From contig CAYUZE010000005.1 of assembly GCA_964449585.1 (NCBI GenBank), positions 46,596 through 110,595 on the forward strand: a DNA stretch of 64,000 bases. Reading direction: 5' to 3'. A program made the translations under genes and the position numbers. Every line of letters begins with the position of its first letter. Positions within the stretch are counted from its first letter, which is position 1. Under the pieces are notes generated by a model. The model was not told the origin of the DNA. It saw only the letters and a list, made by a program, of their open reading frames with translations, and did no database searches. Source of the DNA: an uncultured Gammaproteobacteria bacterium. GTDB taxonomy: Bacteria > Patescibacteriota > Microgenomatia > UBA10105 > UBA927. Positions 1 through 64,000 of the stretch are shown piece by piece.

Positions 1-244
1 CGTGCCGCACCTCGGTACTCCTGCCGAACTTATTGACGTCATGGAACGCCACATCAAACTTTTTGTTGAAGTTTGGCGGGGTCGGAAAAATTACGCCATT
101 TTAAAAAAGTTTTTTAAAATTTATGTGAGCGGTTTCCGTCACGCTACCGATTGGCGCGTGCGTGCCATGGCTACCGATACGCCCGAAGAAGCCCTCTCGC
201 TTATTGCCGAACTTCGCCTGTCGGATGACTTGACTGCCGTTTAA
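1..244 (+). CDS. dus: tRNA-dihydrouridine synthase, C-terminal fragment (5' end cut by window edge)
   Basis: 80-aa C-terminal region resembles the C-terminal helical domain of Dus family enzymes; ORF runs off the window start. Confidence 0.5.
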   Translation, partial: VPHLGTPAELIDVMERHIKLFVEVWRGRKNYAILKKFFKIYVSGFRHATDWRVRAMATDTPEEALSLIAELRLSDDLTAV

Positions 245-284
245 CACTACACCGAGTAACGGAAATGAATGCTACAATAGATGC

Positions 285-995
285 ATGGGGAAGACGGTTA
301 TCGGACAGTATATCGCAGCACTTCTTTTCGGTATCGTTATTGCGTCGGGAATTTTTGTGACGCAACAGTTAAGCGGTGAATCCGTTCTTTCCGCGATCAA
401 TATCAGTCTCGCGGCGACGACGCTTTTCCTTTTGGGAAGTGTATTACTGCTGGGGCCGCTTTCCCGGCTCTTCACCGTGTTTGACGGATTGCTCACTTAT
501 CGCAAAGAATTGGGGATCGTCAGCTTCTTTACGGCACTGCTTCACGTGTATCTTGTCATGTTTCCGCTCGCAAGAAACGGCCCGTGGGGGTTGTATATCT
601 CCCGCCCGTGGTCTGCCTACCCGGGTTTGGAAGCGTTGATCATCCTGTTTATCCTTTTTCTTTTTTCCTGGAATTTTGCCATGCATGCGTTGGGGACAAA
701 ATTATGGTGGCAAATCCAATATTGGGGAGCGAGAATCGCATTCCTTCTGATCGCGTTTCACATGATTATTCTTAAGTACAAAACGATTCTTGCGTGGGTG
801 ATTCCCGGACAACAAGTTTCCGATATGACGAAAATGCATTTTCCGCCGCTTATCATTTGGGAAGCGCAGTTTGTGCTGTTTATTTTGGTTGTGCGGTTAT
901 CCGAACTTTTTGGCAAGAATGCGGCTCGACGAATCACCCAAGGCGTTGCCATGATTATCGTTACCACCATGCTGTGGTGGATATTTCTTCGATAA
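285..995 (+). CDS. Ferric-reductase-like transmembrane protein (MsrQ/YedZ-like heme-binding membrane subunit)
   Basis: Multi-TM protein with conserved His in TM helices (LHVYLVMF, AFHMIIL), resembling the ferric reductase transmembrane domain. Confidence 0.4.
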   Translation: MGKTVIGQYIAALLFGIVIASGIFVTQQLSGESVLSAINISLAATTLFLLGSVLLLGPLSRLFTVFDGLLTYRKELGIVSFFTALLHVYLVMFPLARNGPWGLYISRPWSAYPGLEALIILFILFLFSWNFAMHALGTKLWWQIQYWGARIAFLLIAFHMIILKYKTILAWVIPGQQVSDMTKMHFPPLIIWEAQFVLFILVVRLSELFGKNAARRITQGVAMIIVTTMLWWIFLR

Positions 996-1070
996 ATGAC
1001 ACTGCCGCTTTGCGAAAGATTTCCCTCGATGAAGCTTGTGCGGTAAATATGCGCGAGCGGTTATGTCGGG

Positions 1071-1322
1071 CTATATCCCGAGAATTTCGAATCGTTTGTT
1101 TTTTGATTTGTGACCCGATATGAGGGTGACAGCGGACTTTTTTACTTTGTAATAGTCGGCAAGCGCTTCAATTGCCGCCATATTTGCCCTTCCTTCGAGC
1201 GGCGGTGCATTGACGTAGATGTGGAGCATGCTGGTGAGGTCTTCTTCTACTCTCGGTCGCTTGCTGTTGGGGTGGGTGATAGCAGTAATCTGCATACGTT
1301 GATTGTACGCCAAATGGCACAA
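1071..1322 (-). CDS. YggU/DUF167 family protein
   Basis: Motif APPLEGRANMAAIEALADYYKVKKSAVTLISGHKSKNKRFEI matches the UPF0235/YggU signature (GKAN...G..S..K). Confidence 0.55.
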   Translation of the reverse strand: MCHLAYNQRMQITAITHPNSKRPRVEEDLTSMLHIYVNAPPLEGRANMAAIEALADYYKVKKSAVTLISGHKSKNKRFEILGI

Positions 1323-1351
1323 AAGCGCGTATTCCTCTATACTATGGCGCT

Positions 1352-1723
1352 ATGAGACGCGATATTGAACAGGAGTGGAAAAGTCGACTGATGCCGGAAG
1401 CGCAGGAAATCTACGACACACTCCCGCGGGCATCGGGAAGTACGCTTGTCCGCATGGTGACGGCACAATTTGTCACGGAACGGGCGGTTTTTTGCGACCA
1501 GGGAGGGCAATATAGTTTGCGAGCCGATAAAGGGCATGCCCTGGAGCCGCTTTCGGCGGTGGATCATTCGGATATGATGGGCGTTGATGAACATGTGTGG
1601 CGCGTATTGGAGCGGACACCGCCGCATAGGGAGAATCTCATAAATGGCATTAACCGGTGTCTTGCGGGTTGTGAAGAAAACGGGGAGTTAAAAAAGGTAG
1701 TGCAACGGCTCTTTGCCCGATGA
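1352..1723 (+). CDS. Hypothetical protein
   Basis: 123-aa ORF in intergenic position; no recognisable motif. Confidence 0.3.
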   Translation: MRRDIEQEWKSRLMPEAQEIYDTLPRASGSTLVRMVTAQFVTERAVFCDQGGQYSLRADKGHALEPLSAVDHSDMMGVDEHVWRVLERTPPHRENLINGINRCLAGCEENGELKKVVQRLFAR

Positions 1724-1730
1724 CGGATGG

Positions 1731-3053
1731 TTATTCGACCCCGAGAATACTTACCACACTCACCACGATAATGACCGTCATGGCTACCGCAAACCCGCGG
1801 AAAAATGCAGAAGAGCCGTTGGTTTTGGCATAAAAGATTTTCATCCCCAAGTTGACGGTATTGGCTACCGCTATTGCGCTTATCGCGTTACTGTAGCTCA
1901 ATGATTTGCCCGCCATGTCGGCAATCGTTATCACCACCGCATCCATACCCGCAACCGCCCCGATGGCGCTCGTGAGGATGACCCCGCTTTCGCCGAACAG
2001 CTGGCGCGCCAGTTGTGATCCCGTGCGGATAAGGCTAAAGATGACGGCAAATTTAAGGGCGGATTGGAGCGAAAATATACTCGTTGCGGCTTTGGATTCC
2101 GCGGTTGTATGCGTCGAGCGGAAGTGAAGCACCGTACTCACGATGATTCCGGTTAGGAGAAGCGCCATAAAGAACAATGAGCCGCTCGTAAAGAGCGCCG
2201 CATTGATGGGGAGCACTAACAGCATAATCTGCACGAAACTTGCGGTGTTTGAAAGTACTGCCGCGGTAACAAGCGCCGTAGCATCCGTCATTTTCTTGCT
2301 CCGCTGGGCAAGGGCAAGGGTAGATGCTGTCGATGATATGAACCCGCCGCTCACCGCCGCCATGATCCAGCCTTTTTTCCCCCCAAACAATTTTTGGAGT
2401 CCGTAGCCAAGAAGATCAATACCCGTGATAAGCGTGACGACGAGCCACAATCGGTACGGGTTGATGAGTTCGATGGATGCAAAGCGTTCAAGCGGTGCGT
2501 TGTAAGCAGACGCAAGTTGGTTCACCAAGGCTAGGTCACCCACGCGTATCCAGGTGTTGGGAAGGAACGGCAGGATCACGAGTGCGATGATGCCATATAA
2601 GACAAACGCATTGGTTTCAAACATGTGGAGCGATCGCACTACGGATTTGATTTCCTGTTTGCGGGAGAGAAGGAAGGTGATGACAAACGTGGCGGCAAAC
2701 ACGAGAGCGATCGGGAATTGGGGGAAGAACAGGAGTGCCCCCATGAAAAACACGGCGATAGCGCCGATTTCCGAGGTGGGACCGTGATCGCGGGTGCGGA
2801 TGCTCGATATAATATAGTAAGAAACAAGCATGATACCCGTGAGTACTGCGGCGACTATCCCCAGAGGATTACCCGCGGTAGTAAGATACCCGCAAATGCC
2901 TCCCAAAAAGGAGAGTAGTGAATAGGTGCGGATACCCATGGAGGTTTCTCGCTTTACGCGCGAGCCTTTTTCATCGTGCTGATACTCGCGCTCAAGCCCC
3001 ACGATGGCGCCCACGAGGAAACTCAACCCAAACCGGAGGAGAAGATCATTCAT
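1731..3053 (-). CDS. MgtC/SapB family membrane protein with DUF4010-like C-terminal domain
   Basis: N-terminal GxxxGLEREY motif typical of MgtC; long polytopic membrane protein. Confidence 0.55.
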   Translation of the reverse strand: MNDLLLRFGLSFLVGAIVGLEREYQHDEKGSRVKRETSMGIRTYSLLSFLGGICGYLTTAGNPLGIVAAVLTGIMLVSYYIISSIRTRDHGPTSEIGAIAVFFMGALLFFPQFPIALVFAATFVITFLLSRKQEIKSVVRSLHMFETNAFVLYGIIALVILPFLPNTWIRVGDLALVNQLASAYNAPLERFASIELINPYRLWLVVTLITGIDLLGYGLQKLFGGKKGWIMAAVSGGFISSTASTLALAQRSKKMTDATALVTAAVLSNTASFVQIMLLVLPINAALFTSGSLFFMALLLTGIIVSTVLHFRSTHTTAESKAATSIFSLQSALKFAVIFSLIRTGSQLARQLFGESGVILTSAIGAVAGMDAVVITIADMAGKSLSYSNAISAIAVANTVNLGMKIFYAKTNGSSAFFRGFAVAMTVIIVVSVVSILGVE

Positions 3054-3121
3054 ATCCTATAGCTATTATAGCGGAAGCAAGGTGTAGGGTAAATAGGGCG
3101 TCAGGGAAGGATGAATGGTTG

Positions 3122-4366
3122 TTACTTTGTAACCCACTTCTCCAGCGCCCGTTGCAGTTCGGGGCTGTCTTTGGCTTCAGATAGGGGAATGCCGTTAAGT
3201 GCCGCATTGAGTGACTGAATGATCGCCCGCGCCCCTGCGGGAGTGCCGTCGGGATGTCCGTGGATGCCGCCGCCGAAGTTCATCAGTAAATCTTTGCCAA
3301 GGATCGACACAAGGTCGGGGATATGTCCGGGGTGCAGTCCGCCCGAGGCGGTAGGGAGGGTCGTTTTTAGCCCGTACCATTCACTGCGGAGAAAATTATT
3401 GATCGTCACCACTTCTTCGCGGCCTCCTTCCATTTTGCCGACCACGGTTCCGGTGTGGAACGAGTCGATACCCGCAAGCCGCGCGAGTTTGGCGATGACG
3501 AGCATCGAGATACCGAAAATTTTAGATCGGGTAAATGCCGCATGCATCGCGCGGTGCCCGTGGATCATCAGTCCGTAGTTGCGGTTTCGTATCCCTTGGG
3601 TCGCGGCAAAGCCCGCGGTCAGTACATCGATCATCAGGCAGTTCGCGCCGCTATCGCGCACGTAGTTTGCGCGTTTCATCATTTCTTCGTAACTGGCCGT
3701 GATATTGAATGCATGGATTTTGGCATTGCCGATTTCAAGGTAATGCTTTTCCTTCATCCTGCGGGTGACTTCATCCACCCGGGTATAGAAATTATCAAAT
3801 GTCATGTTGGCAAGGTTTTCGTCATCTTTGACGAGGTTGACGCCCCCGTCCCATACCTCCATACACGCTTCGGCGTGGCGGACACTGGTAAGCCCCAGTT
3901 TGGGTTTGATGATAGAACCGGTGAGCGGACTGTCTTTCACCCCCGTGAGGTTGCGGATGCCGTCAATGCCGAGTGCGGGACCGGGGAATGATTTGACGAA
4001 TACCTCGGGAAATTCCAAGTCCTCAAGTCGGAGTCCCACGATTTCCTTGAGTCCGAACACGTTGCCCGTGATAGAAGAGAGGAGTTGGGGGATACTTCCC
4101 GCCTCAAACAAATCCAGTGGATACGCAACGACAATTCTCCCCGTAGTTTCATCCATGTCGATGACTTTGGCATGTAACTTATCCCAGATTGCTTTTTCCT
4201 CGAGCCCGATGTCCGTCCACGTGCCGACGGAGGATTCCGCCGCCACACCTCCTGCGGTCTTATCAAACGGTTCACCTTCCACTTTGAGGGTAAAGGTAGC
4301 CAAAATATGCTTGGTCTTGTCGACTTTTTCGTTGAGTGCCAGATAATGGATGTACCGATTTGCCAT
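3122..4366 (-). CDS. rbcL: Ribulose-1,5-bisphosphate carboxylase large subunit, form III (II/III)-like
   Basis: 414 aa; motifs GGVNLVKDDENL (GGxDxxKDDE active-site loop), GLHPGHIP and catalytic Lys region; length and motifs fit the archaeal/CPR-type RuBisCO. Confidence 0.85.
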   Translation of the reverse strand: MANRYIHYLALNEKVDKTKHILATFTLKVEGEPFDKTAGGVAAESSVGTWTDIGLEEKAIWDKLHAKVIDMDETTGRIVVAYPLDLFEAGSIPQLLSSITGNVFGLKEIVGLRLEDLEFPEVFVKSFPGPALGIDGIRNLTGVKDSPLTGSIIKPKLGLTSVRHAEACMEVWDGGVNLVKDDENLANMTFDNFYTRVDEVTRRMKEKHYLEIGNAKIHAFNITASYEEMMKRANYVRDSGANCLMIDVLTAGFAATQGIRNRNYGLMIHGHRAMHAAFTRSKIFGISMLVIAKLARLAGIDSFHTGTVVGKMEGGREEVVTINNFLRSEWYGLKTTLPTASGGLHPGHIPDLVSILGKDLLMNFGGGIHGHPDGTPAGARAIIQSLNAALNGIPLSEAKDSPELQRALEKWVTK

Positions 4367-4373
4367 AGAAATA

Positions 4374-5267
4374 TTATAGAGAGATAAACGGATAATTCAT
4401 ACGGGCGGTTTCGACAATTTGTTCCCCGCGAAGCAATCCCGCTTCGGTAATGATCGTGATGTCTTTATCATACGGCGTAAAGTCAAAGGCGGGGGCAAAG
4501 ATCGAAAGCTTTTCGGGCGCATCGTTCCATATTTCCGACGGATTGCGGGTTTCGATAAGCGACTGGTCAAACGGGCGAGGATCATATTTTAACAACGTGG
4601 AGAAGCAATACACGGGAATATTTCGCGCCCGTGCCGCAAGTACGATGGCAAGACTGCCGATTTTGTTGACAAACCCCGTGTCGGTCAGTAAATCCGCCCC
4701 GATAAATACCGCCGAAATATTCCGCTTCGGATCGGCAAGCACCGAGGCAGCGGCGCTATCGACGATCAGTGTCACGGGATCGATACCCCCGTTTATGAGT
4801 TCCCGCACCGTGAGTCTTCCTTGAAACAGAGGGCGCGTTTCGGTGGCGATAACCGAAAGTTTTTTGCCTTCCCCATGTGCCGCCAGAAACGCGTTGGTGA
4901 CCGTTGATGCGTGGCAATGGGTCAGGTAGGCGGCGCCGTCCCGCATGAGTTTGGCGCCGTGCTCAGCGATTTTGTGCTTTGCATCCTTTATATAGGTCGT
5001 ATAAGTGGCGATTTTTCCCAATAGTGCCGCGGCATGTTTGGGCGAGTCGGCAAACATACTCCGTACCGCATTTTGTGCCAGCGGCTCGGTAGGGCGCGCG
5101 TATGCCAGTGCATCGGCCATCTCTTTTAGCGTCGTTACGGGTGTTTCGGGGGCATTGCGTACCGTGAGGGTAAGGGTATCAAGCATGGCGAGCGCAACGT
5201 TGGTGGCACCCTGAATGTTTAAGGCTTTGATATCCGAAACCACCTGTTTGTAGGGCAGCATATACAC
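4374..5267 (-). CDS. Ribose-1,5-bisphosphate isomerase (eIF-2B alpha/beta/delta-like family, E2b2)
   Basis: eIF-2B-like fold motifs (THCHASTV, IATETRPLFQGRLTVRELI, VFIGADLL); directly upstream of, and co-directional with, RuBisCO as in the AMP/nucleoside salvage pathway. Confidence 0.7.
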   Translation of the reverse strand: MYMLPYKQVVSDIKALNIQGATNVALAMLDTLTLTVRNAPETPVTTLKEMADALAYARPTEPLAQNAVRSMFADSPKHAAALLGKIATYTTYIKDAKHKIAEHGAKLMRDGAAYLTHCHASTVTNAFLAAHGEGKKLSVIATETRPLFQGRLTVRELINGGIDPVTLIVDSAAASVLADPKRNISAVFIGADLLTDTGFVNKIGSLAIVLAARARNIPVYCFSTLLKYDPRPFDQSLIETRNPSEIWNDAPEKLSIFAPAFDFTPYDKDITIITEAGLLRGEQIVETARMNYPFISL

Positions 5268-5304
5268 CCATTGTAGGAAGAAAATTACGCCAAGACAATA
5301 CGCG

Positions 5305-5625
5305 TTACCTGGTGCGGGTGAGGTGGATCACGGTACCCGTTTCCGCGTCGGTCAGCGTACCGGTAGCATCATTAGCGGGCAAATTTGCGATATCGATAGG
5401 TGTTCCTACCTGTTCAAATTTCAAATACACCCGTCCGGCGCCCTTCGCCCCCTCACTGATCATGTGGGAAGGAGCCCAAAGTATCTTCCGCCAGATCCCC
5501 GGTTGTATTTGGAGTCGGGCGGACATAATTCCCCCCGATTCCTTGGGGTCGGGGATGGTAAATTCATCGCGTTCATCGGGTAGCCGCTCTATGTAGCCTT
5601 TGATTGTCATAACGGGATAAATCAC
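5305..5625 (-). CDS. Hypothetical protein
   Basis: 106-aa ORF downstream of the isomerase; no recognisable motif. Confidence 0.3.
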   Translation of the reverse strand: MIYPVMTIKGYIERLPDERDEFTIPDPKESGGIMSARLQIQPGIWRKILWAPSHMISEGAKGAGRVYLKFEQVGTPIDIANLPANDATGTLTDAETGTVIHLTRTR

Positions 5626-5700
5626 ACAAAAAAATCAGCCATTTTCAAGTTGTATGGCATGTACATTCCGCGCAAATGTGACGAGCATTATGATACGGTA

Positions 5701-5709
5701 TGATATACT
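5701..5709 (+). promoter_or_regulatory. Extended -10 promoter element TGATATACT, about 6 nt upstream of an ATG (likely leaderless or very short leader)
   Basis: TGnTATACT matches the extended -10 consensus TGnTATAAT at 8 of 9 positions; sits immediately before the start of the 5710 ORF (likely true ATG at 5716). Confidence 0.35.
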
Positions 5710-6045
5710 TTGGGTATGGTGAAAGAGAAACATGTCTATGCGTGCGCGGAAGGAAGGATTCGCGGTCGGGAACTGGCCGATCTGGCGAACGCGACGAAAG
5801 TAATTTCCGCCCGTTTCTTTCCCGGAGGTAAAAGAAGCCTGGTAGAGTTGGATAAGAGTGCGCTACAGGCGACAATAGCCGAGGATGAAATGGTGGTATT
5901 AATTACGGAACCGCAAACGAGTTGGCGGGAAGATTATGAGTTGTCCGAGCGGGCAAAAGTGTTGCTTGGGAACGCCGGCAGAAAGTGGCGAAGCGATACA
6001 CACGCCAATCTCATCGTCGAATTGGAGTTACGAATGCTTCAGTAG
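5710..6045 (+). CDS. Hypothetical protein (track start is TTG; likely ATG start at 5716)
   Basis: ORF only; no homology recognised. Confidence 0.3.
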   Translation: MGMVKEKHVYACAEGRIRGRELADLANATKVISARFFPGGKRSLVELDKSALQATIAEDEMVVLITEPQTSWREDYELSERAKVLLGNAGRKWRSDTHANLIVELELRMLQ

Positions 6046-6205
6046 CCACTTCGTACCATCCTTCCTGAATCCTCGGGTCGAATGCGCGGGATCGTGTTCC
6101 ACTTGCTGATTTATTTTCAAGATAGTACTTACCCAGAAAATAACCCACCCATTTTCACCATAACCGGAAGAAAAATAATACCGGCGTGTGAGGGGCTTGG
6201 GAATC

Positions 6206-6523
6206 TTATTCTTCCGGAAATTTGAGGACGCCGGTAATAAATAAATCAATGCTGTGAAGCAACTGAATCTGTGTTTCCCTTGCCCCCTTGAGGGGATTTT
6301 TTCCTCTATTTTCCTGACGTAGCTCGCGGATTTGCCGTTGATCCATGGAGAGCACCGTGGTAACAATTTCTTCAAATTCTGCTCTTGAATGACCCCAGGT
6401 ATCAGCCCATGCTATTTTCTCGGGAGTCAGGAAGTGTGTCTGTAGGCGATTACGGTTAGCCTGGATAAAACTCAGTTCTTCGTCCGGGCTAATTCGTCGC
6501 GGCATGCGGTGGGATTCATTCAT
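6206..6523 (-). CDS. Hypothetical protein
   Basis: 105-aa ORF; no recognisable motif. Confidence 0.3.
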   Translation of the reverse strand: MNESHRMPRRISPDEELSFIQANRNRLQTHFLTPEKIAWADTWGHSRAEFEEIVTTVLSMDQRQIRELRQENRGKNPLKGARETQIQLLHSIDLFITGVLKFPEE

Positions 6524-6591
6524 TTCACAAAAATTATAGCATTAATTGGGTATGCGGGTACGTCCTATGGGTGTGGATAGGTTGAACACAT

Positions 6592-6600
6592 GATACAATC
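6592..6600 (+). promoter_or_regulatory. Extended -10 element TGATACAAT, 5 nt upstream of the relict ychF start codon (original ychF promoter)
   Basis: TGnTACAAT followed by ATGAATCTGAAAGTAGG (the relict ychF 5' end). Confidence 0.4.
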
Positions 6601-6605
6601 TTGGC

Positions 6606-6622
6606 ATGAATCTGAAAGTAGG
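6606..6622 (+). repeat. attL-like direct repeat ATGAATCTGAAAGTAGG (relict ychF 5' end)
   Basis: 15 of 17 nt identical to ATGAACTTGAAAGTAGG at 12741-12757 (current ychF start); TTGG is also shared just upstream in both copies. Confidence 0.6.
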
Positions 6623-6784
6623 AACCCTTGTTACAATGCTCCAACTCTTAAATTAAGATTTTTACTTACAATCCCAGCTCCCAACAGAGGAAGAATAATC
6701 TCTAGTCGTAGTAATTTAGGAAGAATTATAAAAGCTCAGGTCCCAGACTTGACTGCTACGATTTAATGAACTAATCTACTGCTG

Positions 6785-6806
6785 CTGCCCGAAAGGGCCT
6801 TTTTTT
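6785..6806 (+). terminator. Candidate intrinsic terminator (GCCCGAAAGGGC hairpin followed by a T7 run)
   Basis: Perfect 4-bp GC stem with GAAA loop then TTTTTTT, immediately before the first element ORF. Confidence 0.35.
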
Positions 6807-7616
6807 ATGGCATACATCGCGAAAAATAAAGCAGTAATAATTCTGCTATTTATAATTCTTAGTCTCTCTGTTGCAGGATGGTACGCATCTAAGTTACCAC
6901 TTGAATCTACTTCAAAAGATTTTGCTATTACGGTCCTTAATGGTTTTTGGACCGCTTTATTTGCCTTTATTTTCTTAGGGCTTTCATCTATTGCATCAAA
7001 AGTGTTTGGTCGTGAACTAAAACACTATAACTCATTGGTAAATTTAGAGACGCAACTTAACGAAATGATTGGAGTTATTAAGGATAATATCTACGTAATG
7101 AAAGGTTATAAAACAGTTATCCTTAAAGGAAATATTCATTGGGGGAATTTAAGACCGATATTTATTGATAAATCTCATTATGAGAATTTACACGATATCA
7201 ATCTTATAAACAGAGTATTTTCATTCTTTTATCAGGTTAGAAAAATCAATGATGATATGGAAAATTTACAGGCTGGTTACAATGACCTAAAGAATGCATA
7301 TATACAAAAACAGATACGAGTTGAACAATATGTAGAAAATGCTCGAAGGATTTGCGAAGTCCTTGATGATTTGGAAGACTTTTCTGAAGAATTGTTCGAT
7401 GAGCTTTTATCCCTGTTAACCCGTGTTCAAATTCAAATTAGGAAGGAAAAACCACTCACCGCAATTATTAATGAAGCACTCATATATACAACAGGGGATA
7501 AGATTACATTGTCAGAATTTGAAACCGCAAAGAAAAGAATTAAATCGGAACTTGAAACATCGGCTAAAGAATCTGCCGAACAAATCGCCAAGATTCATAA
7601 AAGGAGAAAGAAATGA
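6807..7616 (+). CDS. Membrane-anchored coiled-coil protein (2 N-terminal TM helices; K-rich C-terminus)
   Basis: Hydrophobic segments at about aa 9-27 and 48-68, then a long predicted helical/coiled-coil region; AT-rich codon usage. Confidence 0.45.
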   Translation: MAYIAKNKAVIILLFIILSLSVAGWYASKLPLESTSKDFAITVLNGFWTALFAFIFLGLSSIASKVFGRELKHYNSLVNLETQLNEMIGVIKDNIYVMKGYKTVILKGNIHWGNLRPIFIDKSHYENLHDINLINRVFSFFYQVRKINDDMENLQAGYNDLKNAYIQKQIRVEQYVENARRICEVLDDLEDFSEELFDELLSLLTRVQIQIRKEKPLTAIINEALIYTTGDKITLSEFETAKKRIKSELETSAKESAEQIAKIHKRRKK

Positions 7617-7870
7617 AAAAATATATCTTTATGGTCATGCCGCCACAATTTAATACCTCAGCAGGAGTAGAAGTTGACGAGGTAGAAATTAAAACTCTTA
7701 CTGAAGAAGTTGAGATAATAAGAATCCGTATTATGGCTTCAGAAATTAAGGAAGCATTTGAAAAAGCGAAGCAGGAGTTGTCCCAAATTATTACAGTATC
7801 TTTTGGGCACATGAAGAACTTCGATTACTATGCTTTTAAACTTAGATTAATTGAAGTTGAAAATTTTTAG
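7613..7870 (+). CDS. Small hypothetical protein (85 aa), translationally coupled to upstream gene
   Basis: ATGA start/stop overlap with the upstream ORF at 7613-7616. Confidence 0.4.
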   Translation: MKKYIFMVMPPQFNTSAGVEVDEVEIKTLTEEVEIIRIRIMASEIKEAFEKAKQELSQIITVSFGHMKNFDYYAFKLRLIEVENF

Positions 7871-9186
7871 ACAACAAGCCAATTATGGCTTTCTAAATAG
7901 GCTTTTACGGTATCGGGGTGAGGATGTTCAAATCCAAAAATCCAAAATATTTCGTTTATCAAATTGATAAAGTAATCTTGAAATCGCTTCTTATCATTAA
8001 GTATCGAGGTGTCAAGCTCCAACGGATAATAGTAATGTTGCAATAATCCCATCTTGTCGTCATCAGGAAAAGTTTCTCTCCCTGTTAATACTGGTTTGAT
8101 ATAGATGTCTTCAGTGCTCTTTAATGAGAGACTACCTTTTATTCCACCTTGATACTCAAATAATTTATAAAAGTTTGTTGTAGCTTTCATTACAGCAAAA
8201 GTAAGGGAAATTAGATGCGAAATGTAGATAAATTTATATCCAGTTTCTAAATCCAAATTTAGAACATCTTTTGACAGGCGAACAAAACCCGATGAGTAAA
8301 TCTGTTCATTATGAATTCCTCCGTAATCCTCACGCCAAGAGAACGTCATAACCCCTTCTGGGATTGGTTCCATATTAACTGACGGAAAGTTAATGCGAAA
8401 AGTCCTATCACCATCTCGTATATCAGTTAGTCTTTCTTTTATATCTCGGGGCGTGACAATTGGCGTAGGATAGTAAGGTTGTAAAATCACACTAAAAATA
8501 GAAGCGTTGGACCCGAGTTCTTGTTGGAAAATTTTCGATTGAAATTCTGGTGGAGGTTGATGTTGCGTTAGCGCTTCTTGTCTTGCGCGTTTATAATTTG
8601 CTTTCTCAACTGCAATTTTCTTCTTGCGTTCTATTTCTCCTCTGTGTAAAGCAGCTTCATAGATTTCATTGGATTGTTGTATTTTGAGGTTTCTTAATAT
8701 TTCAGCATTTTCTTTTTTTCTTACGAGTAATTCAGTTGCCTCTGGTGATGCTAAATCAACAGAAGGCGTTATATTTCCTGTTCGGACATATATTTTGGGG
8801 TCATTTTGTACATAGTAGGGAGTTCTATCCCCTTCAAATACTCTTATTAAGATAAAATTTCTTCCATTTACTTCGTTTGTTGGATGCACTTCATACAACG
8901 GAAAGGGAGTTATATTGGAAGCCCACTGATGTATTCTTTCAACGTCTTGAGCATTAACAGGAATGCCAGTCCAAGCAGAGGGGACGCCAGTTGTTCTATT
9001 TTCCTCTACGCCAATAATGATTACGCCCCCTCTAGTATTTGAAAACGCGGCGATAAGTTTGGATAAACCATCCCGAGGCAATTCCTTCTTATAGTCAATT
9101 TGGAGACCTTCTCTTATTCCTTCTTGGCAAAAAGTCTCAATTTTAGCGAAGTCAAATGATTTGATGGGTTTATTGAGGATATCCAT
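7867..9186 (-). CDS. AlbA_2 (Schlafen-like, divergent-AAA/putative DNA-binding) domain protein with uncharacterised C-terminal domain
   Basis: N-terminal motif LSKLIAAFSNTRGGVIIIGVEEN matches the AlbA_2/PF04326 signature (AFANxxGGxIxIGVxD); aa 200-439 lack recognisable motifs. Confidence 0.55.
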   Translation of the reverse strand: MDILNKPIKSFDFAKIETFCQEGIREGLQIDYKKELPRDGLSKLIAAFSNTRGGVIIIGVEENRTTGVPSAWTGIPVNAQDVERIHQWASNITPFPLYEVHPTNEVNGRNFILIRVFEGDRTPYYVQNDPKIYVRTGNITPSVDLASPEATELLVRKKENAEILRNLKIQQSNEIYEAALHRGEIERKKKIAVEKANYKRARQEALTQHQPPPEFQSKIFQQELGSNASIFSVILQPYYPTPIVTPRDIKERLTDIRDGDRTFRINFPSVNMEPIPEGVMTFSWREDYGGIHNEQIYSSGFVRLSKDVLNLDLETGYKFIYISHLISLTFAVMKATTNFYKLFEYQGGIKGSLSLKSTEDIYIKPVLTGRETFPDDDKMGLLQHYYYPLELDTSILNDKKRFQDYFINLINEIFWIFGFEHPHPDTVKAYLESHNWLVV

Positions 9187-9221
9187 GTTATCTGGACGCT
9201 ATTATATACCCTTATTAAATT

Positions 9222-9500
9222 CTAATGAATGAAATAACTCAAAAGGTGTGTAATTATTGGGGCAATAAAGGCGGGTCCAATTATCAAGCCTAATACAAAG
9301 GCTAAGATTAAAAGCTTCCAATTAACAAATAAAAGCACTAGTCCCAGTAGTAAGCAAACAAAGGCATTTATATTTAAAATTGAGATAACAGAAGGACGAT
9401 TGAATAGAGTTGGTCTCTCCGTTACATTAAATTTCCCCCACTTATTTAAGGTAAAACCTCCAAAAGAAAGTAGAAATAGAATTCCCAAAAGATAGTCCAT
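9222..9500 (-). CDS. Small membrane protein (about 3 TM), first gene of the operon with the AlbA_2 protein
   Basis: 92 aa, highly hydrophobic; 35-nt gap to the downstream co-directional AlbA_2 gene. Confidence 0.45.
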   Translation of the reverse strand: MDYLLGILFLLSFGGFTLNKWGKFNVTERPTLFNRPSVISILNINAFVCLLLGLVLLFVNWKLLILAFVLGLIIGPAFIAPIITHLLSYFIH

Positions 9501-9531
9501 ATAAAGAATAAGCTTATTATGAGGCTAAATG

Positions 9532-9546
9532 CACCATCATATGGTG
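9532..9546. promoter_or_regulatory. Perfect palindrome CACCATcatATGGTG in the divergent promoter region (candidate XRE operator)
   Basis: 6-bp inverted arms with 3-bp spacer, 39 nt upstream of the XRE start and upstream of the divergent TM/AlbA_2 operon; adjacent inverted copy of the ATTTAGCCTCA motif at 9520-9530. Confidence 0.45.
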
Positions 9547-9584
9547 TAGATTAGAGGATACACCCAACATACCCTGTATGCAAC

Positions 9585-9800
9585 ATGGCAGGGTACAAAA
9601 TAAACCAGAAACTTGGACAACGAATCCAACGAGCGCGGAAGGGGAAGAAGATATCTCAAGAACAATTTGCCGAAGCTATCGGAGTCCATCGAAATCAAAT
9701 TGGTCGCATTGAGCGAGGGGAAACGAATGTCCCAATGTACACCTTTTATAAAATCGTCAAAGCCCTCAAATTAAAGGCTCGAGATTTACTTCCTTTTTAA
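9585..9800 (+). CDS. XRE-family helix-turn-helix transcriptional regulator
   Basis: 71 aa; LGQRIQRARKGKKISQEQFAEAIGVHRNQIGRIERGETNVPMYTFYKIVKAL is a canonical HTH_3 (Cro/C1) domain. Confidence 0.8.
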   Translation: MAGYKINQKLGQRIQRARKGKKISQEQFAEAIGVHRNQIGRIERGETNVPMYTFYKIVKALKLKARDLLPF

Positions 9801-9876
9801 TGAGTGCGGGAAGGTTTTATATCAAAATATATCAAAGTGATATTAGATATACCGAGGGGCAACCGGCGAATTTACC

Positions 9877-10266
9877 TTAAAGCATTGCTCTCATAAGCAT
9901 GCCTACGGAACGCACAAAGTCATCTAACTTCTCATAGTCTTTATTTACCACCTTCGTAATACCCCTATCTCGAAGTTGCTGATTGTAAGCAGGCATAGAG
10001 GATATTCCAATCACCTTATCTGTCCCAATTTTCTCTAGGTTAATTGTGTGAAAGGAGCCTCCCGCTTTGCAATCGCGGTCTAGGAGCACGATGTCCCAAG
10101 TAATTGATTCGGTTCTATTTACATAGTCTTCTACTTGGGAGTATTCGGAGAGGACGGTAGTAGCTATCTCCACATTACATTCATCCTCAAGAGTACGGAG
10201 AGCCTCCATAAGTTTCGAGAGCGTAGCTAAGTCATCTTCAAGGATAAGTACCCGACAGGTTTTCAT
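9877..10266 (-). CDS. Stand-alone response-regulator receiver (REC/CheY-like) domain protein
   Basis: N-terminal VLILEDD acidic pocket and central IVLLDRDC phospho-acceptor-like Asp in a 129-aa protein with no output domain. Confidence 0.5.
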   Translation of the reverse strand: MKTCRVLILEDDLATLSKLMEALRTLEDECNVEIATTVLSEYSQVEDYVNRTESITWDIVLLDRDCKAGGSFHTINLEKIGTDKVIGISSMPAYNQQLRDRGITKVVNKDYEKLDDFVRSVGMLMRAML

Positions 10267-10671
10267 ATGCCTAGATTGAAGTATAAACGATTCTTAATAG
10301 ATGGGGGGCTGGACAGGAAAACTATACACATTGATAGCCCGATGAAATGAGTAACCGCGTGCCTTGGTTTGTAAAAATTATAAGGTATTTGAAAAGTGAC
10401 ACATTTCAACTATAGAGCGTCCTGATGCACTAAATACCAGTTGACAGGGTGACAATAGAAATTATTCAATGGGCTTGTCTTAAGGGACTACCGTTAGGGC
10501 TTAGAAGACGTTAAAGAAACGAAGCGATAACGGCGACCGAAGCAAAGCAAACGAAACCTATACAGATAAACAGTTAAGACACCTCAGCCGCACCGGCTAG
10601 GAAAATCTGGCAGGGAGAGTGAAGCCAAGCGAGGGAGATGTATTTCTGAGTTATGGAGGGAGAAAAAAACG

Positions 10672-10863
10672 ATGAAAAAGTTACAAAGTGACACTGTAAG
10701 CACAAAACAGGTGCGAATTGACGCTGAGTGGGTAAATGCTCTGGCTTATCTCCGAGCAGACCTCCACGTGTCAATGAAGAGCCTTGTAGAGGAAGCTCTA
10801 AGCAAGTGCTATGCATTGAATTCAGAAGGGAAACCTTATCGAATTGAGAAAGCGTCAGATTAA
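10672..10863 (+). CDS. Small ribbon-helix-helix-like protein (possible CopG/antitoxin-like)
   Basis: 63 aa; VRIDAEWVNALAYL resembles an RHH beta-strand/helix start; weak. Confidence 0.3.
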   Translation: MKKLQSDTVSTKQVRIDAEWVNALAYLRADLHVSMKSLVEEALSKCYALNSEGKPYRIEKASD

Positions 10864-11140
10864 AGCTTGGTATCGAACATTTATCATTTCCATTTTCATT
10901 ATGAACATCAATAGCTATTTAACCGTCATAAGCGGAAGAACCAAATTGACCCTGTATGAATTCGATACGTATAAAAAAACGACGCAGTCCGACGATTGTA
11001 TTTCGCTATATGGTGGATGCGGGTGGAGCCACGCCTATCAAACGGATGTATAGCCGTATATTTGAGTTAGCGTATGAGCGAGTTATAGAGCGTAGGAATA
11101 AGATAAGTACTTAACAAAGTATAATGGAATAAGGGAAAAT

Positions 11141-12799
11141 ATGGGTGAACCATTCCAACCAACTAGTAGTGATAAAGTTCCACGAAAAGCAGCAATATAC
11201 GCTCGTGTTTCTACTGAAAATCAGGAGAAGCAACAAACAATAGACTCTCAGATTGATGAGGTCAAAAGGCGAATAGAGGTAGATGGAAACACCTTGACCG
11301 AGGAGAATATCTATATTGATGAAGGCTGGTCAGGGATGCTTTTGGCAAGACCTGCGTTAGACCAGTTACGTGATGCCGTTTCATCTAAGCGGTTCGATAT
11401 GGTGTACGTATATGACCTCGGGAGGCTATCGAGAGATTTTACCAACCAGCTTGTATTAATTAAGGAGATTGAAGATTCGGGGGTAAAGGTTGTTTCTTTG
11501 CATGACATTAACCCAGAAAACGATGAGCAAGGGTTTATAAGAAATATCTTGGGTAGCTTCCATGAGTATGAAAGAGTCAAAATCGCCGACCGCATGCGCA
11601 GAGGCAAACTTTATAAAGCAAGAAATGGCAACATTATCAACGGAAATGCGATTTATGGCTACTCGTATATTAAGAAAAGCGGCGATATACCCGCATCATG
11701 GGTAATAAACGAGCAAGAGGCAAAAGTCGTAAGGATGATATGGCAATGGGTAGGGGAGGAAGGAGAGTCAATTCGGGGTGTTATAAAAAGGCTTTACGAT
11801 ATGGGTATTACTCCTCGCAAACAAAAACGTCCCATTTGGACAAAGGGACCAATTGTACGAATACTCCAATGTAATACATATGTGACCGGCAAAGCCCATT
11901 ACAACAAGTCAGAAGCTACTATCGCAAAACGTCCTAGGAACAGCGACCGATACAAAAAGGTTAAGAGAACGAGTAGAAAAGTGCGACCGGTAGAAGAATG
12001 GATACCATTCGACGTTCCGATAATCATTCAGGATTTGGCGTTATATGAAAAAGTACAGAAAATATTCGAGCTTAACAAGAAATATGCAAATAAGAAAAGT
12101 AAGGGAAAGTATTTATTTACGGGAAGGATATTTTGCCAATGCGGAAGCCGTATGAACGGTGACGGGTGCAATAAATATGGTCACTTCTACTACCGGTGTA
12201 CGAGTAGAATCCACAAATTTCCTCTAGATACGTCTTGTAAGGCTGGTGGTGTGAATGCGAAGCTATTGGATACGTTGCTTTGGAATGCTCTTAAGAAACA
12301 AATTAGCGATAGCGTGCTTCTCCGGCAATATGCGGAGGAATGGCTTGAATCAAAGCAAAAGCATCTCGATATCTCAGAGGAGGTTGAGAGATTGCAAAGC
12401 ACGCTTAACAGCCTTTCTCAGGAAGAAGAGAGATATGCAAAGGCATATGGGGCAGGTTCACTAGATTTAAGTTTATTCACTAACCTTATTAAAAATATAC
12501 GAAGCCAAAAGACCGATGTTCAGGAAAAGATGTGTGGCATCATGGCTACCCATACGAGCGACATATCTCCAGTGGAAGTTGATGAGCTCGTAAAAGAATC
12601 GTTGGAAGTAATTGAAAAGTTAGATTGGGATAACAAAATTGCCACAGTTCGCGATATAATAGAGCGCGTTATTGTCAGAGAACAAACTGGAGTAGAGGTG
12701 TTCGTACATTTACCTATGCCATCTACCCAAAAGTTGGATTATGAACTTGAAAGTAGGCATCGTCGGGCTTCCCAATGCAGGGAAATCCACCTTATTTAA
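11141..12799 (+). CDS. Large serine recombinase (resolvase N-terminal domain plus recombinase domain plus Zn-ribbon/coiled-coil)
   Basis: AIYARVSTENQ catalytic Ser motif, then YDLGRLSRDF; Cys cluster CQCGSRMNGDGC...YYRC typical of large serine integrases; 552 aa. Confidence 0.85.
   Translation: MGEPFQPTSSDKVPRKAAIYARVSTENQEKQQTIDSQIDEVKRRIEVDGNTLTEENIYIDEGWSGMLLARPALDQLRDAVSSKRFDMVYVYDLGRLSRDFTNQLVLIKEIEDSGVKVVSLHDINPENDEQGFIRNILGSFHEYERVKIADRMRRGKLYKARNGNIINGNAIYGYSYIKKSGDIPASWVINEQEAKVVRMIWQWVGEEGESIRGVIKRLYDMGITPRKQKRPIWTKGPIVRILQCNTYVTGKAHYNKSEATIAKRPRNSDRYKKVKRTSRKVRPVEEWIPFDVPIIIQDLALYEKVQKIFELNKKYANKKSKGKYLFTGRIFCQCGSRMNGDGCNKYGHFYYRCTSRIHKFPLDTSCKAGGVNAKLLDTLLWNALKKQISDSVLLRQYAEEWLESKQKHLDISEEVERLQSTLNSLSQEEERYAKAYGAGSLDLSLFTNLIKNIRSQKTDVQEKMCGIMATHTSDISPVEVDELVKESLEVIEKLDWDNKIATVRDIIERVIVREQTGVEVFVHLPMPSTQKLDYELESRHRRASQCREIHLI
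12741..12757 (+). repeat. attR-like direct repeat ATGAACTTGAAAGTAGG (current ychF start)
   Basis: Partner of the 6606-6622 repeat. Confidence 0.6.
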
Positions 12800-13817
12800 C
12801 GCGCTATTGAAAAAACAGGTGGCGTTTGCCGCAAACTACCCGTTTGCTACCATTGAGCCAAACATCGGGGTCGTGCCCGTACCTGATGAACGGTTGGCAA
12901 AAATTGCCGAAATCACTAAAGAAGAAGATCACCTGGAAAAACTGCCGCCGCTCCGTCCCGCCACCGTGGAGTTTGTTGACATCGCTGGACTGGTGAAGGG
13001 CGCAAGTGAAGGCGAAGGATTGGGAAACAAATTTTTAGCCCACATTCGTGAGGTGAATATTATCTGTAACGTCCTCCGGTTTTTTCCCGACTCGAACATT
13101 GTCCATACCGAAGGGGGAATAGATGCCGAGCGTGACCGTACCATCGTCGAAACGGAGCTCGTGCTCGCCGACCTGCAAACACTTGCCAAACAGCAGGAGC
13201 CCAAAATGAATGCAACGAAGGAAGATCGGGCGCGGTATGAACTCGTTAAACGACTTAAAACCGCCATGGATGCGGGCAAGCGCGCGGGAGAAATCCTTAC
13301 CGATCCCGACGAACGGGAGCTTATCCGCCCGCTCCAACTCTTAACAATGAAGCCGATCGTCTACGTGGGCAACGTCTCCGAATCACAGCTTGCCGTTCCG
13401 CCGCAAACGAATCTTCATCCGATGGTGTTTATATCCGCGCAAACCGAATCTGAACTTGCCGCCATGACGCCCGAGGAACAAAAAGATTATCTTGCATCGC
13501 TCGGAGTTGCCGCGTCGGGACTTGATCTGCTAATCCGCACCGCATACGAAACACTGGGACTTATATCTTTTCTCACGACGGGAGAACTGGAAAGTCGTGC
13601 CTGGACGATCGAAAAGGGCATGAAGGCACCGGCAGCCGCCGGGGTGATTCACACGGATTTCGAAAAGAAGTTTATTAAAGCGGATACCGTGTCGTATGCC
13701 GACTTTGTTGCCTGCGGCGGTTGGAAAAAGGCACGGGAAGCCGGAAAAGCCCGCAGTGAGGGTAAAGAGTACGAGATGCAGGACGGTGACATCGTGGAGT
13801 TTAAAATCGGCAGTTAA
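12741..13817 (+). CDS. ychF: Ribosome-binding ATPase YchF (Obg-like GTPase family)
   Basis: MNLKVGIVGLPNAGKSTLFNAL G1 motif, TGS C-terminal domain; 358 aa. Confidence 0.9.
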   Translation: MNLKVGIVGLPNAGKSTLFNALLKKQVAFAANYPFATIEPNIGVVPVPDERLAKIAEITKEEDHLEKLPPLRPATVEFVDIAGLVKGASEGEGLGNKFLAHIREVNIICNVLRFFPDSNIVHTEGGIDAERDRTIVETELVLADLQTLAKQQEPKMNATKEDRARYELVKRLKTAMDAGKRAGEILTDPDERELIRPLQLLTMKPIVYVGNVSESQLAVPPQTNLHPMVFISAQTESELAAMTPEEQKDYLASLGVAASGLDLLIRTAYETLGLISFLTTGELESRAWTIEKGMKAPAAAGVIHTDFEKKFIKADTVSYADFVACGGWKKAREAGKARSEGKEYEMQDGDIVEFKIGS

Positions 13818-14101
13818 TGTAGACTCATATGACATTTCGCATTGAACGGTTCCCTGACTGTTACTATACCGGTCGTGAAAGGCTATATAAGGCCGGGGAG
13901 GAATTGAAGGTGCGGGTGAGTGCAATGGGTGGCCTTTCCACAAGGGAAGCAACGCTCGAGAGCTTAGCATCCGGCAAAGGGTTCATCGTCGGAGACAGAG
14001 TTATTCGACCGCCAAATTTTATCTGGACGAATTTCGGGTATGCCATTGCAGAATAAAACCCTCATTGAAGATTACGTTCCAATTTGCTATCATTATTGCT
14101 T

Positions 14102-14380
14102 ATGACTACGTACGAACTCATGGTTGTGGTAAATAGCGCCGTCGATTTGACGGGCGATAAAGCGCAAAAAGATTTGGTGGAAAAACTTGTCGGTGCAGGC
14201 GGCACGGTGACGGAAGTGACCTCGCTGGGCAAGAAAACGCTTGCGTATCCGATCAAAAAACAAACGGAAGCAACCTATCTTCTCGCGACAGTAACGGGAT
14301 CAGTGAAATCAGCGGAAATCGACAAGAAATCCAAACTCATGGATGAAGTCTTGCGATTTTTGTTGACGGTAAAAGAGTAA
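14102..14380 (+). CDS. rpsF: 30S ribosomal protein S6
   Basis: YELMVVVN...LAYPIKKQTEATYLL matches S6; conserved rpsF-ssb-rpsR order. Confidence 0.8.
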   Translation: MTTYELMVVVNSAVDLTGDKAQKDLVEKLVGAGGTVTEVTSLGKKTLAYPIKKQTEATYLLATVTGSVKSAEIDKKSKLMDEVLRFLLTVKE

Positions 14381-14400
14381 CGGAAGAGAAAGGGGTATCT

Positions 14401-14889
14401 ATGTCCAGCAGAAGTTTGAACAAGGTAACGCTCATCGGAAACCTTACGAGGGATCCTGAGCTTCGATATACACCGACGGGTGCCGCCGTGTGTACCATCG
14501 GTCTTGCGACCAACAGGACATGGGTAACTGATGCGGGGGAAAAGAAAGAAGAAACCGAATTTCACCGCGTCGTTGCTTGGAATAAGCTTGCCGAACTTTG
14601 CAGTCAGCTGCTCTCCAAAGGCCGCAAAGTCTATGTAGAGGGAAGACTTCGGACTTCCGCCTGGCAGGCACAAGACGGGTCACAGCGGACAAGTACGGAA
14701 ATCGTCATCGAAGACATGATCGTACTTGATTCAAAGCGACCGGGAGAAGAAACGGGAGAATCGCAGGATAAGCCGACAGCAGCACCCGTAGCACCGAAGA
14801 AGAAAGTCGAGAAAAAAGAAGCAAAAGAGGAAGCTCCTTCAGCGCCGTCGGCGGCAGAAGAAGTGAATCCTGACGATATACCGTTTTAA
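14401..14889 (+). CDS. ssb: Single-stranded DNA-binding protein
   Basis: OB-fold motifs (NKVTLIGNLTRDPELRYTP, HRVVAWNKLAE) and acidic C-terminal tail ending DDIPF. Confidence 0.9.
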   Translation: MSSRSLNKVTLIGNLTRDPELRYTPTGAAVCTIGLATNRTWVTDAGEKKEETEFHRVVAWNKLAELCSQLLSKGRKVYVEGRLRTSAWQAQDGSQRTSTEIVIEDMIVLDSKRPGEETGESQDKPTAAPVAPKKKVEKKEAKEEAPSAPSAAEEVNPDDIPF

Positions 14890-14920
14890 CAGATAAAATT
14901 GACAAAGTAACAAAAAACAT

Positions 14921-15166
14921 ATGATGAAACGATCTGGAAAATTTGTACGAAAACTGCGACCGGTTCCGACCAACTGTCCGTTTTGTGCGGCGGGTACGAG
15001 TCCTGATTACAAGGATGCGGCGGCACTTGGCAAATACCTTACCGAACGCGGCAAGCTTCAAGGACGCGCACGGACAGGGCTTTGTGCAAAGCATCAGCGA
15101 CGCGTCGAGCAGGCGATCAAGCGTGCACGGTTAGTCGCGATCTTACCGTTTGTGGTACGAGCCTGA
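14921..15166 (+). CDS. rpsR: 30S ribosomal protein S18
   Basis: CPFC...DYKD...LxxYLTERGKL..R..TGLCAKHQR motif. Confidence 0.85.
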   Translation: MMKRSGKFVRKLRPVPTNCPFCAAGTSPDYKDAAALGKYLTERGKLQGRARTGLCAKHQRRVEQAIKRARLVAILPFVVRA

Positions 15167-15176
15167 TAGATTTTCA

Positions 15177-16466
15177 ATGAAATCCCTGCCATTCTCAAAA
15201 ATACGATCCTTCGTTTTAATTCTCGCGCTCGTCATTCTCTCCGGAGGCGTGGGATATCAGCTGGGTGAGCGCAAAGTCTCCGTGGGATTTTCCGATAAAC
15301 GTCCCGTTATCAATACCGGTGCTCCCAACGGCACCAGCGTCAATTTCGGCGTGTTTTGGGATGTCTGGGGCAAACTTACCCGGTACTATATAGAACCGCA
15401 GACCATTGATGTGGAAAAGCTCGTTAATGGGGCGATAACGGGCATGGTGGCCGCCGTCGGCGACCCATACACTTCCTTCTTCCCCCCGCAGGAAAACAAG
15501 CAGTTTAAAGAAGATTTGGGAGGTGCGTTTGAAGGCATCGGTGCGGAGCTGGGACTGAAGGACGGTCGCGTCATTATTGTTTCGCCGCTCAAGGGTACCC
15601 CTGCGGAGGCCGCGGGAGTCAAACCTAACGATATTATCCTCAAGGTGAATGATGAAGAAACCGCAGGATGGACGGTAGAACAGGCGGTGAACAAAATTCG
15701 GGGACCGAAGGGAACCAAAGTAACACTCACGCTCCTTAGCCCTATTGATGCGTCGGGTCCGCGGGATGTCAGCATCGTACGCAACACAATCACCGTGCCT
15801 TCCGTTACTTCCTGGATCAAACCGGTACGTGAAATCACCGAAATTTCCGCTGCCACTGAAGCGGCACAACTTAAATCCCGCTCCTCGGATGACCGTGTTG
15901 CTTACATCAAGCTGACCCGATTCGGGGACAACACCAATGCCGATTGGAACAAAGCCGTGGATGCGATTCTTGCCGCAGACAAAGCCAACAAACTCGGCGG
16001 TCTGATTTTGGACCTGCGAAACAATCCGGGAGGCTATCTGGACGGCGCGGTGTACATCGCCAGCGAATTTATGAAAGGCGGCACCGTGGTATCACAGGTT
16101 AACAGTGATGGAACCCGACAGGATTACCCGACGGATCGAAGGGGAAGATTGACCGGCATGTCGATTGTCGTACTGGTCAATAACGGTTCCGCATCGGCAT
16201 CGGAAATTGTTGCCGGAGCACTTCGGGACAGTAAGCGGGCAAAGCTGGTCGGACAAACGACATTCGGCAAAGGCACCGTGCAAACGCCGTTTGATCTTTC
16301 GGGCGGCTCAAGCGTGCATATCACGACCGGCAAGTGGTTGTTGCCCGGCGGCAGTTCAATCAGTCAAAAAGGGCTTACGCCTGATCTTACGGTTGCGCTT
16401 GATCCTGCAGTGTCCGCGACCGCGGATGCGCAACTTGCCCGTGCGATTGAACTCCTTCTTCAGTAA
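15177..16466 (+). CDS. ctpA: Carboxyl-terminal processing protease (S41 family, CtpA/Prc-like) with PDZ domain
   Basis: PDZ (GIGAELGL...GTPAEAAGVKPNDIILKVN) plus S41 catalytic region (LDLRNNPGGYL, GSASASEIVAGAL); start chosen at MKSLPF to avoid overlap with rpsR. Confidence 0.8.
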   Translation: MKSLPFSKIRSFVLILALVILSGGVGYQLGERKVSVGFSDKRPVINTGAPNGTSVNFGVFWDVWGKLTRYYIEPQTIDVEKLVNGAITGMVAAVGDPYTSFFPPQENKQFKEDLGGAFEGIGAELGLKDGRVIIVSPLKGTPAEAAGVKPNDIILKVNDEETAGWTVEQAVNKIRGPKGTKVTLTLLSPIDASGPRDVSIVRNTITVPSVTSWIKPVREITEISAATEAAQLKSRSSDDRVAYIKLTRFGDNTNADWNKAVDAILAADKANKLGGLILDLRNNPGGYLDGAVYIASEFMKGGTVVSQVNSDGTRQDYPTDRRGRLTGMSIVVLVNNGSASASEIVAGALRDSKRAKLVGQTTFGKGTVQTPFDLSGGSSVHITTGKWLLPGGSSISQKGLTPDLTVALDPAVSATADAQLARAIELLLQ

Positions 16467-16511
16467 TTTTTCGGTTTTGCGATGTATGGTTTGTTGTGTA
16501 TACTAAGTGGT

Positions 16512-17663
16512 ATGAAACAGCAAAAAATACTTCTTCTGAGTGCTCTTTTCCTGTTGATTACGGGCGGCATCGTATCGGCCGGTTTTTTGGGACTGAATTG
16601 GCAACAGGTAAACAAGGTGTTTAAATTACCGTTGGGAACCAGCGCTCCATCACAAACCTTTTCCGATCGCATAAAAGTGGTAGAGGAAGAAAATGTTATT
16701 ACCGATGTGGTGGAGCGAGTTTCACCCTCTGTCGTTACGGTAGGTATATCACAGACAAGAGCGGTAGGGGATATTTTCGATTTTAATCCCTTTGACCCAT
16801 CGGAAACTGCGCCCCGCAGGCGCACGATCGAACAGGATATCGGCAGCGGCTTTGTGATCTCTTCTGACGGGCTTATTGTGACCAACAAACACGTGGTGAG
16901 TATGAGTAATGCGAAATACCGCGTAATCACCAAAGACGACAAATCCTATGATGTGGTCAAAATCTATCGTGATCCCGATAACGATTTGGCTATCGTCAAA
17001 ATAAACGCTACGGGGCTAACCCCCCTAGAAATGGGCGACTCGGATAAACTGAAGGTGGGACAAATGGCGATTGCCATCGGTACCGCATTGGGTGAGTTTC
17101 GGAACACGGTAACGGTGGGCGTTATTTCTGGCGTGGGGCGCGGCATTACGGCGGGTGAGCCGTTTGGCGGCAGCGCGGAAAAACTTGATAACGTCATTCA
17201 AACCGATGCGGCAATCAATCCCGGTAACTCGGGAGGACCGCTCCTTAACTCTGCAGGTCAGGTAATAGGCGTCAACACCGCCGTTTCCGCCGAGGGGCAG
17301 GGCATCGGATTTGCGCTTCCCATTAATGTCGTTAAGGATGCAGTGGCGAACTTCAATACCACGGGACAATTTAACCGTCCGTTTATGGGAGTTGAGTACC
17401 GTATGGTGACGCGCCAAATCGCCGTATTAAACGAGATTCCCGAGGGGGCATACATCATGGCGATCGTATCGGGAAGCCCTGCTGATGACGCAAACATCGA
17501 AGAAGGGGATATCATTACCAAAATAGCGGGGGAAAAGGTCACGGAGAGTAATGATCTTGCCCGCATCATCGGCAAGAAAAAAGTAGGGGACAAACTCACC
17601 ATCACCGTATGGCGTAACGAAGAGGAAACGGATCTTACGCTTACCCTGGGAACGCAGGAATAA
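16512..17663 (+). CDS. htrA: HtrA/DegP-family trypsin-like serine protease with C-terminal PDZ
   Basis: Catalytic triad context (TNKHVV, DLAIVKI, NPGNSGGPLLN) and PDZ domain. Confidence 0.85.
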   Translation: MKQQKILLLSALFLLITGGIVSAGFLGLNWQQVNKVFKLPLGTSAPSQTFSDRIKVVEEENVITDVVERVSPSVVTVGISQTRAVGDIFDFNPFDPSETAPRRRTIEQDIGSGFVISSDGLIVTNKHVVSMSNAKYRVITKDDKSYDVVKIYRDPDNDLAIVKINATGLTPLEMGDSDKLKVGQMAIAIGTALGEFRNTVTVGVISGVGRGITAGEPFGGSAEKLDNVIQTDAAINPGNSGGPLLNSAGQVIGVNTAVSAEGQGIGFALPINVVKDAVANFNTTGQFNRPFMGVEYRMVTRQIAVLNEIPEGAYIMAIVSGSPADDANIEEGDIITKIAGEKVTESNDLARIIGKKKVGDKLTITVWRNEEETDLTLTLGTQE

Positions 17664-17683
17664 GAAGAAGCGATAAGGGTGTT

Positions 17684-18382
17684 TTATGCCGGGGTAGCCA
17701 GCATTGCCTCGGTTATCTTTGTCATTTTTCCTTCGATGATATCTTCAAGATTGTGCCAGCTTTTGTTTATGCGGTGATCGGTAACCCGATTTTGGGGGAA
17801 ATTATAGGTACGGATTTTTTCACTCCGCATCCCGCGTCCGATGATGGAACGTTGTTCACTCATGGACTGTTCTCTGGCCAAAAGCTCCCGTTCCCACAAT
17901 CGTGCGCGCAACATGGACATGGCTACCTGCCTGTTTTGGTACTGGTCACGTTCATTTTGGCACTGTACGACGATCCCGGTGGGCTTATGTCGCAGGCGTA
18001 CCGCCGAACTTACTTTGTTCACATTCTGTCCGCCTTTGCCGCCTGCGCGATAAAATTCCCATTCCACATCCTCGGGTTTGATATATACTTCGTTTTCGGG
18101 AATTTCAGGTAATACCGCAACCGTCGCGGTGGAGGTGTGAATTCTGCCGTGCCGTTCGGTGGATGGTATCCGCTGGACACGATGGGTACCCGCCTCATAT
18201 TGCAGTTTGGTAAAAGCCGCGGCACCGCGGATACGCACGGCAAAATCATCGAGCTGTTCGGTTTTCCAGCCGACGATTGCCGCATAACGGACGTACATGC
18301 GGAGCAAATCAGCCGCCCACAGTTTGGCTTCTTCGCCTCCCGGGCCCGCACGAAACTCCATGATGGCTATATCGGTGTTCAT
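17684..18382 (-). CDS. prfA: Peptide chain release factor 1 homolog lacking N-terminal domain 1 (232 aa)
   Basis: PST tripeptide in [18 protein letters not shown] (RF1 PxT motif); GGQ motif in [12 protein letters not shown]; aligns to E. coli RF1 from about residue 110 onward; in-frame TAA 21 nt upstream of the ATG and only 82 nt to the rpmE stop. Confidence 0.75.
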
Positions 18383-18464
18383 AGTGAAAGACGTCGAAAA
18401 TCGTTACATGTCTACGTCGAAAAATTGCACACGAGAAACGTGGGAACAAGCGCGGTGCGTGTTC

Positions 18465-18764
18465 CTATTTCAAGCCCATCAACATTTCCTTGAGGGACTT
18501 CGGTGCGACAGCAGAGGATTGCTGTTGCTTCTTTTTCTTCTTTGATACATACGTACTGGCGGCAGCCTTTTGCTGCTTGTTTTGGAAGCGTTCCACGCGA
18601 CCCATGGTATCGACAAAGCGCATCTCGCCGGTAAAGAACGGGTGGCATTTACCGCAAATTTCGACCTGTATTTTGTCCTTGGTTGCTCCCACGGTAAAGG
18701 TATTGCCGCAGGCACAGGAAACGACGGCTGACGGATACCATTTCGGATGAATGTCGGATTTCAT
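18465..18764 (-). CDS. rpmE: 50S ribosomal protein L31 with Lys/Gln-rich C-terminal extension
   Basis: [11 protein letters not shown]...CxCG...[10 protein letters not shown] Zn-ribbon; about 30 extra C-terminal residues (KKKKKQQQ...). Confidence 0.8.
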
Positions 18765-18812
18765 AGAAGACTATTATAGCAAAGAATTTGTATTCCGTAC
18801 AGAGTGGGGTAT

Positions 18813-19238
18813 TTAGGGGTTATTAGGGTCAAATTCGTCATACTTTGCCAGTTTGGCTTGGAGCCGCAGGGATTCCAGTCTCGAGATGGGCTTTCTGCGG
18901 CCGTAAATGGGGTTATTGACGTTGGGATTATCGTCCTTATCCCGCCATTCCATGTAGTAATCCATGACATGTTTGCCCTTAACCTGTTGCAGGGCCACAA
19001 TCGGCACCAGTCGGTACTCCGACGTTATATCAATGCCTCCCGATCTTTCGATAGCCTGCTTCCTCCGTAGGGTTATCTCCATCTCCATGAAATCTCGCGT
19101 AAGTTCGGGAAAAAGCCGATCCGCTTCCGCAAGCTTACGGAGGTTATACACGCCTAAAATACTTGCGGCGATATCTGGGCGTTCCGACCGGGGTGAGGTA
19201 AAGCGTTTTCGCAGTCCGTCAATAAATCCTTCTCCCAT
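18813..19238 (-). CDS. Hypothetical protein
   Basis: 141-aa ORF; no recognisable motif. Confidence 0.3.
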   Translation of the reverse strand: MGEGFIDGLRKRFTSPRSERPDIAASILGVYNLRKLAEADRLFPELTRDFMEMEITLRRKQAIERSGGIDITSEYRLVPIVALQQVKGKHVMDYYMEWRDKDDNPNVNNPIYGRRKPISRLESLRLQAKLAKYDEFDPNNP

Positions 19239-19263
19239 AGCAAAGGTATTGTAGTATACCTCG

Positions 19264-20184
19264 TTATCTTTTGCGAAATCTTATTCCTTTCGATTCTGCC
19301 ACCACGACTCCGATGGCGATGATGACGCCTCCTAACACATAGGAAGGGGTAATCGCTTCCTTAAGCCATACGACGGCAAGGATGGCCGCCCACAGCGGCT
19401 GGAGATAGACGTACAGTGCCGATTCCGATACCTCGATGGTTTTGACCGCGATGTTGCGTATGGTATAGGCGATGGTCCCCGAAAATAGCGCCATATACAG
19501 CACTCCGAGATGCGCTTCAAGCGGTGCGTTCAAAAGTGTGGCAACGACGGTATCGGGTGCCTGTCGAAGGAACAGGATGGGCAAAAAAAGCGCAAACCCT
19601 ACGATAAACTGGGTTTGCGCCACAAGGGTGGCGGCAATACCTTTTTTCATCGCTTCCTTGCTCAATAACGCACCGATGATATCCACGATCACCGCAAGCA
19701 GCATCAAGCCGTTGCCTTCCAGCTTTCCCAGGGTGTCGCTGTGACCGTTAAGAATAAGGGGCCCGATTACCGTGAGAAGTGTTCCCGTTATCGCAACGGC
19801 TATACCGAGTTTCTCATTGAAGCGTATCTTGTCGCGGAAAAAGAGCACGCCGCCCAAGACAAGAAACAAAGGCCCCGCAGCGGTAATAAGACTGCCGGAA
19901 AGGGCCGTCGTTTTATCGAGTGCCTCAAAAAATAAAAAGAGCGACAGGGGAGCGGATACAAACCCCGTAAGGAGGGTAAGTCCCATAAGTGCGGGCTTTT
20001 TGGGAAACGGAACACCCGAAAGCGAAAGAGAGGGAAACGCGATAAGCGTACTCAGGAAAAACCGATAGGTAAGAAACAGCCAGGGGTCAAACCATGTCAG
20101 GGTATGCTTGACGACCGGGCTTGCCGCTCCCCACATCAGTGAAACCAAAAGAAGATAGAACGCGGCGGTAGTCCGTTTATTCAT
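19264..20184 (-). CDS. EamA/DMT-superfamily transporter
   Basis: About 10 TM helices, duplicated EamA-like halves; start set at the internal Met to avoid overlap with hisS. Confidence 0.55.
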   Translation of the reverse strand: MNKRTTAAFYLLLVSLMWGAASPVVKHTLTWFDPWLFLTYRFFLSTLIAFPSLSLSGVPFPKKPALMGLTLLTGFVSAPLSLFLFFEALDKTTALSGSLITAAGPLFLVLGGVLFFRDKIRFNEKLGIAVAITGTLLTVIGPLILNGHSDTLGKLEGNGLMLLAVIVDIIGALLSKEAMKKGIAATLVAQTQFIVGFALFLPILFLRQAPDTVVATLLNAPLEAHLGVLYMALFSGTIAYTIRNIAVKTIEVSESALYVYLQPLWAAILAVVWLKEAITPSYVLGGVIIAIGVVVAESKGIRFRKR

Positions 20185-20206
20185 GGGCAGTATATATATA
20201 ACAAGA

Positions 20207-21418
20207 TCAGTCGGTACCAAACAACGAAGGGAGTTCGGTAAGCGACACTGCTTTTTGTTCTTTGGTTTTCATATTCTTGAGCGTGACGGTATTTTTTGCC
20301 TGTTCTTCGCTTCCGGCAATGACGACAAACGGGATAGCGTTTCTATCGGCGTATTTAAGCTGTTTTTCCAATTTGTCCGCGGCAGGATATAAATCGGCGG
20401 CCACTTGCTTATCGCGGAGTGTTTTTGCAATCTGCAGAGAATACGGTCGCTCTTTTTCGGAAAATACGGTGACCAGTACCTGTCCCGCGGTGGTAAGACC
20501 GGGAACTATTCCCATGATTTCAGCCGCTTCCAGGGTGCGATCAAATCCTACGGCAAACCCTGTGCCGCCGATATCGCGCCCCGCAAATTTTGCGAGCAAC
20601 CCGTCGTACCGTTCGCCGCCCAACACCGACATGTTATACCCCGCATCGGGAACTTCCACTTCCCATATAGGCCCCATGGAGTACGAAAATGAACGGGCAA
20701 TCGTCGGATCAAAAGCAAACCAATCGTCGGAAAACCCGTAATCTTTGAGATAGGTGAGGATGAACGAAAGTTCCTCATTCGGTTTCAGATTTTTGACATA
20801 GGAAAGGTATTCTTTTGCCGTATCAAGTGCGATACCTTTCTTTTCCATATCGGACAGCACGCCGTCATCGCCGATTTTTTTGATTTTATCGATGGCAACG
20901 ATGGCCTCATACGGCATATCCTTAAACAGCGCGCGTGAATTGATGCGAACGAGCGCGTTTTTAAAACCAAGCTGCCGATAGATATCCAAAGAAAGCGCGA
21001 TTACTTCCGCATCCGCATCGGGTGTTTTGATACCGAAGATATCCGCATCCGCCTGGGTAAATTCGCGATACCTGCCTTTTTGCGGTTTTTCCGCCCGGAA
21101 GGCGGGCTGTATCTGATATCGCTTGAAGGGAAACGCGAGCGTGTTTTGATACTGTGCGATTACCCTGCAGGTGGGGACGGTTTGATCATAGCGGAGCGCC
21201 ACGTCGCGATCACCCTGATCCTTGAACTTAAAAAACAGTTTTTCGTCTTCGCCGATGGCGCCCGCAAATATCTCAAGCGGTTCCAATGTTGGCGTTTCGA
21301 GCGGGGCAAATCCCCAGGAAGTAAAAATTCCGGAAAGCTTATCCCGCAACCATTTGCGTTTCGCCGCCTCAGCGGGAAGAAAATCACGAAATCCTTTAAG
21401 GGGTAAAATTGTGTTCAT
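20207..21418 (-). CDS. hisS: Histidine--tRNA ligase
   Basis: GFRDFLP start motif, class II motifs (FKRYQIQPAFRAEKPQKGRYREFTQ), C-terminal anticodon-binding domain. Confidence 0.85.
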   Translation of the reverse strand: MNTILPLKGFRDFLPAEAAKRKWLRDKLSGIFTSWGFAPLETPTLEPLEIFAGAIGEDEKLFFKFKDQGDRDVALRYDQTVPTCRVIAQYQNTLAFPFKRYQIQPAFRAEKPQKGRYREFTQADADIFGIKTPDADAEVIALSLDIYRQLGFKNALVRINSRALFKDMPYEAIVAIDKIKKIGDDGVLSDMEKKGIALDTAKEYLSYVKNLKPNEELSFILTYLKDYGFSDDWFAFDPTIARSFSYSMGPIWEVEVPDAGYNMSVLGGERYDGLLAKFAGRDIGGTGFAVGFDRTLEAAEIMGIVPGLTTAGQVLVTVFSEKERPYSLQIAKTLRDKQVAADLYPAADKLEKQLKYADRNAIPFVVIAGSEEQAKNTVTLKNMKTKEQKAVSLTELPSLFGTD

Positions 21419-22452
21419 ATAACCTCCTTTGATGGTAACAAGTTATTTTTGCTTACACAAGCGAGTGCGGCATCGAGTCGCTTAAGAAACTCACCGTTCG
21501 TGCGCTTGTCTTTAATCGAAATTCTAAACCCTTTTGTGGTGTTTCCCGGGAAAAATTTGCCGTCGATTACACTTACGCCGCGCGTTGCTAACGCCCGAAT
21601 TACCGCGGCATTATCGGATCGGGAAACAAACAGGTTATTCGTCACCGAGGCGGAAACGCGAAAACCGCGTTGTATGAGTGCCTGTGTCATTTTTCGTCGT
21701 TCGGATGCGATAAACCGCTTTGTTTTTTCGATAAATGCCTTGTCGGAAAGCGCCGCTTGGGCGGCTTTGATTGCCTGCATGCTTACCGGAAAAGGTTGAA
21801 TAATCTCCTTCATCCTCCGGATAACCCGATCGTTACCGAACGCGGCTCCTATGCGAAGTCCGGCAAGCCCGTAGACCTTGGAAAACGTCCGTAACACGAC
21901 AAGATTCTTCCTTGCACGGAGCGTATCGATCATCGTGGTGTCACAAAACTCGGCGTTTGCTTCATCGATCACGACGACACGGGGATTTATGGCATCAATG
22001 ACGGCATTGAGTTGGACGGTGGACCGTTCTATCCCTCCCGGAGTCGTGGGATTTGCCATAAAAAGCAGGGCGGGTCGGCTTCGTCGTTTGGTAACCGATG
22101 AAGCATCAAAAAACCGTACGGTTGCACCGCAAAGTTGCGGCTCTTTAGAAAACAGGAAAAACGATCCCGCTTCAACAAATACGGTATCACCCGGCGTAAG
22201 AAATGCCTGGCTGACGAGCTTAATGAGCATTTCCGATCCGTTGCCCAGGATGCAGTTTTCTTTTGTTATCCCGTACGTAGCTGCCAACAGCGTGATGAAA
22301 GAATCGGTATCGGGATACCTGCTCACCTCCGTCATTGGTACGGCGGTAAGCGCTTCTAACACACGGGGAGAACACCCGAGCGGATTCACGCTTAAGGTCA
22401 TATCGATTGTCCGTTTCCGGACGCTTGTCGCATATGCTTTCGGTAGTTTCAT
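21415..22452 (-). CDS. Class I/II PLP-dependent aminotransferase (histidinol-phosphate aminotransferase-like)
   Basis: 345 aa; NPTTPGG and FSKVYGLAGLRIG (PLP-Lys region) are typical of HisC/CobD-type aminotransferases. Confidence 0.6.
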   Translation of the reverse strand: MKLPKAYATSVRKRTIDMTLSVNPLGCSPRVLEALTAVPMTEVSRYPDTDSFITLLAATYGITKENCILGNGSEMLIKLVSQAFLTPGDTVFVEAGSFFLFSKEPQLCGATVRFFDASSVTKRRSRPALLFMANPTTPGGIERSTVQLNAVIDAINPRVVVIDEANAEFCDTTMIDTLRARKNLVVLRTFSKVYGLAGLRIGAAFGNDRVIRRMKEIIQPFPVSMQAIKAAQAALSDKAFIEKTKRFIASERRKMTQALIQRGFRVSASVTNNLFVSRSDNAAVIRALATRGVSVIDGKFFPGNTTKGFRISIKDKRTNGEFLKRLDAALACVSKNNLLPSKEVI

Positions 22453-22632
22453 AGTGCTCCTTTCATACTTTTTCCCATAAAAAAACCCGCCTTATTGCGG
22501 GTTTCACGGTGCATAGAGGTTGTCTTTATCGCACGAGATACCCGCCCAAGCAAGGATGGGTATGGTACCAACCGGCGGTGCGAGTTATCATCATACGTCC
22601 TGTAGTATATGGAAAGTGAAAGCGGGTGTCAA

Positions 22633-23748
22633 CTAGACGATCAGCGGTTTTTTGTGACTTCGTGACAGTACGGTTATCCCGTCGGCAGTAATTTCGACTA
22701 GATCCTCAATACGAATGCCAAACGATCCTGCAATATATACTCCCGGTTCAACGGTAACAATCATACCGGTACGAAGGATTGCTTCCCGGGCGACGGTGAG
22801 CCGGGGGGCTTCATGGACGTCAAGGCCGACGCCGTGTCCCAGGCTATGCGGATACACGGGAAAGTTAGCTTCCGCAATCACTTCCCGAGCCGCGGCATCC
22901 AGGGTCGCGCCGTTTCGTTCACCGTCCGAGAGAAGTGAGAGTGCTTTTTTATTGGCATCGGATACGGCAGTATAGGCTGCAAGCCACTCGGGTTTGGGGT
23001 TCCCCACAAAAAGCATGCGGGTCATGTCGGCGGCGTAGCCTTCCACTTTTGCGCCGAAATCTAAGAGTACGATGTCGTTTTGGGCAAGAGCGGCATGGGA
23101 TATATGACTTACGCCGTAGTGGGGAAGCGCGGTGTTTTTTCCGAACGCCACGATAGGAGCAAACGCATTTTCCGCGCCGTGATGACGAAAAAATGATTCT
23201 ATATGCGTCACGATCTCTGCCTCGGTCGCTCCCGGTCGTAGTGAGGGTACCATTTCCGACAGACACCGGTCGGTGAGTTCTGCGGCGGCACGGATTCGGA
23301 CGATCTCTTCGTGTTTTTTTACTACCCTAAGGTTCTCTATGCGGTCGCCGGTGGGAACAAACTCGATGCGGGGGATTTTTTCGCGAAACCGCGCCAGTTC
23401 ATAGACGGTACAATTTTTTTCTTCAAATCCCAGCCGTTTCACTGCAGTTGCGGAAACAAGATGCTCCAATGCGCGGGTGATCGTCAGATCCTTCCCCAAG
23501 AGGACGAGTCGAACGGGAGTGCCGGTTGCCGCCGCGGGATTAGTGTGGACAAGATTTTCCGCGGTTTCCCGGTACAGTCCGTAGGTGAAAAGATGCACCG
23601 CATCGTTGGTAACCAAAACGTATGATTCCCTCTCCGTCGGCGCCACACCTGCAAATCCCGTAAGATATCTGATATTTGTAGGGTTGGTGACAAGTAATGC
23701 GTCAAGACCGTGAAGCAGTTGCGCGTTCATGGGGATATTATACGTCAC
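22633..23748 (-). CDS. pepP: Xaa-Pro aminopeptidase / M24-family metallopeptidase
   Basis: Creatinase-like N-domain plus M24 motifs (HSLGHGVGLDVHEAP, metal-ligand D/H/E residues). Confidence 0.8.
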   Translation of the reverse strand: MTYNIPMNAQLLHGLDALLVTNPTNIRYLTGFAGVAPTERESYVLVTNDAVHLFTYGLYRETAENLVHTNPAAATGTPVRLVLLGKDLTITRALEHLVSATAVKRLGFEEKNCTVYELARFREKIPRIEFVPTGDRIENLRVVKKHEEIVRIRAAAELTDRCLSEMVPSLRPGATEAEIVTHIESFFRHHGAENAFAPIVAFGKNTALPHYGVSHISHAALAQNDIVLLDFGAKVEGYAADMTRMLFVGNPKPEWLAAYTAVSDANKKALSLLSDGERNGATLDAAAREVIAEANFPVYPHSLGHGVGLDVHEAPRLTVAREAILRTGMIVTVEPGVYIAGSFGIRIEDLVEITADGITVLSRSHKKPLIV

Positions 23749-23758
23749 CCGAGGGGTA

Positions 23759-24565
23759 TTACGGGGTAGGCGTTTGTGTAACCTTCGGTGTCACTTTGGG
23801 CGTCGCCGAGCTTGATGCAACGGGAGTTGCTACCGCGGTAGGGGTAGATGCGGCGCCGGTGACGTTGCCGAGGTCGAGGATGCGAACGGCACTATACGTG
23901 TTCTCTTTTTTTGCGACGGGGGTCGCGGTGATATGGACGGTATCACCCACGGCTATTTTGGAAAACCCTCCCTTGGCGATACCGCCCGCTTTGGTCCACA
24001 TGGTGGTTTTGGTTGTCCGTTCGATATCGACGGTAAGTATGCGTCCTTCACCCGTGTTTATCGTCAGGACAAAATCCTCATCATCAACATCGACGACGAT
24101 GCCCGACACGCGGGTGACGGTACTGCCGCTTTCAATAAATATATACCGTGCTTTCAGTAAGTCCAGCGTTTCGTCATACGTGCCGAATACGGTTACCACG
24201 TCTTTGGGTTCGATTTTATCGACGGCAAGTGAGGTTCGTTTCCCGGCAATCATTTGGGTCACCGTCACGTCGTCGGTAAGTTCGATTTTTATATCCTTGG
24301 TCTTTGTCTCGATGCTTGCCGATGTTACCGATACGGATTTTACGGTACCGCTCATCGCCCGTTTCACCACCGTACGAAGTTCCGCCACTTTTGTTGCGAG
24401 TCGCGCCTTCAATTCTTCCATTTGGGCACTGCCTGATGCCGGCGTCGCGGCAGTCGGTCTTGTTGTGGCGGCAGGAGAACCTTCCTGTGCCGTGACCGGT
24501 GCGAAGGGGGACACAAGAAATAAAATAACCAATACGATACCACTTATTGTCTTATAGAGTGACAT
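23759..24565 (-). CDS. Secreted hypothetical protein (signal peptide; Thr/Pro-rich C-terminus)
   Basis: N-terminal hydrophobic signal-like segment; beta-rich repetitive middle region. Confidence 0.4.
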   Translation of the reverse strand: MSLYKTISGIVLVILFLVSPFAPVTAQEGSPAATTRPTAATPASGSAQMEELKARLATKVAELRTVVKRAMSGTVKSVSVTSASIETKTKDIKIELTDDVTVTQMIAGKRTSLAVDKIEPKDVVTVFGTYDETLDLLKARYIFIESGSTVTRVSGIVVDVDDEDFVLTINTGEGRILTVDIERTTKTTMWTKAGGIAKGGFSKIAVGDTVHITATPVAKKENTYSAVRILDLGNVTGAASTPTAVATPVASSSATPKVTPKVTQTPTP

Positions 24566-24570
24566 AGGTG

Positions 24571-25023
24571 TTAAAAATCCTCCGGTGTGTAATACACGGT
24601 AACCGTCTGCATTTGTACCTTTTCTCCGGTATAGCTTGTCACGATAATATCATTCTTACCTTCGGTAAGCGCAATTTTTCCGGCATAGGAGCCCTGCGCA
24701 TTGGCAACCGCTACCGTTTCGGTGCCGTCGGTTTCAATGACCACAATAGATTCAGGTTGCACGGAACCGGAAACAAGCGTTTCATTTTTCGGCTCAATCG
24801 CCTCTGGCAGCGGACTTTGAATTGTGAGGCCCTCACCCGGTTTAGGAGTGGGGGTGGGTTTCGGTTTGTCCTTTTGGGTGAACAATGAGGATATTCCTGA
24901 CAGGTTAGGGAGTCTGATGGACGGAAAATTTTTGATAAGCGACGGACCCAAGAATACCGCGGCAGCGATAATGAGACCTACGCCGAATCCTATGACTGTT
25001 GCGAGTAGTGCGTCTTTATTCAT
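24571..25023 (-). CDS. Membrane-anchored hypothetical protein (Pro/Thr linker, beta-rich ectodomain)
   Basis: Single N-terminal TM helix then KPKPTPTPKP linker. Confidence 0.4.
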   Translation of the reverse strand: MNKDALLATVIGFGVGLIIAAAVFLGPSLIKNFPSIRLPNLSGISSLFTQKDKPKPTPTPKPGEGLTIQSPLPEAIEPKNETLVSGSVQPESIVVIETDGTETVAVANAQGSYAGKIALTEGKNDIIVTSYTGEKVQMQTVTVYYTPEDF

Positions 25024-25164
25024 ACCGATGTTTCATCACGGAAACAGCGAAATAACCGATGGTTTTCAACATGAAATAACTACACGAGGCAGGAAAATCC
25101 CTAAGCTTATAGCAAAGGGATATGTTGCTTAGGATACTGAAATCTGATATAAAATGCAACTACT

Positions 25165-25791
25165 ATGGAAATACTTCCTCTCGGTCATTCATCGTTCCGT
25201 CTTCGAGGTAAAAATGCAACTGTCGTCACCGATCCGTTTGACGGTAAAGATATGGCTGTTAAGTTTCCCAAACATATTGAGGCAGACATCCTTACCGTTT
25301 CCCATGATCATGCCGATCACAATGCGGTAAGCCTTGTCGGCGGTAGTCCTTTTGTCATCCGCGGACCGGGAGAGTATGAGATAAAGGGCGTGGCGGTGAT
25401 CGGTATTTCCACCTTTCATGATGCGAGCGAAGGGAGCGAACGGGGCAGAAACACCGCGTATCGGATAGAAATCGACGGGGTGAAGATTGCCCATCTGGGA
25501 GACGTCGGTCATGTATTAACTTCCGCACAGCTCGAGTTGCTCGACGGTATCGATATCCTTATGGTTCCGGTAGGGGGTATTTATACCATTGATGCGGAGA
25601 AAGCCTCGCAGGTTATTGCCGATATCGAACCGCGCATCGTTATTCCGATGCATGACAGTCGATCCAACCCGGCACTTGCCCCCGTTGCGGCATTCTTAAA
25701 GCAAATGAACAAAGAAGTGACCCCCGTGCCGAAGTTGACCGTCAGTCGCGACAAACTCCCGCAAGAGATGCAGATTGTCGTACTGGAATAA
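25165..25791 (+). CDS. MBL-fold metallo-hydrolase
   Basis: HxHxDH motif (VSHDHADHN) and further His/Asp ligands (IAHLGD, PMHD). Confidence 0.65.
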   Translation: MEILPLGHSSFRLRGKNATVVTDPFDGKDMAVKFPKHIEADILTVSHDHADHNAVSLVGGSPFVIRGPGEYEIKGVAVIGISTFHDASEGSERGRNTAYRIEIDGVKIAHLGDVGHVLTSAQLELLDGIDILMVPVGGIYTIDAEKASQVIADIEPRIVIPMHDSRSNPALAPVAAFLKQMNKEVTPVPKLTVSRDKLPQEMQIVVLE

Positions 25792-25792
25792 C

Positions 25793-27145
25793 ATGGCAAA
25801 CCCCAAAGTTCCTCCGCATGACGAAGTCGCCGAACAATCGGTATTAGGCGCTATTCTTATCGATAAAGACGCGATGGTGGACGTGGCGGAGTTTTTGCGT
25901 CCCGGACATTTTTACCGGGATGCCAACGCCATGGTCTATGAAGCCATGATGGAGTTATATGAGCTGCATGATCCCATCGATGTGGTAACCGTGAGCGCAC
26001 AGCTGAAGAAAAACGGCAATATAAAAACCGTCCCTGCCTCCTACGTTTCCGACCTGGTCAATGTGGTGCCCACGAGTGCACACGCGGAGCAATACGCGCG
26101 CATTATTTCAGAAAATGCCACAAAACGCCGCCTTGTTGATGCGGCGGCGAAGATAACGGAGATGGCGTTTCGGGAAGAGGGTGCGGCAAATAAGATTGTC
26201 GATGAAGCGGAGTCGGAAATTTTTGCCATTTCCCAATCAGCGATCCGACGGGATTTCATGCCGATTAAAGATGCGCTGGCCGCATCGTTTGATCGTTTGG
26301 ATGAACTGCATAAACGGGCGGGGGGGTTGCGCGGTGTTCCCACGGGTTTTGTGGAGTTGGACAATAAACTTGCCGGTATGCAGGACGCCAACCTTATCAT
26401 CTTGGCTGCCCGTCCGGGAACGGGGAAGACCGCCATGATCCTTAATATGGCGCAACATGTGACGGTCAAGGAAAAAATTCCCACCGGTATTTTCTCGCTC
26501 GAAATGAGTAAGGAGGAATTGGTGGATCGTTTGCTGGTATCACAGGCGGATATCGAAGCGTGGAAGCTAAAAACAGGCAAACTCACGGACGACGATTTCA
26601 CCAAACTTTCCGATGCGATGGGGGAGCTTGCGGAAGCGCCGCTATTTATCGACGACACCCCGGGAATGAATATTATCGAGATGCGCACCAAAGCACGGCG
26701 TCTCCAAGTGGAACACGGGGTAAAGCTGATCATGGTGGACTATTTACAGCTCTGCGATCCCGGGAGAAAGTTTGATAACCGCGTGCAGGAAGTTTCCATC
26801 ATCTCGCAAAGCCTTAAAAATCTTGCCCGCGAGCTCAGGATTCCCGTTCTTGCGTGTTCCCAGTTATCCCGGGCGGTGGAAACCAGGGGAACGAGAGTGC
26901 CGGAATTATCCGACCTTCGTGAATCCGGTTCCATCGAACAGGACGCCGACGTGGTTATGTTCTTGTACCGCGAAGATGCCGATCAGGCGATGTGGGGAGA
27001 CCAGATTCAGACAAAGCTTCGTATCGCCAAACACCGAAACGGTGCGTTGGGAGAGATCGATCTGATCTTCAGGGGAGACAGAATCCGGTTCTATTCGGTT
27101 GATCGCAAACACACGGAGGCCGCTCCTCCTCCCGCGGCACACTAA
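25793..27145 (+). CDS. dnaB: Replicative DNA helicase DnaB
   Basis: N-terminal PPHDEVAEQSVLGAIL motif, Walker A (ARPGTGKTA), Walker B, RecA-like C-domain. Confidence 0.9.
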   Translation: MANPKVPPHDEVAEQSVLGAILIDKDAMVDVAEFLRPGHFYRDANAMVYEAMMELYELHDPIDVVTVSAQLKKNGNIKTVPASYVSDLVNVVPTSAHAEQYARIISENATKRRLVDAAAKITEMAFREEGAANKIVDEAESEIFAISQSAIRRDFMPIKDALAASFDRLDELHKRAGGLRGVPTGFVELDNKLAGMQDANLIILAARPGTGKTAMILNMAQHVTVKEKIPTGIFSLEMSKEELVDRLLVSQADIEAWKLKTGKLTDDDFTKLSDAMGELAEAPLFIDDTPGMNIIEMRTKARRLQVEHGVKLIMVDYLQLCDPGRKFDNRVQEVSIISQSLKNLARELRIPVLACSQLSRAVETRGTRVPELSDLRESGSIEQDADVVMFLYREDADQAMWGDQIQTKLRIAKHRNGALGEIDLIFRGDRIRFYSVDRKHTEAAPPPAAH

Positions 27146-27148
27146 TCT

Positions 27149-27439
27149 ATGAAAGAAGTCGAAAGTGAAGGACTTCGTATTAAAGATCTTCGCAGACAGC
27201 CGAACGCTTCATCATTGGAAACCTGGGAAATTTTATCGGTTCCTACCGGTCGAGGGAAGCGTCCGTTCCGGACACTCGTTTTGTTGGGAGATGTGGATGC
27301 CGCCGTACAACATGCAAAGTTTGTGTCGGAAACCAAACGCTCTATGGATCTTACCCGAGCAAGACTCCTCACCGTATCGTATGACGAGGCAAAAAAGTGG
27401 GGTCTGGTTGCGGGAGTTTCAGTGATAGAATCTTCCTAG
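27149..27439 (+). CDS. Hypothetical protein
   Basis: 96-aa ORF; no recognisable motif. Confidence 0.25.
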   Translation: MKEVESEGLRIKDLRRQPNASSLETWEILSVPTGRGKRPFRTLVLLGDVDAAVQHAKFVSETKRSMDLTRARLLTVSYDEAKKWGLVAGVSVIESS

Positions 27440-27464
27440 GTACCCTTGGTATAATAGACTTCTT

Positions 27465-27549
27465 GCCGAGGTGGCGGAATGGCAGACGCTCAGGTCTCAA
27501 AAACCTGTGAGCATAATAGCTCGTGGAGGTTCGACTCCTCTCCTCGGCA
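27465..27549 (+). tRNA. tRNA-Leu (anticodon CAA)
   Basis: Hand-folded cloverleaf: 7-bp acceptor GCCGAGG/CCTCGGC, 3-bp D-stem, anticodon stem CAGGT/ACCTG with loop CUCAAAA, long variable arm (type II), T-loop GGTTCGACTCC. Confidence 0.8.
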
Positions 27550-27593
27550 CCCGTTAGATAAAATCTCCGTCAATTGAAGAAGGGAGCGTAGCT

Positions 27594-28550
27594 ATGAAAC
27601 TGAAGGATCTCTATGCATTGGCGGTACAAATGGGTATTGACGCTGACCCCCGCGGGACGCAACGCGTAAAGAAACTTTTGGAGCGACGCAAAAAAGAATA
27701 CGATGAACTTCCCGCAGCAAAAAAAGCGGAATATGATACGGAAGATTTAACAAACCCCTACACCGACTCCCGTATCTATCTGGGTGAACCCGAACAAGAG
27801 GTGGATTCGATCATGGCGGGCATCGATATCAATGCCGCCGAAGTATTGCTTGCCGATCGCTTAAACCAAAAGGGCGAAAGTATCGATCTGTTGCTCACGC
27901 ATCACCCGGAGGGAGCTGCCCTTGCCTCGCTGCACGAGGTGATGGAAGTCCAGGCGGATATTTGGGCGAAGTACGGGGTTCCCATCAACATCGCCGAAGG
28001 AGTCATGCGGGATCGGATCGGTGAAGTGCAGCGACGGTTTTCACCGATCAATCATACCGAGGCGATTGATGCGGCACGGTTATTGGGATTGTCCTTCATG
28101 GGGATGCATACGGTCACGGACAATCTGGTGCATCAGTATATGGAGGATTTATTTACCAAAAACAATCCGGAAACGGTCGGCGATATCATGGATCTTCTGA
28201 AAAATGAACCGGAGTACCGTGAGGCTATGAAAGGGAAAGCGGGTCCGGTGATTTTTGCAGGAGATGCCAAGAATAGAGCGGGAAAGATAGCCCCCATCGA
28301 ATTTACCGGCGGCACGGAGCCTTCTCACATCGTCTATGAAAAACTCGCCATGGCCGGGGTGGGCACCGTTATCGGGATGCATGCGGGAGAAGAACACCGA
28401 AAAGAGGCGATGAAACATCATATCAATCTGGTTATTGCCGGTCACATGAGCTCGGATAGTTTAGGGATGAATCTCTTGCTTGATGCGTTTGAAAAGCAGG
28501 GGGTGAAAATCATTCCCTGCTCGGGGCTTATCCGGGTGAAACGGAACTAA
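27594..28550 (+). CDS. Nif3/YqfO-family dinuclear-metal-centre protein
   Basis: LLTHHPE and IAGHMSSDSLGMN motifs characteristic of Nif3 (DUF34). Confidence 0.55.
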   Translation: MKLKDLYALAVQMGIDADPRGTQRVKKLLERRKKEYDELPAAKKAEYDTEDLTNPYTDSRIYLGEPEQEVDSIMAGIDINAAEVLLADRLNQKGESIDLLLTHHPEGAALASLHEVMEVQADIWAKYGVPINIAEGVMRDRIGEVQRRFSPINHTEAIDAARLLGLSFMGMHTVTDNLVHQYMEDLFTKNNPETVGDIMDLLKNEPEYREAMKGKAGPVIFAGDAKNRAGKIAPIEFTGGTEPSHIVYEKLAMAGVGTVIGMHAGEEHRKEAMKHHINLVIAGHMSSDSLGMNLLLDAFEKQGVKIIPCSGLIRVKRN

Positions 28551-28561
28551 CAATCGACGCT

Positions 28562-29035
28562 TTACGAGAGGATAATGAGGAAAAAGAGCACGGTTGCAAC
28601 CTGCGTGATGACGCCGAGCGGAAACTGCGCTTTTGAGTGAAAAATGTTCGGCAATTTATAAAATGCATAGGCGATTTTCTCCGCAACGCCGGCATTGTGT
28701 CCCGGCTCATGTTTTTTCGCATGAGCAAAGAAAATATACCAGGGAGTTTCCAGCCAATCGGGAAGCAGGCCGAATATGACGGTAGCCAGCCATAGGCCGA
28801 AGGGGAGGTGCCGACCGAAAAAGACGTACGACAGGATAAACCCGACCGTTGTCTCGACGATCGCTAATATTCCCGTGAGCTTTTTCGGGCGGTTCCGCCA
28901 ATTGGTACCGAAATCCCAATGGGGGATGCTATCCATCACGTAATGGGAGGTGAGCGCGAGCAAACTTGCCGTAACGGGATCGGAAAAACGCGCGGCGAGC
29001 GCACCCGAAACAAGTGCATGTGCGGTTGCAGTCAT
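28562..29035 (-). CDS. Membrane protein, possible membrane-bound metal-dependent hydrolase (YdjM/DUF457-like)
   Basis: Polytopic; His-rich motifs (TSHYVMDSIPHW); start set at the internal Met to avoid overlap with the divergent MFS gene. Confidence 0.35.
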   Translation of the reverse strand: MTATAHALVSGALAARFSDPVTASLLALTSHYVMDSIPHWDFGTNWRNRPKKLTGILAIVETTVGFILSYVFFGRHLPFGLWLATVIFGLLPDWLETPWYIFFAHAKKHEPGHNAGVAEKIAYAFYKLPNIFHSKAQFPLGVITQVATVLFFLIILS

Positions 29036-29086
29036 GTTCTCATTGTATGATAAGATTGAGTTTGTTGCAAAAGGTCCTCGATTGAT

Positions 29087-30391
29087 ATGAAAGTATCCCA
29101 TATTACAAAAAAGATGGATCCGGTGCTCGATGTCTTGCGTACCAGGCTGTTTCGCCACTTGTGGGTGGGACAAATCGCCACGCAGCTTGCAAGCAACATG
29201 CTTATTTTTCTTCTGGCGCTTATTATTTACCGCTTAACGGGGAGTAATGTGGCGGTGTCCGGTCTGTTTCTGGCATACGGCTTTCCTTCGTTGCTCTTCG
29301 GCGTTATGGCCGGCACTATCGTGGATAGGCTTGATAGAAGAGCCGTTCTTATTATTGCCCATTTTACCCGCGCACTGTTAACCCTTGCCGTCTTACTTTC
29401 CGGCGACCGAATATCGGCAATTTATCTTCTGATATTCACCTACGCGATTATCAATCAGCTGACCACCCCCGCCGAGGTTCCGCTTATTCCGCAGTTTGTT
29501 CCCAAATCGCATCTTGTATCCGCGAATAGTTTGTTTTCATTTACGTTTTACGGAAGTATGGCAATCGGTCTTATTGCCGCGGGACCCGTGCTTCGTTTTT
29601 TCGGGAAAGACGGTGCGTATAGTCTGATTTTCATCCTCTATCTTATCGGTACCATTGCGGTAATAGGAATCCCGCCGCAAGGGGAAGGGATTAAATCGCT
29701 GCGAAACGTGTTGCGCTATGATTTTTTCTATATCGTAAAGCGGTTTCTCATCAACATGCAGATGGGAATTACCTATGTGGCAAAATCCCCGGTGCTTCGC
29801 GAATCGGTCGTGTTACTCACCGGCACTCAGGTAATGATTGCCCTCCTGGGAACGCTCGGTCCCGGGTTTGCGGATAAGGTGCTTCGCATCGATATTCGCG
29901 ATGCATCACTGCTCATCGTCGGTCCCACGATTTTGGGAATATTAACCGGTGCGTTGTGGGTGGGGAATAGAGGCTATCGGTATCCGCAGTCGCGGCTTGT
30001 CAACGTGGGTGTTACCGCGGCGGGAGTTATTCTTGTCGTTACGTCAGCCGTTTTTGCCGCAACCAATACGCTGTGGTTTTCCCTGGTACCGAGAACACTC
30101 GTGAACGGGTTGGCGCTCGGCCTTTTTTACCTTTTGGGCGTCGCCAATAGCTTATTGGACGTTCCTTCAAATACCATGCTGCAGAAAGAAGCGGAAGGCG
30201 ACATGCGCGGAAGAGTCTACGGCATTCTTTCGGCTTCCATCGGAGGGGCGGGTATTCTGCCCATTGTCGTGAGCGGATTATTGGCCGACCTTATCGGTGT
30301 CGGTACGGTGATATTTATCCTGGGGTGCATCGTGTTATGCTACGGGATAGTGCGTGCAACACGCAGCAAAACGGTAATCGGAGTACAATAA
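29087..30391 (+). CDS. MFS transporter
   Basis: 12 predicted TM helices, MFS-like loop motifs (GxxxDRxGRR-like: TIVDRLDRRA). Confidence 0.7.
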   Translation: MKVSHITKKMDPVLDVLRTRLFRHLWVGQIATQLASNMLIFLLALIIYRLTGSNVAVSGLFLAYGFPSLLFGVMAGTIVDRLDRRAVLIIAHFTRALLTLAVLLSGDRISAIYLLIFTYAIINQLTTPAEVPLIPQFVPKSHLVSANSLFSFTFYGSMAIGLIAAGPVLRFFGKDGAYSLIFILYLIGTIAVIGIPPQGEGIKSLRNVLRYDFFYIVKRFLINMQMGITYVAKSPVLRESVVLLTGTQVMIALLGTLGPGFADKVLRIDIRDASLLIVGPTILGILTGALWVGNRGYRYPQSRLVNVGVTAAGVILVVTSAVFAATNTLWFSLVPRTLVNGLALGLFYLLGVANSLLDVPSNTMLQKEAEGDMRGRVYGILSASIGGAGILPIVVSGLLADLIGVGTVIFILGCIVLCYGIVRATRSKTVIGVQ

Positions 30392-30395
30392 TGCT

Positions 30396-31241
30396 ATGAT
30401 CCCGACGATTTTTTCCCTCCCGCACGGCAGCTTCATCGTCATCAACAGTTTTGCCGTGGTGGGATGGCTGGTGTTTTCATTTCTATTCTGGCGAAGTCTC
30501 CGTCGTTTTGCCGTCGATGAAGATCGGGTTTTTGATCTTACCTTCTTTGCCACAATTGTCGCGATTATCTTTGCGCGCATCGGCTATGTGATGGCGCATA
30601 CCGAACTGTTTGCGGGAAAGTCATTGCTGCTTGTTGCCGCCATTTGGGTGGCTCCGGGGTTTTCGTGGCTTTCCGGGTTTATCGGAGGGGTTGCGACGCT
30701 CGTGATGCTCAGCAGGCAGTACAAGGTTCGTTTGGGTTTGGTGCTTGATGCGCTTGCCGTTTCATTGCCGCTCCCCATTATTATCGGAAAAGCGGGATCA
30801 TTGTTAACCGGCATTGAATCGGGAAAGGTTTTTGCCGCTCCCTGGTTAGGGGGGATATTCAACGGAGTGCATTCTTTTCGGCATCCCGTACCGCTGTATG
30901 AAATGCTGTCCCTCCTGCTTATAAGCGTGTTGTGTCTGCGTTTGACGATGCGATCGAATAAAGAAAAATGGCCGTACGGATTAGTGGGTCTTTGGTTCTT
31001 TTTTTGGTACGCGATAACGGGATTCGTGCTTGAATTTGCCAAAGAAAGTCATGTATACTGGGGAAGTCTCACCGCCAATCAATGGATGTTGATTGGCATT
31101 TTTGCTGAATGCGTCGGGGTGCTCTACGTCCGGGGCGGGGGAAGGGAACGTTTCCGGCCGATATTCTATAAATTTGTGAAATTTTTTGAAGAGAAAGGAA
31201 AGAAAATCCATGAATCAATTTCCACAAGACACGCTCACTGA
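30396..31241 (+). CDS. lgt: Prolipoprotein diacylglyceryl transferase
   Basis: FARIGYVMAH resembles the Lgt signature GxRLGYVLFY; polytopic with conserved HPVPLYE region. Confidence 0.6.
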   Translation: MIPTIFSLPHGSFIVINSFAVVGWLVFSFLFWRSLRRFAVDEDRVFDLTFFATIVAIIFARIGYVMAHTELFAGKSLLLVAAIWVAPGFSWLSGFIGGVATLVMLSRQYKVRLGLVLDALAVSLPLPIIIGKAGSLLTGIESGKVFAAPWLGGIFNGVHSFRHPVPLYEMLSLLLISVLCLRLTMRSNKEKWPYGLVGLWFFFWYAITGFVLEFAKESHVYWGSLTANQWMLIGIFAECVGVLYVRGGGRERFRPIFYKFVKFFEEKGKKIHESISTRHAH

Positions 31242-31572
31242 AATAAAAACTCACCTTGAGGAAGAGCAGGCGAGACTTGCTACCCGCATCGCGGAACTGT
31301 CCGGTCAAGACCCGTTTTCCGATCCGGGAAGAACAACGGATAACGCCGCATCCGATACCGAAGCAAGCGAAGAAAGCGATCATGATAGGGTTTCCGCGCT
31401 GGTGACCGAACTCAAAAAACGGCAAGATGAGGTGGAAAACGCGCTTGCCAAGATAGCGGACGGCACCTACGGTTTCTGCGTTGAATGCGGCAATATGATC
31501 GATACGGATCGATTGGCGATTCATCCGACCGCTACCATGTGCCTTACTTGTGAATCCAAAAAGAAGAAGTGA
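31210..31572 (+). CDS. DksA/TraR-family C4 zinc-finger protein
   Basis: Coiled-coil N-region and C-terminal CxxC-N17-CxxC zinc finger (CVECG...CLTCES). Confidence 0.65.
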   Translation: MNQFPQDTLTEIKTHLEEEQARLATRIAELSGQDPFSDPGRTTDNAASDTEASEESDHDRVSALVTELKKRQDEVENALAKIADGTYGFCVECGNMIDTDRLAIHPTATMCLTCESKKKK

Positions 31573-32276
31573 ACATTCCTATTCTCTACGAAGACGACGC
31601 GTTGCTGGTAATAAACAAACCCCCGGGTATTGTGGTCAATAACGCGCAATCCGTCGAGGGAGAAACCGTGCAGGATTGGGCGCATGCCCATTTAGGGCTT
31701 CCGGAACAGAGCACCCCCGTAGTTCCCGGCGACGACTTTCTTTCCCGCGCGGGCATCGTGCATCGGATCGATAAGGAAACATCGGGCTGTCTCGTTATCG
31801 CCAAAAACCCGGAGTCGTTTAGCGCGCTGCAATCGCAGTTTAAAGAACGAACCATCAAGAAAATATATCGTGCCGTGGCGCACGGGAAACTGCTTCCCGA
31901 AGCAGGGGAAATACGGGCTCCCGTCGGCAGATTGCCGTGGAATAGAGAACGCTTCGGGATCCTTCCCGGGGGAAAAGACGCGGTGACCCGTTATCGCGTG
32001 CTCCGATCCGGAACTTCGCATAACACCGTCGTTTCTCTGGTGGAGCTGTATCCCGAAACCGGAAGAACGCATCAAATTCGGGTGCACCTGAAGTACATTA
32101 ACCATCCGATTGTCGGTGACTGGCAATATGCGGGACGAAAGACCGCGCGAAACGATCGGGTGTGGGCGCCGCGCGTCATGCTGCATGCTTTTGCCATAAC
32201 GCTTACCCACCCTGTAACCGGGGCTTCCCTTGCAATTGAAGCCGAGGTACCGGATGATATGAAGAGTATCATCTAG
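31569..32276 (+). CDS. RluA-family pseudouridine synthase
   Basis: Catalytic motif HRIDKETSGCLVIAKN and RTHQIRVHL. Confidence 0.8.
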   Translation: MNIPILYEDDALLVINKPPGIVVNNAQSVEGETVQDWAHAHLGLPEQSTPVVPGDDFLSRAGIVHRIDKETSGCLVIAKNPESFSALQSQFKERTIKKIYRAVAHGKLLPEAGEIRAPVGRLPWNRERFGILPGGKDAVTRYRVLRSGTSHNTVVSLVELYPETGRTHQIRVHLKYINHPIVGDWQYAGRKTARNDRVWAPRVMLHAFAITLTHPVTGASLAIEAEVPDDMKSII

Positions 32277-32279
32277 GAC

Positions 32280-34001
32280 ATGGAACACTCATTGTCGCTG
32301 GTCACCACTTTTTTATTGCTCCTTGCCGCCGCGTTAGGCGGAGGGGTGATTGCGATGCGCCTGAAACTCCCTTCCATTGTGGGCTATATCGCGGGTGGCA
32401 TATTGGTCGGGAATACGCTGAGCGCCTCCTTTGATCACAAGCTTATTAGTACTATTTCGGAAGCCGGTGTCACTCTGTTGCTCTTTACGTTGGGAGTGGA
32501 GTTTTCCTTTCATAAACTTAAACGCATCCTCCATCTTGTTTCCTGGCCGGCAATCGGACAGATCATCATTACGTTATTTGTCGTGCTGTTACTCTTGTTT
32601 GCCCTTAACGTTTCGTTTGTGCCCGCGCTGTTTCTTGCGAGTGCGGCGGCGCTTTCCTCAACCGCTATCGTGGTGAAACTGCTGTCTGAGCGGGGAGAGC
32701 TTGATTCCGTTCCGGGAGAGTTATCAACGGGCTGGCTCGTTATCCAGGATCTTGCGGTAGTGCCGCTCCTGATCCTTCTTACCGCCATATCGACCGTGAC
32801 AACGGGCGAAGGGAGTATTTTTTCGATCATCGGTACGATCGCCCTTGCCATGCTCAAAGCGGGTATCGTGATTGCCCTCGTGTTATACCTCGGGAGTCGC
32901 GGGGTACCCAAATTGCTCGGTGCGGTTGCCGGTTTTCGCAACCGGGAACTGTTTTTACTTACGACGATCGGCATCGTATTTTTCGTGGGGTTGTTAACGT
33001 ATGTTGCCGGCTTATCCGTGTCTCTCGGCGCGTTTTTGGCGGGGTTACTGGTTGCGGAAACCAGTCAAAATCACGCCGTATTTTCCGAAATTCGTCCGCT
33101 TCGTGATCTCTTCGCGGTAGTATTTTTTGTTTCGTTGGGGATGTCGCTCCCGGTAAGTGCGCTCGTTTCCTCATTGCCGGTTCTTGCGGCGATGACGATT
33201 GCCATCGTGCTCGTCAAAGGCGGGAGCATCTATGCGTTGCTTCGTTTCTTGGGGTACCATCGGAAATCGGCGTTCCTCGTAGGAATATATTTAACGCAGG
33301 TAAGTGAATTCGGATTCGTCATTGCGGGAACGGGCGTTGCCATGGGAGCGCTTTCGGAAGCGCAGTCCTCTCTCCTTGTGGCCGTAACCTTTGTTACGAT
33401 TCTGCTTTCCAGCCCCATGATAAGTCGCGGGCATGAGCTGTATTACTCGTTCGCACGTCTGATGAAGCGATTCCCCAAATTCTTTCGGGAAAATGCCGAC
33501 GACGCGATGCTGTCGAAAGAAGGCTACCCGATCAGCGATCACGTGGTACTTCTCGGGTACGGCAGAGTGGGAAAGTATATCGGTCGAGCGCTTGCGATGA
33601 GCGGCATCCCATTCCTCGTCGTTGATTATAATCAGCATGTGCTATCAGACCTCAAAAACTCAGGAATCCAAACGGTCTACGGCGATCCTGCGGACAAAGA
33701 AGTGTTGGATTACGCACAGGTTGATCTGGCAAAGGCAATCGTTATCGCCATTCCTGATAGGCATACCCAGGAGATGGTGATCGCAAATGCCTTATCGCTG
33801 AATCGAAAAGTTAAAATTATCTGCAGAACCCACCATGAAGCGGATCAGCGTCATTTGAAATCACTGGGAGTGCAGACGCTTATCCAGCCCGAGTTTGAAG
33901 GAGCGCTTACCATCGTGGCGAAATTATTCGGAGACTTCGGTATTTCGGATGAAGAATCCGCAGGTAAGATTGCGCGTCTGAAAATTGAGCACGGCATGTA
34001 A
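32280..34001 (+). CDS. Monovalent cation:proton antiporter (CPA2/Kef-type) with C-terminal TrkA-N (RCK) domain
   Basis: Na+/H+ exchanger-like TM core plus Rossmann motif LLGYGRVG in the C-terminal domain. Confidence 0.75.
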   Translation: MEHSLSLVTTFLLLLAAALGGGVIAMRLKLPSIVGYIAGGILVGNTLSASFDHKLISTISEAGVTLLLFTLGVEFSFHKLKRILHLVSWPAIGQIIITLFVVLLLLFALNVSFVPALFLASAAALSSTAIVVKLLSERGELDSVPGELSTGWLVIQDLAVVPLLILLTAISTVTTGEGSIFSIIGTIALAMLKAGIVIALVLYLGSRGVPKLLGAVAGFRNRELFLLTTIGIVFFVGLLTYVAGLSVSLGAFLAGLLVAETSQNHAVFSEIRPLRDLFAVVFFVSLGMSLPVSALVSSLPVLAAMTIAIVLVKGGSIYALLRFLGYHRKSAFLVGIYLTQVSEFGFVIAGTGVAMGALSEAQSSLLVAVTFVTILLSSPMISRGHELYYSFARLMKRFPKFFRENADDAMLSKEGYPISDHVVLLGYGRVGKYIGRALAMSGIPFLVVDYNQHVLSDLKNSGIQTVYGDPADKEVLDYAQVDLAKAIVIAIPDRHTQEMVIANALSLNRKVKIICRTHHEADQRHLKSLGVQTLIQPEFEGALTIVAKLFGDFGISDEESAGKIARLKIEHGM

Positions 34002-34043
34002 TAGGCCTGACGGTAGTTCGCTTCTTCTGGTACAATCTGTTTC

Positions 34044-35228
34044 ATGGGTTTTGACTTTCGCATCACAAAAAAAGACTCGGCGACGCATGCCCGTTGCGGG
34101 ATTATCACGACACCGCACGGAGTGATCCGAACCCCCGCATTCGTTCCGGTCGGTACGCAGGCAACCGTCAAGTCCCTAAGTCCCGACGAGCTTGACATGT
34201 TGGGCGTCCAACTGTTCTTTGTGAATACCTATCATGCATATCTTCGTCCGGGACTTTCCGTTATCAATAAATTCGGTGGTCTGCACAAGTTTATGGGATG
34301 GGCGGGCCCCCTTATTACCGACAGCGGGGGATTTCAGGTATTTTCGCTTGCGCGCCCCAAATACCAACCGACGGATAACGAAGAGCGGCTGCCGTCGCTT
34401 GTGAAGATAAGTGAGGATGGGGTGGAGTTTCGCTCGCATTGGGACGGATCCAAACATCACTTCACGGCGGAATCCTCCATGCGGTGGCAATGGGAACTCG
34501 GCAGCGACATCCATATTGCGTTTGACGACTGCACCGCCTATCCGGCAACCTATGAAACGGCTAAAAAATCGATGGAACGCACGCACCGTTGGGCAGTGCG
34601 CAGTGTTGCCGCACACAAACTTTTGGCAAAGCGGTACGCAAAGAAAGGGAAGCCCTACCAGGCACTGTACGGCGTCATCCAGGGCAGTATCTATAAGGAT
34701 CTCCGGGAAGCATCGGCACAATTTATCAAAACCCTTCCCACCGACGGCATTGCTATAGGCGGCGTTTCGGTCGGGGAGACCAAACAGGAAATGAAAAACG
34801 TGCTTTCCTACGTGTGGCCGCACCTGCCGGAGGAAAAACCCCGGCATCTGTTGGGAGTGGGGGAAATTGATGACATATTTACGCTGGTTTCTTACGGCAT
34901 GGATACCTTTGACTGTGTGCAGCCGACGCGGCTTGCCCGCATGGGGAGGCTCAGCGTGCGAAAAGCGAAGGGGCATGAAATCGATATAACGAAAAAACTA
35001 TGGGAAAAAGATATTCGTCCGATAGAGGAAGACTGCACCTGTTACACGTGTGCCAATTTTTCGCGGGCATACCTGCATCACCTGTTTCGGGTACGTGAGC
35101 TTCTGGCATATCGTTTGGCGACGATCCATAATTTGCATTTTATCCACACGCTTGTTGCCGATCTACGAACCGCAATTGCCGAAGGGACATTGCTTGAAAT
35201 GAAAAAAAGCTGGGGCTACAATAGATAA
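34044..35228 (+). CDS. tgt: Queuine tRNA-ribosyltransferase
   Basis: Conserved TGT motifs (FVPVGTQATVK, DCVQPTR) and Zn site CTCYTCANFSRAYLHHL. Confidence 0.9.
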   Translation: MGFDFRITKKDSATHARCGIITTPHGVIRTPAFVPVGTQATVKSLSPDELDMLGVQLFFVNTYHAYLRPGLSVINKFGGLHKFMGWAGPLITDSGGFQVFSLARPKYQPTDNEERLPSLVKISEDGVEFRSHWDGSKHHFTAESSMRWQWELGSDIHIAFDDCTAYPATYETAKKSMERTHRWAVRSVAAHKLLAKRYAKKGKPYQALYGVIQGSIYKDLREASAQFIKTLPTDGIAIGGVSVGETKQEMKNVLSYVWPHLPEEKPRHLLGVGEIDDIFTLVSYGMDTFDCVQPTRLARMGRLSVRKAKGHEIDITKKLWEKDIRPIEEDCTCYTCANFSRAYLHHLFRVRELLAYRLATIHNLHFIHTLVADLRTAIAEGTLLEMKKSWGYNR

Positions 35229-35250
35229 ATATCTTAAGGAGGATATAGTT

Positions 35251-35397
35251 ATGGGTTCATTCGGCGGTTTTTACAAAGGGGATAAGAAGAAAGCAAAGAA
35301 AAAAGATCTTGAAAAGAAAGCGCAAAAGCAGCTTTCCGGCAGTGCGTGGCAACTCCCGCAGGTGGAGATTATCAAAAAAGGCAAAAAAGAATGGTAA
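35251..35397 (+). CDS. Small Lys-rich protein (48 aa) with strong Shine-Dalgarno
   Basis: AAGGAGG 8 nt upstream of the ATG; ORF MGSFGGFYKGDKKKAKKKDLEKKAQKQLSGSAWQLPQVEIIKKGKKEW; stop overlaps the start of the downstream gene; below the ORF-track length cutoff. Confidence 0.4.
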   Translation: MGSFGGFYKGDKKKAKKKDLEKKAQKQLSGSAWQLPQVEIIKKGKKEW

Positions 35398-36350
35398 CGA
35401 AGGAGCACGCAAGCGCCAAGCGCCGTACCCGGCGCATCCTTACGCATGTCCTGCCGCTGATTGCACTGGGTTGTATCGTTGCGGTGTTTTTGTTTTTTGT
35501 TCGATCGGCACTTTCTCCGGCACCCTTTCGTGAAGCGATTGTGATTGCCAGCAACCCCGTGCATATCATTTCTTTTGACACCCGGGCAAAAAAAATAACC
35601 GCGCTTGATCTTTCGTCGGACACCGTCATTCCGGGAGCACTCGGCTACGGCAAATATGCCGTACGCGCCATCGTCTCATTGGATGAAATCGATCACCGGA
35701 ACGGTACCCTTATCACCGGTAGCATCGGTAATGCGATCGGATTGCCGATTGCGGGCTATGTGCGGATGGGGAATAGCGCTGACGAACCGCTCACCGCGGC
35801 ACTTTTGACCCGACTCTTTTCTATTGGAAGCATCCGGCAATATATGGCGGGTGAAATCAAAGGATCGGTACCGTTTCTTTCCTGGGTACGATTTGTGTTC
35901 TTAATGCATTCGCTGCCGGCGGACGGAATAAAAATTATCGATACCACCGCAATGACGAATAACCTCCCGTCTCCCGACGGGGGAACGTATCCGGAGTTGG
36001 ATGAAAGTCGGGTGGATTATATCGTCGATACCGCGTTTGTTGACGGCGGCATCCGAACCGAAGCCCTTTCGGTGGCTATTTATAATACGACAACGATCCC
36101 TGCGATCGGTACCCGTGTTTCACGACAACTGGCAAAAGTGGGAATGCAGATGGTGTTTGTCGGCAATCAGGAGGGAGACATTCCGCACTGCGTCGTTGCA
36201 AGTCCGGAAGAATATCTTCGTTCCAAAACGGTGTTGTTTATTACCCAAGCGTACGGGTGTACCGGCAAGATTGCACAAGAGGAAGGGAAAGATATCGGTG
36301 CGGATATCGTGATACTTCTTGGGAAAGGCGTTGCGGAACGGTTCAAATGA
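35391..36350 (+). CDS. Membrane-anchored hypothetical protein
   Basis: Basic N-terminus, single TM helix, large extracytoplasmic domain; no motif recognised. Confidence 0.35.
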   Translation: MVTKEHASAKRRTRRILTHVLPLIALGCIVAVFLFFVRSALSPAPFREAIVIASNPVHIISFDTRAKKITALDLSSDTVIPGALGYGKYAVRAIVSLDEIDHRNGTLITGSIGNAIGLPIAGYVRMGNSADEPLTAALLTRLFSIGSIRQYMAGEIKGSVPFLSWVRFVFLMHSLPADGIKIIDTTAMTNNLPSPDGGTYPELDESRVDYIVDTAFVDGGIRTEALSVAIYNTTTIPAIGTRVSRQLAKVGMQMVFVGNQEGDIPHCVVASPEEYLRSKTVLFITQAYGCTGKIAQEEGKDIGADIVILLGKGVAERFK

Positions 36351-36365
36351 CGCCGCTACGAGGTG

Positions 36366-37073
36366 TTACTCATCACCATCGGAATCTTTGGTCTCGCCGT
36401 CCGTATCATTCGCTTCGTCACCGTGTTCGCTCCGGGAGAAGGGGACATACAGCGCCGTTGTTGAAAATGACGGCTGATTGGCAAATCGCTTGCCGCGACC
36501 TGTTTCCCTGATGAACAGCGTCAGCGTGTTTTTTCCGACGGATTTCACCAGCGCCTGATAGGTATTGCCGACCCCTAAAAATTTGATGAGCCGAAACGAC
36601 AAATCATCGGGTAATGCCGCAAGATACGTGCCTTGATCGTTTCGCGCTTCCACCACGTGATTTTTAGCCTTAAGCTCAATTTCTTCGCCAGGGGATACGG
36701 TCATAAGTACTTGAAGCGGTGCGGTATTGACGCATTCCACAATTTTCGTTTTCCCCGGTTCTTCAAGAAACGACATGGGCGTAACGAATGATTTTTTGGT
36801 TTTTACGAGGTCTTTCTGGCGGACGACACCGAGTTTCTTGAGGTTTTTTGCGGCGATCTGGTTATACGTATCAAGTTTTGTTACTTTAAGAAATGTTTTT
36901 TTGGCTTCCGCAATCTCACCGCACTGAAGATACGCAAAGCCGAGACGGTTAAGATAACTGATGTTATTTTTGTTCGTTTTGAGAAGACCAAGATTGATGC
37001 GGATCGCCTCTTTCCAATCCTGGGCAAGCGCGGCCGCAATGGCTGAAGCGTCGGAAATTGTCGAGTCGCTCAT
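36366..37073 (-). CDS. TPR-like repeat protein, hypothetical
   Basis: Helical repeat region (YLNRLGFAYLQCGEIAEAKKTFLKVTKLD) and acidic C-terminus. Confidence 0.35.
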   Translation of the reverse strand: MSDSTISDASAIAAALAQDWKEAIRINLGLLKTNKNNISYLNRLGFAYLQCGEIAEAKKTFLKVTKLDTYNQIAAKNLKKLGVVRQKDLVKTKKSFVTPMSFLEEPGKTKIVECVNTAPLQVLMTVSPGEEIELKAKNHVVEARNDQGTYLAALPDDLSFRLIKFLGVGNTYQALVKSVGKNTLTLFIRETGRGKRFANQPSFSTTALYVPFSRSEHGDEANDTDGETKDSDGDE

Positions 37074-37138
37074 GGTGGACAAGAGTATCAGAGTGCCGTA
37101 AGATATGTCAATACAGAACATGCCCCGGACGCACAGGT

Positions 37139-37858
37139 ATGAGCGGACATTCCAAATGGAGTAAGGTCAAACATCAGAAGGCAACGACGGATGCCGTCAA
37201 AAGCAGGGCGTTTACGAAAGCCTCCCGTGCGATCACCGTCGCCGTCCGTGAAGGCGGGGGCATTGCCGACCCGGATAAAAATTTTCATTTACGATTGGCG
37301 ATCGAACTTGCCCGCTCGGTAAACATGCCGAAAGACACCATTGAACGTGCAATAGAAAAGGGAGTCGGCGGCGGGGGAGCAGCATTGGAAAATTTGGTCT
37401 ATGAAGGATACGGTCCCGGAGGGGTGGCGTATGTGGTGGAGGCGACTACCGATAATCATCAGCGAACGGGTTCGGAGGTGAAGCATCAATTTGACCGGTT
37501 CGGCGGAACGCTTGCAACTCCCGGTGCGGTACTGTACCAGTTTCAAAAAAGCGGGGTTCTGCTCATCGCAAAAGCGGGTAATACGTTTGATTCGTTGCTC
37601 GATCGGGTGATTGCCGCAGGTGCCGATGATCTTGTCGAACAGGAAGACGTCTTCGAGGTATATACGGCAAGTACCATGCTTGATAAGGTTAAGAAACAAT
37701 TGGAGTCGGAAGGGAGTATCATTGAGTCGGCGGAGTTTATTATGCGGTCGACGATGCAGGTTGCGGTGAGTGACGCCATACGGGAGAAAAATGAAGCGCT
37801 TACGGAAGCGCTTGAATCGCTCGAAGACGTCCAGCATATCTATACAACCATGGAGTAA
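37139..37858 (+). CDS. yebC: YebC/PmpR-family transcriptional regulator
   Basis: MSGHSKWSKVKHQKA N-terminal signature. Confidence 0.85.
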   Translation: MSGHSKWSKVKHQKATTDAVKSRAFTKASRAITVAVREGGGIADPDKNFHLRLAIELARSVNMPKDTIERAIEKGVGGGGAALENLVYEGYGPGGVAYVVEATTDNHQRTGSEVKHQFDRFGGTLATPGAVLYQFQKSGVLLIAKAGNTFDSLLDRVIAAGADDLVEQEDVFEVYTASTMLDKVKKQLESEGSIIESAEFIMRSTMQVAVSDAIREKNEALTEALESLEDVQHIYTTME

Positions 37859-37860
37859 TC

Positions 37861-38709
37861 ATGAAACGGTTTATCACCTCCATCAGCGAAACGATCATGA
37901 AACGCTATAAGCGGTGGGAGCGTACCCAACCGTTCAGCAAGCGGCAACAGTTTGTCGGCATTACGGGTATTTTGACGATTCTTCTGATGTTGACACAGCT
38001 TATGCCGTTGGATTTCCGTTATCCCATGGTCGGGGCACTGTTTGTCATCAGCTATCTGCTTTGCGCGTTTGCGCTCCGTGATGATCTGCGAGGAGCAGAG
38101 TGGGGAACACTCCTGATCCTCCCTTCGTTTTTCACCGCAGCGGTGGCGGTGTTTTACTTTCTCCTTCCCACTCGCTGGTTGACCCGGCTACCCATTGCCG
38201 TATTGTATGCGGTGGGTATGTATGCGTTGCTTCTCACGGAAAACATTTATAATGTCGCTGCGGCAAGGACAATCGCCCTACTGCGGGCGGCACACTCGGT
38301 CGGCTTCCTTCTTACACTGGCGACGTATTTTCTTTTGGTGCAAACGGTACTTGCGTATCGGTTTTATGGATGGGTAAATGCGCCGCTTATCGGACTGGTT
38401 ACGTATCCGTTGACGCTGCAAATTCTTTGGGCGATAAATCTGGAGCCTGCGGTGGGGAAGAGGGTACGGGAACTTACCCGTATTATCACCCTTGTTCTGT
38501 TTGAACTTGCCTGGATATGTTCATTGCTTCCCGTACGGACGACATTACTGGCGCTTTTCTTGACGGCCTGTTTTTACGGGCTGGCGGGGATGGGGCAACA
38601 GTATTTGGCGGATCGGCTCTATAAGCGCACCGTGTGGGAGTTCTTCGGGGTGGTCGCCATAGTCGGTCTTATTTTGCTTGTCACGTTAAATTGGCGGACC
38701 GCGGTATAA
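37861..38709 (+). CDS. Polytopic membrane protein, hypothetical
   Basis: 282 aa, about 7 hydrophobic segments. Confidence 0.4.
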   Translation: MKRFITSISETIMKRYKRWERTQPFSKRQQFVGITGILTILLMLTQLMPLDFRYPMVGALFVISYLLCAFALRDDLRGAEWGTLLILPSFFTAAVAVFYFLLPTRWLTRLPIAVLYAVGMYALLLTENIYNVAAARTIALLRAAHSVGFLLTLATYFLLVQTVLAYRFYGWVNAPLIGLVTYPLTLQILWAINLEPAVGKRVRELTRIITLVLFELAWICSLLPVRTTLLALFLTACFYGLAGMGQQYLADRLYKRTVWEFFGVVAIVGLILLVTLNWRTAV

Positions 38710-38766
38710 ATGCGCAACGTTTGGATTATTTCTTCGGTACCGTCGTTACCTCATTGGCACAAAGGT

Positions 38767-38819
38767 GGGAGAGTGGGAGAGTGATATAGTCTGATATAGT
38801 TGATATAGTTTGATATGGG
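38767..38819. repeat. Iteron-like tandem repeats: GGGAGAGT x2 then GATATAGT x3 plus GATATGGG at 9-10-nt periodicity
   Basis: Read directly from the sequence: gggagagtgggagagtgatatagtctgatatagttgatatagtttgatatggg. Confidence 0.7.
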
Positions 38820-39084
38820 TAGGGAAAACTATAGGGTACAATGTGGATAATTAATTTCACGGGGTATACGCACTGTTTTCACGATGCCCTGATAGCCTCG
38901 ATTTAGCCTCAACAGAATGGAAAACTATAGGGTAGAGCTGTGCCATTCTGTTCCGGGGAATGCCAGGCATATCGTGTGCTCCCTTCCTCTCCCTTGAGTA
39001 CACAAAGTGTGCGATAAAACATCGATTTGGATTGTTGTGACGCTCTAAATGCGACTATCTACCGCGTTACCGGAGGAGCGAAAG

Positions 39085-39425
39085 TAGCCTCAAAAAAGTG
39101 AGTTTAGCGCGTATTGATGGGCTAAATAAAACCGAAAACGTGAAGTGCTAGCAGGAGTCACCCGTGGAGCGCTAAGCTATGTGTTTTTATTTGCCTGCTC
39201 ACGAAAGAATGAGAATTGTAAGGCTAAAGTCGCATATATGGAGCGTCAATACGCTCTGTTCTATCATTGCTGGGAAGTTATTTTAATCGAGTATTTAGCC
39301 TCAGTAAATATCGTTTGGAGCGTATTAATGCGCTAAATAGCGACATGTCATGGGTACCGGATGCGCATAGGGCAGGGAGTTTAGCCTCAAAATATTGCAT
39401 TTGGAGCGTATTAATGCGCTAAATA
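39085..39425. repeat. Three copies of a roughly 45-nt element (TATTTAGCCTCA-N-TTGGAGCGTATTAATGCGCTAAATA) with terminal inverted repeat TATTTAGC/GCTAAATA and an internal palindrome
   Basis: Copies at about 39085-39128 (degenerate), 39296-39339 and 39382-39425; the last two are nearly identical over about 25 nt. Confidence 0.65.
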
Positions 39426-39984
39426 ATTTTCACAATAAAAAACCCGAACGCCCATTTTTTGCCTGTTTATTCGCCATACAATCGGGAAGAAATGTTCAAT
39501 CGATCCGCAGCGCATGGAATAGCCACGACGCGTATGCGGAAGAGAGGTGGCTTAGGACCTATCTCCCTCGGTGTGGGAGTGCTGATAAAAACTGCCCCTG
39601 GCTCTGGGGCAATTTTGGCGGTTTCCCTGCCCGGGGGAAGAACTTGCTATGTAGTCGCACAATAATACTTTTGCGACGTTACGAAAAAGACCCTGCCCGG
39701 AGAAGTGGTTTATCCGACCGTATTGTCGTTCCATTGTTTTTGTCATTTGGTTTGTACAAACGGATGCACATTGCGGCAAATATTTCGTATATATTCCCCG
39801 GTTTGTCCGACGGCTATTTTTTGTCCGATATTTTTTACGGTCGTCGGCGCCATCGTCCGTATTTTGCCCGGTTATCCCGTCAAAACGCGCTAACCTGTTT
39901 TCTGTCGGATACATGAGATGATCGCTCATACGTCTTTCGTAAATCAGGGGCCTTCTAGGTCATTACAGGGGCTCAAATTTGAGG

Positions 39985-40683
39985 CTATTTTTGATGAAAC
40001 CGATAGGTGCCAAAAACCCTGGTTTTCGACGGGTGTGCACCCGCGTTTGTGGTAATAAGCGATACTTCATTTGCAGTAATGTTCCCAAACGGCATGTCGG
40101 TATATGCGGTAAGTTGTTCAAGAAATTTCTGTTGCGGCGTATGGGTATATCGGCAGATGGTGATATTGGCAAATACCATTTCATCGGTAAAATAGGTTTT
40201 GTCATCGGGCACGCCGGTTACGACAAGTTGGTGCCGCAAGGTGCGTACGAACGCATCATACCGAGGCTCGATGAGTGCGATAACGGAAATACTCGTCGGC
40301 ATGCTGAGTATGCCGAACAAGGGAAAAGAAAACGGTTCATAAGCCGGTACGACGGCGCCAATTGCCGTATCTGCCTTGGTGATATCAGCCGAAGTAAAAT
40401 GCGGCGGATTGTTGATCACGCGAACGTTTTGAATTGTCAAATGCAGACTGTCGCGGTTGTAATAGTAAAAATTCGGCTCAATGGTTTGGAGCGTTTTGAT
40501 AATCTTTTCGTAGATAACAGTTGCAACATCTTTGCCGACGAACGATACTGCCGTCAGACATAACTGCGGATCGTTCGCATAATCCGTTTGCATCGGAACG
40601 ATGGTTGAGGAAGTGCTTCCGCGGGAAAGGGATGACTCCATTTGGCGCATCAAAACAAGCTGTCTTTTCTGGTATGAGGTCAT
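39985..40683 (-). CDS. Hypothetical protein, possibly 2H-phosphoesterase (LigT-like) with degenerate second HxT motif
   Basis: Single HLTI motif (SLHLTIQNV); second expected HxT/S replaced by NITI; weak assignment. Confidence 0.3.
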   Translation of the reverse strand: MTSYQKRQLVLMRQMESSLSRGSTSSTIVPMQTDYANDPQLCLTAVSFVGKDVATVIYEKIIKTLQTIEPNFYYYNRDSLHLTIQNVRVINNPPHFTSADITKADTAIGAVVPAYEPFSFPLFGILSMPTSISVIALIEPRYDAFVRTLRHQLVVTGVPDDKTYFTDEMVFANITICRYTHTPQQKFLEQLTAYTDMPFGNITANEVSLITTNAGAHPSKTRVFGTYRFHQK

Positions 40684-40744
40684 GAAAATATTCTACCATA
40701 TTGACATGACTCTGATGTCGTACAATTATAGATTGTAACGACGT

Positions 40745-41698
40745 ATGGATATTGATGCGCTTATTAAAGACTTTCTGGAATACCTAGAAATTGAGCGAAA
40801 TGTTTCGCGACTTACCATTCGCAACTATTCGCATTATTTGGGGCGTTTTTTTCACTTTTTGACCGGTCCCCGCGACCCCTCCTCCCCTCCCCTGTCCGTG
40901 AAAATCGTGAAAATTTCGGAGATCAATCCGGAAAATATTCGGCAATACCGTTTGTATTTGGCGCGATTTGTCGATGAAAAAGGCATGAGTCTCAAACGCG
41001 TCACGCAAAATTATCACCTCATTGCATTACGCAGTTTCCTCAAGTATCTGGCAAAACGCGATATTGCTACCGTCTCGCCGGATAAAATCGACCTTCCGAA
41101 GGCGGAAAGTCGTTCTATCAAATTTTTGGAACACAACGACATGGAGCGTCTCCTCAATATGCCCGATATGAATACCAAAGAAGGAGTGCGGGACAAAGCG
41201 ATGCTTGAAGTGCTTTTTTCGACGGGGCTCCGCGTCTCCGAATTGGTGAGTCTCAACCGTGATCAGATCAATCTTGATCGACGTGAATTTAGCGTCATCG
41301 GAAAAGGTAGACGCACGCGCATCGTCTTTTTGTCGGAACGGGCGGCAGAATGGTTACGCAAATATCTTGCTACCCGCGAAGACGATCTTCGGCCGGTCTT
41401 TATCCGGTATAGCGGCAAGACGCCCGACGAACACGATACAACGGGAGAATCGGTGCGGCTAACCTCCCGTTCCGTACAACGATGCGTCGAAAAATACGTC
41501 AAGAAAGCAAAGCTGCTGGTCAAAATTACCCCGCACGGACTGCGGCATACGTTTGCCACCGATTTGTTGGGCAACGGCGCCGATCTCCGGGCGATCCAGG
41601 AGTTATTGGGGCATAAAAACGTCTCCACTACCCAAATCTATACGCATATCACCAATCCGCAGCTGAAGGAAATTCACGACAAATTTCATAGCAAATGA
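40745..41698 (+). CDS. xerC: Tyrosine site-specific recombinase, XerC/XerD-like
   Basis: N-terminal SAM-like core-binding domain; catalytic box HGLRHTFAT...LLGHKNVSTTQIYTH with catalytic Tyr. Confidence 0.85.
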   Translation: MDIDALIKDFLEYLEIERNVSRLTIRNYSHYLGRFFHFLTGPRDPSSPPLSVKIVKISEINPENIRQYRLYLARFVDEKGMSLKRVTQNYHLIALRSFLKYLAKRDIATVSPDKIDLPKAESRSIKFLEHNDMERLLNMPDMNTKEGVRDKAMLEVLFSTGLRVSELVSLNRDQINLDRREFSVIGKGRRTRIVFLSERAAEWLRKYLATREDDLRPVFIRYSGKTPDEHDTTGESVRLTSRSVQRCVEKYVKKAKLLVKITPHGLRHTFATDLLGNGADLRAIQELLGHKNVSTTQIYTHITNPQLKEIHDKFHSK

Positions 41699-42732
41699 CC
41701 CAAAAAACAAATCTCTCAGGGCTTCGGGTAACGGTCTTGTACAATAAGCCTTCTGCCAGATTTTCCCGTGACGCGACGCATGTGGTAGCCGAAGAGGACA
41801 CTGAGGAATCGGCACACGAAATAGCCGAAGCGCTCAAGCGAAAAGGCATGGTTCCCATGCTTGCGCCGATTACCGAACATACCAGCCGTACAGTGATCGA
41901 AAATCTTCCCGATGATTTAGTATTCAATCTTATCGAGTGGACTGGCATTGACACGCCGTACGCGATCAAGGCATATGAGTACATGCACGCGAGGAATCTT
42001 TTTTATACCGGAGCAGCCCTTGATACGTATTTGCTTTCCTGCGATAAATCGGTGATGAAAGCGCGGCTTGATGAAGAACACCTTCCCACGGCTCGGTGGC
42101 AGCTTTTTAAAACGGGTGAGGAAACGGTACGCGAGGATTTTCATTACCCCTTAATCGTCAAAGTCAGCAGCGAACATTCCAGCGTGGGACTGACGAAAGA
42201 AGCGGTCGTACGAAATGTCGCTGAAGTAAAAACGATGGTGAAGAAACGGCTTGCCGAATACCGCCAACCGGTATATATAGAGGAGTTCCTGACGGGACGT
42301 GAATTTCAGGTGACGTTACTTGAGCGCGAAGGCGGGCTCGCCGTACTGCCGATTTCGGAAGTGCAATACACGAAAACAACCGATGTGCCGTTTTTGACCT
42401 ACAACAGCAGGTGGGATGCGACGCATCACGACTATGATAATTCACGGGTGCTGCTGGCAAAGCTGACCCCTGATATGGCAAAGAAAATGCACGACATGAG
42501 TGTGAGGGCATTTCGTACGTTCGGCTACCGTGATTATGCCCGCTTTGATGTACGATGCAACGGTGACGAACCGATGTTCCTGGAGATAAACTCCAACCCG
42601 GGGTTAAGCGATGATGAAGAATACGGTATGACCGTTTCCTACAAGGCGGTCGGCATGACATTTGCCGATGTCGTAGAAGCAATCGTCCGTTCGGCGCTCC
42701 GGCGCAAAAAGGGCATCACGGCTACGGGATAA
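41695..42732 (+). CDS. ddl: D-alanine--D-alanine ligase family ATP-grasp enzyme
   Basis: ATP-grasp motifs (YPLIVKVSSEHSSVGLTK, EEFLTGREFQVTLL, FLEINSNPGLS). Confidence 0.7.
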   Translation: MTQKTNLSGLRVTVLYNKPSARFSRDATHVVAEEDTEESAHEIAEALKRKGMVPMLAPITEHTSRTVIENLPDDLVFNLIEWTGIDTPYAIKAYEYMHARNLFYTGAALDTYLLSCDKSVMKARLDEEHLPTARWQLFKTGEETVREDFHYPLIVKVSSEHSSVGLTKEAVVRNVAEVKTMVKKRLAEYRQPVYIEEFLTGREFQVTLLEREGGLAVLPISEVQYTKTTDVPFLTYNSRWDATHHDYDNSRVLLAKLTPDMAKKMHDMSVRAFRTFGYRDYARFDVRCNGDEPMFLEINSNPGLSDDEEYGMTVSYKAVGMTFADVVEAIVRSALRRKKGITATG

Positions 42733-43315
42733 ATACCCGTGCGGTCTCGGTGCGGAAGTACGGGAGGGATTCCGGATCACGGGCGACCACCATCATTAGT
42801 TGCGGCTGCCATTTTCTGATGAGGCGAAATTTTTTACCGTTTTTTTTCAGTTTTTTCCGCTTATAGTCAAAGTCCCACCATCGCGCGCGAAAATCACTCC
42901 AGTCATAGGACTTTCGTTTCCCGGTCGCACTATCAAAAAGGACAATCCGTGACTTGCTGGAAAGATACGAGGCGACCATTGCCCAGTGTCCGCTCTCTTC
43001 CTGCGGACGATATTTATCATCCAAATCGTAGAGGTAGGATACGATTACCGCCCGTTGTTCTTTCGGACGATATTTGAGCGCACTCTGCAAATGTTGGAGC
43101 GTCGCGTACTCCATGACCATGACACAGAGGCCGAGTTTGTTTGCGGCTTCTATCATGTGTTTTGTAGAGGTGCCGTTCCTTCCCGTTTTGCAGAGGGTGA
43201 TCAAACGTTTCATGGAAACGCGAAGACCCAAATATTCCGCAACATGCTTAAGCGACGTCGGGCCGCAGGTTATGTCGTCGGGTTGTTGGATTGGTTTGAT
43301 GTTTTTTCTACCCAT
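42722..43315 (-). CDS. Stand-alone C39-family (papain-like) cysteine peptidase domain protein
   Basis: Q...ITCGPTSL Cys motif and downstream SGHWAMV His motif in C39-like spacing; no fused ABC transporter. Confidence 0.45.
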   Translation of the reverse strand: MGRKNIKPIQQPDDITCGPTSLKHVAEYLGLRVSMKRLITLCKTGRNGTSTKHMIEAANKLGLCVMVMEYATLQHLQSALKYRPKEQRAVIVSYLYDLDDKYRPQEESGHWAMVASYLSSKSRIVLFDSATGKRKSYDWSDFRARWWDFDYKRKKLKKNGKKFRLIRKWQPQLMMVVARDPESLPYFRTETARVFIP

Positions 43316-43489
43316 AGTAATGAATATGCCGACGATATAAAAAAACGAGAGTGTCCTTGCGGAGCGAAATCCTGCGCCGCAGGACGTTTCGAATAACCAT
43401 TTTACCCCGCCGAAAAATCGCCATCAAGACCTATAGTTGGTCAATTGACAGTTTGAAGCTAATCCCGCAGGCGTGCGGGTTGCCTGAGG

Positions 43490-44227
43490 TTACTGGATCT
43501 CGTAGCTTACGCTCACGTTCACCGAAAGCTCGGATGTACCGGGTTCCACTTCGGTAGGCGCCCCGCCGCCGGAAATCGGCATGGCTTTTTCCGCGGTATC
43601 GTACATCATCGGTCTTGGGGCGGCACCGTTTCCCTCACTGTAATTGATGACGCGGCCGAGCGTAAATCCTGCTGCCTTTGCCGCGGCTTCCGCTTTTGCT
43701 TTGGCATCGGCAACCGCCGCTTCGCGAGCCTGGTTTTCAGCTTTTGTTTTGTCATCAACGTCAAAACTCACGCCGCCGACTTCATTTGCACCTTCGCGGG
43801 TGGCGGCATCGATAACGCTGTTTGCCGTGTCGATCTTCCGTACTTTGACGGTAAGATTCGAGCTTGCCTGATAGCCGGTTATCCGTTGCGAGCTTGCGGA
43901 ATAGTCATACATCGGAGAGATGTGATAGTAACTTGTCTTGATATCTTTCGCATCCACCCCAAGCTTTTTCACCGCACTACTAATCGCGTTCATTTTTGTA
44001 TTGAGTTCGTCTTGCACTTTGGTAACGGTTGCTCCCTGTGCGGACACGCCCAACGAAACAACGGCAACATCGGGAATCATCGTCACTTTTCCCTCGCCGT
44101 GTACGGTAAAGGTATCGGTCTTGGTGGTCGTGACGCTGTTTATGGAAAACGGGAGGGGTCCCGCGAGTTTTGTATAGGCAAACAGCATAATGAAGAAAAG
44201 AACGATTGCGCCGGATATATCTTTCAT
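43490..44227 (-). CDS. SIMPL-domain (DUF541/YggE-like) protein
   Basis: N-terminal TM anchor then SIMPL-like domain; Ala/Lys-rich segment; start set at MKDISG. Confidence 0.6.
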   Translation of the reverse strand: MKDISGAIVLFFIMLFAYTKLAGPLPFSINSVTTTKTDTFTVHGEGKVTMIPDVAVVSLGVSAQGATVTKVQDELNTKMNAISSAVKKLGVDAKDIKTSYYHISPMYDYSASSQRITGYQASSNLTVKVRKIDTANSVIDAATREGANEVGGVSFDVDDKTKAENQAREAAVADAKAKAEAAAKAAGFTLGRVINYSEGNGAAPRPMMYDTAEKAMPISGGGAPTEVEPGTSELSVNVSVSYEIQ

Positions 44228-45093
44228 ACGGTACCTCCTTGCTGTATAGTACATGCTTTTACGAGATTTTGCATAAGACATGCGACGTTGACCGGTCCGA
44301 CCCCTCCGGGGGTCGGCGTATAGTGGGATGCAACGGATGCAATATCCGCTTCATCATAATCCCCCCGAAGCTTCCCCTCGGTATCCCGCCAAATCCCGAC
44401 GCTGATAAGGATCGCTCCTTTTCGCACCGCCGGGGCGGAAACGACCGCCTGTTTTCCGACGCAGGAAATGATGATTTCGGAAGAAGCGAGCACTTCGTTC
44501 GGATCAGGGGTTTGTGAATGGATTATAGACGTCGCACAATCATGCTTTTCGAAATAGCGGCGGATGGGCTCCCCTGCCGTTTCTCCTCTGCCGATAATGG
44601 TGATTTTTTTCGTACGAAGCCACTGCCAAATCGCCTCTTCAGTAACAGCGATTTCTAAAGTTTCCTTGGCAACAACCGCAAGTATCTCCCCTACCGCAAG
44701 GGCGACGGGTACTTCATACGGACTACCGGGGAGAAACCCGTCAATATCTTTTTCTGCACGGATCTTTTTTAACACATCGGCAACACCTCCCACCTCGGTG
44801 GGGATAGGCCGTTGGACGATAAGACCGTGAACCGCGTTATCTTTATTGAACCGGTTGATCAGATTGTAGAGTCCGCCTGAGGTAAGGGACGGAGGGTGTT
44901 GTTCAAAAATGACACGGGCACCTATTCGTTCAGCCGCTTTTTGCTTTTGTTTAATGTAGGCAAGACTTGCCGGGTCATCTCCTACGAGAATGACGGCAAG
45001 AGTGGGCATGCTCCCCTGCTTTGTGAGGACGTTACCCTCTTGGGTAAGTTCGGTGAGGATTCGGTCAGCGATGAGTTTTCCGTCGATACGCAT
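44224..45093 (-). CDS. folD: Bifunctional methylenetetrahydrofolate dehydrogenase/cyclohydrolase
   Basis: MRIDGKLIA N-terminus, YxxxK active site region, Rossmann GxGxxxG (IIGRGETAG). Confidence 0.85.
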   Translation of the reverse strand: MRIDGKLIADRILTELTQEGNVLTKQGSMPTLAVILVGDDPASLAYIKQKQKAAERIGARVIFEQHPPSLTSGGLYNLINRFNKDNAVHGLIVQRPIPTEVGGVADVLKKIRAEKDIDGFLPGSPYEVPVALAVGEILAVVAKETLEIAVTEEAIWQWLRTKKITIIGRGETAGEPIRRYFEKHDCATSIIHSQTPDPNEVLASSEIIISCVGKQAVVSAPAVRKGAILISVGIWRDTEGKLRGDYDEADIASVASHYTPTPGGVGPVNVACLMQNLVKACTIQQGGTV

Positions 45094-45976
45094 ACAGGCG
45101 TTCAGCCAGTGCCGACCAGTTGAGTTCAGGGAGCACCATGGCAGTGATAATCAGTATACCGCCAAGCATTGCGGGAAGCGAGGGGGTGGTTTTAAACATG
45201 ACGGCATCAAACAGCAAGACAAACACAATTTCACTCAACATAACAAGGCTTCCCAATTGCGCGTCCAATTTGCGAAAACCGTGGATAACAAGGAGGGCGG
45301 TGAGGATAAAAATAACGCCGATAAGCAAACTGGCTCCTTGGGCAGATGACACTTCGGTAATCGGCCAAGGTTCTTTCATTGCGTATGAAATCGCCATAAA
45401 GAGCGGTACCGCCAATGCGTTATCAAGAAAAGTAAGTTGGATTGCAGGATAGTCCGTAATTTTTTTTGAGGAGATTCCCCAAAACGACGAGGATACTCCC
45501 GAAAGGAATGCTAACAGTACAAAGAACGGTCCGTGGAGCGATACGCCGACGCCGTACACCAGAAGCAATCCCAAAAGCGCCAATCCCAATGATACCCATC
45601 GAAGCGGCGTCGTTTTTTCTCCGAACATGATCGCGCCCAGGGCAAATCCCGCAACCGTCATTCCGCCGTAAAAAATAAAATACGAGAGGCTGACGGGTAA
45701 CACGTTTACCGTCACAAAAAACAAAATAAACGATGTACTTCCCGCGAGCATCCGGAGCACAATCCAAAGCCATGCGGTTTTTTTAATCGGCAACCATGTT
45801 TTGTAGCTCCATACGATTAGAAGCGCCGCCAAAAGATATTTTGTCCAGCTCTGATAAAACAACGGCAGCGAGTAGCCGATGAATTTTGATATGAACCCAA
45901 CGGTCGCATACAAAAATGTCGCGCCGATAAGGCTGGCCATACCGCTGATATGGTTTTTTGTTATTGCGCGTTTCAT
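45065..45976 (-). CDS. EamA/DMT-superfamily transporter
   Basis: 10-TM duplicated EamA architecture. Confidence 0.55.
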   Translation of the reverse strand: MKRAITKNHISGMASLIGATFLYATVGFISKFIGYSLPLFYQSWTKYLLAALLIVWSYKTWLPIKKTAWLWIVLRMLAGSTSFILFFVTVNVLPVSLSYFIFYGGMTVAGFALGAIMFGEKTTPLRWVSLGLALLGLLLVYGVGVSLHGPFFVLLAFLSGVSSSFWGISSKKITDYPAIQLTFLDNALAVPLFMAISYAMKEPWPITEVSSAQGASLLIGVIFILTALLVIHGFRKLDAQLGSLVMLSEIVFVLLFDAVMFKTTPSLPAMLGGILIITAMVLPELNWSALAERLYAYRRKTHR

Positions 45977-46068
45977 GCGGCTAAGTATAGCATCTTCTCC
46001 GTTTTATCAGGTAGCCGTTGACATTGTAGAGGTAATCCTCTGTAATGGAAGGAAGAGGAGTTTTTTTT

Positions 46069-46812
46069 ATGGAAAATAAATCAACCAGTGTTGCCATTAT
46101 CGTAAGTGCGGTGCTTTTTGTCGTTCTTTTGGGAGCGGGAGGCATGTTTCTGCCGTCTTGGGGAAAACTTGAGCTTGCGCCGACAAAGACCGTGACGGTG
46201 GTGGGAGAAGCAAAATCGCAGGAAAAAAGCCAGATTGCCGTCTTTTCTGCCGGTGTTAATGCGTTTAGCGATGACAAAAATACGGCGGTAAGTGACGTCA
46301 ATAAAAAAGTTGAAGCGATTATCACGGCGGTTAAGGAATTCGGCGTACCGGTTGCAGATATAAAGACCCAGAGCCTCAATATATATCAGAATCAAGAGCA
46401 GTATTATGATACCGACGGTCGGCAACGGTATCGAGCGGGACAATGGAATGTAAGTAACACGGTTGAAATAAAGTTGAAGGATGTGGATCGTGCCGGCACC
46501 CTAGCCAGTGTGCTGACAAAGACCGGCGCCAATAACGTCTATGGCCCGAACTTTACGTTTGACGATACCAGCGAGCAGGCAACGGCACTTTTGGATGCCG
46601 CCTATAAAAATGCAGAAGCGAAAGCCATGAAAGTCGCCCAGAGCACGGGAAAGAAATTAGGAAGTGTGGTGAGTGTGTCCGAGGCGGGTGCCGCCTCGCA
46701 GGTGATGCCGCTGTATCGTATGGAAGGCGGCGGTGGCGGCGGTGGAGGTGCCGTTGAACCGGGTAGCGGGACGGTAAGTAAAACCGTAACCGTCACTTTT
46801 GAACTGAAGTAA
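46069..46812 (+). CDS. SIMPL-domain (DUF541) protein, paralog with poly-Gly tract
   Basis: Same architecture as the 43490-44227 protein; GGGGGGGG run near the C-terminus. Confidence 0.6.
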   Translation: MENKSTSVAIIVSAVLFVVLLGAGGMFLPSWGKLELAPTKTVTVVGEAKSQEKSQIAVFSAGVNAFSDDKNTAVSDVNKKVEAIITAVKEFGVPVADIKTQSLNIYQNQEQYYDTDGRQRYRAGQWNVSNTVEIKLKDVDRAGTLASVLTKTGANNVYGPNFTFDDTSEQATALLDAAYKNAEAKAMKVAQSTGKKLGSVVSVSEAGAASQVMPLYRMEGGGGGGGGAVEPGSGTVSKTVTVTFELK

Positions 46813-46833
46813 AGCGCGCTATACTGGCACGCA

Positions 46834-47415
46834 ATGTCACAACGCATTGAGGCGAGCCCGTTGTATCAGATATTTCTTGCTCCGCCAAAAGAACACGATC
46901 GTGTGGAATTGATCGGATGGCGGAGTAAGGTCGTCCCCTTCTCCCGTCCGACCCGCAGGCTTGGCGATCGCGATTGGATTCTTCTGACGGGTTGCTTTGA
47001 CGGGAAAGCCCTTTCCGAAGGACATCTTTCCCTTTTTCAGGCATTGGCGAGTATAGCCCCCCTCATTGTTGCGGTGGAGTCGGATGAGACGCTTTTGTGG
47101 AATAAAGGAATGTTCCGCCCGTATATGCATCAGGAAGATCGGGCAGCCCGCGTCGCGAAGCGTCCAGAGGTGGCTGCCGTCATCCCCTTTTCCGATGTGG
47201 TGTTTTACGGTGGCAGGTACCCTGTCCAAAAAAGCCGCGCACGGTTTGTCGAACGTTTCACCATACTTCACCCGCCGATGGTACCCATCGCATCGGAAGA
47301 TCCGTTGAATGCCTACCCGTTTGGAATGAATGCCGATGCGAAACGCATCGGGGCGACCCGTTTGGTCTATGAGTATTACCCTTCCCAATCCACGTCACAA
47401 CGGCTGGGATACTGA
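46834..47415 (+). CDS. Nucleotidyltransferase-like protein (possible CoaD/cytidylyltransferase-like fold)
   Basis: GCFDGKALSEGHL loosely resembles the GTFDxxxxGHL motif of HxGH nucleotidyltransferases; weak. Confidence 0.3.
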   Translation: MSQRIEASPLYQIFLAPPKEHDRVELIGWRSKVVPFSRPTRRLGDRDWILLTGCFDGKALSEGHLSLFQALASIAPLIVAVESDETLLWNKGMFRPYMHQEDRAARVAKRPEVAAVIPFSDVVFYGGRYPVQKSRARFVERFTILHPPMVPIASEDPLNAYPFGMNADAKRIGATRLVYEYYPSQSTSQRLGY

Positions 47416-47417
47416 GG

Positions 47418-49940
47418 TTATTTCGTAAGGCATGTTGCCGCGGCAATCGTGTCTGATTTATCCGCAAACCGCATCAAGATAACGCCGCTGGTTGCCCGGG
47501 AAAGTTGCGGAATGGATTTCATCGGCAGCTTTACCACCTGTCCTTTAGTGGAAGTCAGAATGACCTCTTCGCAATCCGCCGGCACCAGTTGGCTTACGGC
47601 GATTTTCCCCGTTTTGTCTTTAATTTCCGCGACTTTTACTCCCTGTCCTCCCCGTTTCTGTTTGGGGAATCCTGATACGGCGGTCTTTTTGCCCAATCCC
47701 TTTTCCATGACCGTCAAAAAGTCTGCTTTTTTGGTTTCATCGTTAATGACTTCCATGGCGACCACGTAGTCGCCCGGTTTGGCAAGAATGCCCCGAACCC
47801 CCATGGTGTCACGACCTGTGTGGCGGACTTCACTTTCACTGAAACGGATTGATTTTCCTTCGTGGGTAACGAGCAATACGTCATCGTCGCCGCTCGTCAG
47901 TTTTGCCCAGATAAGCTCATCGCCCGCTTCGAGTTTGATCGCTAAAAGCCCGTTTCTGCGGATATTTTCATATTCCGAAAGTTTGGTTTTTTTAACGACG
48001 CCCTTCTTGGTGGCCATTAAGATGTAGTTAATGCCCTTTTCTTTTTGTTCCGTTCGTTTCAGGCTATAGGTAAGCATCGAGGTTACCTTCTCGCTACTTT
48101 CGATGTTGATAAGGTTAACAACCGCCTGTCCTTTGGATTGGCGGCTTGCTTCCGGGATATCCCACACGCGCACTTGATATACTTTCCCTTTCTCGGTGAA
48201 AAAGAGCATATTGTCATGCGTTTGTGCGGCAACCAGCCGGTCAATGGCATCTTCTTCTTTGGTCGTCATGCCGATCACTCCCTTACCTCCCCGTTCCTGG
48301 AGCTTGAAGGTGGTTCGTGGCACGCGTTTGATGTAGCCGGTCTCGGTCATGGTAATGATGGTTTCCTCATTGGCGATAAGCTGTTCGTCGGAGAGTTCAC
48401 CGACTTTACTCTTATACACGCGGGTCTTTCGGTTATCGCCGTATTTTTCTTTGAGCTTTGTGAGTTCTTCCTTGATGACCTTAAGTACTTTTTCCGGGTG
48501 GGCAAGTAAATCTTCAAGGTATGCGATCGTTTCGCGAATCATGGCGAGCTCGTCTTCGATCTTCTGGCGCTCCAAAGCGGCGAGTTTCCGTAGCTGCATG
48601 TCGAGGATTGCCGTTGCCTGAATTTCGGAAAGCTTAAAACGAGCCATCAGTTTTGCCTTGGCATCGTCGGCATCTTTGGCTTTTTTGATGATCGCGATTA
48701 CTTCATCAATGTGATCGACCGCAATTTTGAGTCCTTCGAGAATATGTTCTCTGGCCTTTGCTTCCTTGAGTTCATATTCACTTCTTCGATAAATGACGTC
48801 ATGGCGGTGTTTCAGATACTCTTCGAGTATTTCGCGAAGGGTCAACGTTCGTGGGGTACCGTCCACCAGGGCTACCACGTTCATCGGGAAGGTCGATTGC
48901 AGTTCGGTATATTTATACAGATTGTTTAAGACTTTGTTGGGTTGGGCATCGCGCTTGAGTTCCACGACCACGCGAATGCCGCGTCGGTCGGATTCGTCAC
49001 GAAGATCGGATATGCCTTCCAGACGTTTGTCCTTTACGAGATCGGCGATTTTTGCCACCAGGTTTGCCTTGTTGACCTGGTACGGCAACTCGGTGATGGC
49101 GATCATGCTTTTCCCGTTACCGATTTCCTCGATCTCGGCCTTACCGCGCATGACGATCTTGCCTTTGCCGGTCGAATAGGCGTTTCTGATTTCATTGATG
49201 TCATAAATCGCTCCCGCCGTCGGAAAATCGGGTCCCTGGACAAAATTCATCAGATCCTCGAGCGTGACGTCAAAGGTCATACCGAATTTTTTCGATTCTC
49301 CTTCTTCGGTGACTACCGCGGTCGCCTTCTTATCAATAGTGGCTTTGCCGATCATGAAGATGATGGCATCCACAAGCTCCGTGAGATTGTGCGGCGGGAT
49401 TTTGGTTGCCATACCGACGGCGATACCTTCACTTCCCATAAGCAGCAGATTCGGGAGTTTCGCGGGAAGATACACCGGTTCCGGGATCGAGCCGTCAAAG
49501 TTCGGGATGAAATTGACGGTTTCCTTTTCGATATCCAAAAGCATCTCATCGGCGATTGAATCCAACCGGCATTCGGTGTACCGCATGGCGGCGGCGGGAT
49601 CGCCGTCAATGGATCCGAAGTTGCCCTGACCGTCCACGAGCGTATACCGCATCGAGAAATCCTGTGCCAAGCGAACAAGCGCCTCATAGACGGATGAATC
49701 GCCGTGCGGATGATATTTACCCAACACGTCTCCTACCACCGTTGCACTTTTTTTGTATTTGCTGCTGTGGTGGAGTCCTGCCTGATGCATGGCGTAGAGA
49801 ATTCTCCGGTGCACGGGCTTTAATCCGTCGCGCACATCGGGAAGCGCGCGGGCGACGATAACACTCATCGCATAGTCCATATAGGACTTCTGCATTTCGG
49901 TGACTATTTCGCTGGGTTGAATTTTTCCGATGTGAGCCAT
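47418..49940 (-). CDS. gyrA: DNA gyrase subunit A
   Basis: 840 aa; AMRYTE catalytic-Tyr region, GyrA-box-containing C-terminal beta-pinwheel repeats. Confidence 0.95.
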
Positions 49941-49943
49941 AGG

Positions 49944-50462
49944 TTATTTGTGTGCAATACCGTCGGTAATTTCCTTTTGTGCCACTTCCTTCCCTTTCCA
50001 TTCCTTGAGTTTCACCCATTTACCGGGTTCGAGTTCTTTGTAGTGTTCAAAGAAATGTTTAATCTTCGCTTTTACGGGTTCGGGAATATCGGAAACATCT
50101 TTCATCGTGCCGTAGAACGGATCGGATTTTTCCGAAGGAACCGCAACAACCTTTGCGTCAACTCCCGATTCATCCTCCATCTCAAGCAGGCCGATGGGGG
50201 TGACATTTACCATGACGCCGGGGTGTAACGGTTGACTGCAGAGCACCATGACATCCACGGGATCACCGTCGCCCGACTTTGTGTTCGGGACAAATCCGTA
50301 GTTTGCCGGATACCCCATGGTGGTGCGGACGAAACGATCCACCATAATGACTTCGGCTTCCTTGTCCATTTCATACTTCACCATGCATCCTTCGGGGATT
50401 TCGATGATGACGTTTATATCTTCGGGCGGGTTTTTTCCTGGTTTGATTGCTGATAGGTTCAT
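49944..50462 (-). CDS. ppa: Inorganic pyrophosphatase
   Basis: Family I PPase motifs ([17 protein letters not shown]). Confidence 0.9.
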
Positions 50463-50483
50463 AATGCCTCCTTTGATAAATAA

Positions 50484-52406
<1,923 letters not shown>

Positions 52407-52468
52407 TTACTGCCTTCTCAAGAAAAAAGAGAGCGACATACACGACGCTCAAAAATCATTGTACCCGA

Positions 52469-53182
52469 TCATATTTTGGTTGTCCAGCGAGTTGTTGGAT
52501 TGTTTTCTTCATCGGTGATAAGGGCGTGTTCGAGGGCAAGAAGCGGGTGAATATTCCCCTGTATCCGTTGCTTTGCCCGCATGAGACGATGGATCAATCG
52601 GGTGGTGAAAAGTACTTTTTTGTCCACGGTTATTGTCGAAACATGGGTGCGAAGGGATTGTGCAAGAACCACCGTCGCGGCATCGATCCAGGCGACCATT
52701 TCTTCCTTTGATTTGCCGATCGTCTCCGCAAACGCAATGCGTTCTCCGACCGGGGTAGTCGCAAGTTCGGTGAGAAACTCGGTCATTTTACCCGAGCCGT
52801 CGCCTACGGGTGCCGTTGATTTCCCCTTAACGGTGATCTTGGTGCATCGGGATACCACCGTCGGAAGCAAAGTCGCATCATTGGGAGCCGAAAGAATAAG
52901 AATTGCATGCGCGGGCGGTTCCTCAAGTGTTTTTAACAGTGCCTGCTGTGCTTCTACGGTGAGCAGTTCCGCTTGCGGAATAATACCCGCGCTCATTGTG
53001 CCGTGTGTCGGGCGGAGTGCAATTGTCTTGATAAAGGCACGGATTTGTTCAATCCCGATCGTCGGTCCCGTGAGTTCGGGTGAGGTGGCATCAAACGCGT
53101 GTATGTCGAGCATTGCGGTACGTCGTGCAATTTCTTTGGTTCGTTCCGGCAGGTCACCGCCGGTAATAAGATAGGCATGCAT
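52469..53182 (-). CDS. holB: DNA polymerase III delta-prime subunit (short form)
   Basis: LLKTLEEPP and SRC motifs; N-terminus uncertain (track ORF extends to 53227; internal Met MHAYLITGG chosen). Confidence 0.6.
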   Translation of the reverse strand: MHAYLITGGDLPERTKEIARRTAMLDIHAFDATSPELTGPTIGIEQIRAFIKTIALRPTHGTMSAGIIPQAELLTVEAQQALLKTLEEPPAHAILILSAPNDATLLPTVVSRCTKITVKGKSTAPVGDGSGKMTEFLTELATTPVGERIAFAETIGKSKEEMVAWIDAATVVLAQSLRTHVSTITVDKKVLFTTRLIHRLMRAKQRIQGNIHPLLALEHALITDEENNPTTRWTTKI

Positions 53183-53286
53183 AGATTTTCGTGTTTGTAC
53201 TATAGTACTTTGGCTTTCCCCTTGCAAAGCCGTTTGTTACCATGAATAATGGATATACCGACGTCTGTTGGTACGTTGTGGTCGTA

Positions 53287-55013
53287 CGGTAATCGCTATG
53301 CCTGCCCAAGATATCGTTTCCATTCTTATTGCCGAAAATAAATTATCCGCCGATAAGGGCGATAAAATCCGCACCGAATCGCTTAATTCCGGCATCCCCG
53401 TCGAAGACCTGCTGGTGGGAAAATACGGCATATCTCATGATGACTATTCGCGTGCCAAAGCAGAGTCACTGGGCATTCCGTTTGTGACCGTTTCCGGTCG
53501 TGCCATTTCTCCCGACGTCATCAATTTTATTCCCGAGCCGGTAGCCAGACGATATACGTTGGTGCCCTTTCAAATCGATCCCGACGAACGTGCCGCGCTT
53601 TCGGTTGCGATGGTCGACCCCCTGGACTTTCAGGTAGTCGAGTTTTTGGAAAAGAAATCGGGACATTCGATCCGTCCCTACATGGGACTGAAGGACGATA
53701 TTCTCTCGGCAATTGATGAACTCTACACCCAAAACCTGGGGGCGGATGTTACCGCGGCACTTGAGGAATCATCCCCCGCGATTAAAACATATGAGGCCGG
53801 GCGACTCGGGGAAGTGATTCGCGAGGCTCCGATTGCGCAAATCGTATCGGCGATTCTTGAGCAGGCAATTCGTATCAGAGCATCCGACGTCCATATCGAA
53901 CCGCAGATTGCGGAAACACGGGTGCGGTATCGGGTTGACGGTATATTGCAGGAGCGACTGGTGCTTCCCCGAAGGCTTCAGGAAGCCGTTATTTCCCGTA
54001 TCAAAATTCTTGCGGATTTGAAAATCGATGAAAAGCGGGTGCCGCAGGACGGTCGGTTCAATTTTAAAATGGGAGAAAGCGAAGTGGACCTTCGTGTCTC
54101 TACCCTGCCTACCGTACACGGCGAAAAGGTCGTCATGCGGTTGCTCAAAAAATCGGGAGGAATTCCCACGCTTAATGAGTTGGGGCTCCGCGGGTTGGCG
54201 CTGAAGCACCTTGAGACGGCAATCCGAAGACCGCACGGCGTCATTCTGGTAACCGGTCCTACGGGAAGCGGTAAAACGACCACCCTGTATTCGGTGCTTG
54301 CGATATTAAACAATGCAAAAGTAAATATCATGACCCTTGAAGATCCGGTCGAGTATGAGATCGGTGGCGTCAATCAGGTGCAGATTAATCCGGCGGCTGG
54401 CTTGACGTTTGCTACCGGTCTTCGCAGTTTCCTTCGTCAGGACCCCAACATTATTCTTGTCGGAGAAATTCGCGATCAGGAAACGGCGGAACTGGCGATT
54501 CAGGCTGCCCTTACGGGTCATTTGGTCTTTTCCACGTTACACACCAACAACGCGGCGGGGGCAATTCCGCGGTTGATTGATTTGGGGGCGGAACCCTTCC
54601 TTGTTGCTTCAGCGCTTAACGCGGTGGTAGGACAACGTATTGCGCGAAGACTCTGTCCGACCTGTAAGGAAGAATATGTGCCCGAAGAACCGGTGTTGGT
54701 GGATTTGCGTCGTGTTGTGGGGACGCTTTGGCCCCAGGATAAACCGATGGTGCTGTATCGCGGGAAAGGAACCGTGGACGGCAAGCAATGTGAAAGTTGC
54801 GGCGGTTCGGGCTATCTGGGGCGACTCGGGGTGTTTGAAGTATTTCCGATCACCGATGCCATAAGCAAATTAACGCTTACCCGGGCACCCATGAGTGAGA
54901 TTGAAAAACAGGCGATTGCCGAGGGAATGATTACTATGAAGCAGGACGGTTATTTGAAGGCGCTTGAAGGAGTGACGACGATCGAAGAAGTGCTTCGCGT
55001 CGCCCAAGACTAA
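53287..55013 (+). CDS. pilB: Type IV pilus assembly ATPase PilB (GspE family)
   Basis: N-terminal GSPII domain, Walker A GPTGSGKTTT, Asp box, His box, tetra-Cys motif CPTCK...CESCGGSGY. Confidence 0.85.
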
Positions 55014-55018
55014 CGACT

Positions 55019-56071
55019 ATGGACATGCAGCAAATGTTTGCCGAAGCGGCAAGAAAAGAAGCATCCGACATCCATTATATCGTGGGATTTCCTCCCATGC
55101 TTCGGGTCAACGGGGTGCTCCTTCCCGTTGAAGGCACGAGTATCCTGACCGATGAGGATGCCAGAAGGCTTTTGTATTCCACCTTCACCGACGACCAAAA
55201 AGAAATATTTGAAACAAACAAGGAAATTGACTATTCATTAGCCACGCCGGTCGGCCGGTTTCGGGTGAATGTCTACGTACAGAAAAATACCATTGCGGGA
55301 GCATTCCGGTTAATTCCCCAAAAAATTAAAACGATCGACGAATTAGGGCTTCCCAATATCTGCCACCAGTTTGTGAAACTCAGGCAGGGTTTGGTGCTGG
55401 TAACGGGTCCGACGGGTCACGGCAAATCCACCACGCTGGCCTCCATGATCAATATGATCAATATGAACAAAGGGACGCATATCATTACGATCGAAGATCC
55501 GATCGAGTACGTGTACCCTTTCGCCCAATCGATCGTATCCCAACGGGAAATGCACAGCGATACGCACTCATGGAATGTGGCGCTCAGGAGCGTGCTCCGT
55601 GAAGATCCCGATGTTGTCTTAATCGGCGAAATGCGTGATTTTGAGACGATCCAATCGGCGATTACGATTGCGGAAACGGGTCATTTGGTATTTGCGACCC
55701 TCCACACCAATTCCGCCGCACAAACGATTGACCGTATTGTTGACGTGTTCCCGGAAAACCAGCAAACGCAAATCCGGTTGCAGCTATCCAACGTACTTGA
55801 GGGAGTTTTGTCGCTCCGGCTTGTACCCGCTGTGGCGGGCGGACGCCTCCCCGTATCGGAAATCCTTACGGCAACTCCCGCGGTGCGTACGCTGATCCGC
55901 GAAGGAAAGACCCATCAGATCGATAACATTATTCAGACGAGTGCCGAATACGGTATGATGACTCTTGAAACATCCCTTGCAACATTGGTAAAGGCAGGCA
56001 GCATTAGTCTTGAGGTTGCCAACTCCTATGCGCTTCGCCCGGAGGAACTGGGAAGATTGTTGCAAAAATAA
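55019..56071 (+). CDS. pilT: Type IV pilus retraction ATPase PilT
   Basis: Walker A GPTGHGKSTT, no N-terminal GSPII domain, no Zn tetra-Cys, about 350 aa. Confidence 0.85.
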   Translation: MDMQQMFAEAARKEASDIHYIVGFPPMLRVNGVLLPVEGTSILTDEDARRLLYSTFTDDQKEIFETNKEIDYSLATPVGRFRVNVYVQKNTIAGAFRLIPQKIKTIDELGLPNICHQFVKLRQGLVLVTGPTGHGKSTTLASMINMINMNKGTHIITIEDPIEYVYPFAQSIVSQREMHSDTHSWNVALRSVLREDPDVVLIGEMRDFETIQSAITIAETGHLVFATLHTNSAAQTIDRIVDVFPENQQTQIRLQLSNVLEGVLSLRLVPAVAGGRLPVSEILTATPAVRTLIREGKTHQIDNIIQTSAEYGMMTLETSLATLVKAGSISLEVANSYALRPEELGRLLQK

Positions 56072-56080
56072 TAAAACGCT

Positions 56081-57289
56081 ATGGCATACTTTTCCTACAA
56101 GGCGCGCGATCTCCGCGGCAAATCAGCGACCGGTTTTGTGGAAGCGCCCACAAAAGAGGCGGCAACCCGTCTTCTTCATGACAAACAATTGTTTGTCATA
56201 AATCTTACCGAATCACGCAGGCAGGAACAGGGAATCGGCTCCGTAAAGCTGAGAAGAGTGGGGTTTGGTGAAATCGTCAATTTCACCCGCCAGCTTGCCA
56301 CCATGGTGGTTGCCGGCTTATCCCTCCCTGAGGCGCTTTCAATTCTTCGTGCCCAGACACCCAACCCTGCATTCGTCACGGTATTAAACGAAATCGAACA
56401 CCAGATCATCAGCGGCGGCAATCTGGGTGACGCGCTTGCCAAATATCCCCAACACTTCTCCGCCATCTATATCGCCCTTGTTCGGGCGGGAGAATCCTCC
56501 GGTCAACTCGATCAGGTATTGGCGCGGCTTGCCGACAGCATGGAATCCCAGCGGGATTTCCGCAGTAAGGTATCGGGTGCAATGATTTATCCCGTCATTA
56601 TCATGGTCGGTATGGGCATCGTGGTGATGATTATGATGACCGTTGTTATCCCGAAGCTGACCGAACTTTATAATGATTTCGGCGTCGACTTGCCGTTTGC
56701 AACGCAGCTGTTGATTTCCATATCGCAATTTTTCGTTCACTATTGGTGGCTTATGCTTGCGGCGGGGTTCGGTGGATTCTACGGATTTATGAAATGGAAG
56801 GCAACGAAAGTGGGTCAGTTGGTGGTAGACACGATTTTGCTCAGTATTCCCCTCTTCGGAGAATTGCAGAAGAAAATTATTCTCGTTGAATTTACCCGGA
56901 CGCTATCCATGTTGATAAGCTCCGGTATTCGGCTGCTTGATGCGCTCACCATATTGAAAGACGCGCTGGACAACGTGCTCTTTCGGAACGCGATTGTCGA
57001 AATCTCCAAAAAAGTTGAGCGCGGGTTCCCTCTGGGAGATACCTTTGCCCAATATCCGGTATTCCCGCCGATCGTATCGCAAATGATGAAAGTGGGAGAA
57101 GAAACCGGAAAACTTGACGACACGCTGCTTAAGTTGTCCAAGTATTTTGCGTCCGAATCGGAAAATCTCGTGAAAGGGCTTACGACTGCGATTGAACCTA
57201 TCATCATGGTGGTATTGGGAGTCGGTGTCGGATTTATCGTTATCGCGGTTATCACTCCGATTTACAACCTTACCTCTCAATTCAAATAA
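56081..57289 (+). CDS. pilC: Type IV pilus platform protein PilC (GspF family)
   Basis: Duplicated T2SSF domains, 3 TM helices, 402 aa. Confidence 0.85.
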   Translation: MAYFSYKARDLRGKSATGFVEAPTKEAATRLLHDKQLFVINLTESRRQEQGIGSVKLRRVGFGEIVNFTRQLATMVVAGLSLPEALSILRAQTPNPAFVTVLNEIEHQIISGGNLGDALAKYPQHFSAIYIALVRAGESSGQLDQVLARLADSMESQRDFRSKVSGAMIYPVIIMVGMGIVVMIMMTVVIPKLTELYNDFGVDLPFATQLLISISQFFVHYWWLMLAAGFGGFYGFMKWKATKVGQLVVDTILLSIPLFGELQKKIILVEFTRTLSMLISSGIRLLDALTILKDALDNVLFRNAIVEISKKVERGFPLGDTFAQYPVFPPIVSQMMKVGEETGKLDDTLLKLSKYFASESENLVKGLTTAIEPIIMVVLGVGVGFIVIAVITPIYNLTSQFK

Positions 57290-57374
57290 CGGGAATTGCA
57301 TTAGCCGTGTGAGGCGGATAGTTTTCCATGCCCCTATTGACAAGCCAATTTGAAGCGTGATACACCATATATAT

Positions 57375-57887
57375 ATGAGAAATTATTTTGCCCAAAATAA
57401 AGGCTTCACGCTTATTGAACTTCTTATCGTTATCGCACTTCTGGGTGCATTGGCAGTTGGACTTTTGGCTACTATTGATCCGTTTGAGCAATTGAAGAAA
57501 GGTCGTGATACCTCGCTTCGCAATACGGTATCGGAGTTTTATAACGCAAATCTCCGGTATTACTCTACCAAAGGACAGTTCCCGTGGGGTACCGACGCGA
57601 CGGCCGGGAGTTCGTATCCTGCGTTTACAAGTTGGATCGCCGAACTTATCACGGTGGGAGAACTCAAAGCCCGATTCCAAGAGTTAGCCGGTACGGGTAA
57701 CCTTGCCAAGATTTACGTCAACTCGACCAGCGGCGAGCATTTGTCCGCCTGCTTTAAGCCTGAATCAAAGGCATTTCAGGAAGATTTGAACACGATCTAT
57801 GATTCAAGTGGCGTCACTTCATCTGTCACTTGCAAATCACAAACGACCGGTACGGCCGGATCTGAATGCTACTTCTGTATTCAGTAA
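57375..57887 (+). CDS. Type IV pilin (candidate major pilin)
   Basis: Class III signal MRNYFAQNKG|FTLIELLIVIALLG with Glu at +5; first pilin gene after pilBTC. Confidence 0.7.
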   Translation: MRNYFAQNKGFTLIELLIVIALLGALAVGLLATIDPFEQLKKGRDTSLRNTVSEFYNANLRYYSTKGQFPWGTDATAGSSYPAFTSWIAELITVGELKARFQELAGTGNLAKIYVNSTSGEHLSACFKPESKAFQEDLNTIYDSSGVTSSVTCKSQTTGTAGSECYFCIQ

Positions 57888-57915
57888 ACACACGCCTGCC
57901 TAAGCGAACGACTGC

Positions 57916-59928
57916 ATGATCGGATCCTGGATTATCGGTGCATCCTCGGTTATTCTTTTTCTCATCTTTCAAGCGACGGGGATATTCGGCGGAGATAGCG
58001 GGGATATGGTAACGGCGGCTGTGGTGCGCGGTGTTCCCCATCCGCCCGGCTACCCGCTTTATACGTTCTTGGGGTGGCTAGCTTCTCTGCTTCCCGTTTC
58101 GACGCCTTCCTGGCGTGTCACGTTGCTTTCATCGATCCCGCACGCGGTTGCGGTCGCGATACTCTATGCATTTTTACTGCGGCTTACGAAGAAAAATATT
58201 GTTGCCGGTATCTTCGGCGTACTGCTTATTGTCGGCAACTATTTATTCTTTCTTTATAGCATCACCGCAGAGGTATTCGCGCTGTTCGACCTGTTTATTA
58301 TCGGTATCCTCTATCTCCTGTTTTGTTGGCAGGAAACAAAAAACCCCGTTCACCTTCGCATGGCAGCCATGCTCTTCGGCCTTGCCATGGCGCATCACCA
58401 CCTGATCCTTTTTTTTGTGCCCGCTATTTTTTATTTTCTTTATACGGAACGCAAGGTGCTGGCAAAAAAAATATCGCTTCGATGGCTTGGTATCACGGGC
58501 GGTCTTTTATTGGTTGCCGTTATTGTCCCCACCCTTTATATTCCCGTCGCCGCATCATCCGATCCCATTATTAACTGGGATCGCGCAGTCACCTGGGAGG
58601 GGTTTGTGCGACTCATTACGCGGGCGGATTACGGTACCTTTGTTTCCGGCGGCTCCATCGGTCATACGCTGAAAGAACGATGGATTGCCGTGATCGCTTA
58701 TAGCAATTTTCTTCGCATCGACTGGACGGCTATCGGGATTATCCTCTCGCTACTCGGACTTGCCTCATGGTATAAGACCCGCAGGACGTGGTGGGCTACC
58801 TGGATGATCGCGTTTCTTTCCATAGGACCGCTGTTTTTCTTTTATGCGAGTTTTCCGCTTGCAAGCCGTTTTACGCTGGGTACGTATGAACGTTTTTTAC
58901 TGCCCAGTTATCTTCTCCTTGCCCTTGCGGCAGGGAGCGGATTTTCCTGGCTGATAACAAGCGTTGCGCGAATGGCAAAAAAACGCTTTTCTGTGCCTCT
59001 TGCTCGCGGTATCGTGGGGGTGTTATCCCTTATCCTTCTGTGTTACCCGCTCTCGTTTATGGGAATGTCGCTATGGCGATTTTGGGGAATCTCCGCCGAT
59101 AAAACAGCCGATCAGTTAGGGATCGATATCCTTTCCCAAACGGCTCCCGGTGCGGTGCTTTTGCTGAGCCAGGATACCGCACTCTTTACGACGCAATATG
59201 TTCGTTACGGCTTGGGCATTCGACCGGATACCGCGGTCATTCATGCCTCAAGACTTCCCGCTTCTGATTATCAGCTCGTGCTCAAAAAACACTTTCCGAC
59301 GCTGGTATTTCCCGCTGCGGATCCCGTTGACGTAACCGCATCGTTTATTAAGGAAAATGTGAAGGAAAACCGGCGCGTGTATAGCAACACTAACTTGCCG
59401 ATCGGGGAGGGGTGGTATTGGGTACCGAGGGGACTTATTTATGAAGCGTTGCCCTATGAAAGACTCCCTGATGCGAGATCAATGTACAATGATGCGGCGA
59501 AGCTCACCGCCGCGATGCATGATCCGCTATCGGGTATTCTCTCCCGGTATCCCCATCTCATGCTTTCCGACGTACTGGATGTCTATGCGACCGGCAGGAT
59601 TGCATTGGGAAAAACACTTCTTCGGGCGGAGCTTTGGGAAGAAGCACGAAAGGAATTTGAAGCCGCCGTTTCTCTGGGAGGCGATACGAGTCTTACCGAA
59701 GCGCTGGAAATGGTCGGTCTCACCCATTTATATTTTAAGGAATGCGACAAGGCCATCGCCGCGTTTTCCGAGGCAAAGATGCGGTCATTTGTGGTAAGTC
59801 CCGTGCATCTTAAAATGGAATCTATCGCCTACGGCGAGTGTAAGGGCGATGAAGCGCGTGCGCGGGAGATTTTTTCCGAATATGAGAAACAGAAACGGGA
59901 AGCCGAACAGCCATTAGAGACACTGTAA
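57916..59928 (+). CDS. GT-C-fold membrane glycosyltransferase-like protein (DUF2723/TMEM260-like) with C-terminal TPR repeats
   Basis: About 11 TM helices; first-loop acidic motif GGDSGDM and GYPLYT motif; soluble C-terminal TPR-like region. Confidence 0.45.
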   Translation: MIGSWIIGASSVILFLIFQATGIFGGDSGDMVTAAVVRGVPHPPGYPLYTFLGWLASLLPVSTPSWRVTLLSSIPHAVAVAILYAFLLRLTKKNIVAGIFGVLLIVGNYLFFLYSITAEVFALFDLFIIGILYLLFCWQETKNPVHLRMAAMLFGLAMAHHHLILFFVPAIFYFLYTERKVLAKKISLRWLGITGGLLLVAVIVPTLYIPVAASSDPIINWDRAVTWEGFVRLITRADYGTFVSGGSIGHTLKERWIAVIAYSNFLRIDWTAIGIILSLLGLASWYKTRRTWWATWMIAFLSIGPLFFFYASFPLASRFTLGTYERFLLPSYLLLALAAGSGFSWLITSVARMAKKRFSVPLARGIVGVLSLILLCYPLSFMGMSLWRFWGISADKTADQLGIDILSQTAPGAVLLLSQDTALFTTQYVRYGLGIRPDTAVIHASRLPASDYQLVLKKHFPTLVFPAADPVDVTASFIKENVKENRRVYSNTNLPIGEGWYWVPRGLIYEALPYERLPDARSMYNDAAKLTAAMHDPLSGILSRYPHLMLSDVLDVYATGRIALGKTLLRAELWEEARKEFEAAVSLGGDTSLTEALEMVGLTHLYFKECDKAIAAFSEAKMRSFVVSPVHLKMESIAYGECKGDEARAREIFSEYEKQKREAEQPLETL

Positions 59929-62101
59929 GAAGAAAAAACACCCCGGAAACGATTCCCCCGATAACAATACTGTCCGGTTGGTAGCGAAAGAGTACCGTGT
60001 GAGTGCCGGCGGGAACAATGATTGCCCGCTGGGAGAGATTGGCGGGAACGATGGGCGTTTCGGTGCCGTCAATAAATGCTTTCCATCCCGGGTAGTACGT
60101 ATCGGCGAGGACCAATAGGGCGTTTTCTTCGGAAGTGACTCGGAGGCGGATTGCGGTATCGCGTATTTCCTGCCACTCCACGGAGCCGGCACGTTGATAC
60201 GCCGCCGTTTTATTGTCTGCAAATGCGGCAAGTGAAGGGAATTTTTCAAACGAATGCGCTTCGAGAAGCACAGTGGTACCGGGGATAAAAGTTTCACCGG
60301 TCATCAGTGATACCGCCTCAACAAGCGTCGTCGCGCGGAGTGCGTGTCGCACGAGATAAGCGCGAGGGAGCATGTCGTTGTTGACGTAATGGGTAAGTGT
60401 TCTATCACCGTGGCGATACGTTTGTTTTTCCTGCAACATCGGGGCGTCAAGCGGGAGGAATGAAAGAATATTGCCGATATGGAACGTACTCATAACATTT
60501 GTCGCGGATACCGTGGCAATAGGGGGGCTTACAAGAATTTCATCACTAATCATGCCTTGGGTTATTGACGGGCGTTTCAGGAAGCGCCCCGCGTACACTT
60601 CCGCCTGCGGCACGCGCCAGAGCATATTGCTGTCGGGTGACATGCCCTGACGTAAAAACGCGTACACTTCCGGATTTTGCCATCCGTTTCGTATCATTTC
60701 TTCGTTGTGTACTTTCCCTTCGCCGAGGGTAAGCGTTCTTCCGGGGATCAGTTGCCGCGCGGTTACCGGTTGTTTGAGAACTTCGGAAGCGGGAGCATAT
60801 CGGTGATAGGACCACCAGGTACCGACAAGCTGCATCGTGTGCGCGACTAAGAGAAAATATATAAGGATACGGATGCTGTTTTTAAATCCCGGTCGCTGCC
60901 GTATCACATCAAGCGATATTGCGGCAATCACGACAATCGCTAGGATAACCAACCAAAGAAACCTCGATGCGACGCGAAAAAGCGTCATCGGCCACACGCT
61001 ATAAATCACATAGGTCGGCGCATACTTTCCCGCCGCCAAAAATAATGCCCCGATAAGTAGCGCATACCAAAAAAGCAGTGTGCGATGCTTTTTCAATAGG
61101 AACGCACCCCCGAGAAGCAGGAGGAGCGGCAGTGTACCGATGTAGGCGGTGTTTTCCCAAAAAATACTGCCGTCAAACTGATAAAAGGGAGGATAGCTTC
61201 CGTTCTCGGGACTTCCGAAGAAAAACGGATCGATAAAGCTCATCAGGTGCTTAATCGGCATGGAGTATGCGGTTGCAACACGGGGGGAAAATCCCGAAGG
61301 GTCGGTGCTCGCGGTAAGAAACTCGTAGGAGGGATACAGTTGTATGGCTCCCATGCCGATTCCCAGGAGTACGGCCATTGCCCAGGCACCAAGGGACGTA
61401 AAATTTCTCTTGGGAAGCAAGGTGATGAGCATGAGGCTGCCGGTAAAAAGCAACGTAAGAAAGGTCGCCTGGGGAAATCCGGCAAATATCTGTTGTGCTA
61501 CCGCAAACGCGACTCCACCAAACGGAACCGGGCGCTGGTTTTTTACGGCATACACGCTTAAATACGCAATCAGGGGAAGCATGCTCATCCCCTGCAGGAG
61601 CGTAATGTGCGTGAGTTGGGTCACCGTTAACGCGGAAAATGTCAGTGTTATCGCCGCCATCCAGCTCGCCGTGATCGATCGACCCAATATACGAATCAGG
61701 GCATAGGTGCCGATGCCGATAAAGAGAACCGCCGTAACCAAAGCAAGATTATACGCGATTACCGGAGAAAAAAATAAAAAGTAAAGAATATTCGGAAGGA
61801 ATAACGCTCCCGTTTGCCCCTCGGCGTAGAGCGGAAATCCCCCGCCTATGTCATCCCGCCACAACGGAAGGCTCAATTTCGACAGCGATTCGGAAAGTGC
61901 AAATTTCGTCGGGAAACTGAAATGCCACGCGTCGCTTCTGCCGTAATCGGGAGTGACCAGCATCTGCGGTACCGGGAAAAAAATTCGGGCAAAAAAAACG
62001 AGAACGACAAGCACCAGCACCGTAACCGCAATAAGATCCGCCCGAGACCTTTTCATCGTGCGTGTAGTGTACTTACTTTCGCCGTTTGTCGCAACGCCCA
62101 T
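59822..62101 (-). CDS. YfhO-family polytopic membrane protein (GT-C-like glycosyltransferase)
   Basis: About 760 aa, 13 or more TM helices plus large extracytoplasmic C-terminal domain, as in YfhO-like proteins; 3' end overlaps the convergent upstream gene. Confidence 0.5.
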   Translation of the reverse strand: MGVATNGESKYTTRTMKRSRADLIAVTVLVLVVLVFFARIFFPVPQMLVTPDYGRSDAWHFSFPTKFALSESLSKLSLPLWRDDIGGGFPLYAEGQTGALFLPNILYFLFFSPVIAYNLALVTAVLFIGIGTYALIRILGRSITASWMAAITLTFSALTVTQLTHITLLQGMSMLPLIAYLSVYAVKNQRPVPFGGVAFAVAQQIFAGFPQATFLTLLFTGSLMLITLLPKRNFTSLGAWAMAVLLGIGMGAIQLYPSYEFLTASTDPSGFSPRVATAYSMPIKHLMSFIDPFFFGSPENGSYPPFYQFDGSIFWENTAYIGTLPLLLLLGGAFLLKKHRTLLFWYALLIGALFLAAGKYAPTYVIYSVWPMTLFRVASRFLWLVILAIVVIAAISLDVIRQRPGFKNSIRILIYFLLVAHTMQLVGTWWSYHRYAPASEVLKQPVTARQLIPGRTLTLGEGKVHNEEMIRNGWQNPEVYAFLRQGMSPDSNMLWRVPQAEVYAGRFLKRPSITQGMISDEILVSPPIATVSATNVMSTFHIGNILSFLPLDAPMLQEKQTYRHGDRTLTHYVNNDMLPRAYLVRHALRATTLVEAVSLMTGETFIPGTTVLLEAHSFEKFPSLAAFADNKTAAYQRAGSVEWQEIRDTAIRLRVTSEENALLVLADTYYPGWKAFIDGTETPIVPANLSQRAIIVPAGTHTVLFRYQPDSIVIGGIVSGVFFLLTVSLMAVRLPVSVSHIRKKSPAHALHRPYTRRRR

Positions 62102-62135
62102 TGAATGTTTGGTACTATTTGCGGATACTTAACAT

Positions 62136-62885
62136 ATGCTCGAAGGAATCGTGTTTGTTTTTGGTCTCGTCATCGGCTCGTTCTTAAATGTGGTCATCGA
62201 CAGACTTCCCCGTGAAGAAAATATCGTATGGGAACGTTCCCGATGCGACCATTGCAAAAAACAGCTCCGCTGGTTTGAGCTTATTCCCGTGGTTTCCTAT
62301 CTGTTACTTGGGGGGAGATGCCTCCGGTGTAAGAAGCGCCTTTCTCTTCAGTATCCTTTGGTTGAGCTGGTAAGTGGCATGGGGTTTGTCGCACTTTTTC
62401 TTGGCTCCCAACCCTCGATACCGCTCGCGTTACCGATAATCGTCTTTTGCCTGTTACTGGCGTTTTTTGTCATAGACCTTAAACATCAGATATTGCCGGA
62501 TCAAATTATGATCCTGCTTTTTATGGTCACCGCCGTCATGGGGTATTTTGTGTCGCCCGAACAGCGGATAACCCACTTTTTATCAGGGATGGGCGCAGGT
62601 GCTTTTTTTCTTCTGTTATGGCTTGTCACCAAAGGACGCGGCATCGGTTTCGGCGATGTGAAGTTAGCCTTCATTCTCGGATTTCTTTTGGGATATCCGT
62701 CAATCATCATTAGCCTCTATATCGCTTTCTTGACCGGGGCTATAGCGGGTGTCATACTGATATTGAGTCGTAAGGCAAGAATGAAAACACGGATTGCGTT
62801 CGGACCCTTTCTCATTTCGGGCGCATTTGCTACATGGTTGTGGGGAGAAACGTTATGGTCGATGTGGCAATCATTACTCGTATGA
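62136..62885 (+). CDS. pilD: Prepilin peptidase (A24 family) PilD
   Basis: N-terminal CxxC...CxxC Zn motif (CDHC...CLRC), catalytic Asp context FGDVKLAFILG. Confidence 0.85.
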   Translation: MLEGIVFVFGLVIGSFLNVVIDRLPREENIVWERSRCDHCKKQLRWFELIPVVSYLLLGGRCLRCKKRLSLQYPLVELVSGMGFVALFLGSQPSIPLALPIIVFCLLLAFFVIDLKHQILPDQIMILLFMVTAVMGYFVSPEQRITHFLSGMGAGAFFLLLWLVTKGRGIGFGDVKLAFILGFLLGYPSIIISLYIAFLTGAIAGVILILSRKARMKTRIAFGPFLISGAFATWLWGETLWSMWQSLLV

Positions 62886-63364
62886 ACTATTTTGACGCGG
62901 GGAGTAAGCGACGGCAGATCGGAGGTTTCTCGTTGGTGGAACTCCTTGTTTCGGTCTCCATTATCGCCATTCTTATTGCCATCGGCATCGCTTCTTACGC
63001 GACGATCAATAAGCAATCGAGGGATGCCAAGCGCAAAAGCGATCTCGAACAGATCCGGGCGGCGCTCGAAATGTATCGTGCGGACAACGGGTATTACCCG
63101 TCTGCCGGGAGCGGCAGTTGGGTTGCGGCATCAAGCACCACCGATACGTTAATAGGACTTACTCCGGCCCTTGTATCAACCTATATTCCCGTTATACCGA
63201 CGGATCCCAAAGCATCGCAGAGTTATATGTACATCGCAAGAAATGCGGTTGCGGGAGTCTACTATGCGTATTGTTTGAGCGCTGCGTTGGAGTCGGAAAA
63301 CCCTACGGACACCTGCACCACCTCGTTACCGACGGGGCATAATTACGGCTTGAAAAATCCATGA
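62882..63364 (+). CDS. Prepilin-type N-terminal cleavage/methylation domain protein (minor pilin/pseudopilin)
   Basis: Leader ...RRQIGG|FSLVELLVSVSIIAIL; ATGA overlap with pilD. Confidence 0.65.
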   Translation: MNYFDAGSKRRQIGGFSLVELLVSVSIIAILIAIGIASYATINKQSRDAKRKSDLEQIRAALEMYRADNGYYPSAGSGSWVAASSTTDTLIGLTPALVSTYIPVIPTDPKASQSYMYIARNAVAGVYYAYCLSAALESENPTDTCTTSLPTGHNYGLKNP

Positions 63365-63828
63365 GGAAGCAAGGATTTACCCTCGTTGAATTGCTGATTG
63401 TCGTTACCATATTAGTAACACTCCTGGGCGTCGGGCTGGCGAGCTTTAATTCCTTCAACCGTCGGGAACGGCTTAAGCAGGCGGCGCTTACCTTAAAATC
63501 GAACCTCCGTTTCGCCCAGACGAAATCCATCTCCGTTGAAAAGCCGGACAGCGGATGCACCGAATTTGTGGGAATGACCGTCCGTTTTACCGCGACAACC
63601 TATGCGGTTTCCCACACGTGTACCCCTGAGGGGGATGTCGGAGATGCGGAAACGGTAACCCTTAGCGGTGCAACCTTCTCCCCTATTCCGTCGGCCTTTA
63701 CCTTTGTATCCCGTTCGAATTCCTTAAGCCCTGCGGCCACACAGACAATTACGCTTATGAACGGTTCTGAATCGTATGTGTTGACGGTGGCTGCAAACGG
63801 AAGCGTCAGTGACGGAGGGTTTCAATGA
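63361..63828 (+). CDS. Prepilin-type protein (minor pilin)
   Basis: MRKQG|FTLVELLIVVTIL. Confidence 0.65.
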   Translation: MRKQGFTLVELLIVVTILVTLLGVGLASFNSFNRRERLKQAALTLKSNLRFAQTKSISVEKPDSGCTEFVGMTVRFTATTYAVSHTCTPEGDVGDAETVTLSGATFSPIPSAFTFVSRSNSLSPAATQTITLMNGSESYVLTVAANGSVSDGGFQ

Positions 63829-64000
63829 CACGCGCACGACGAGGTGAACAGGGACAGACGCTCCTTGAGATCGTCGTCGCCGTCGGTGTTATAGCCCTTG
63901 TCTTGACCGCCCTGGTTACTGCCGTAACCGCCTCGCTCCGTTTTAGCCAGGCGGGTAGATATCGGAGTCAGGCGGTGAAATACGCCCAAGAAGGTATTGA
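63825..64000 (+). CDS. Prepilin-type protein (partial, runs off window end)
   Basis: MTRARRGEQG|QTLLEIVVAVGV. Confidence 0.5.
   Translation, partial: MTRARRGEQGQTLLEIVVAVGVIALVLTALVTAVTASLRFSQAGRYRSQAVKYAQEGI

Follow-up and report, generated by a model that had tools for sequence, protein, structure and literature searches.

We found that positions 6606-12757 of the window (the whole stretch of 64,000 nucleotides that was analyzed) very probably represent an integrated, nonphage mobile element of 6135 bp, which a large serine recombinase (LSR) has inserted into the first codons of ychF. The host is a Patescibacteria genome, and its YchF is closest to that of Gottesmanbacteria. The features discussed below are as follows.

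6591-6599, + strand: putative native ychF extended -10 box, TGaTACAAT (from sequence)
6606-6622, + strand: attL core, the original ychF start ATGAATC plus the shared TGAAAGTAGG; predicted crossover GG at 6621-6622
6606-6656, + strand: residual 16-codon open reading frame (ORF), MNLKVGTLVTMLQLLN followed by a stop, behind the displaced ychF promoter (read directly from the sequence)
6623-6766, + strand: stranded int 3' end, 47 codons, NPCYNAPTLKLRFLLTIPAPNRGRIISSRSNLGRIIKAQVPDLTATI followed by a stop (frame reconstruction, tail HMM)
6640-6644, + strand: attP right-arm outer motif TCCAA, within the stranded int tail
6787-6806, + strand: hairpin GCCC-GAAA-GGGC and then T7, candidate int terminator in the circular form (from sequence)
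6807-7616, + strand: 269-aa protein with a hydrophobic N terminus, variable cargo (ORF)
7613-7870, + strand: 85-aa protein overlapping the 269-aa gene, variable cargo (ORF)
7867-9186, - strand: 439-aa Schlafen/AlbA_2-like protein, variable cargo (Pfam SLFN_AlbA_2, 1.7e-14)
9222-9500, - strand: 92-aa hydrophobic protein, variable cargo (ORF; sub-threshold Pfam match only)
9585-9800, + strand: 71-aa XRE-family helix-turn-helix (HTH) regulator, backbone (Pfam HTH_3, 1.3e-14)
9877-10266, - strand: 129-aa protein, backbone (ORF; conserved in the sister strain L079)
10672-10863, + strand: weakly ribbon-helix-helix (RHH)-like 63-aa protein, backbone (RHH_1 E value of 0.14, below threshold; conserved in L079)
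11141-12799, + strand: large serine recombinase Int, integrated form, 552 aa (Pfam Resolvase, Recombinase, Zn_ribbon_recom)
12734-12757, + strand: attR core, with the attP left-arm TTGGA at 12734-12738, ATGAACT at 12741-12747, the shared TGAAAGTAGG, and the predicted crossover GG at 12756-12757
12741-13817, + strand: ychF, 358 aa, ORF intact (Pfam MMR_HSR1, YchF-GTPase_C); the first 7 nt are element derived

The element is bounded by an imperfect direct repeat, ATGAATCTGAAAGTAGG at 6606-6622 and ATGAACTTGAAAGTAGG at 12741-12757, in which 15 of 17 positions match and neither mismatch alters the encoded YchF residues (MNL). Its GC content is 38.4% (6623-12757), versus 51.1% in the left flank and 50.6% in the right flank. 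An earlier note, made from the sequence alone, had pointed to this repeat, to a low-GC interval, and to a 552-aa LSR at the end of the element, and all three held up when the coordinates, base composition, and Pfam domains were rechecked. It had also proposed a serine-integrase element carrying a replacement ychF 5' end and had suggested looking in relatives for an empty site. Such a site is present in the public contig L001 and supports that proposal: window positions 3629-6622 (100% identity) are fused directly to 12741-17219, the sole differences from the latter being the two repeat mismatches, so that chance cannot account for the repeat. In L001, 6622 is followed immediately by 12758, which sets the length of the element at 6135 bp and places its insertion within the first 17 nt of ychF. 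The YchF proteins of L001 and the window are identical, and a second lineage (L187/L188) likewise has an empty ychF site. The attL core is identical to the empty-site sequence of L001; thus, the left repeat, which the earlier note had taken for a displaced duplicate, is instead the original chromosomal 5' end of ychF, although it does lie behind an extended -10 box and encode the short ORF as that note had described. Conversely, the right repeat heads the present ychF, as claimed, but its ATG is element DNA.

An attachment site within the integrase gene

Int has a Resolvase catalytic domain typical of LSRs (PF00239, 8e-32, residues 17-164), in which R22, V23, S24, and T25 are invariant among 37 homologs and the catalytic Ser24 lies within the motif YARVST. 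It also matches the Recombinase (PF07508) and zinc ribbon (PF13408) domains expected of an LSR and a PHROG integrase family (1e-86), and the AF2 model of a homolog (P0036) has long helices at 386-468, after the Cys cluster, corresponding to the inserted coiled coil. All of the Pfam domains are retained in the 552-aa integrated form. Codons 534-539 of int overlap the ychF start, and its last 13 codons (HRRASQCREIHLI followed by a stop) are out-of-frame ychF DNA, with the stop being a TAA that arises from conserved Phe-Asn codons of ychF. The int ORF extends 59 nt beyond the ychF start codon, a feature absent from the earlier note.

The attP site is an imperfect palindrome of ~50 bp inside the 3' part of int, reading TTGGA-N18 up to its center and N18-TCCAA beyond it, and its dyad center is the GG of ychF codon 6; the attP of the related contig L076 reads TGGGA-N17 and N17-TCCCA. 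Comparison with L079 narrows the crossover to TAGG, and the identical attP/attB core spans only 4 to 10 nt, as is usual for the short dyad att sites of LSRs. Frame reconstruction indicates that the tail codons at 6623-6766 rejoin int codon 539 in frame on circularization to give a 586-aa Int. A tail HMM matches this ORF (E value of 2.7e-25), and in more than 30 further loci it finds an equivalent ORF at the left end of the element, immediately following a ychF-start copy. The tail ORFs differ by 0.43, 0.31, and 0.63 at the three codon positions, respectively, and 56% of the identical tail residues are encoded by different codons, a pattern that indicates selection at the protein level. Uninterrupted int-plus-tail genes occur on five contigs (L064, L076/L077, L078, L114, and L120); they contain an embedded mimic of the ychF start with no ychF after it, and these free-form genes end in a conserved tail of ~45 aa. 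Integration swaps this conserved tail for 13 aa of out-of-frame ychF. Over the embedded ATG, Int has Y (TAT), H (CAT), or D (GAT), while the ATG itself is always kept. AlphaFold did not model the tail with confidence (pLDDT below 50), which leaves its role unsupported on structural grounds.

This architecture extends well beyond the window. Of ~135 evaluable Patescibacteria loci, 129 have a relative of this LSR (identity as low as 34%) whose gene runs into the start of ychF; ychF begins within the 3' end of int in 63 of 74 genome loci and 66 of 80 metagenome loci, most of the remainder being contigs that end too early. A Patescibacteria-wide LSR family spanning 34 to 96% identity keeps the ychF-start architecture, and its cargo is swappable.

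Integration joins attP, in int, to attB, the ychF start region, with the crossover predicted at the GG of ychF codon 6. The int codons for Tyr-Glu-Leu-Glu-Ser-Arg (tATGAACTTGAAAGTAGG), in a frame shifted by one base, then provide ychF with its new ATG and first five codons, the native -10 box abutting the ATG is left at attL, and the int frame is cut, with its ~47-aa tail remaining on the left (6623-6766). We propose that integration is performed by the long Int, the product of the circle, and that the short Int of the prophage state is the form available for excision; the tail swap might then serve as an inherent sensor of the state of the element or as a control of directionality. The hairpin at 6787-6806 falls under the 5-bp stem threshold of our scan and is therefore a tentative candidate for terminating full-length int in the circular form.

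Mobility and cargo of the element

The sister strain L079 carries an element at the same ychF site. The earlier note had reckoned a relative with the same 6 kb in the same place and with matching GC as evidence against insertion; since the L079 element is as low in GC as that of the window and its cargo is swapped, it instead supports mobility. The region of the XRE gene is 94% identical in the two elements, whereas L079 has different genes in place of the two at 6807-7870. Relatives also provide, beside the empty target sites, the free attP form (L064, L076-78, and L114), although none of the attP-form contigs could be shown to be circular.

A doubtful but not negligible alternative is that the window copy is an immobile relic that integrated once and cannot excise and that the empty-site lineage was never invaded. 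An HTH_17 gene, a Xis-like partner that at least 105 of the 158 family loci have beside or ahead of int, is absent from the clade of the window, L079, and L002; no recombination directionality factor was identified in the window, and within this clade the weakly RHH-like 63-aa protein is the sole candidate for a small protein partnering Int. The window tail is also further from the family consensus than that of L079, a possible sign that this copy is decaying. The excised circular junction that the earlier note had proposed seeking was found in no read or contig, and the exact proteins of the element are on record in no other assembly. On the other hand, the int ORF is intact, with all of the invariant catalytic residues kept. 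The empty-site background has 0 differences in 7.4 kb once the core is set aside, pointing to gain or loss in the very recent past, and Int is 95.6% identical between the window and L079 while the host flanks are 89 to 90% identical, which argues for recent horizontal spread.

The earlier note had described the cargo as regulators and putative defense proteins. One XRE HTH regulator and one Schlafen/AlbA_2-like protein bear this out in part, but PADLOC assigned no defense system to the window element, matching only generic HTH models in it. The XRE regulator is present in 8 of ~19 delimited sister elements. The Schlafen-like protein, which has homologs in the cargo of L002 and L039, was modeled by AF2 with a pLDDT of 89, and its N domain matches the SLFN13 N' domain, SLFN14, and the SAMD9 tRNase domain (Foldseek E values of 9e-5 to 1.5e-3). 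The 269-aa and 85-aa proteins matched no Pfam, PHROG, or PADLOC family, and the 129-aa protein, which had been called receiver-like, matched no family either. Known defense genes are found in sister elements, which match models for RT-protease, RT-TIR, CBASS cyclase, PD-T4-6, REase, and SIR2.

This defense-rich cargo, as in known satellites and defense islands, together with the gene set of the fuller family members (5 to 12 kb, with XRE, DUF5659, a Prim-Pol/AAA_25 [helicase] replicase, the HTH_17 gene, and int) and the lack of transfer genes in any copy, would also fit a phage satellite or decayed prophage of a Patescibacteria phage, which would not be self-sufficient but would excise and spread only with capsids and perhaps a directionality factor from a helper. 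We regard this as unlikely. In agreement with the earlier note, which had seen no phage structural genes, PHROGs gave only integrase, HTH, and one AlbA_2 match in the element and found no capsid, tail, terminase, packaging, or lysis gene in the window. The viral contigs of IMG/VR contain no close relatives (best match, 32% identity), the window copy is without even the replicase and HTH_17, and no helper phage is known.

ychF and its displaced putative promoter

The -10 box at 6591-6599 ends 6 nt before the ATG of the left repeat, and the insertion has moved it 6.1 kb from ychF. A matching box precedes ychF in the empty site of L001 and is found at attL of other loci, while the empty site of L187 has TATAAT, 7 nt, and then the ychF ATG. 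Because of this spacing, native ychF is probably leaderless; a -10 box stands 6 to 8 nt before the ATG in ~15 of the 52 long genes of the window, and a Shine-Dalgarno motif is found in just 8 of the 52. Neither a promoter nor a Shine-Dalgarno motif can be made out convincingly for ychF at attR. In the integrated state, ychF may be transcribed by read-through from int, which would place it under the control of the element. The displaced ychF promoter, in turn, would read into the cargo, the genes at 6807-7870 being co-oriented with it.

These observations raise the prospect of a host-beneficial or domesticated ychF switch (active lysogeny), in which integration controls or silences ychF and excision restores the leaderless promoter. 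A precedent exists in Streptococcus pneumoniae, where integration of a defective prophage between dnaN and ychF lowers ychF expression and excision restores it (PMC6375853). The removal of the -10 box from the ATG, with no obvious replacement, and the family-wide retention of the ATG mimic are in its favor; however, the latter is equally explicable by att-site recognition, and the low GC content has not been ameliorated. Occupancy is patchy among close relatives, which differ in cargo and even in integrase clade, and selfish turnover fits this better than a fixed host function. We therefore consider such a switch improbable and prefer the reading as a mobile element. A chimeric assembly, in which the low-GC block would be foreign DNA attached to the contig at a short repeat, would fit the abrupt GC change at both ends and the metagenomic origin of the sequence. 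It can be practically dismissed, because ~130 independent contigs, complete genomes among them, share this junction anatomy, with int running on into ychF at one end and, at the other, the tail ORF placed after a -10 box and a copy of the ychF start; L079 is arranged in the same way.

Comparison with known integrases and ychF-targeting elements

Large serine integrases that insert in protein-coding genes include those of A118 (comK), SPbeta (SprA in spsM), the skin element (SpoIVCA in sigK), phiC31, and Bxb1. Int resembles all of these in being a three-domain enzyme with a coiled-coil insertion, in using short quasi-palindromic att sites with a central dinucleotide and attP/attB identity of a few bases, and in having its gene outermost in the element, adjoining the att site. 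It differs from them in that attP lies inside the int ORF, so that integration changes the C terminus of the enzyme, and in that the host gene is not split but recapped with an element start codon that is dual coded within int. Moreover, the family is confined to Patescibacteria, and its target stays the same even where Int identity has fallen to 34%. Such a family, with the attachment site inside its own integrase gene, is large and apparently undescribed.

In mycobacteriophage integration-dependent immunity, reportedly the subject of Broussard et al. in 2013, attP is said to lie in the repressor gene, the integrase to be a tyrosine recombinase, and the removed tail to be a degradation tag. 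The differing C termini act there as a state sensor. The element shares with this system an attP in coding sequence and C termini that differ between the integrated and free states, but here it is the integrase itself, rather than a repressor, that is affected.

An att site inside the integrase gene is also seen in the SSV-type "suicidal" tyrosine integrases of archaeal viruses and plasmids, whose gene is partitioned on integration (PMC8371274). Those tyrosine recombinases are split into two inactive parts, whereas in this bacterial serine recombinase only a tail of ~45 aa, beyond the last predicted DNA-binding strands, is exchanged and the recognized domains remain intact. We therefore rejected an assignment to the SSV type, given the serine recombinase and the retention of all Pfam domains in the 552-aa form.

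In Actinomycetota, LSR-bearing pipolins with defense-rich cargo integrate at ychF (PMC11551731). The present family is like them in target, gene order, and cargo, and with both these pipolins and the pneumococcal prophage it shares ychF or its promoter as the target and an int gene adjoining ychF. We rejected pipolin identity since no piPolB was found, with no PolB in the window by Pfam and none among the 25 commonest of 49 families covering 150 cargo proteins; some family members carry Prim-Pol instead. In the pneumococcal prophage, 14-bp direct repeats lie in the promoter region, whereas here the repeats lie in coding sequence.

Insertion at the start of ychF

The repeat coordinates and sequences that the earlier note had placed at the ends of the element, ATGAATCTGAAAGTAGG at 6606-6622 and ATGAACTTGAAAGTAGG at 12741-12757, proved exact on recheck, and its impression of a low-GC interval is borne out by computation: the element has 38.4% GC against 51.1% and 50.6% in the flanks, with the profile falling from ~0.49-0.55 outside to 0.32-0.43 within ~6500-12750. 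The 552-aa large serine recombinase (LSR) described there, here called Int, corresponds to an open reading frame at 11141-12799 on the plus strand with Resolvase, Recombinase, and Zn_ribbon_recom domains. It overlaps ychF (12741-13817, product YchF) by 59 nt, an overlap that had been missed. As also described, the left repeat copy runs into a stop after 16 codons and has TGaTACAAT upstream, ending 6 nt before the ATG.

Proof of the insertion comes from an empty site, for which the earlier note had proposed to look. A look-up of the exact YchF protein retrieved a sole other contig, a 7456-bp Logan assembly of ERR15459717 (L001), in which window positions 3629-6622 (100% identity) are joined straight to 12741-17219; over the latter stretch the two sequences have only two differences, both of which are the repeat mismatches. 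From this alignment it follows that the element is 6135 bp long, that the left copy, ATGAATCTG, is the 5' end that ychF had on the chromosome before insertion, that ATGAACT in the right copy comes from the element, and that strand exchange took place inside the shared TGAAAGTAGG. The two repeat substitutions are synonymous, so the YchF protein is unchanged. The overall reading of a serine-integrase element in the 5' end of ychF is supported, and the element does resupply the 5' end of the gene; the description of the left copy as a displaced duplicate does not hold, since in L001 that copy is the native start. A search for the excised circle, likewise proposed, gave no match to the circular junction GAACTTGAAAGTAGGAAYCCTTGTTACAATGCTCC in JGI metagenome contigs, and protein look-ups found no exact copies of the window Int, AlbA_2, and 129-aa proteins on record elsewhere.

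The window YchF has its nearest named relatives in Gottesmanbacteria and the "Patescibacteria group," and occupancy of the site is variable among the close relatives of the host. Two loci with 93% YchF identity (L187/L188) have an empty site (TATAAT, 7 nt, ATG), a sister strain with flanks 89 to 90% identical to the window (L079, from sample SRR16951078) carries a sister element at ychF, and four loci with 89% YchF identity (L183-L186) carry a different family member there, with an integrase that shares only 35% identity with the window Int. A domesticated, vertically inherited int-ychF pair is rejected, since these close relatives differ from one another in occupancy, in cargo, and in integrase clade. 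Element-supplied starts can alter YchF: at one locus (L015, attL at 3073) the protein gains one residue, native MLKVG becoming MNLKVG, and in the sister strain (attL 5361/attR 11601) Ile5 is changed to Val.

Insertion of an LSR element into a gene, with int at the element edge, is classical, and there is nothing unusual in the window element as such. Its interest comes from the family context, i.e., superphylum-wide targeting of ychF, an attP within int, whose conserved tail is swappable, and a cargo slot for defense genes.

ychF as the target of the integrase family

More than 1,100 homologues of the window Int were found, those with named hosts coming from Woese-, Shapiro-, Roizman-, and Daviesbacteria and the "Patescibacteria group." Among 74 loci from species-representative genomes, ychF begins within the 3' end of int (just after it in disrupted copies) in 63, and the overlap is usually exactly 59 nt; the remaining loci comprise seven contigs that end too early, a free form (L064), and an unclear case (L036), and two Chloroflexia-labeled LSRs in this set (31 to 34% identity) are not at ychF. 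The same arrangement is present in 66 of 80 JGI metagenome loci, the others being contigs that end too early (11), free forms (2), and one odd case. It is kept down to 34% Int identity, Saccharibacteria included. The target kept across the superphylum is about 40 bp, covering the first ~12 codons of ychF, a universal gene, and the right half of attB is DNA coding for the conserved motif G-I-V-G-L-P-N-x-G-K-S, which probably explains the persistence of one target over such a range.

Contigs with Patescibacteria-type int-ychF loci (L002, L009, L016-L019, L059, and L011) are labeled "uncultured Gammaproteobacteria," "Methanofastidiosum," or "Methylomirabilota." Because of the YchF similarity of these contigs, we treat such labels as unreliable; they probably reflect mislabeled or contaminated bins.

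Knowledge of mobile elements in the Candidate Phyla Radiation (Patescibacteria) is sparse. Our literature search, which was incomplete, so that an earlier description is possible, found no papers linking Patescibacteria with LSRs or ychF-targeting elements. Elsewhere, ychF has been recorded as an LSR target for Actinomycetota pipolins (PMC11551731), and it adjoins the int of a pneumococcal prophage (PMC6375853). The integrases of this family, with their single conserved target, are obvious candidates for site-specific integration tools in organisms with almost no genetics.

The attachment site within int and a candidate isoform switch

When the right end of the element is joined to its left end, as in the circle, the int frame stays open for 47 more codons (6623-6766), giving a 586-aa protein. 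A search with a profile built from tails of this kind showed that more than 30 elements have a homologous ORF at their left end, on the int strand; at loci with an aligned junction it starts directly after a copy of the ychF start, usually behind a -10 box. The tail, with the consensus xPxxDFxFxFxxPxPRKxRxIxxRDxxGRIxxSxxP, is by its pattern of substitution conserved as protein: in pairwise comparison, differences at codon positions 1/2/3 are 0.43/0.31/0.63, and 56% of identical residues have different codons.

Uninterrupted int-plus-tail genes are found on contigs that do not run into ychF, namely, L076/L077 (homologue P0036), L078 (P0060, where a SIR2_2 gene comes next), L064, L114, and L120. 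These genes embed a mimic of the ychF start one base out of register, e.g., ATGAGCCTGAAAGTAGGGAT, reading MSLKVGI. The residue over the embedded ATG is Tyr, His, or Asp, and across the family it is always encoded by NAT with G as the next base; as this pattern is kept despite the change of residue, the ATG is conserved as DNA. No terminal repeats were present on the attP-form contigs L076-L078 or on the 80 metagenome loci tested for circularity.

The reconstructed attP is an imperfect palindrome with its dyad center between the two G's of GTAGG: in the window it reads TTGGA (12734-38)-N18/N18-TCCAA (6640-44) and in L076 TGGGA-N17/N17-TCCCA, the slash marking the center. In the sister element of L079, attL/attR identity is reduced to TAGG. 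Together, the dyad center and this limit predict GG, with which the Gly6 codon begins, as the crossover dinucleotide. A dyad-symmetry search of attB found no single center, a clear one being apparent for attP only. In the integrated form, int stops at a TAA to which the conserved Phe-Asn codons of the G-I-V-G-L-P-N-x-G-K-S motif give rise. Upon integration, the C terminus of Int is truncated and replaced, and ychF is recapped by int DNA that codes for both proteins.

At many loci two or three tail copies lie upstream of ychF. On the 137-kb contig AMFJ01007473.1 (L120 plus L148), an element whose int has a full tail precedes another with an int that runs on into ychF, and tandem arrays or remnants are also seen at L024, L038, L105, L119, L142, L155, L161, and L177; at L038 there are three tail copies, each with its own -10-like box and ATG. 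Further elements may use attR, with its resemblance to attB, as their integration site.

At empty sites and attL sites, a -10 box lies 6 to 8 nt before the ychF ATG, and native ychF is likely to be leaderless. Across the window, TATAAT-like boxes ending 6 to 8 nt before the ATG occur at ~15 of 52 long ORFs (e.g., 285, 4366, 5261, 23730, 30396, 34044, 40683, and 46834), and only 8 of the 52 have a Shine-Dalgarno motif, which suggests that leaderless transcription is widespread in the host organism. A scan of 6300-13000 for promoters and terminators detected no convincing ychF promoter at attR, with fewer promoter-like sites than in shuffled sequence and a small hairpin (6787-6798) below the terminator threshold; nor is a Shine-Dalgarno motif evident at attR. 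We infer that integrated ychF depends on read-through from int and hence that its expression is probably altered after integration. Altered ychF expression has been measured for the pneumococcal element adjoining this gene (PMC6375853). The displaced ychF promoter would now point into the tail remnant and the cargo; by our count from gene lists, the first cargo gene after the tail is on the same strand in 13 of 17 elements.

We tentatively propose that placement of attP in the int ORF constitutes a built-in isoform switch, a reading that we hold possible rather than likely. The circular element would make a long Int, whose basic, conserved tail would be required for, or stimulate, attP x attB integration; the integrated element would make only an Int that lacks the tail, ends in 13 host-encoded residues, and is biased to quiescence or attL x attR excision. 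The element would, in addition, take over transcription of ychF, the gene of a ribosome-associated ATPase. On evolutionary evidence, long and short Int may differ in activity or stability, such that directionality or state control would be partly encoded in the topology of the int gene. Serine-integrase directionality is currently explained through coiled-coil and RDF interactions, and an att within the int ORF with a conserved tail specific to the free form is a route to directionality or state sensing that can be tested directly. In an AlphaFold2 model of full-length P0036 the body is acceptable (mean pLDDT 71), and residues 523-579 score below 50, making the placement of the tail uninformative.

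Integration-dependent immunity of mycobacteriophages is a known system to which the window family bears a conceptual likeness. SSV-type archaeal tyrosine integrases likewise have att within the integrase gene, and a 2021 review places integrases of this kind exclusively in archaea (PMC8371274). The window family differs in being built on a bacterial serine recombinase and in exchanging only the C-terminal tail. A literature search on serine integrases with attP within int returned nothing relevant; if the proposal is true, those archaeal integrases would have in the window family their first counterpart among bacterial serine recombinases.

Element content and cargo

Comparison with L079 splits the window element into a backbone and a variable slot.

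Backbone and variable slot of the window element
6623-6766: backbone, tail at the left end; only 71% identical to L079
6735-9512: variable slot, without counterpart in L079, which has other genes there
9585-9800: backbone, XRE regulator
9877-10266, minus strand: backbone, 129-aa protein
10672-10863: backbone, 63-aa protein
11141-12799, plus strand: backbone, int

The right-hand part of the backbone is 94 to 96% identical to L079, and Int is closer between the two than are the host flanks, which suggests recent spread and mosaic exchange of the element. The window cargo includes a 269-aa protein with a hydrophobic N terminus, an 85-aa protein, and a hydrophobic protein of 92 aa; these and the 129- and 63-aa proteins had no family match in Pfam, PHROGs, or PADLOC, searches that also found no defense system in the window cargo. 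A 439-aa protein has an N-terminal domain matching Pfam SLFN_AlbA_2, its predicted structure (pLDDT 89) resembles the nuclease domains of SLFN13/SLFN14 and the tRNase domain of SAMD9, and its homologues are cargo in two other elements. In agreement with the earlier note, PHROGs revealed no phage structural genes in the window, and IMG/VR held no close relative of the element.

Cargo turns over between elements. In a survey of 150 cargo proteins from about 19 delimited elements, XRE HTH domains occur in eight elements, DUF5659 in eight, and AlbA_2 in three, and PADLOC matches include RT-protease, RT-TIR, a CBASS cyclase (1e-74), PD-T4-6 (1e-73), and type II restriction enzymes. Directly after its tail, L120 encodes a PLD-SNF2 protein, an Eco57I-type methylase, a UvrD-type helicase, and a PD-(D/E)XK nuclease. 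Defense genes accumulate in the slot beside the tail, where cargo is swappable, and the slot offers a route to new Patescibacteria defense systems.

Fuller family members have a Prim-Pol/AAA_25 replicase (15 loci), and in at least 105 of 158 family loci the gene directly preceding int is an HTH_17 Xis-like gene; the clade of the window, L079, and L002 is without both (window 10300-11140 upstream of int). At L183-L186 (e.g., GCA_002430675.1, DJCT01000001.1) the element encodes HTH_3, DUF5659, replicase, HTH_17, and a 527-aa LSR. The replicase there, a 658-aa Prim-Pol/PriCT/AAA_25 protein, suggests that some family members can probably replicate as plasmids.

Outside the element, the minus strand of the window encodes a RuBisCO large-subunit homologue (3122-4366) adjoining an IF-2B-family, ribose-1,5-bisphosphate isomerase-like protein (4374-5261), annotations transferred from L079 at 90% nucleotide identity. 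Pairs like this one typify the nucleotide-salvage pathway that has been reported for Patescibacteria and archaea. ARAGORN and Rfam detected a single RNA gene in the 64-kb window, tRNA-Leu(CAA) at 27464-27552 on the plus strand.

Follow-up and report, generated by a model that had tools for sequence, protein, structure and literature searches.

It was not until 2025-2026 that bacterial Schlafens were recognized as anti-phage tRNases, and the tests covered just two fusion types, both from Enterobacterales (PMC13056530). The prokaryotic Schlafen (pSlfn) proteins provide anti-phage defence by trigger-dependent tRNA cleavage, share the catalytic motif Ex4(E/D)xK, and have been catalogued in 55 fusion architectures, with TBP-like fusions accounting for 1.5% of 5,930 proteins (PMC13056530). 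In pSlfn5, the nuclease is conserved and the C-terminus is more variable (PMC13056530). Of the pSlfn genes, 30% are not located near known defence genes, and these may have non-immune roles (Perez Taboada et al., PMC13056530). A Schlafen of Enterococcus lactis with an unannotated C-terminus is also reported to confer defence, of a broad abortive-infection type (PMC13552941).

The locus described here is located in a 64-kb window (the whole stretch of 64,000 nucleotides that was analysed) of a Gottesmanbacteria-like Patescibacteria genome, and consists of three genes:

7867 to 9186, minus strand: 439-aa protein assigned to the prokaryotic Schlafen (pSlfn) family from PF04326, full-length relatives and an AF2 model

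9222 to 9500, minus strand: 92-aa orphan membrane protein, encoded at the head of the operon and separated by 35 nt from the 439-aa gene downstream

9585 to 9800, plus strand: 71-aa predicted XRE-type HTH repressor (HTH_3; PADLOC Control_protein; phage repressor families in PHROGs)

The 71-aa gene is divergent from the 92-aa/439-aa operon, with an 84-bp spacer between them in the list of open reading frames. The three reading frames, the AlbA_2/Schlafen domain and a palindrome in the spacer were all found where a preliminary description of this DNA had placed them, and the Schlafen peptide quoted there (AFSNTRGGVIIIGVEEN) is present in the 439-aa protein. No RNA elements were detected in the locus, a tRNA-Leu being the sole Rfam match in the whole window.

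The 439-aa protein fits, by its sequence, membership of the pSlfn defence family. It has a full-length PF04326 match of the required kind (>100 aa, E < 0.001; PMC13056530), the Ex4(E/D)xK motif in the form E26-GLQI-D31-Y-K33, and a fused accessory region made up of a helix (residues 148-207) and a folded domain (residues 229-439), while a defence and mobile-element neighbourhood is provided by the loci of its relatives together with the mobile element in the window. The preliminary description could not match the system to any named one, a statement that the pSlfn family has since put out of date (PMC13056530).

RorSlfn5 and EcoSlfn7 (Perez Taboada et al., Nat Microbiol 2026, PMC13056530) resemble the 439-aa protein in being single polypeptides with an N-terminal PF04326 domain and the Ex4(E/D)xK motif, in having a fused, non-catalytic and variable C-terminus, and in their location among defence genes and mobile elements. 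However, RorSlfn5 has an Ig-like and EcoSlfn7 a DUF262 domain, whereas the 439-aa protein has a predicted helix and TBP-like fold; both come from Enterobacterales rather than Patescibacteria, and no dedicated repressor has been described for them, whereas the 439-aa gene has a divergent XRE gene. The likeness of the present family to the "TBP-like" class of the catalogue (PMC13056530) is one of class name rather than of compared members. The E. lactis Schlafen, set beside ours by its description, shares the unannotated C-terminus and an association with a serine recombinase, but its marker is a small serine recombinase, in contrast to the large integrase of an integrative element found here (PMC13552941). 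The mammalian tRNases SLFN11/12/13/14, and SAMD9/9L, have two-lobed N-domains joined to helicase or multi-domain sensors, and are only 12-16% identical. Cash (PMC13462974) and SLFN-pAgo (bioRxiv 10.64898/2026.05.29.728809) also combine a Schlafen effector with a dedicated sensor in prokaryotic immunity, but sensing there falls to a Csx15 cA4-binding domain or to an Argonaute/GHKL core, neither CRISPR nor Argonaute genes occur at the present locus, and CbCash matches the 439-aa protein weakly (E 0.2).

The domain layout predicted for the 439-aa protein is as follows:

8746 to 9186, minus strand: predicted Schlafen/AlbA_2 nuclease domain, residues 1-147

9088 to 9111, minus strand: predicted catalytic motif E26-x4-D31-x-K33 (EGLQIDYK), from the alignment, the start of the Pfam match and the published motif (PMC13056530)

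8566 to 8745, minus strand: single 60-residue basic helix, residues 148-207, pI 9.6 (AF2 model, charge)

7870 to 8502, minus strand: acidic C-terminal domain with a TBP-like fold, residues 229-439, presumed sensor

SLFN_AlbA_2 (PF04326) was detected by Pfam at residues 26-138 (E 1.7e-14; 54.8 bits, compared to a cut-off of 25.3), and the match spans positions 1-112 of the 118 in the model. The family is conserved over its full length (about 420-445 aa), comprises 106 clusters at 50% identity (E<1e-30), and is found mostly in Patescibacteria (CPR). Its members carry NCBI names such as "ATP-binding protein" and "RNA-binding domain-containing protein". Glu26, Asp/Glu31, Lys33 and Glu62 were each kept in 49 of 49 aligned members, and position 1 of the Pfam model coincides with the first Glu. 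An alternative register, obtained by aligning SLFN14 with HMMER, is shifted by five residues and places E26 on the second catalytic Glu. This register was rejected in favor of Ex4DxK on the basis of the exact motif spacing, the invariant residues and the start of the Pfam model, and the five-residue shift was judged artefactual, caused by an insertion that the eukaryotic proteins carry. The domain match and the intact motif support the earlier proposal of a Schlafen-type, nucleic-acid-targeting protein. Other searches with the 439-aa protein returned little: PADLOC v2.0.0 had no model matching it or the 92-aa protein, NCBIfam gave EF-Tu noise below threshold, and PHROGs gave a weak match to a "DNA helicase" family over the AlbA_2 region and nothing else. 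The viral structure library (BFVD) contained no phage homolog, only one giant-virus AlbA_2 protein and weak TBP matches to the C-terminal domain.

The AF2 model of the 439-aa protein has a pLDDT of 91.3, rising to 93 in the folded domain at residues 229-439. The long basic helix between the two halves is a possible coiled-coil or dimerisation stalk. The C-terminal domain carries a net charge of about -7, and no conserved cluster of Asp, Glu, His, Lys or Cys was found in it in the family alignment. It was rejected as an enzyme, being without conserved acidic, basic, His or Cys residues; its conserved surface comprises Q236, Q295, Y340, Y345-Q346, Y385 and T393. A HATPase/wHTH regulator architecture, which the preliminary description had named as the outcome that would count against its proposal, was also rejected: PF04326 is the only Pfam domain, and the C-terminus is modelled as a helix and a TBP-like fold, unlike that of the AlbA_2-HATPase_c_4-wHTH "RecG-like transcriptional regulator" (DIP2311, PDB 3lmm). 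Mean identity within the family is 59% in the N-domain compared to 37% in the C-domain. The nuclease half is thus much better conserved than the C-terminal half, as in pSlfn5, a pattern that favors a conserved effector joined to a variable, presumed sensor.

The three genes are located within an integrative element, whose parts and flanks are as follows:

6613 to 6622, unstranded: attL core, the left copy of TGAAAGTAGG, in the remnant ychF start (ATGAATCTGAAAGTAGG from 6606) (repeat; strain L153)

6623 to 12757, unstranded: integrative element of 6,135 bp in the 5' end of ychF (composition, repeat, empty site)

6807 to 7616, plus strand: 269-aa cargo protein, with a membrane segment at its N-terminus and otherwise helical, no family match

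7613 to 7870, plus strand: 85-aa ORF, convergent with the Schlafen gene, no significant family match

9877 to 10266, minus strand: 129-aa ORF, receiver-domain-like by eye, with no family match in support

10956 to 11114, plus strand: 52-aa ORF immediately preceding the recombinase gene, similar by eye to a 58-aa gene at the same position in the related element L001

11141 to 12799, plus strand: 552-aa large serine recombinase (Resolvase, Recombinase, Zn_ribbon_recom), its 3' end overlapping the ychF start

12748 to 12757, unstranded: attR core, the right copy of TGAAAGTAGG, in the live ychF start (repeat; strain L153)

12741 to 13817, plus strand: ychF (redox-regulated ATPase; TIGR00092, E 2.8e-115), the target gene, whose first codons are re-supplied by the element

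The G+C content of the element is 0.29-0.46, compared to about 0.51 around it, and the 10-bp direct repeat TGAAAGTAGG marks both of its ends. Strain L153, which is near-identical, has an empty site that joins window position 6622 to 12741 and beyond, with flanks that are 100% and 99.96% identical. A related element (L001) occupies the same integration site. The recombinase was recognized by Pfam (Resolvase, E 8.1e-32; Recombinase, E 5.9e-12; Zn_ribbon_recom, E 2.1e-09) and as the phrog_95 integrase (E 1.2e-86), and is 62% identical to that of L001; the 52-aa ORF upstream of it is a possible directionality factor. A homolog of the 269-aa protein (E 8e-13) was found two genes downstream of the Schlafen homolog in locus L109, and the gene directly downstream in L078 belongs to the same neighbour cluster. 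The location inside an element, already proposed for the Schlafen locus, was therefore confirmed and given exact bounds by the low G+C content, the repeat and the empty site, and the bounds and the empty site likewise support the description of the Schlafen gene as mobile-element cargo.

The divergent spacer contains sites that could connect the XRE protein to both operons:

9530 to 9548, unstranded: probable operator TGCACC-N7-GGTGTA, enclosing the palindrome at 9532-9546 (unique, conserved in L001)

9559 to 9564, unstranded: third half-site TACACC, 10 nt from the operator, in an arrangement shared by L001

The 71-aa protein is an HTH_3 protein (Pfam, E 1.3e-14), 84.5% identical to its counterpart in L001, and its PADLOC matches are to regulator models only ("Control_protein", E 2.5e-13). 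The palindrome that had been proposed as the operator, CACCATcatATGGTG, occurs exactly at 9532-9546, and this is its sole exact copy in 64 kb. Since five inverted repeats with arms of at least 6 nt lie within the same 121 nt, the 6+3+6 palindrome alone is weak evidence. The site is real and unique, but a better reading of the operator is TRCACC-N7-GGTGYA with a third half-site beside it. TRCACC-N7-GGTGYA occurs once in the window compared to 0.02 expected occurrences, takes the form TACACC-N7-GGTGTA in L001, and is the probable operator; the three half-sites within 84 bp compare with 0.72 per kb across the window, and the three-site layout in L001 is identical. The reading frames, the HTH_3 match and the spacer sites together bear out a divergent XRE gene ahead of the Schlafen operon with a plausible operator. 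A consensus scan for promoters and terminators made no call in the spacer, where a sigma-70-like promoter was thus not found, and promoters of Patescibacteria may differ from that consensus. The 71-aa protein also resembles the controller (C) proteins of restriction-modification (R-M) systems in its profile match, its palindromic sites and the potentially toxic nuclease gene adjoining it. However, the gene of a C protein normally precedes the endonuclease gene in the same orientation, whereas the XRE gene is divergent and heads an operon directed toward the recombinase. A type II toxin-antitoxin pair with an XRE antitoxin was rejected, the XRE gene being divergent and its product a bare 71-aa HTH; a match to MqsA_antitoxin was below threshold (17 bits compared to 30).

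PADLOC placed no known defence gene next to the Schlafen gene in the window, where the mobile element is the sole context. The relatives lie among R-M genes and other mobile elements. Among 149 neighbour ORFs from 26 loci, the commonest were serine recombinases (6-7), LexA-like S24 repressors (6), and type IIG (4) and type III (3+3) R-M genes, with GmrSD_N and reverse transcriptase found twice each. The gene directly upstream of the family member in L012 and L022 encodes a GmrSD_N-Schlafen fusion, which is how the validated EcoSlfn7 is built (PMC13056530), and an Mrr_cat gene is located directly downstream in L019. Divergent repressor genes of the XRE type accompany family members in the window, L001 and L026, a LexA_DNA_bind+Peptidase_S24 repressor does so in 7 non-redundant loci, and in L015 and L018 the accompanying genes encode an XRE protein and an M78 peptidase of the IrrE/ImmA type. 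In small serine-recombinase elements the Schlafen gene often occupies the far end, and many family members are without an adjacent repressor, among R-M genes outside recognisable elements.

We consider it probable that the 439-aa protein is a single-polypeptide pSlfn sensor-effector, carried as cargo by a 6.1-kb large-serine-recombinase element in ychF. By homology, we infer its nuclease activity, RNA target, trigger and protection against phage. The XRE protein would bind TRCACC-N7-GGTGYA and repress both its own operon, toward the recombinase, and the divergent 92-aa/Schlafen operon, so that the potentially toxic nuclease would be kept low. The C-terminal domain would hold the nuclease off until an infection cue is bound, the likeliest cue being a phage protein or a small ligand and not bulk nucleic acid. 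Once activated, the enzyme would cut tRNA (or other RNA), and translation would stop, which would limit phage yield, as for RorSlfn5. The 92-aa membrane protein would be encoded by an accessory or leader gene specific to the lineage, and the Schlafen protein would not need it as a partner.

The recurrence of divergent repressors (XRE, LexA-like S24 and XRE+ImmA) suggests a different use of the same enzyme, as an addiction toxin or an induction-coupled weapon of the element, in place of a standing phage sensor. Only inactivation of the repressor, by DNA damage or element loss, would allow the nuclease to be made, and the translation shutdown would favor the element or kill losing or co-infected cells; the frequent LexA-like and XRE+ImmA neighbours could accordingly reflect action during element induction rather than phage attack. 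The position of the gene at the far end of serine-recombinase elements, and the similarity of the XRE protein to R-M controllers, which time toxic-enzyme expression, are consistent with such a role. However, no induction route is visible in the window, where the XRE protein has no peptidase domain and no ImmA partner, the many family members without an adjacent repressor do not fit it, and the variable C-terminal domain is more easily explained as an arms-race sensor. We therefore regard this role as unlikely, while noting that it is compatible with the sensor-effector reading, from which it differs mainly in what licenses activity.

The preliminary description treated the 92-aa and 439-aa proteins as a two-gene module, and an obligate abortive-infection pair, with the membrane protein as anchor, pore-forming co-effector or infection sensor, would agree with their close spacing on the same strand, downstream of a single divergent promoter region. 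The 92-aa protein contains 2-3 hydrophobic segments, and an ORF of its length is unlikely to arise by chance in the AT-rich spacer (P about 0.008; 5000 first-order resamples). The closest relative, L001, has a different small ORF with two transmembrane segments (65 aa) in the same slot, and L014 has a 62-aa ORF of this kind directly downstream. However, a search of 5.8 billion proteins returned the 92-aa protein itself only, and no similarity was found to the 65-aa protein of L001 by pairwise comparison or to any ORF of 152 loci by BLAST and phmmer; the length of the 65-aa ORF is itself only weakly non-random (P about 0.07). Membrane proteins were no more enriched as upstream same-strand neighbours (14/44, 32%) than in the background (168/602, 28%; p = 0.60), and no enrichment was seen across 67 loci. 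Elsewhere, the slot is occupied by a DUF2188 protein, a Zn-ribbon protein or a GmrSD-Schlafen fusion, or by nothing, so that many family members have no small neighbour or a soluble one. The linkage to a transmembrane partner, for which a survey of homologs had been suggested, is thus absent; the pairing of the 92-aa protein with the Schlafen protein is not conserved, and an obligate module is distinctly improbable.

It is more improbable still that the 439-aa protein is a non-catalytic binder whose AlbA_2 and TBP-like domains bind DNA for element regulation, partition or replication, as many AlbA_2 annotations ("transcriptional regulator", "RNA-binding", "ATP-binding"), the DNA binding of TBP and several TBP-like folds, and the basic central helix might suggest, but the residues of the catalytic motif are all invariant, which is unexpected for a mere binding domain, HATPase and wHTH domains are absent, the C-terminal domain is acidic, family members outside elements beside R-M genes argue against a core element function, and a related element (the second in L003) is without a Schlafen gene.

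Read as a sensor-effector, the locus is a member of the pSlfn family with the architecture nuclease, long helix and TBP-like domain, and it introduces no new principle. It is compact and cleanly bounded, and brings along a repressor of its own, a candidate operator and a matched strain in which the site is empty, which makes several questions directly testable. To our knowledge, the immunity of Patescibacteria has been little explored. The questions opened by the locus include the ligand of the TBP-like sensor, the need for transcriptional gating of Schlafen toxicity, and how tiny serine-recombinase elements spread such genes. Repressors beside family genes recur in unrelated genomic contexts, and a speculative, rather doubtful extension is that this Patescibacteria-centred Schlafen subfamily is licensed twice, by release of a repressor (XRE, XRE+ImmA or LexA-like S24) and then by a TBP-like sensor that is without a solved relative. 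If so, its members would be damage- or induction-gated tRNases, and their genes could be among the few innate immune genes outside R-M systems that are widespread in CPR bacteria.

The three open reading frames (ORFs) of the XRE module were found exactly where the preliminary description had placed them, and the mobile element that encloses them carries the following genes.

Genes of the element (window coordinates, strand, basis)
6807-7616, plus: 269-aa membrane/helical protein
7867-9186, minus: 439-aa Schlafen protein (ORF and Pfam)
9222-9500, minus: 92-aa membrane protein (ORF)
9585-9800, plus: 71-aa XRE protein (ORF and Pfam)
9877-10266, minus: 129-aa ORF, breaking the XRE-to-recombinase gene row from the opposite strand
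Elsewhere in the element: large serine recombinase (Pfam; phrog_95)
Upstream of the recombinase: two small ORFs
Elsewhere in the element: 85-aa ORF

The 439-aa protein is probably a single-gene immune nuclease of the prokaryotic Schlafen defence family (pSlfn), the best-supported reading of the locus. Domain identity, motif conservation, predicted fold, mobility, operator conservation, and gene neighbourhood were all observed here. The N-terminal AlbA_2/Schlafen domain recognized at first reading was confirmed by Pfam (SLFN_AlbA_2, residues 26-138, E 1.7e-14). Full-length relatives numbered 200 at E <=0.001, and among the 120 matches listed, most cover 98-100% of the query with 38-70% identity and lengths of 403-495 aa, and a few are truncated fragments; an exhaustive search returned 106 clusters (50% identity) at E < 1e-30. 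The named sources of this family are mainly CPR bacteria (Levy-, Davies-, Woese-, Shapiro-, Moran-, and Saccharibacteria, and WWE3), with some Omnitrophota, Chlamydiae, and Verrucomicrobia. An AlphaFold2 model from a 49-sequence alignment (pLDDT 91.3) predicts two alpha/beta domains (residues 1-147 and 229-439) separated by a single helix (148-207); the second of these domains reached pLDDT 93.3 when modelled alone. Residues E26, D/E31, K33, and E62 are kept in 49/49 aligned members, and E26-x4-D31-x-K33 corresponds to the Ex4(E/D)xK motif defined for prokaryotic Schlafens by Perez Taboada et al., in whose study the motif mutations E15A/D20A abolished the toxicity of RorSlfn5 (PMC13056530). 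This register is supported by the Pfam model, position 1 of which falls on E26 and, in a GmrSD-Schlafen protein encoded next to a family member, on the leading Glu of ETGAVEFK. When PDB sequences were searched by profile, E26 was paired with the second Glu of SLFN14, a register shift that was rejected and ascribed to the longer eukaryotic insert. Mean identity across the family is 59% in the N-domain and 37% in the C-domain, where Gly, Pro, Gln, Tyr, and Thr rather than catalytic-type residues are conserved. With a pI of 5.35 and a net charge of about -7, the C-domain is acidic, and the central helix is basic. This pattern of conservation and charge would be expected if a conserved effector were joined to a non-enzymatic sensor that evolves faster and for which binding of bulk nucleic acid is improbable.

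All of the sequence-level features of pSlfn proteins (PMC13056530) are present in the 439-aa protein, so the initial inability to match it to a named system no longer holds. The PADLOC search proposed at that stage matched it to no model of v2.0.0 (2023). As modelled, its architecture appears to match, at fold level and by published description only, the 'TBP-like' fusion class, which makes up 1.5% of 5,930 pSlfn proteins and was not tested in that study (PMC13056530). Identification of the protein as an AlbA_2-HATPase-wHTH regulator was rejected, as was that of the module as a toxin-antitoxin pair.

The 71-aa XRE protein (HTH_3, E 1.3e-14 in Pfam) resembles restriction-modification (R-M) controller proteins in sequence (a PADLOC match), but differs from them in gene order. 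The palindrome CACCATcatATGGTG at 9532-9546, originally taken as a likely operator, is exact and is the sole copy within the window. Its six-base arms are weak proof alone, because five such inverted repeats occur within 121 nt; the operator assignment is upheld by the extended site TGCACC-N7-GGTGTA (9530-9548), which occurs once in the window versus 0.02 expected, and which is kept in the closest related element, L001. TACACC, 10 nt from this site, provides a third half-site. The XRE protein of L001 is 84.5% identical to that of the window, the spacer is highly conserved across about 85 nt, and TACACC-N7-GGTGTA plus GGTGTA reproduces the three-half-site arrangement, giving each element 3 half-sites in 84 bp, compared with 0.72 per kb window-wide. 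We read TRCACC as the true half-site of a real operator, to which XRE is predicted to bind. A perfect 7-nt inverted repeat, TACCCTG/CAGGGTA (9570-9576 and 9589-9595), flanks the XRE start codon at 9585, and could form a hairpin across it or an additional protein-binding site; it is not kept in L001.

Repression, trigger, substrate, and phenotype are proposed as follows. The XRE repressor, bound at the three TRCACC half-sites within the 84-bp control region that the divergent genes share, would restrain operon transcription. An infection cue would be detected by the TBP-like domain at the C-terminus, perhaps displayed on a coiled-coil stalk, and the Schlafen domain would then cut tRNA or other RNA, stalling translation. 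The main rival, to which we give a rather low probability, is that the same enzyme is licensed by derepression, whether through loss or induction of the element or through DNA damage. Divergent upstream repressor genes were found in at least 12 family loci: the window, L001, and L026 have XRE, L015 and L018 pair XRE with an M78 peptidase of the IrrE/ImmA type, and seven loci have a LexA-like repressor. As a lead from crude ORF calls, a dedicated SOS- or prophage-type repressor may often control family genes.

A census of neighbours (149 ORFs of >=150 aa at 26 non-redundant loci, called crudely as the longest non-overlapping ORFs) counted large serine recombinases (6-7), LexA_DNA_bind + Peptidase_S24 repressors (6), type IIG R-M (4), type III methylases (3) and restriction subunits (3), the PADLOC candidate PDC-S01 (3), GmrSD_N (2), and reverse transcriptases (2), indicating that small integrative elements and defence-island-like regions carry the family as cargo. 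At L012:5717-7972 and L022:5717-7972 (plus strand), and also at L091, a 751-aa GmrSD_N (DUF262) + SLFN_AlbA_2 fusion, with the architecture of the experimentally validated EcoSlfn7, lies 28 nt upstream of the family member, so that two different Schlafen genes stand in tandem, adjoining a type III R-M system. Two small serine-recombinase elements stand back to back in L003:2337-14430, and both have a DUF5659 gene; the Schlafen homolog is cargo of one, and the other carries a 431-aa gene as well as a primase-like gene with a DnaG-type Zn-ribbon. From its gene content, this pair suggests a family of tiny integrative elements with swappable cargo in CPR-like genomes.

The module was initially described as a two-gene unit with a membrane partner, a pairing that was not found to be conserved across 67 non-redundant family loci. 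The 92-aa protein has 2-3 hydrophobic segments and a single, sub-threshold Pfam match, and an ORF of its length would arise by chance in this AT-rich spacer with P about 0.008. That it is a required partner of the Schlafen protein is hinted at by the unrelated small hydrophobic ORFs in the same position of the two closest elements, but we consider this unlikely: it has no homolog among 5.8 billion proteins or at any fetched family locus, and no similarity to the 65-aa two-TM ORF in the same slot of L001. Of 44 upstream same-strand neighbours across the 67 loci, 14 are predicted to be membrane proteins, versus 168 of 602 other ORFs in these loci (p = 0.60), and elsewhere the slot holds a Zn-ribbon protein, the 751-aa fusion, DUF2188, or nothing. 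Judging by gene order, the DUF2188 protein (77-81 aa) has a stronger claim to be a conserved small partner: it adjoins the Schlafen homolog in six non-redundant loci, upstream in five (L003:7765-7998, L019:7446-7679, L097, L117, and L123; just 2 nt from the Schlafen start in three) and downstream in L090, mostly with a LexA-like S24 repressor divergently upstream. The 269-aa protein could be a second recurrent neighbour, having a homolog at L109:3017-3817 (blastp E 8e-13), two genes downstream of a Schlafen homolog, and being linked through it to a 277-aa gene at L078:7313-8146, directly downstream of another; it matches no Pfam, NCBIfam, or PHROG family, and its sole PADLOC match is weak (PDC-S61, E 0.008). 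A purely DNA-binding role for the 439-aa protein, which would agree with the database names of its relatives, is very improbable given the invariant catalytic residues and the acidic C-domain.

The module had been placed inside an element, and this was borne out. GC falls from about 0.51 to 0.29-0.46 across about 6600-12750, and the two copies of a 10-bp direct repeat, TGAAAGTAGG, occupy 6613-6622 and 12748-12757, inside a dead (left, ATGAATCTGAAAGTAGG) and a live (right, ATGAACTTGAAAGTAGG) start of ychF, identified by TIGR00092. In L153, a contig of another sample with an identical YchF protein, window 3629-6622 (100% identity) is fused straight to 12741-17219 (99.96%) with no sequence between, so the module sits within a 6,135-bp insertion missing from a near-identical strain. 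ATGAACTTGAAAGTAGG supplants ATGAATCTGAAAGTAGG as the first codons of ychF (junction L153:2978-2994), both encoding MNLKVG; YchF is intact after integration, its first codons being re-supplied by the element. Integration parts ychF from the promoter-like site (TTGAAC-N17-TACAAT, about 6583-6599) that it originally had. The element of L001 occupies the same ychF site and carries other genes in place of the 129-aa ORF, which has no significant Pfam, NCBIfam, PHROG, or PADLOC family; the N-terminus of that ORF (VLILEDD...) is receiver-domain-like by eye. After its Schlafen gene, on the same strand, L001 has a gene (9374-11392, plus) for a 672-aa protein in which a Ser/Thr protein kinase domain (Pkinase) is fused to an unannotated C-terminus; this gene is missing from the window's element and may be further defence-type cargo.

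The host is assigned to the Patescibacteria by its GyrA, which shares 99% identity with 'Patescibacteria group bacterium' and 91% with Candidatus Gottesmanbacteria. Form III RuBisCO and ribose-1,5-bisphosphate isomerase are a nucleotide-salvage pair of CPR bacteria and archaea, and a form III RuBisCO gene (TIGR03326, E 5.4e-140) adjoining an isomerase-like gene just upstream of the element (3122-5267, minus) looks like that pair, consistent with the assignment. Six family-bearing contigs (L006, L009, L012, L018, L025, and L026) are labelled 'uncultured Gammaproteobacteria bacterium'. In L006, the ychF integration site is the same as in the window (YchF 64% and recombinase 62% identical), so these labels look unreliable.

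Published pSlfn work contains no discussion of a recurrent repressor association. If derepression does license the enzyme, the Schlafen protein would be an element weapon or addiction factor. The 439-aa protein is an uncharacterised addition to the recently established pSlfn group. It is set in a Patescibacteria genome, within a cleanly bounded 6.1-kb element for which an empty site serves as control, and its locus also brings a candidate operator and the recurrent association with repressors.

Follow-up and report, generated by a model that had tools for sequence, protein, structure and literature searches.

The window, that is the whole 64,000-nucleotide stretch of DNA that was analysed, carries an integrated element (Table 1) bounded by a 17-nt direct repeat, ATGAAyyTGAAAGTAGG, at 6606-6622 and 12741-12757, the second copy of which constitutes the first codons of ychF. 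The gene for a large serine recombinase (11141-12799) reads across the right repeat, and its product possesses resolvase, recombinase and zinc-ribbon domains (PF00239, PF07508 and PF13408). The direct repeats, the trough in GC content, the recombinase domains and the insertion of the same element in ychF in the related locus L045 identify it as a large-serine-recombinase integrative element that has integrated in ychF.

Region A (10267-10671) is a 405-nt spacer within this element, lying between a 129-aa gene which points left and a small ORF which points right, and adjoining a gene for an XRE-family repressor. By its layout it is the predicted divergent-promoter control region of the 6.1-kb element. 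It shares with the island relative L047 the order operator-like palindrome, 22-mer region (see below) and TTGACA, the last being the -35-like hexamer of a predicted rightward promoter; the corresponding promoter in L047 faces a Phage_rep_O gene. The conserved part of the operator-like palindrome at 10388-10409 reads TTTGAAAAGTGNCACATTTCAA in the comparison with L047 (69% protein identity). A further relative of the island, P0150, proved uninformative, its gene context being different. Viral contigs were scanned for the 22-mer, the operator and the 129-aa protein of the island, and nothing was found; a 15-base pattern for the palindrome gave 34 matches in viral contigs, which is the estimated chance level.

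Region B (38710-39990) is a gene-free and unannotated stretch of about 1.25 kb that contains no Pfam-bearing ORF. Its left neighbour is a gene for a DUF5656 protein (37861-38709). To its right lies a minus-strand ORF of 232 aa, for which no match was found in Pfam, NCBIfam or the PDB sequences, followed by a xerC-like gene and ddl. An inverted repeat with a dif-like layout is located at 40714-40746, apart from the hairpins of region B. A protein common to the island and to the neighbours of region B was looked for, and none was found.

Table 1. Features of the integrated element, region A and region B. Scores in bits are those of R1, a covariance model of 24 hairpin units from loci found only through protein.
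Feature	Position	Strand	Remarks
Integrated element	6606..12757	+	about 6.1 kb; GC 0.32-0.43 (GC trough); at the 5' end of ychF
Shared words GGAAAACTATA and TGATAGCCCGAT	10316..10343	+	likeness to region B at chance level; missing in L046 and L047
Operator-like palindrome TTTGAAAAGTGACACATTTCAA	10388..10409	.	directly upstream of 10411-10436; L047 has TTTGAAAAGTGTCACATTTCAA
Imperfect palindrome TATAGAGCGT-CCTG-ATGCACTAAATA	10411..10436	+	in the island control region; 8 of 10 stem positions pair
TTGACA, -35-like hexamer of predicted rightward promoter	10441..10446	+	conserved in L047
Locus start: purine-rich block GGTGGGAGAGTGGGAGAGTG, then TGATATAG repeats	38764..38816	+	purine-rich block holds GGGAGAGTG twice; repeats resemble the family block GATATAGTTTGATAYAG
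First GGAAAACTATAGGGTA copy	38823..38838	+	core AAAACTATAGG kept in the subclade of the window
Leader ATGTGGATAA-N4-TTTCACG-N15-TTTTCACG	38841..38883	+	same relative position in every related locus
Box A doublet (ATAGCCTCGA, then TTTAGCCTCA), then second GGAAAACTATAGGGTA	38892..38934	+	conserved in L039, L041 and L043
Block CTCCCTTGAGTACACAAAGTGTGCGATAAA	38989..39019	+	5' of hairpin unit 1; near-invariant in L039, L041, L043, L048 and L050, recognisable in L019
Hairpin unit 1 TTTGGATTGTTGTGACGCTCTAAATG	39026..39051	+	29.4 bits
Unit 2: box A AGTAGCCTCA, 10 bases, hairpin TTTAGCGCGTATTGATGGGCTAAATA	39083..39128	+	32.0 bits
Unit 3, degenerate hairpin TATGGAGCGTCAATACGCTCTGTTCT	39237..39262	+	18.3 bits on the plus and 24.1 bits on the minus strand
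Unit 4: TTTAGCCTCA, 10 bases, hairpin TTTGGAGCGTATTAATGCGCTAAATA	39294..39339	+	34.9 bits
Unit 5, layout of unit 4	39380..39425	+	34.9 bits
Motif AATAAAAAACCCGAAC	39434..39449	+	3' of the last unit; conserved
Hairpin ATGTAGTCGCACAATAATACTTTTGCGACGT	39650..39681	+	6-bp stem, 12-nt loop; highly conserved
3'-end block GGGGCCTTCTAGGTCATTACAGGGGCTCAAATTTGAGGCTA	39947..39990	+	ends in an inverted box A overlapping the stop codon of the convergent 232-aa ORF

The two regions were brought together by a first-pass annotation, which listed five short words common to both, considered that chance was unlikely for this many, and proposed either binding sites for the same factor or copies of the same small mobile or RNA element. 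All of these words were located, within 1-2 bases of where they had been placed. GGAAAACTATA occurs at 10316, 38823 and 38919, with no fourth copy anywhere in the window. TGATAGCC is found at 10332 and 38890; the A copy (TGATAGCCCGAT) has no base between CC and CGAT, and the B copy (TGATAGCCTCGAT) reads TCGAT. GGGAGAGTG is present at 10613, 38767 and 38775, and the 22-mer GAGCGT..T.ATGC.CTAAATA at 10415, 39318 and 39404, with 18 of its 22 positions identical. The exact 11-mer ATTTAGCCTCA was found on the minus strand of the island at 9520, outside region A, and in region B at 38901 and 39293, its 10-mer at 39380 and the 8-mer at its core, TAGCCTCA, at 39085.

The significance of this sharing was assessed by alignment and by counting words. 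Using blastn, region A and region B showed no extended homology, the best E-values (0.036-0.26) not being significant, and the 22-mer match against the whole window (E = 3.8) stood at the same level as several unrelated matches. A and B have twelve distinct 9-mers in common, where other segments of the window average 4.7 +/- 2.7 (top 1.5%). Since both regions are AT-rich and noncoding, a GC-matched comparison was needed. Among segments within 4% of the GC content of A, the fraction reaching its 9-mer count was 0.026, and this rose to 0.15 once 34 bases around the palindrome at 10411-10436 had been masked. Against the B-type loci of 13 other genomes the fraction was 0.12-0.14, and 0.35-0.62 after masking of the palindrome. 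When 13 related B-type loci, as whole-locus profiles and as single sequences, were compared with A (blastn, nhmmer), the palindrome, some 30 nt, was all that matched (E 0.25-2.3). The GC-matched null and the loss of the excess on masking thus place the sharing of many words within chance and composition, the sole exception being the element at 10411-10436, and the opinion that chance was unlikely does not hold. Nothing equivalent to GGAAAACTATA, TGATAGCC-CGAT, GGGAGAGTG or TGAGGCTAAAT is present at the homologous places in L046 and L047, two relatives of the island; as far as such comparisons can tell, these four words out of five are the product of chance and composition.

Region B proved to be of interest in its own right. 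A pattern for the 22-mer, written to include the A variant, was scanned against 596 Gb of genomes plus a metagenome collection and returned 35 loci, a figure not far from chance expectation (about 17 for the genome collection alone by our own arithmetic). Fourteen of the 35 are B-type loci with the same synteny. They share features outside the pattern, namely TTTAGC[CT]TCA 14 nt upstream and further units nearby, and they also carry upstream a TGTGGATAA-N4-TTTCACG-N15-TTTCACG arrangement that the pattern did not demand. The remaining loci are mostly chance-level single matches in long ORFs of unrelated taxa, with two (L027 and L029) unclear. The search for further copies in other genomes has therefore yielded one syntenic type of locus and chance singles, and no dispersed copies.

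A second route, through homologues of the DUF5656 protein, gave L037, L039, L041, L043, L048 and L050, in which the gene order is TGT ... YebC, DUF5656, about 1.1-1.3 kb without a conserved gene, the 232-aa ORF, XerC and Ddl. By the two routes, the DNA pattern (which made no requirement of the flanking blocks) and the protein homologues, a B-type locus was recovered in 17 of 17 related Patescibacteria loci, some of them on partial contigs. It always lies 3' of DUF5656 and, wherever the contig reaches, 5' of xerC and ddl; the order of the blocks is identical across the 17 loci, as are the flanking genes wherever the contig extends. The names attached to the homologous proteins are those of Patescibacteria, including Gottesmanbacteria. 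Identity of the DUF5656 proteins among these relatives goes down to about 60%, and the loci derived from the pattern are further diverged.

Neither a gene family nor an Rfam family was matched by region B, be it that of the window or those of seven relatives. With Rfam 15 at E <= 1 there was no match within 38600-40800 or 9400-11200, and at gathering thresholds the whole window yielded tRNA only. The one sub-threshold match among the seven related loci was to a eukaryotic lncRNA model (E 0.079) and lay outside the locus. The Rfam families OLE, GOLLD, ROOL, HEARO and raiA likewise gave no match to B at E <= 1. The literature on DUF5656 and on noncoding RNAs of Patescibacteria was searched, and nothing relevant, and no paper on the locus, was found.

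The anatomy of the locus is modular. Three good copies of a 46-nt repeat are present in region B, and the hairpin units, of which there are four to six per locus, have the layout TTTAGCCTCA-N14-TTTAGAGCGT-N4-ACGCTCTAAA, the first element being termed box A. The purine-rich block and a GATATAGTTTGATA block lie directly 3' of the DUF5656 stop codon in 17 of 17 related loci. One to three motifs centred on CTATAG are present per locus, among them the word GGAAAACTATAGG of the first-pass annotation; their orientation is reversed in the more distant loci, which contain the reverse complement CCTATAGT(TTT) in 1-3 copies. Within the leader, TGTGGATAA, whose reverse complement is TTATCCACA, agrees at every position with the DnaA-box consensus. 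Two more of the shared words, TGATAGCCTCGAT and ATTTAGCCTCA, lie within 38892-38934, with TGATAGCCTCGATTTAGCCTCA falling in the box A doublet. The block between this doublet and the units has the family form CTCCCTTGAGTACACAAWGTGTGCGATAAA.

Unit 1 is found at the same position in related loci in the form TTTRGATTGT...ACGCTCTAAA, and one related contig (L030) terminates within unit 5. The spacing of the units is irregular (75-135 nt) and there are no ORFs between them, the unit being conserved and the linkers variable. In nearly all related loci AAAAACCCGAA stands 3' of the last hairpin. The second conserved hairpin (39650-39681) has the family form GTCGCACAATAATACTTTTGCGAC; its fifth stem pair differs from locus to locus, being C-G, T-A, T·G or C·A. 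The family form of the 3' block is CTAGGTCATTACAGGGGCT...TGAGGCTA.

These observations show region B to be an old, vertically conserved chromosomal locus, and neither a dispersed or mobile repeat nor a site specific to Xer; each of the words listed for B falls within a conserved block of the chromosomal locus. Two known kinds of repeat were rejected. A REP- or MITE-like dispersed repeat disagrees with the finding, using R1, of units in one locus only in each of about 17 loci. An integron attC array disagrees with arms of the form TTTAGAGCGT/ACGCTCTAAA, the lack of ORFs between units and the conservation of the xerC-like gene beside ddl.

The reading from which the work started, in which one factor would have several kinds of site in A and B, or the two would be copies of one mobile or RNA element, and the island would be tied to the Xer-adjacent locus, draws some support from the presence of AAAACTATA, a GATAGCC-CGA form of box A and the hairpin on the same strand within 120 nt of region A. 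Only the hairpin survives testing, however; the other words are missing from L046 and L047, and with the hairpin masked A becomes average. Region A does not have the block order of a B-type locus, and the units of B reside in one syntenic locus per genome. Searches with whole loci found nothing in A beyond the 30-nt palindrome, which disposes of copies of a common element, B being vertically conserved. Nor is there an Xer-specific link, as xerC is a conserved gene of housekeeping type beside ddl and not part of a mobile unit. Taken as a whole this reading is very unlikely. What is left of it is the possibility of a binding site for the same factor at 10411-10436, the other four words being unconserved in L046 and L047.

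The position of a DnaA box and of xerC raises the question of replication. Origins are characterised by a cluster of DnaA boxes, a GC-skew minimum and diverging genes, and a dif site is a single site of 28-31 bp with two arms of about 11 bp, a centre of 6-8 bp and a location at a skew maximum. That region B is the chromosomal replication origin, or a terminus or dif region serving the adjacent Xer recombinase, would fit the conserved DnaA-box sequence, the AT-rich T-runs at 39730-39850, the xerC neighbour and the inverted repeat of 11+6+11 type at 40714-40746. Against this, GC skew is positive throughout the window and has no extremum at 39 kb, and in the window, L048 and L050 alike the locus is a point of neither divergence nor convergence of the genes; there is a single DnaA box, and neither dnaA nor dnaN is found near B. 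Because of the skew and the gene orientation we give this proposal almost no credence. Considered as oriC, the region was rejected on its one DnaA-box match, the positive skew on both sides and the left genes pointing towards the locus; considered as a dif or Xer site, on its hairpins in 4-6 direct copies and the lack of a skew maximum.

Whether region B acts as RNA or as DNA was approached through the unit hairpin, which consists of ten pairs and a 4-nt loop. Across 28 units 84.6% of the cells are paired, whereas sliding the partner column leaves 28-53%. Pair 6-19 occurs as A-U (13) or C-G (6), and pairs 4-21, 8-17 and 9-16 make use of G·U. The covariation score exceeds that of 494 of 500 shuffles and of all slid controls. 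A tally over 49 distinct units gave 47 G·U against 22 A·C, counts that are not phylogenetically independent. Folding of 38842-39445 gave -181.9 kcal/mol (z = -3.76) for the plus strand and -150.2 kcal/mol (z = -1.40) for the minus strand, a difference of 32 kcal/mol; neither strand of the 3' half of the locus (39440-39990) gave a folding signal. A sigma-70-type promoter, TTGATA-N17-19-TATAGT, fits seven of the 17 loci, though not those of the subclade to which the window belongs, and no convincing terminator was found at B. Compensatory pairs combined with strand-specific folding are the generic signature of a structured noncoding RNA, and both are displayed here, the former by the unit hairpins and the latter by 38842-39445. 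Owing to the covariation, the excess of G·U and the strand-specific folding, region B probably encodes a plus-strand RNA of repeated hairpins, at least in the units or the first 600 nt or so.

The same locus could alternatively function as DNA, as an array of palindromic protein sites plus a DnaA-box-like site, occupied for example by nucleoid-associated, partition-like or recombination-accessory proteins. The hairpins are 24-bp near-palindromes, and from locus to locus the CTATAG motifs are found in both orientations, which points to recognition at the level of DNA. Conservation extends to the perfect TGTGGATAA and to two parS-like half-sites (TTTCACG). Moreover, the related element of region A sits in an apparently untranscribed promoter spacer, and its best-scoring strand flips between the window and L047. 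The excess of G·U over A·C and the better folding of the plus strand speak for RNA instead, as do the arm of unit 1, whose conserved form is asymmetric and can pair only in plus-strand RNA, and the single-stranded-looking boxes at a fixed 14 nt before each hairpin. On this balance we regard a DNA array as rather unlikely, though a serious rival, the near-palindromic hairpins and the two orientations of CTATAG being the grounds for retaining it, and prefer the plus-strand RNA.

The palindrome at 10411-10436 remains as the link between the regions. A first HMM, seeded with pattern-selected units, gave E = 1.7e-5 for the site in A and was discarded as circular, since its seed pattern derived from A. 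It was rebuilt from 12 hairpins of other genomes, none of which matches the search pattern; on the window the rebuilt model identified the B units and one outside site, 10412-10435 (11.9 bits, E = 0.017). This score was reached in one of 300 simulated 64-kb windows (third-order Markov) and in none of 1000 simulated islands. With R1 the site scores 20.2 bits, true units ranging from 18 to 35 bits, at an E-value of about 0.008 that may be optimistic in view of a comparable match in an ORF at 40639-40664 (19.9 bits), which is not conserved in relatives. The homologous position in L047 reads AATAGATTGTTAGGACGCTCTAATGT, near the family form of unit 1, and scores 22.4 bits on the opposite strand; through descent from one ancestral site it is not an observation independent of A. 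Over about 334 kb, with all filters off, R1 gave four matches of at least 19 bits outside B-type loci and pattern-picked sites, these being A, its near-identical copy in L045, the L047 site and the ORF match. The palindrome is accordingly the only element of A that resembles the B hairpin family in tests independent of the choices made in the first-pass annotation. It scores within the family and retains the hairpin; it lies in a mobile island 28 kb from B and not in the syntenic locus, and 14 nt upstream, where a B unit has box A (TTTAGCCTCA), it is preceded by AAAGTGACAC.

Judged from these comparisons, the palindrome may be one shared recognition element or a coincidence. Under pure coincidence A would be unrelated to B, and the palindrome an ordinary operator of the island with a similar half-site. 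The alignment is not significant, word sharing is ordinary against GC-matched segments and there is no extended homology; no box A stands 5' of the palindrome, an equally high match occurs in the coding region at 40639, and the window and L047 disagree in the 3' arm. The same models award 10-27 bits to chance 22-mer matches in unrelated genomes, by construction, a property that also made the chance loci uninformative as a null at pattern sites. Coincidence is harder to reconcile with models from other genomes ranking the A site first or joint first outside B in 64 kb, with the rarity of its score in simulated windows, and with about 270 kb of further sequence that holds no other match of at least 19 bits. 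The 278-nt homologous region of L047 also contains a scoring site, in which the arm not shared with the window matches the arm of family unit 1. Coincidence is thus a real possibility, to which we would give somewhat less than an even chance.

The overall explanation that we consider probable is that B is a conserved noncoding locus and A the control region of the island, that the few AT-rich words in common are due to chance, and that there is one possible real overlap. In B the head, comprising the purine-rich block, GATATAGTTTGATA, the CTATAG palindromes and TGTGGATAA-TTTCACG-TTTCACG, would be regulatory. It would be followed by modules, each made up of a single-stranded box (TTTAGCCTCA plus an A-rich run) and a 10-bp hairpin (TTTAGAGCGT-N4-ACGCTCTAAA), and these in turn by AAAAACCCGAA, the second conserved hairpin and the conserved 3' block. 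At least the first 600 nt or so would be transcribed from the plus strand as a structured, modular RNA. The repeated box-plus-hairpin layout suggests multi-copy binding of a partner, so that, from its anatomy, such an RNA would, like a sponge RNA, take up a single protein or target in several copies.

The palindrome in A would most likely be a double-stranded DNA site for a dimeric regulator, because it lies between the operator and the -35 box in an apparently untranscribed spacer and because the better strand flips among relatives. Its half-site, TAGAGCGT / ...CTAAA, is the arm of the B hairpin. The chances that one host factor would recognise both the palindrome of A and the hairpins of B seem to us evenly balanced. 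A more elaborate scheme, in which the DUF5656-adjacent RNA, as yet undescribed and widespread in Patescibacteria with its 4-6 modules, would titrate the dimeric regulator and integrative elements would carry the matching palindrome beside the -35 of an early or replication promoter, so that their activity would follow the amount of this host regulator or RNA, is unlikely.

For the question of shared words the outcome is that five words reduce to one testable element of 26 nt, and that the link between the island and Xer falls away. The more interesting by-product is an unannotated, deeply conserved noncoding locus of Patescibacteria that is absent from Rfam. The genomes of Patescibacteria (the Candidate Phyla Radiation) measure about 1 Mb, and very little of that is noncoding; a gene-free stretch of 1.25 kb that has been kept in place across distant members is therefore likely to be important. 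To our knowledge almost no regulatory RNAs are known in this group. If region B is an RNA, it would add a large modular noncoding RNA to the Patescibacteria and provide a concrete target for transcriptomics and pull-downs.

Among known systems, the protein-sponge RNAs (CsrB/RsmZ, CrcZ) resemble region B in having a single noncoding locus with 4-6 repeats of a single-stranded motif plus hairpin; B differs from them in its lack of GGA or CA motifs, of a known CsrA, Hfq or Crc partner and of an Rfam match, and in its taxon. With OLE, GOLLD, ROOL, HEARO and raiA it has in common a long gene-free stretch in a small genome, conserved blocks, covarying hairpins and fixed synteny, whereas its internal tandem modules are unlike them and its folding signal is confined to the 5' 600 nt or so. 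REP- or MITE-like repeats and attC arrays also present repeated imperfect hairpins beside a tyrosine recombinase gene, but the units of B are not dispersed and lie in fixed order in a single syntenic locus of each genome, without a GTTRRRY/RYYYAAC core, cassettes, terminal repeats or target duplications. Region A, for its part, is comparable to the control regions of lambda type in its divergent genes, its neighbouring XRE-family repressor and its palindromes beside the -35 box. Unlike these regions, it has a palindrome which shares its half-site with the hairpin of a host noncoding locus, an unusual arrangement.

The 6.1-kb low-GC element that carries the large serine recombinase is inserted at the first codons of ychF and is flanked by a 17-nt direct repeat (see table). 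Since the recombinase reading frame crosses the right copy of this repeat, the start of ychF now lies within island-derived sequence. A second locus, L045, carries this insertion in ychF as well. The island also possesses two operator-like palindromes, TTTGAAAAGTGACACATTTCAA (10388–10409), which is kept in the diverged island relative L047, and CACCATCATATGGTG (9532–9546), which lies directly upstream of an XRE-family gene (9585–9800). The gene neighbourhood of the island, namely the XRE gene and the genes for the 92-aa and 439-aa proteins, is repeated in another island relative, L046.

Features of the serine-recombinase island and of the noncoding locus and its surroundings
Feature	Position (nt)	Strand	Remarks
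17-nt direct repeat, ATGAAyyTGAAAGTAGG	6606–6622 and 12741–12757		flanks the 6.1-kb low-GC element
439-aa protein with Schlafen/AlbA_2 domain	7867–9186	minus	part of the island cargo
Serine recombinase ORF	11141–12799		spans right copy of the 17-nt repeat
Perfect DnaA-box consensus match, TGTGGATAA	38842–38850		followed by two TTTCACG half-sites spaced 22 nt
232-aa ORF	39985–40683	minus	adjoins noncoding locus; conserved in most relatives
Hairpin-model match, 19.9 bits	40639–40664	minus	within 5′ end of the 232-aa ORF
Inverted repeat, GATGTCGTACAAT-TATAGA-TTGTAACGACGT	40714–40746		overlaps the xerC start codon

In the gene-free noncoding locus with its repeated hairpin units, the DnaA-box match and the two half-sites are kept in every related locus. 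Judged by skew, the region of this match is unlikely to be an origin. A related metagenome contig (L030, WBZO01008787.1), showing 78% identity to nucleotides 39404–45940, ends exactly inside hairpin unit 5, as would fit an assembly that broke off at the internal repeat.

Searches of Pfam, NCBIfam and PDB sequences gave no match for the 232-aa ORF beside this locus. The match of the hairpin covariance model within this ORF is not retained in relatives, is probably a false positive, and was used as a calibration point for the E-values of the model. Comparison with the same species from a second sample (L037) revealed 56 substitutions across 12.6 kb, all of them within nucleotides 39761–41048 and none on either flank. 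The divergent stretch, which takes in the 232-aa ORF and the xerC start, looks like a recombination tract.

The left arm and right end of the inverted repeat at the xerC start are similar to a conserved hairpin of the noncoding locus (39650–39681). The motif GTCGYACAAT is found again at nucleotide 44531 and, in related loci, also precedes other genes; on the strength of this recurrence, the inverted repeat may represent a lineage-specific promoter motif instead of a dif-type site, its likeness to the latter being the 11+6+11 layout.

Follow-up and report, generated by a model that had tools for sequence, protein, structure and literature searches.

The window, that is the whole stretch of 64,000 nucleotides (64 kb) analysed here, is typical DNA of the Candidate Phyla Radiation (CPR): its genes are small and include those of type IV pili and a form II/III RuBisCO together with an IF-2B-like isomerase. 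Among public sequences, its nearest relatives bear the labels Candidatus Gottesmanbacteria, Woesebacteria or 'Patescibacteria group'. On its reverse strand rpmE, the gene for ribosomal protein L31, is directly followed by prfA, which encodes a short release factor 1 (RF1). The locus has the following features.

17684..18382, reverse strand: prfA with ATG start, encoding a 232-aa RF1 that consists of domains 2, 3 and 4 and lacks domain 1
18026..18034, reverse strand: GGQ catalytic motif, residues 117-119, in domain 3
18158..18166, reverse strand: PST, the PxT 'peptide anticodon', residues 73-75, inside the invariant HRVQRxPxTE...RIHTS block
18236..18256, reverse strand: 10-residue deletion relative to full-length RF1 in the domain-2 beta-hairpin, at about residues 43-49 (QLD/DFAVR), placed by alignment
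18383..18464, reverse strand: rpmE-prfA spacer of 82 nt, with an in-frame TAA at 18404-18406
18465..18560, reverse strand: C-terminal extension of L31, 31 residues plus stop, with a Lys/Gln-rich linker
18468-18503, reverse strand: conserved motif that ends the L31 tail, as in relatives L003-L026 and L030-L033
18561..18764, reverse strand: rpmE, L31 core, residues 1-68

The in-frame TAA lies 21 nt upstream of the prfA ATG and, because 82 is not divisible by 3, the rpmE stop falls in another frame than prfA. With this TAA and rpmE directly upstream there is no room for the approximately 100 codons of domain 1. An earlier note, made from the sequence alone, had described a 232-aa ORF with PST and GGQ, a TAA 21 nt upstream and an rpmE stop 82 nt away in another frame; both motifs could be placed on the sequence and the stop codons lie where it had put them. 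The hairpin deletion, a shorter RF1 C-terminus and the conserved end of the L31 tail had escaped the note.

Domain architecture of the short RF1

Pfam identifies a full RF-1 (GGQ) domain in the 232-aa ORF (E = 1.2e-39) and only the second half of PCRF (model positions 102-194 of 194). The NCBIfam prfA model NF001859 matches over its positions 106-340 of 347 with 321.6 bits, under its cutoff of 400, and TIGR00019 gives 314.5 versus a cutoff of 423; both scores fall below cutoff because domain 1 is missing. In the alignment with PDB sequences, query residues 6-227 correspond to residues 111-344 of E. coli RF1, which places residue 1 at about residue 106, in keeping with the start near residue 110 and the absence of domain 1 that the earlier note had proposed. 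The C-terminus is also shortened with respect to full-length RF1 according to the structure-sequence alignment. Residues E18, Q70, P73, T75, H82 and T83 are invariant or nearly so in an alignment of 40 sequences that includes full-length RF1. An AF2 model of the protein has a mean pLDDT of 82 and its best PDB matches by Foldseek are ribosome-bound RF1 structures in the open form (TM 0.85-0.90, rmsd of about 2.5 A). The RF2 tripeptide SPF is absent from the 232-aa RF1, and the comparison with the RF1, RF2 and PrfH families that the note had suggested yields 321.6 bits for prfA, 218 for prfB (cutoff 370) and 75 for prfH.

Conservation and selection

The same short RF1 gene, with its ATG, its upstream in-frame stop and the rpmE-prfA order, occurs in over 20 independent assemblies. 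Nineteen orthologous loci taken from different projects have the ATG in common and an in-frame stop 3-51 nt ahead of it. The gap between rpmE and prfA is mostly -4 to 108 nt in these loci, with a few of up to 531 nt, and ranges from -17 to 531 nt among relatives at large; where the flanks are readable, rpmE is directly upstream in most loci. The best 120 database clusters (78-88% identity) are all 224-256 aa long, and several of the short RF1 genes among these matches are located on contigs of 1.17-1.23 Mb. The 19 orthologues show pN of 0.07-0.27 and pS of 0.72-0.91, the synonymous sites being saturated, and the short RF1 is under strong purifying selection. Since the 19 orthologues in independent assemblies have the same start and architecture, chance is excluded.

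These data bear directly on whether the truncation could stem from faulty assembly or annotation, or the gene be a decaying pseudogene, as might be thought given that the window is a single sequence and that one GTDB genome (L027) has prfA split into two frames. Against this, the identical protein with the same neighbours is present on two independent Logan contigs, the common ATG and upstream stop recur in the 19 orthologues from different projects, none of the 120 closest clusters falls outside 224-256 aa, and the sequence is under strong purifying selection with all catalytic and decoding residues intact. Furthermore, given the 82-nt spacer and genes that overlap in some relatives, about 100 additional upstream codons are impossible. 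We consider an artefact or pseudogene extremely improbable, and the assembly errors by which the note imagined a full-length RF1 might be restored were not found in the more than 20 assemblies that have the same short gene. A programmed frameshift or a fusion with rpmE was rejected as well, given the spacer of -17 to 531 nt and the in-frame stop that is always present.

A few irregular sequences were encountered: the short prfA split across two frames in one GTDB MAG (L027:8808-9493), a duplication of the first 18 codons of prfA about 130 nt upstream in another GTDB MAG (L024:10001-10832) and a prfB with two frameshifts on one metagenome contig (L128). They probably reflect errors of assembly or the occasional pseudogene.

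Synteny and phylogeny in Microgenomates

The gene is part of a conserved block of DnaB, lactamase_B, HisRS, EamA, L31, RF1, (HtrA), CtpA, S18, SSB, S6 and YchF. The same syntenic block encodes RF1 of 331 (P0126), 303 (P0123) and 256 aa (P0124) in other Microgenomates, and it is this block, together with the rpmE-prfA position, that identifies the short gene as an orthologue of prfA. The gene order rpmE-prfA is that of many Gram-positive bacteria.

Matches to the prfA model begin at position 3 in a full-length control, at positions 46 and 45 in the 331-aa and 303-aa proteins, at position 101 in the 256-aa protein and at position 106 in the 232-aa protein. Among 50%-identity representatives there is a tight cluster of short RF1 (P0121, 235 aa, 75% identity), followed by few intermediates and, beyond these, by ordinary RF1 of 350-365 aa with about 50-55% identity. 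In a neighbour-joining tree of domains 2-4 the 331-, 303-, 256- and 232-aa forms make up one clade with a bootstrap of 95, in which the 303-aa RF1 branches as sister of the fully truncated forms (67% support). The domain-2 hairpin deletion is common to the 235-, 256- and 303-aa Microgenomates RF1 and to P0127, a 232-aa protein dealt with below, and is absent from the 331-aa RF1 and from the Parcubacteria RF1 of contig L036. The natural reading of these comparisons is that domain 1 would have been eroded stepwise from a single ancestral prfA, the short gene being no new paralogue.

Short RF1 in Parcubacteria

P0127 (52% identity) belongs to a second family, of which the best 120 matches are all 230-255 aa long. 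Labels in this family are Zambryskibacteria, Liptonbacteria, Colwellbacteria, Minisyncoccia and Paceibacterota, that is Parcubacteria, and it includes genes on contigs of 0.8-0.9 Mb. In the neighbour-joining tree of domains 2-4 the Parcubacteria short-RF1 clade, with a bootstrap of 100, stands apart from that of Microgenomates. An RF1 of 230-255 aa is the norm in Parcubacteria, and the trait reaches far beyond the lineage of the window. Since the Microgenomates clade still has members with a partial domain 1 and the Parcubacteria clade is separate, complete loss would have taken place at least twice and probably three times.

RF2 and stop codon usage

The 898,885-bp Parcubacteria contig L036 carries a 248-aa RF1 gene 5 kb from a second release factor gene, located beside ftsE-ftsX. 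This prfB (3854-5300, reverse strand) encodes SPF and GGQ and contains CTT TGA C, the classic +1 frameshift site, and the reconstructed RF2 of 349 aa covers prfB model positions 2-352 of 353; the locus has one short RF1 and RF2 and no further release factor gene. The best 120 relatives of this RF2 are 281-345 aa long and align with 82-95% of its length. Three are on contigs of 898885, 827485 and 99775 bp, and short RF1 genes are found on contigs of these same lengths.

RF2 of Microgenomates was sought in metagenomes by a DNA pattern for GGQNVNKV[ST][ST]AV with the RF2-specific Trp-Gly at the proper distance behind it. Nearly all of the at least 120 loci returned are RF2. Microgenomates-type prfB genes are single ORFs of 334-357 aa with about 90-115 residues ahead of the start of domain 2, and the RF2s of the lineage have SPF and prfB scores of 405-428. 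One RF2 found by the pattern is identical to KKS98707.1 / UniRef100_A0A0G1DMD4, 'Peptide chain release factor 2, Candidatus Gottesmanbacteria bacterium'; further ones carry the label Microgenomates, on contigs 0.88-1.02 Mb long. The Gottesmanbacteria RF2 (P0510, 338 aa), in a prfB-ftsE-ftsX-PcsB context, scores 422 bits versus the cutoff of 370, and residues 2-228 of the window RF1 align with residues 93-331 of Gottesmanbacteria RF2. Judged by sequence, RF2 keeps domain 1, in Parcubacteria on the same contig as a short RF1 and in Gottesmanbacteria in different assemblies. The minimal class-I factor envisaged by the earlier note consequently holds for RF1 and fails for RF2.

Both activities are required by the codon usage of the window. 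Its 43 Pfam-supported genes end in TAA (31), TGA (7) or TAG (5), and the use of both TAG and TGA means that RF1 and RF2 activities are both needed. A change of the genetic code was rejected, since TAA, TAG and TGA all serve as stops and long conserved genes run without interruption.

Two further observations concern RF2. In L039, L044, L060, L063, L068, L077, L086 and L087 prfB is an uninterrupted ORF with no +1 frameshift site, unlike prfB of L036, so that one CPR branch seems to have given up RF2 autoregulation and another to have retained it. In the GGQ domain (window 17870-18100) the short RF1 is 66-72% identical to Microgenomates RF2 (L128, L087) over about 70 residues, compared with 38% overall, and the L036 RF1 and RF2 paralogues share an identical 16-residue run in this domain. 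This likeness suggests concerted evolution or gene conversion, which have been reported for release factors of other phyla (PMC4530459).

Comparison with PrfH and other release factors

Loss of domain 1 is also known from PrfH, which keeps a domain 2/4-like module and GGQ, and the short protein might therefore be an auxiliary, PrfH-like or rescue-type paralogue beside a full-length prfA elsewhere in the genome, an alternative that the earlier note had itself raised. PrfH is however characterized by an altered loop, pairing with RtcB, sporadic horizontal transfer and rescue of damaged ribosomes, while the short RF1 has the PxT loop and decoding residues of canonical RF1, has no RtcB in its neighbourhood or in related loci (its neighbours being rpmE, HtrA and EamA) and is vertically inherited at the prfA locus. 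Its prfH score of 75 bits is far from the cutoff of 166.65 and from the 321 bits obtained with prfA. It occupies the ancestral position next to rpmE, where the orthologous locus of relatives has a longer RF1, and neither the 64-kb window nor about 370 kb of related loci contains another gene of the release factor family; on the L036 contig, the one short RF1 is accompanied by RF2 only. We find a PrfH-like paralogue quite unlikely, and the alternative is not borne out by the position and scores of the gene. As for a release factor paralogue in the window itself, this candidate was dropped when tblastn against the window and related loci matched prfA alone.

ArfB (YaeJ) and mitochondrial ICT1 likewise have the GGQ domain and no domain 1, but they are without the codon-reading domains 2/4 and use a C-terminal tail that enters the vacant mRNA channel. 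In the short RF1 domains 2/4 are present, and its match to the ArfB model is confined to residues 97-132, with 55 bits versus a cutoff of 100. Canonical RF1 of T. thermophilus, T. maritima and E. coli (PDB 4v63, 1rq0, 5j30) has 45-52% identity over domains 2-4 and shares the PxT loop, GGQ, the switch region and the fold of the open ribosome-bound state; unlike it, the short form is without the domain 1 of about 105 residues, has the 10-residue hairpin deletion and ends in a shorter C-terminus. No prmC gene was found downstream of the short prfA at the window locus.

The L31 tail

Family models cover residues 1-68 of the 99-aa window L31, leaving a tail of 31 residues, which agrees with the approximately 30 extra Lys/Gln-rich C-terminal residues that the earlier note had pointed out. 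L31 of the Gottesmanbacteria type is 99-103 aa long, with a Lys-rich linker and a strongly conserved C-terminus ending in (L/A/S)K. More distant Microgenomates L31 (102-108 aa) end in the motif variants PKTIREMLERVKARA, PKTLREMFDKAKTSQ and PKSLREMLLSVAS; PKTIREML and PKTLREMF are among the variants seen across Microgenomates lineages, in which the preceding Lys-rich linker varies. The 120-aa L31 beside the 331-aa RF1 has a different tail, and the 72-88-aa L31 beside short RF1 in Parcubacteria has a short basic tail without the motif.

The position of L31 directly upstream and its tail of 31-45 residues with a conserved end motif across Microgenomates could be taken to indicate that the function of domain 1 is supplied in trans, by the tethered tail of a co-transcribed L31 or else by a separate domain-1-like protein. 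A separate protein was sought with an HMM of domain 1 built from 24 full-length RF1, which recovered the L036 RF2 (E = 1.7e-4) and the partial domain 1 of L033 (E = 1.2e-3) as positive controls and, with a best E of 1.2, gave no match in the window and the flanking DNA of about 20 relatives; the possibility in the earlier note that domain 1 is encoded as an ORF of its own thus found no candidate in these regions. For the L31 tail, a 303-aa RF1 that has part of domain 1 adjoins a tailed L31 of 108 aa, and Parcubacteria with a short RF1 have the motif-less L31. The tail was rejected as a substitute for domain 1, since tail and truncation are not co-distributed. L31 is situated at the central protuberance and the 30S-head bridge, far from the L11 stalk. 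The 141-aa ORF that adjoins rpmE in the window is not conserved in relatives. Altogether a supply in trans seems very unlikely to us. The L31 tail is a conserved, lineage-specific extension of a ribosomal protein, separate from the truncation of RF1. No description of it was found in the literature searched, and Tsurumaki et al. (2022) make no mention of it.

Further observations on the window

The 141-aa ORF (18813-19238, reverse strand) is flanked by EamA and rpmE and matches no Pfam family. The same-species contig L001 has it too, and in other Gottesmanbacteria it is absent or replaced by an unrelated, opposite-strand ORF of 112 aa. As a partner of RF1 it was discarded, for lack of a family match and of conservation in relatives.

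A TATAAT-like box (gctataatagtcttctATG, window 18765-18790) is located 7-9 nt upstream of the rpmE ATG. Such a box 7-9 nt before the ATG is also found at Microgenomates prfB (L068, L063, L050 and L102), and no Shine-Dalgarno sequence is visible at rpmE or at the prfB genes that have the box, which hints at leaderless mRNAs or mRNAs with a very short leader. Promoter and terminator scans of the prfA locus gave nothing above shuffled expectation.

At 3122-5267, on the reverse strand, the gene for the large subunit of form II/III RuBisCO adjoins the IF-2B-family (ribose-1,5-bisphosphate isomerase-like) gene, a CPR/archaeal nucleotide-salvage pair that is kept near the same block in L003-L006. Directly upstream of ychF, positions 6000-12800 form an island of low GC (0.37 versus about 0.50) that contains a gene with a Schlafen/AlbA_2 domain (7867-9186), an unannotated ORF of 269 aa and a large serine recombinase (11141-12799). 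This island is probably an integrated mobile or defence element; on the other side of ychF, related genomes have different genes (MOSC, NUDIX).

Loci L008, L014, L017, L018, L020-L023 and L025-L028 show the Microgenomates gene order and are titled 'uncultured Gammaproteobacteria bacterium'. On such GTDB representative MAGs these titles appear to be placeholders or wrong labels.

Discussion

To our knowledge, domain 1 has been treated as universal in bacterial class-I release factors, and we know of its dispensability being demonstrated only with engineered E. coli proteins. We think it likely that the 232-aa ORF is the working prfA of its organism, a canonical RF1 that has shed domain 1 by reductive evolution. 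It is predicted to be catalytically active, to be recycled independently of RF3 and to be the sole RF1 of the genome. The earlier note had left the choice between a lineage with a class-I release factor that lacks domain 1 and a domain 1 encoded elsewhere; conservation, synteny and a search that returned no domain-1-like ORF in the window and some 20 related flanks favour the former.

The following mechanism is proposed. The short RF1 would enter the A site at UAA or UAG, where the codon would be read by the intact domain 2/4 unit, by means of the G-G-E-E helix tip, the PST loop, Q70 and the I-H-T residues. Opening of the switch loop would then allow the GGQ loop of domain 3 to reach the peptidyl-transferase centre and hydrolyse peptidyl-tRNA. 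The missing part is the arm that touches the L11 stalk and is required for the stimulation of RF3, and departure of the factor may be spontaneous or driven by something other than the contact between RF3 and domain 1. UGA would be served by a separate RF2 with domain 1.

A direct functional precedent is the truncated E. coli RF1 engineered by Mora, Zavialov, Ehrenberg and Buckingham (2003), which has the same architecture of domains 2-4; that protein is a laboratory construct in a host with RF3, whereas the CPR form is natural, ancient, under purifying selection and fixed in large clades. According to PMC1586002, which cites Mora et al. (2003), E. coli RF1 deprived of domain 1 retains its codon specificity and still releases peptide in vitro, and it is functional in vivo; stimulation of nucleotide exchange on RF3 requires the domain. 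A reviewer remark in the same source holds that domain 1 appears to matter more to RF2 than to RF1. The CPR pattern, in which RF1 is repeatedly truncated and RF2 never, matches this reported asymmetry in the need for domain 1. Loss of RF3 would not by itself account for the truncation, given the many bacteria that have no RF3 and yet retain domain 1.

A full-text literature search yielded no description of a CPR RF1 without domain 1, and no such RF1 is mentioned by Burroughs and Aravind (2019), Baranov (2006), Tsurumaki (2022) or a paper on disorder in minimal genomes. The novelty lies in the natural variant; molecules of this kind, and the way in which they are likely to work, are already known. 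PGAP names such proteins only 'PCRF domain-containing protein'. Since the NCBI equivalog models miss the short RF1, surveys could wrongly score CPR genomes as lacking prfA, and a missed short prfA could distort calls of completeness or of the genetic code for these genomes.

The truncated RF1 is a conserved native form, represented by hundreds of sequence clusters in Microgenomates and Parcubacteria, two of the largest uncultured bacterial groups, and extends the list of reduced CPR ribosomal components by a translation factor. Evolution has repeated here a known laboratory truncation, which would confirm from nature that RF1 is able to function in the absence of domain 1 and that RF2 tolerates its loss less. 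It entails a testable prediction on RF3 and the L11 stalk in CPR ribosomes, and the asymmetry between RF1 and RF2 as well as the role of domain 1 become directly testable. Only tentatively, and with more doubt than conviction, do we extend this to the proposal that RF1 lost domain 1 independently at least twice, probably three times, across CPR, with RF2 always keeping it. If true, termination in CPR would have been rewired such that RF1 docks and leaves without contact with the L11 stalk or RF3, a change that may relate to the loss of RF3 or to a remodelled GTPase-associated centre of the reduced ribosomes, and CPR would constitute a natural system in which RF1 and RF2 have mechanistically different cycles of binding and recycling.
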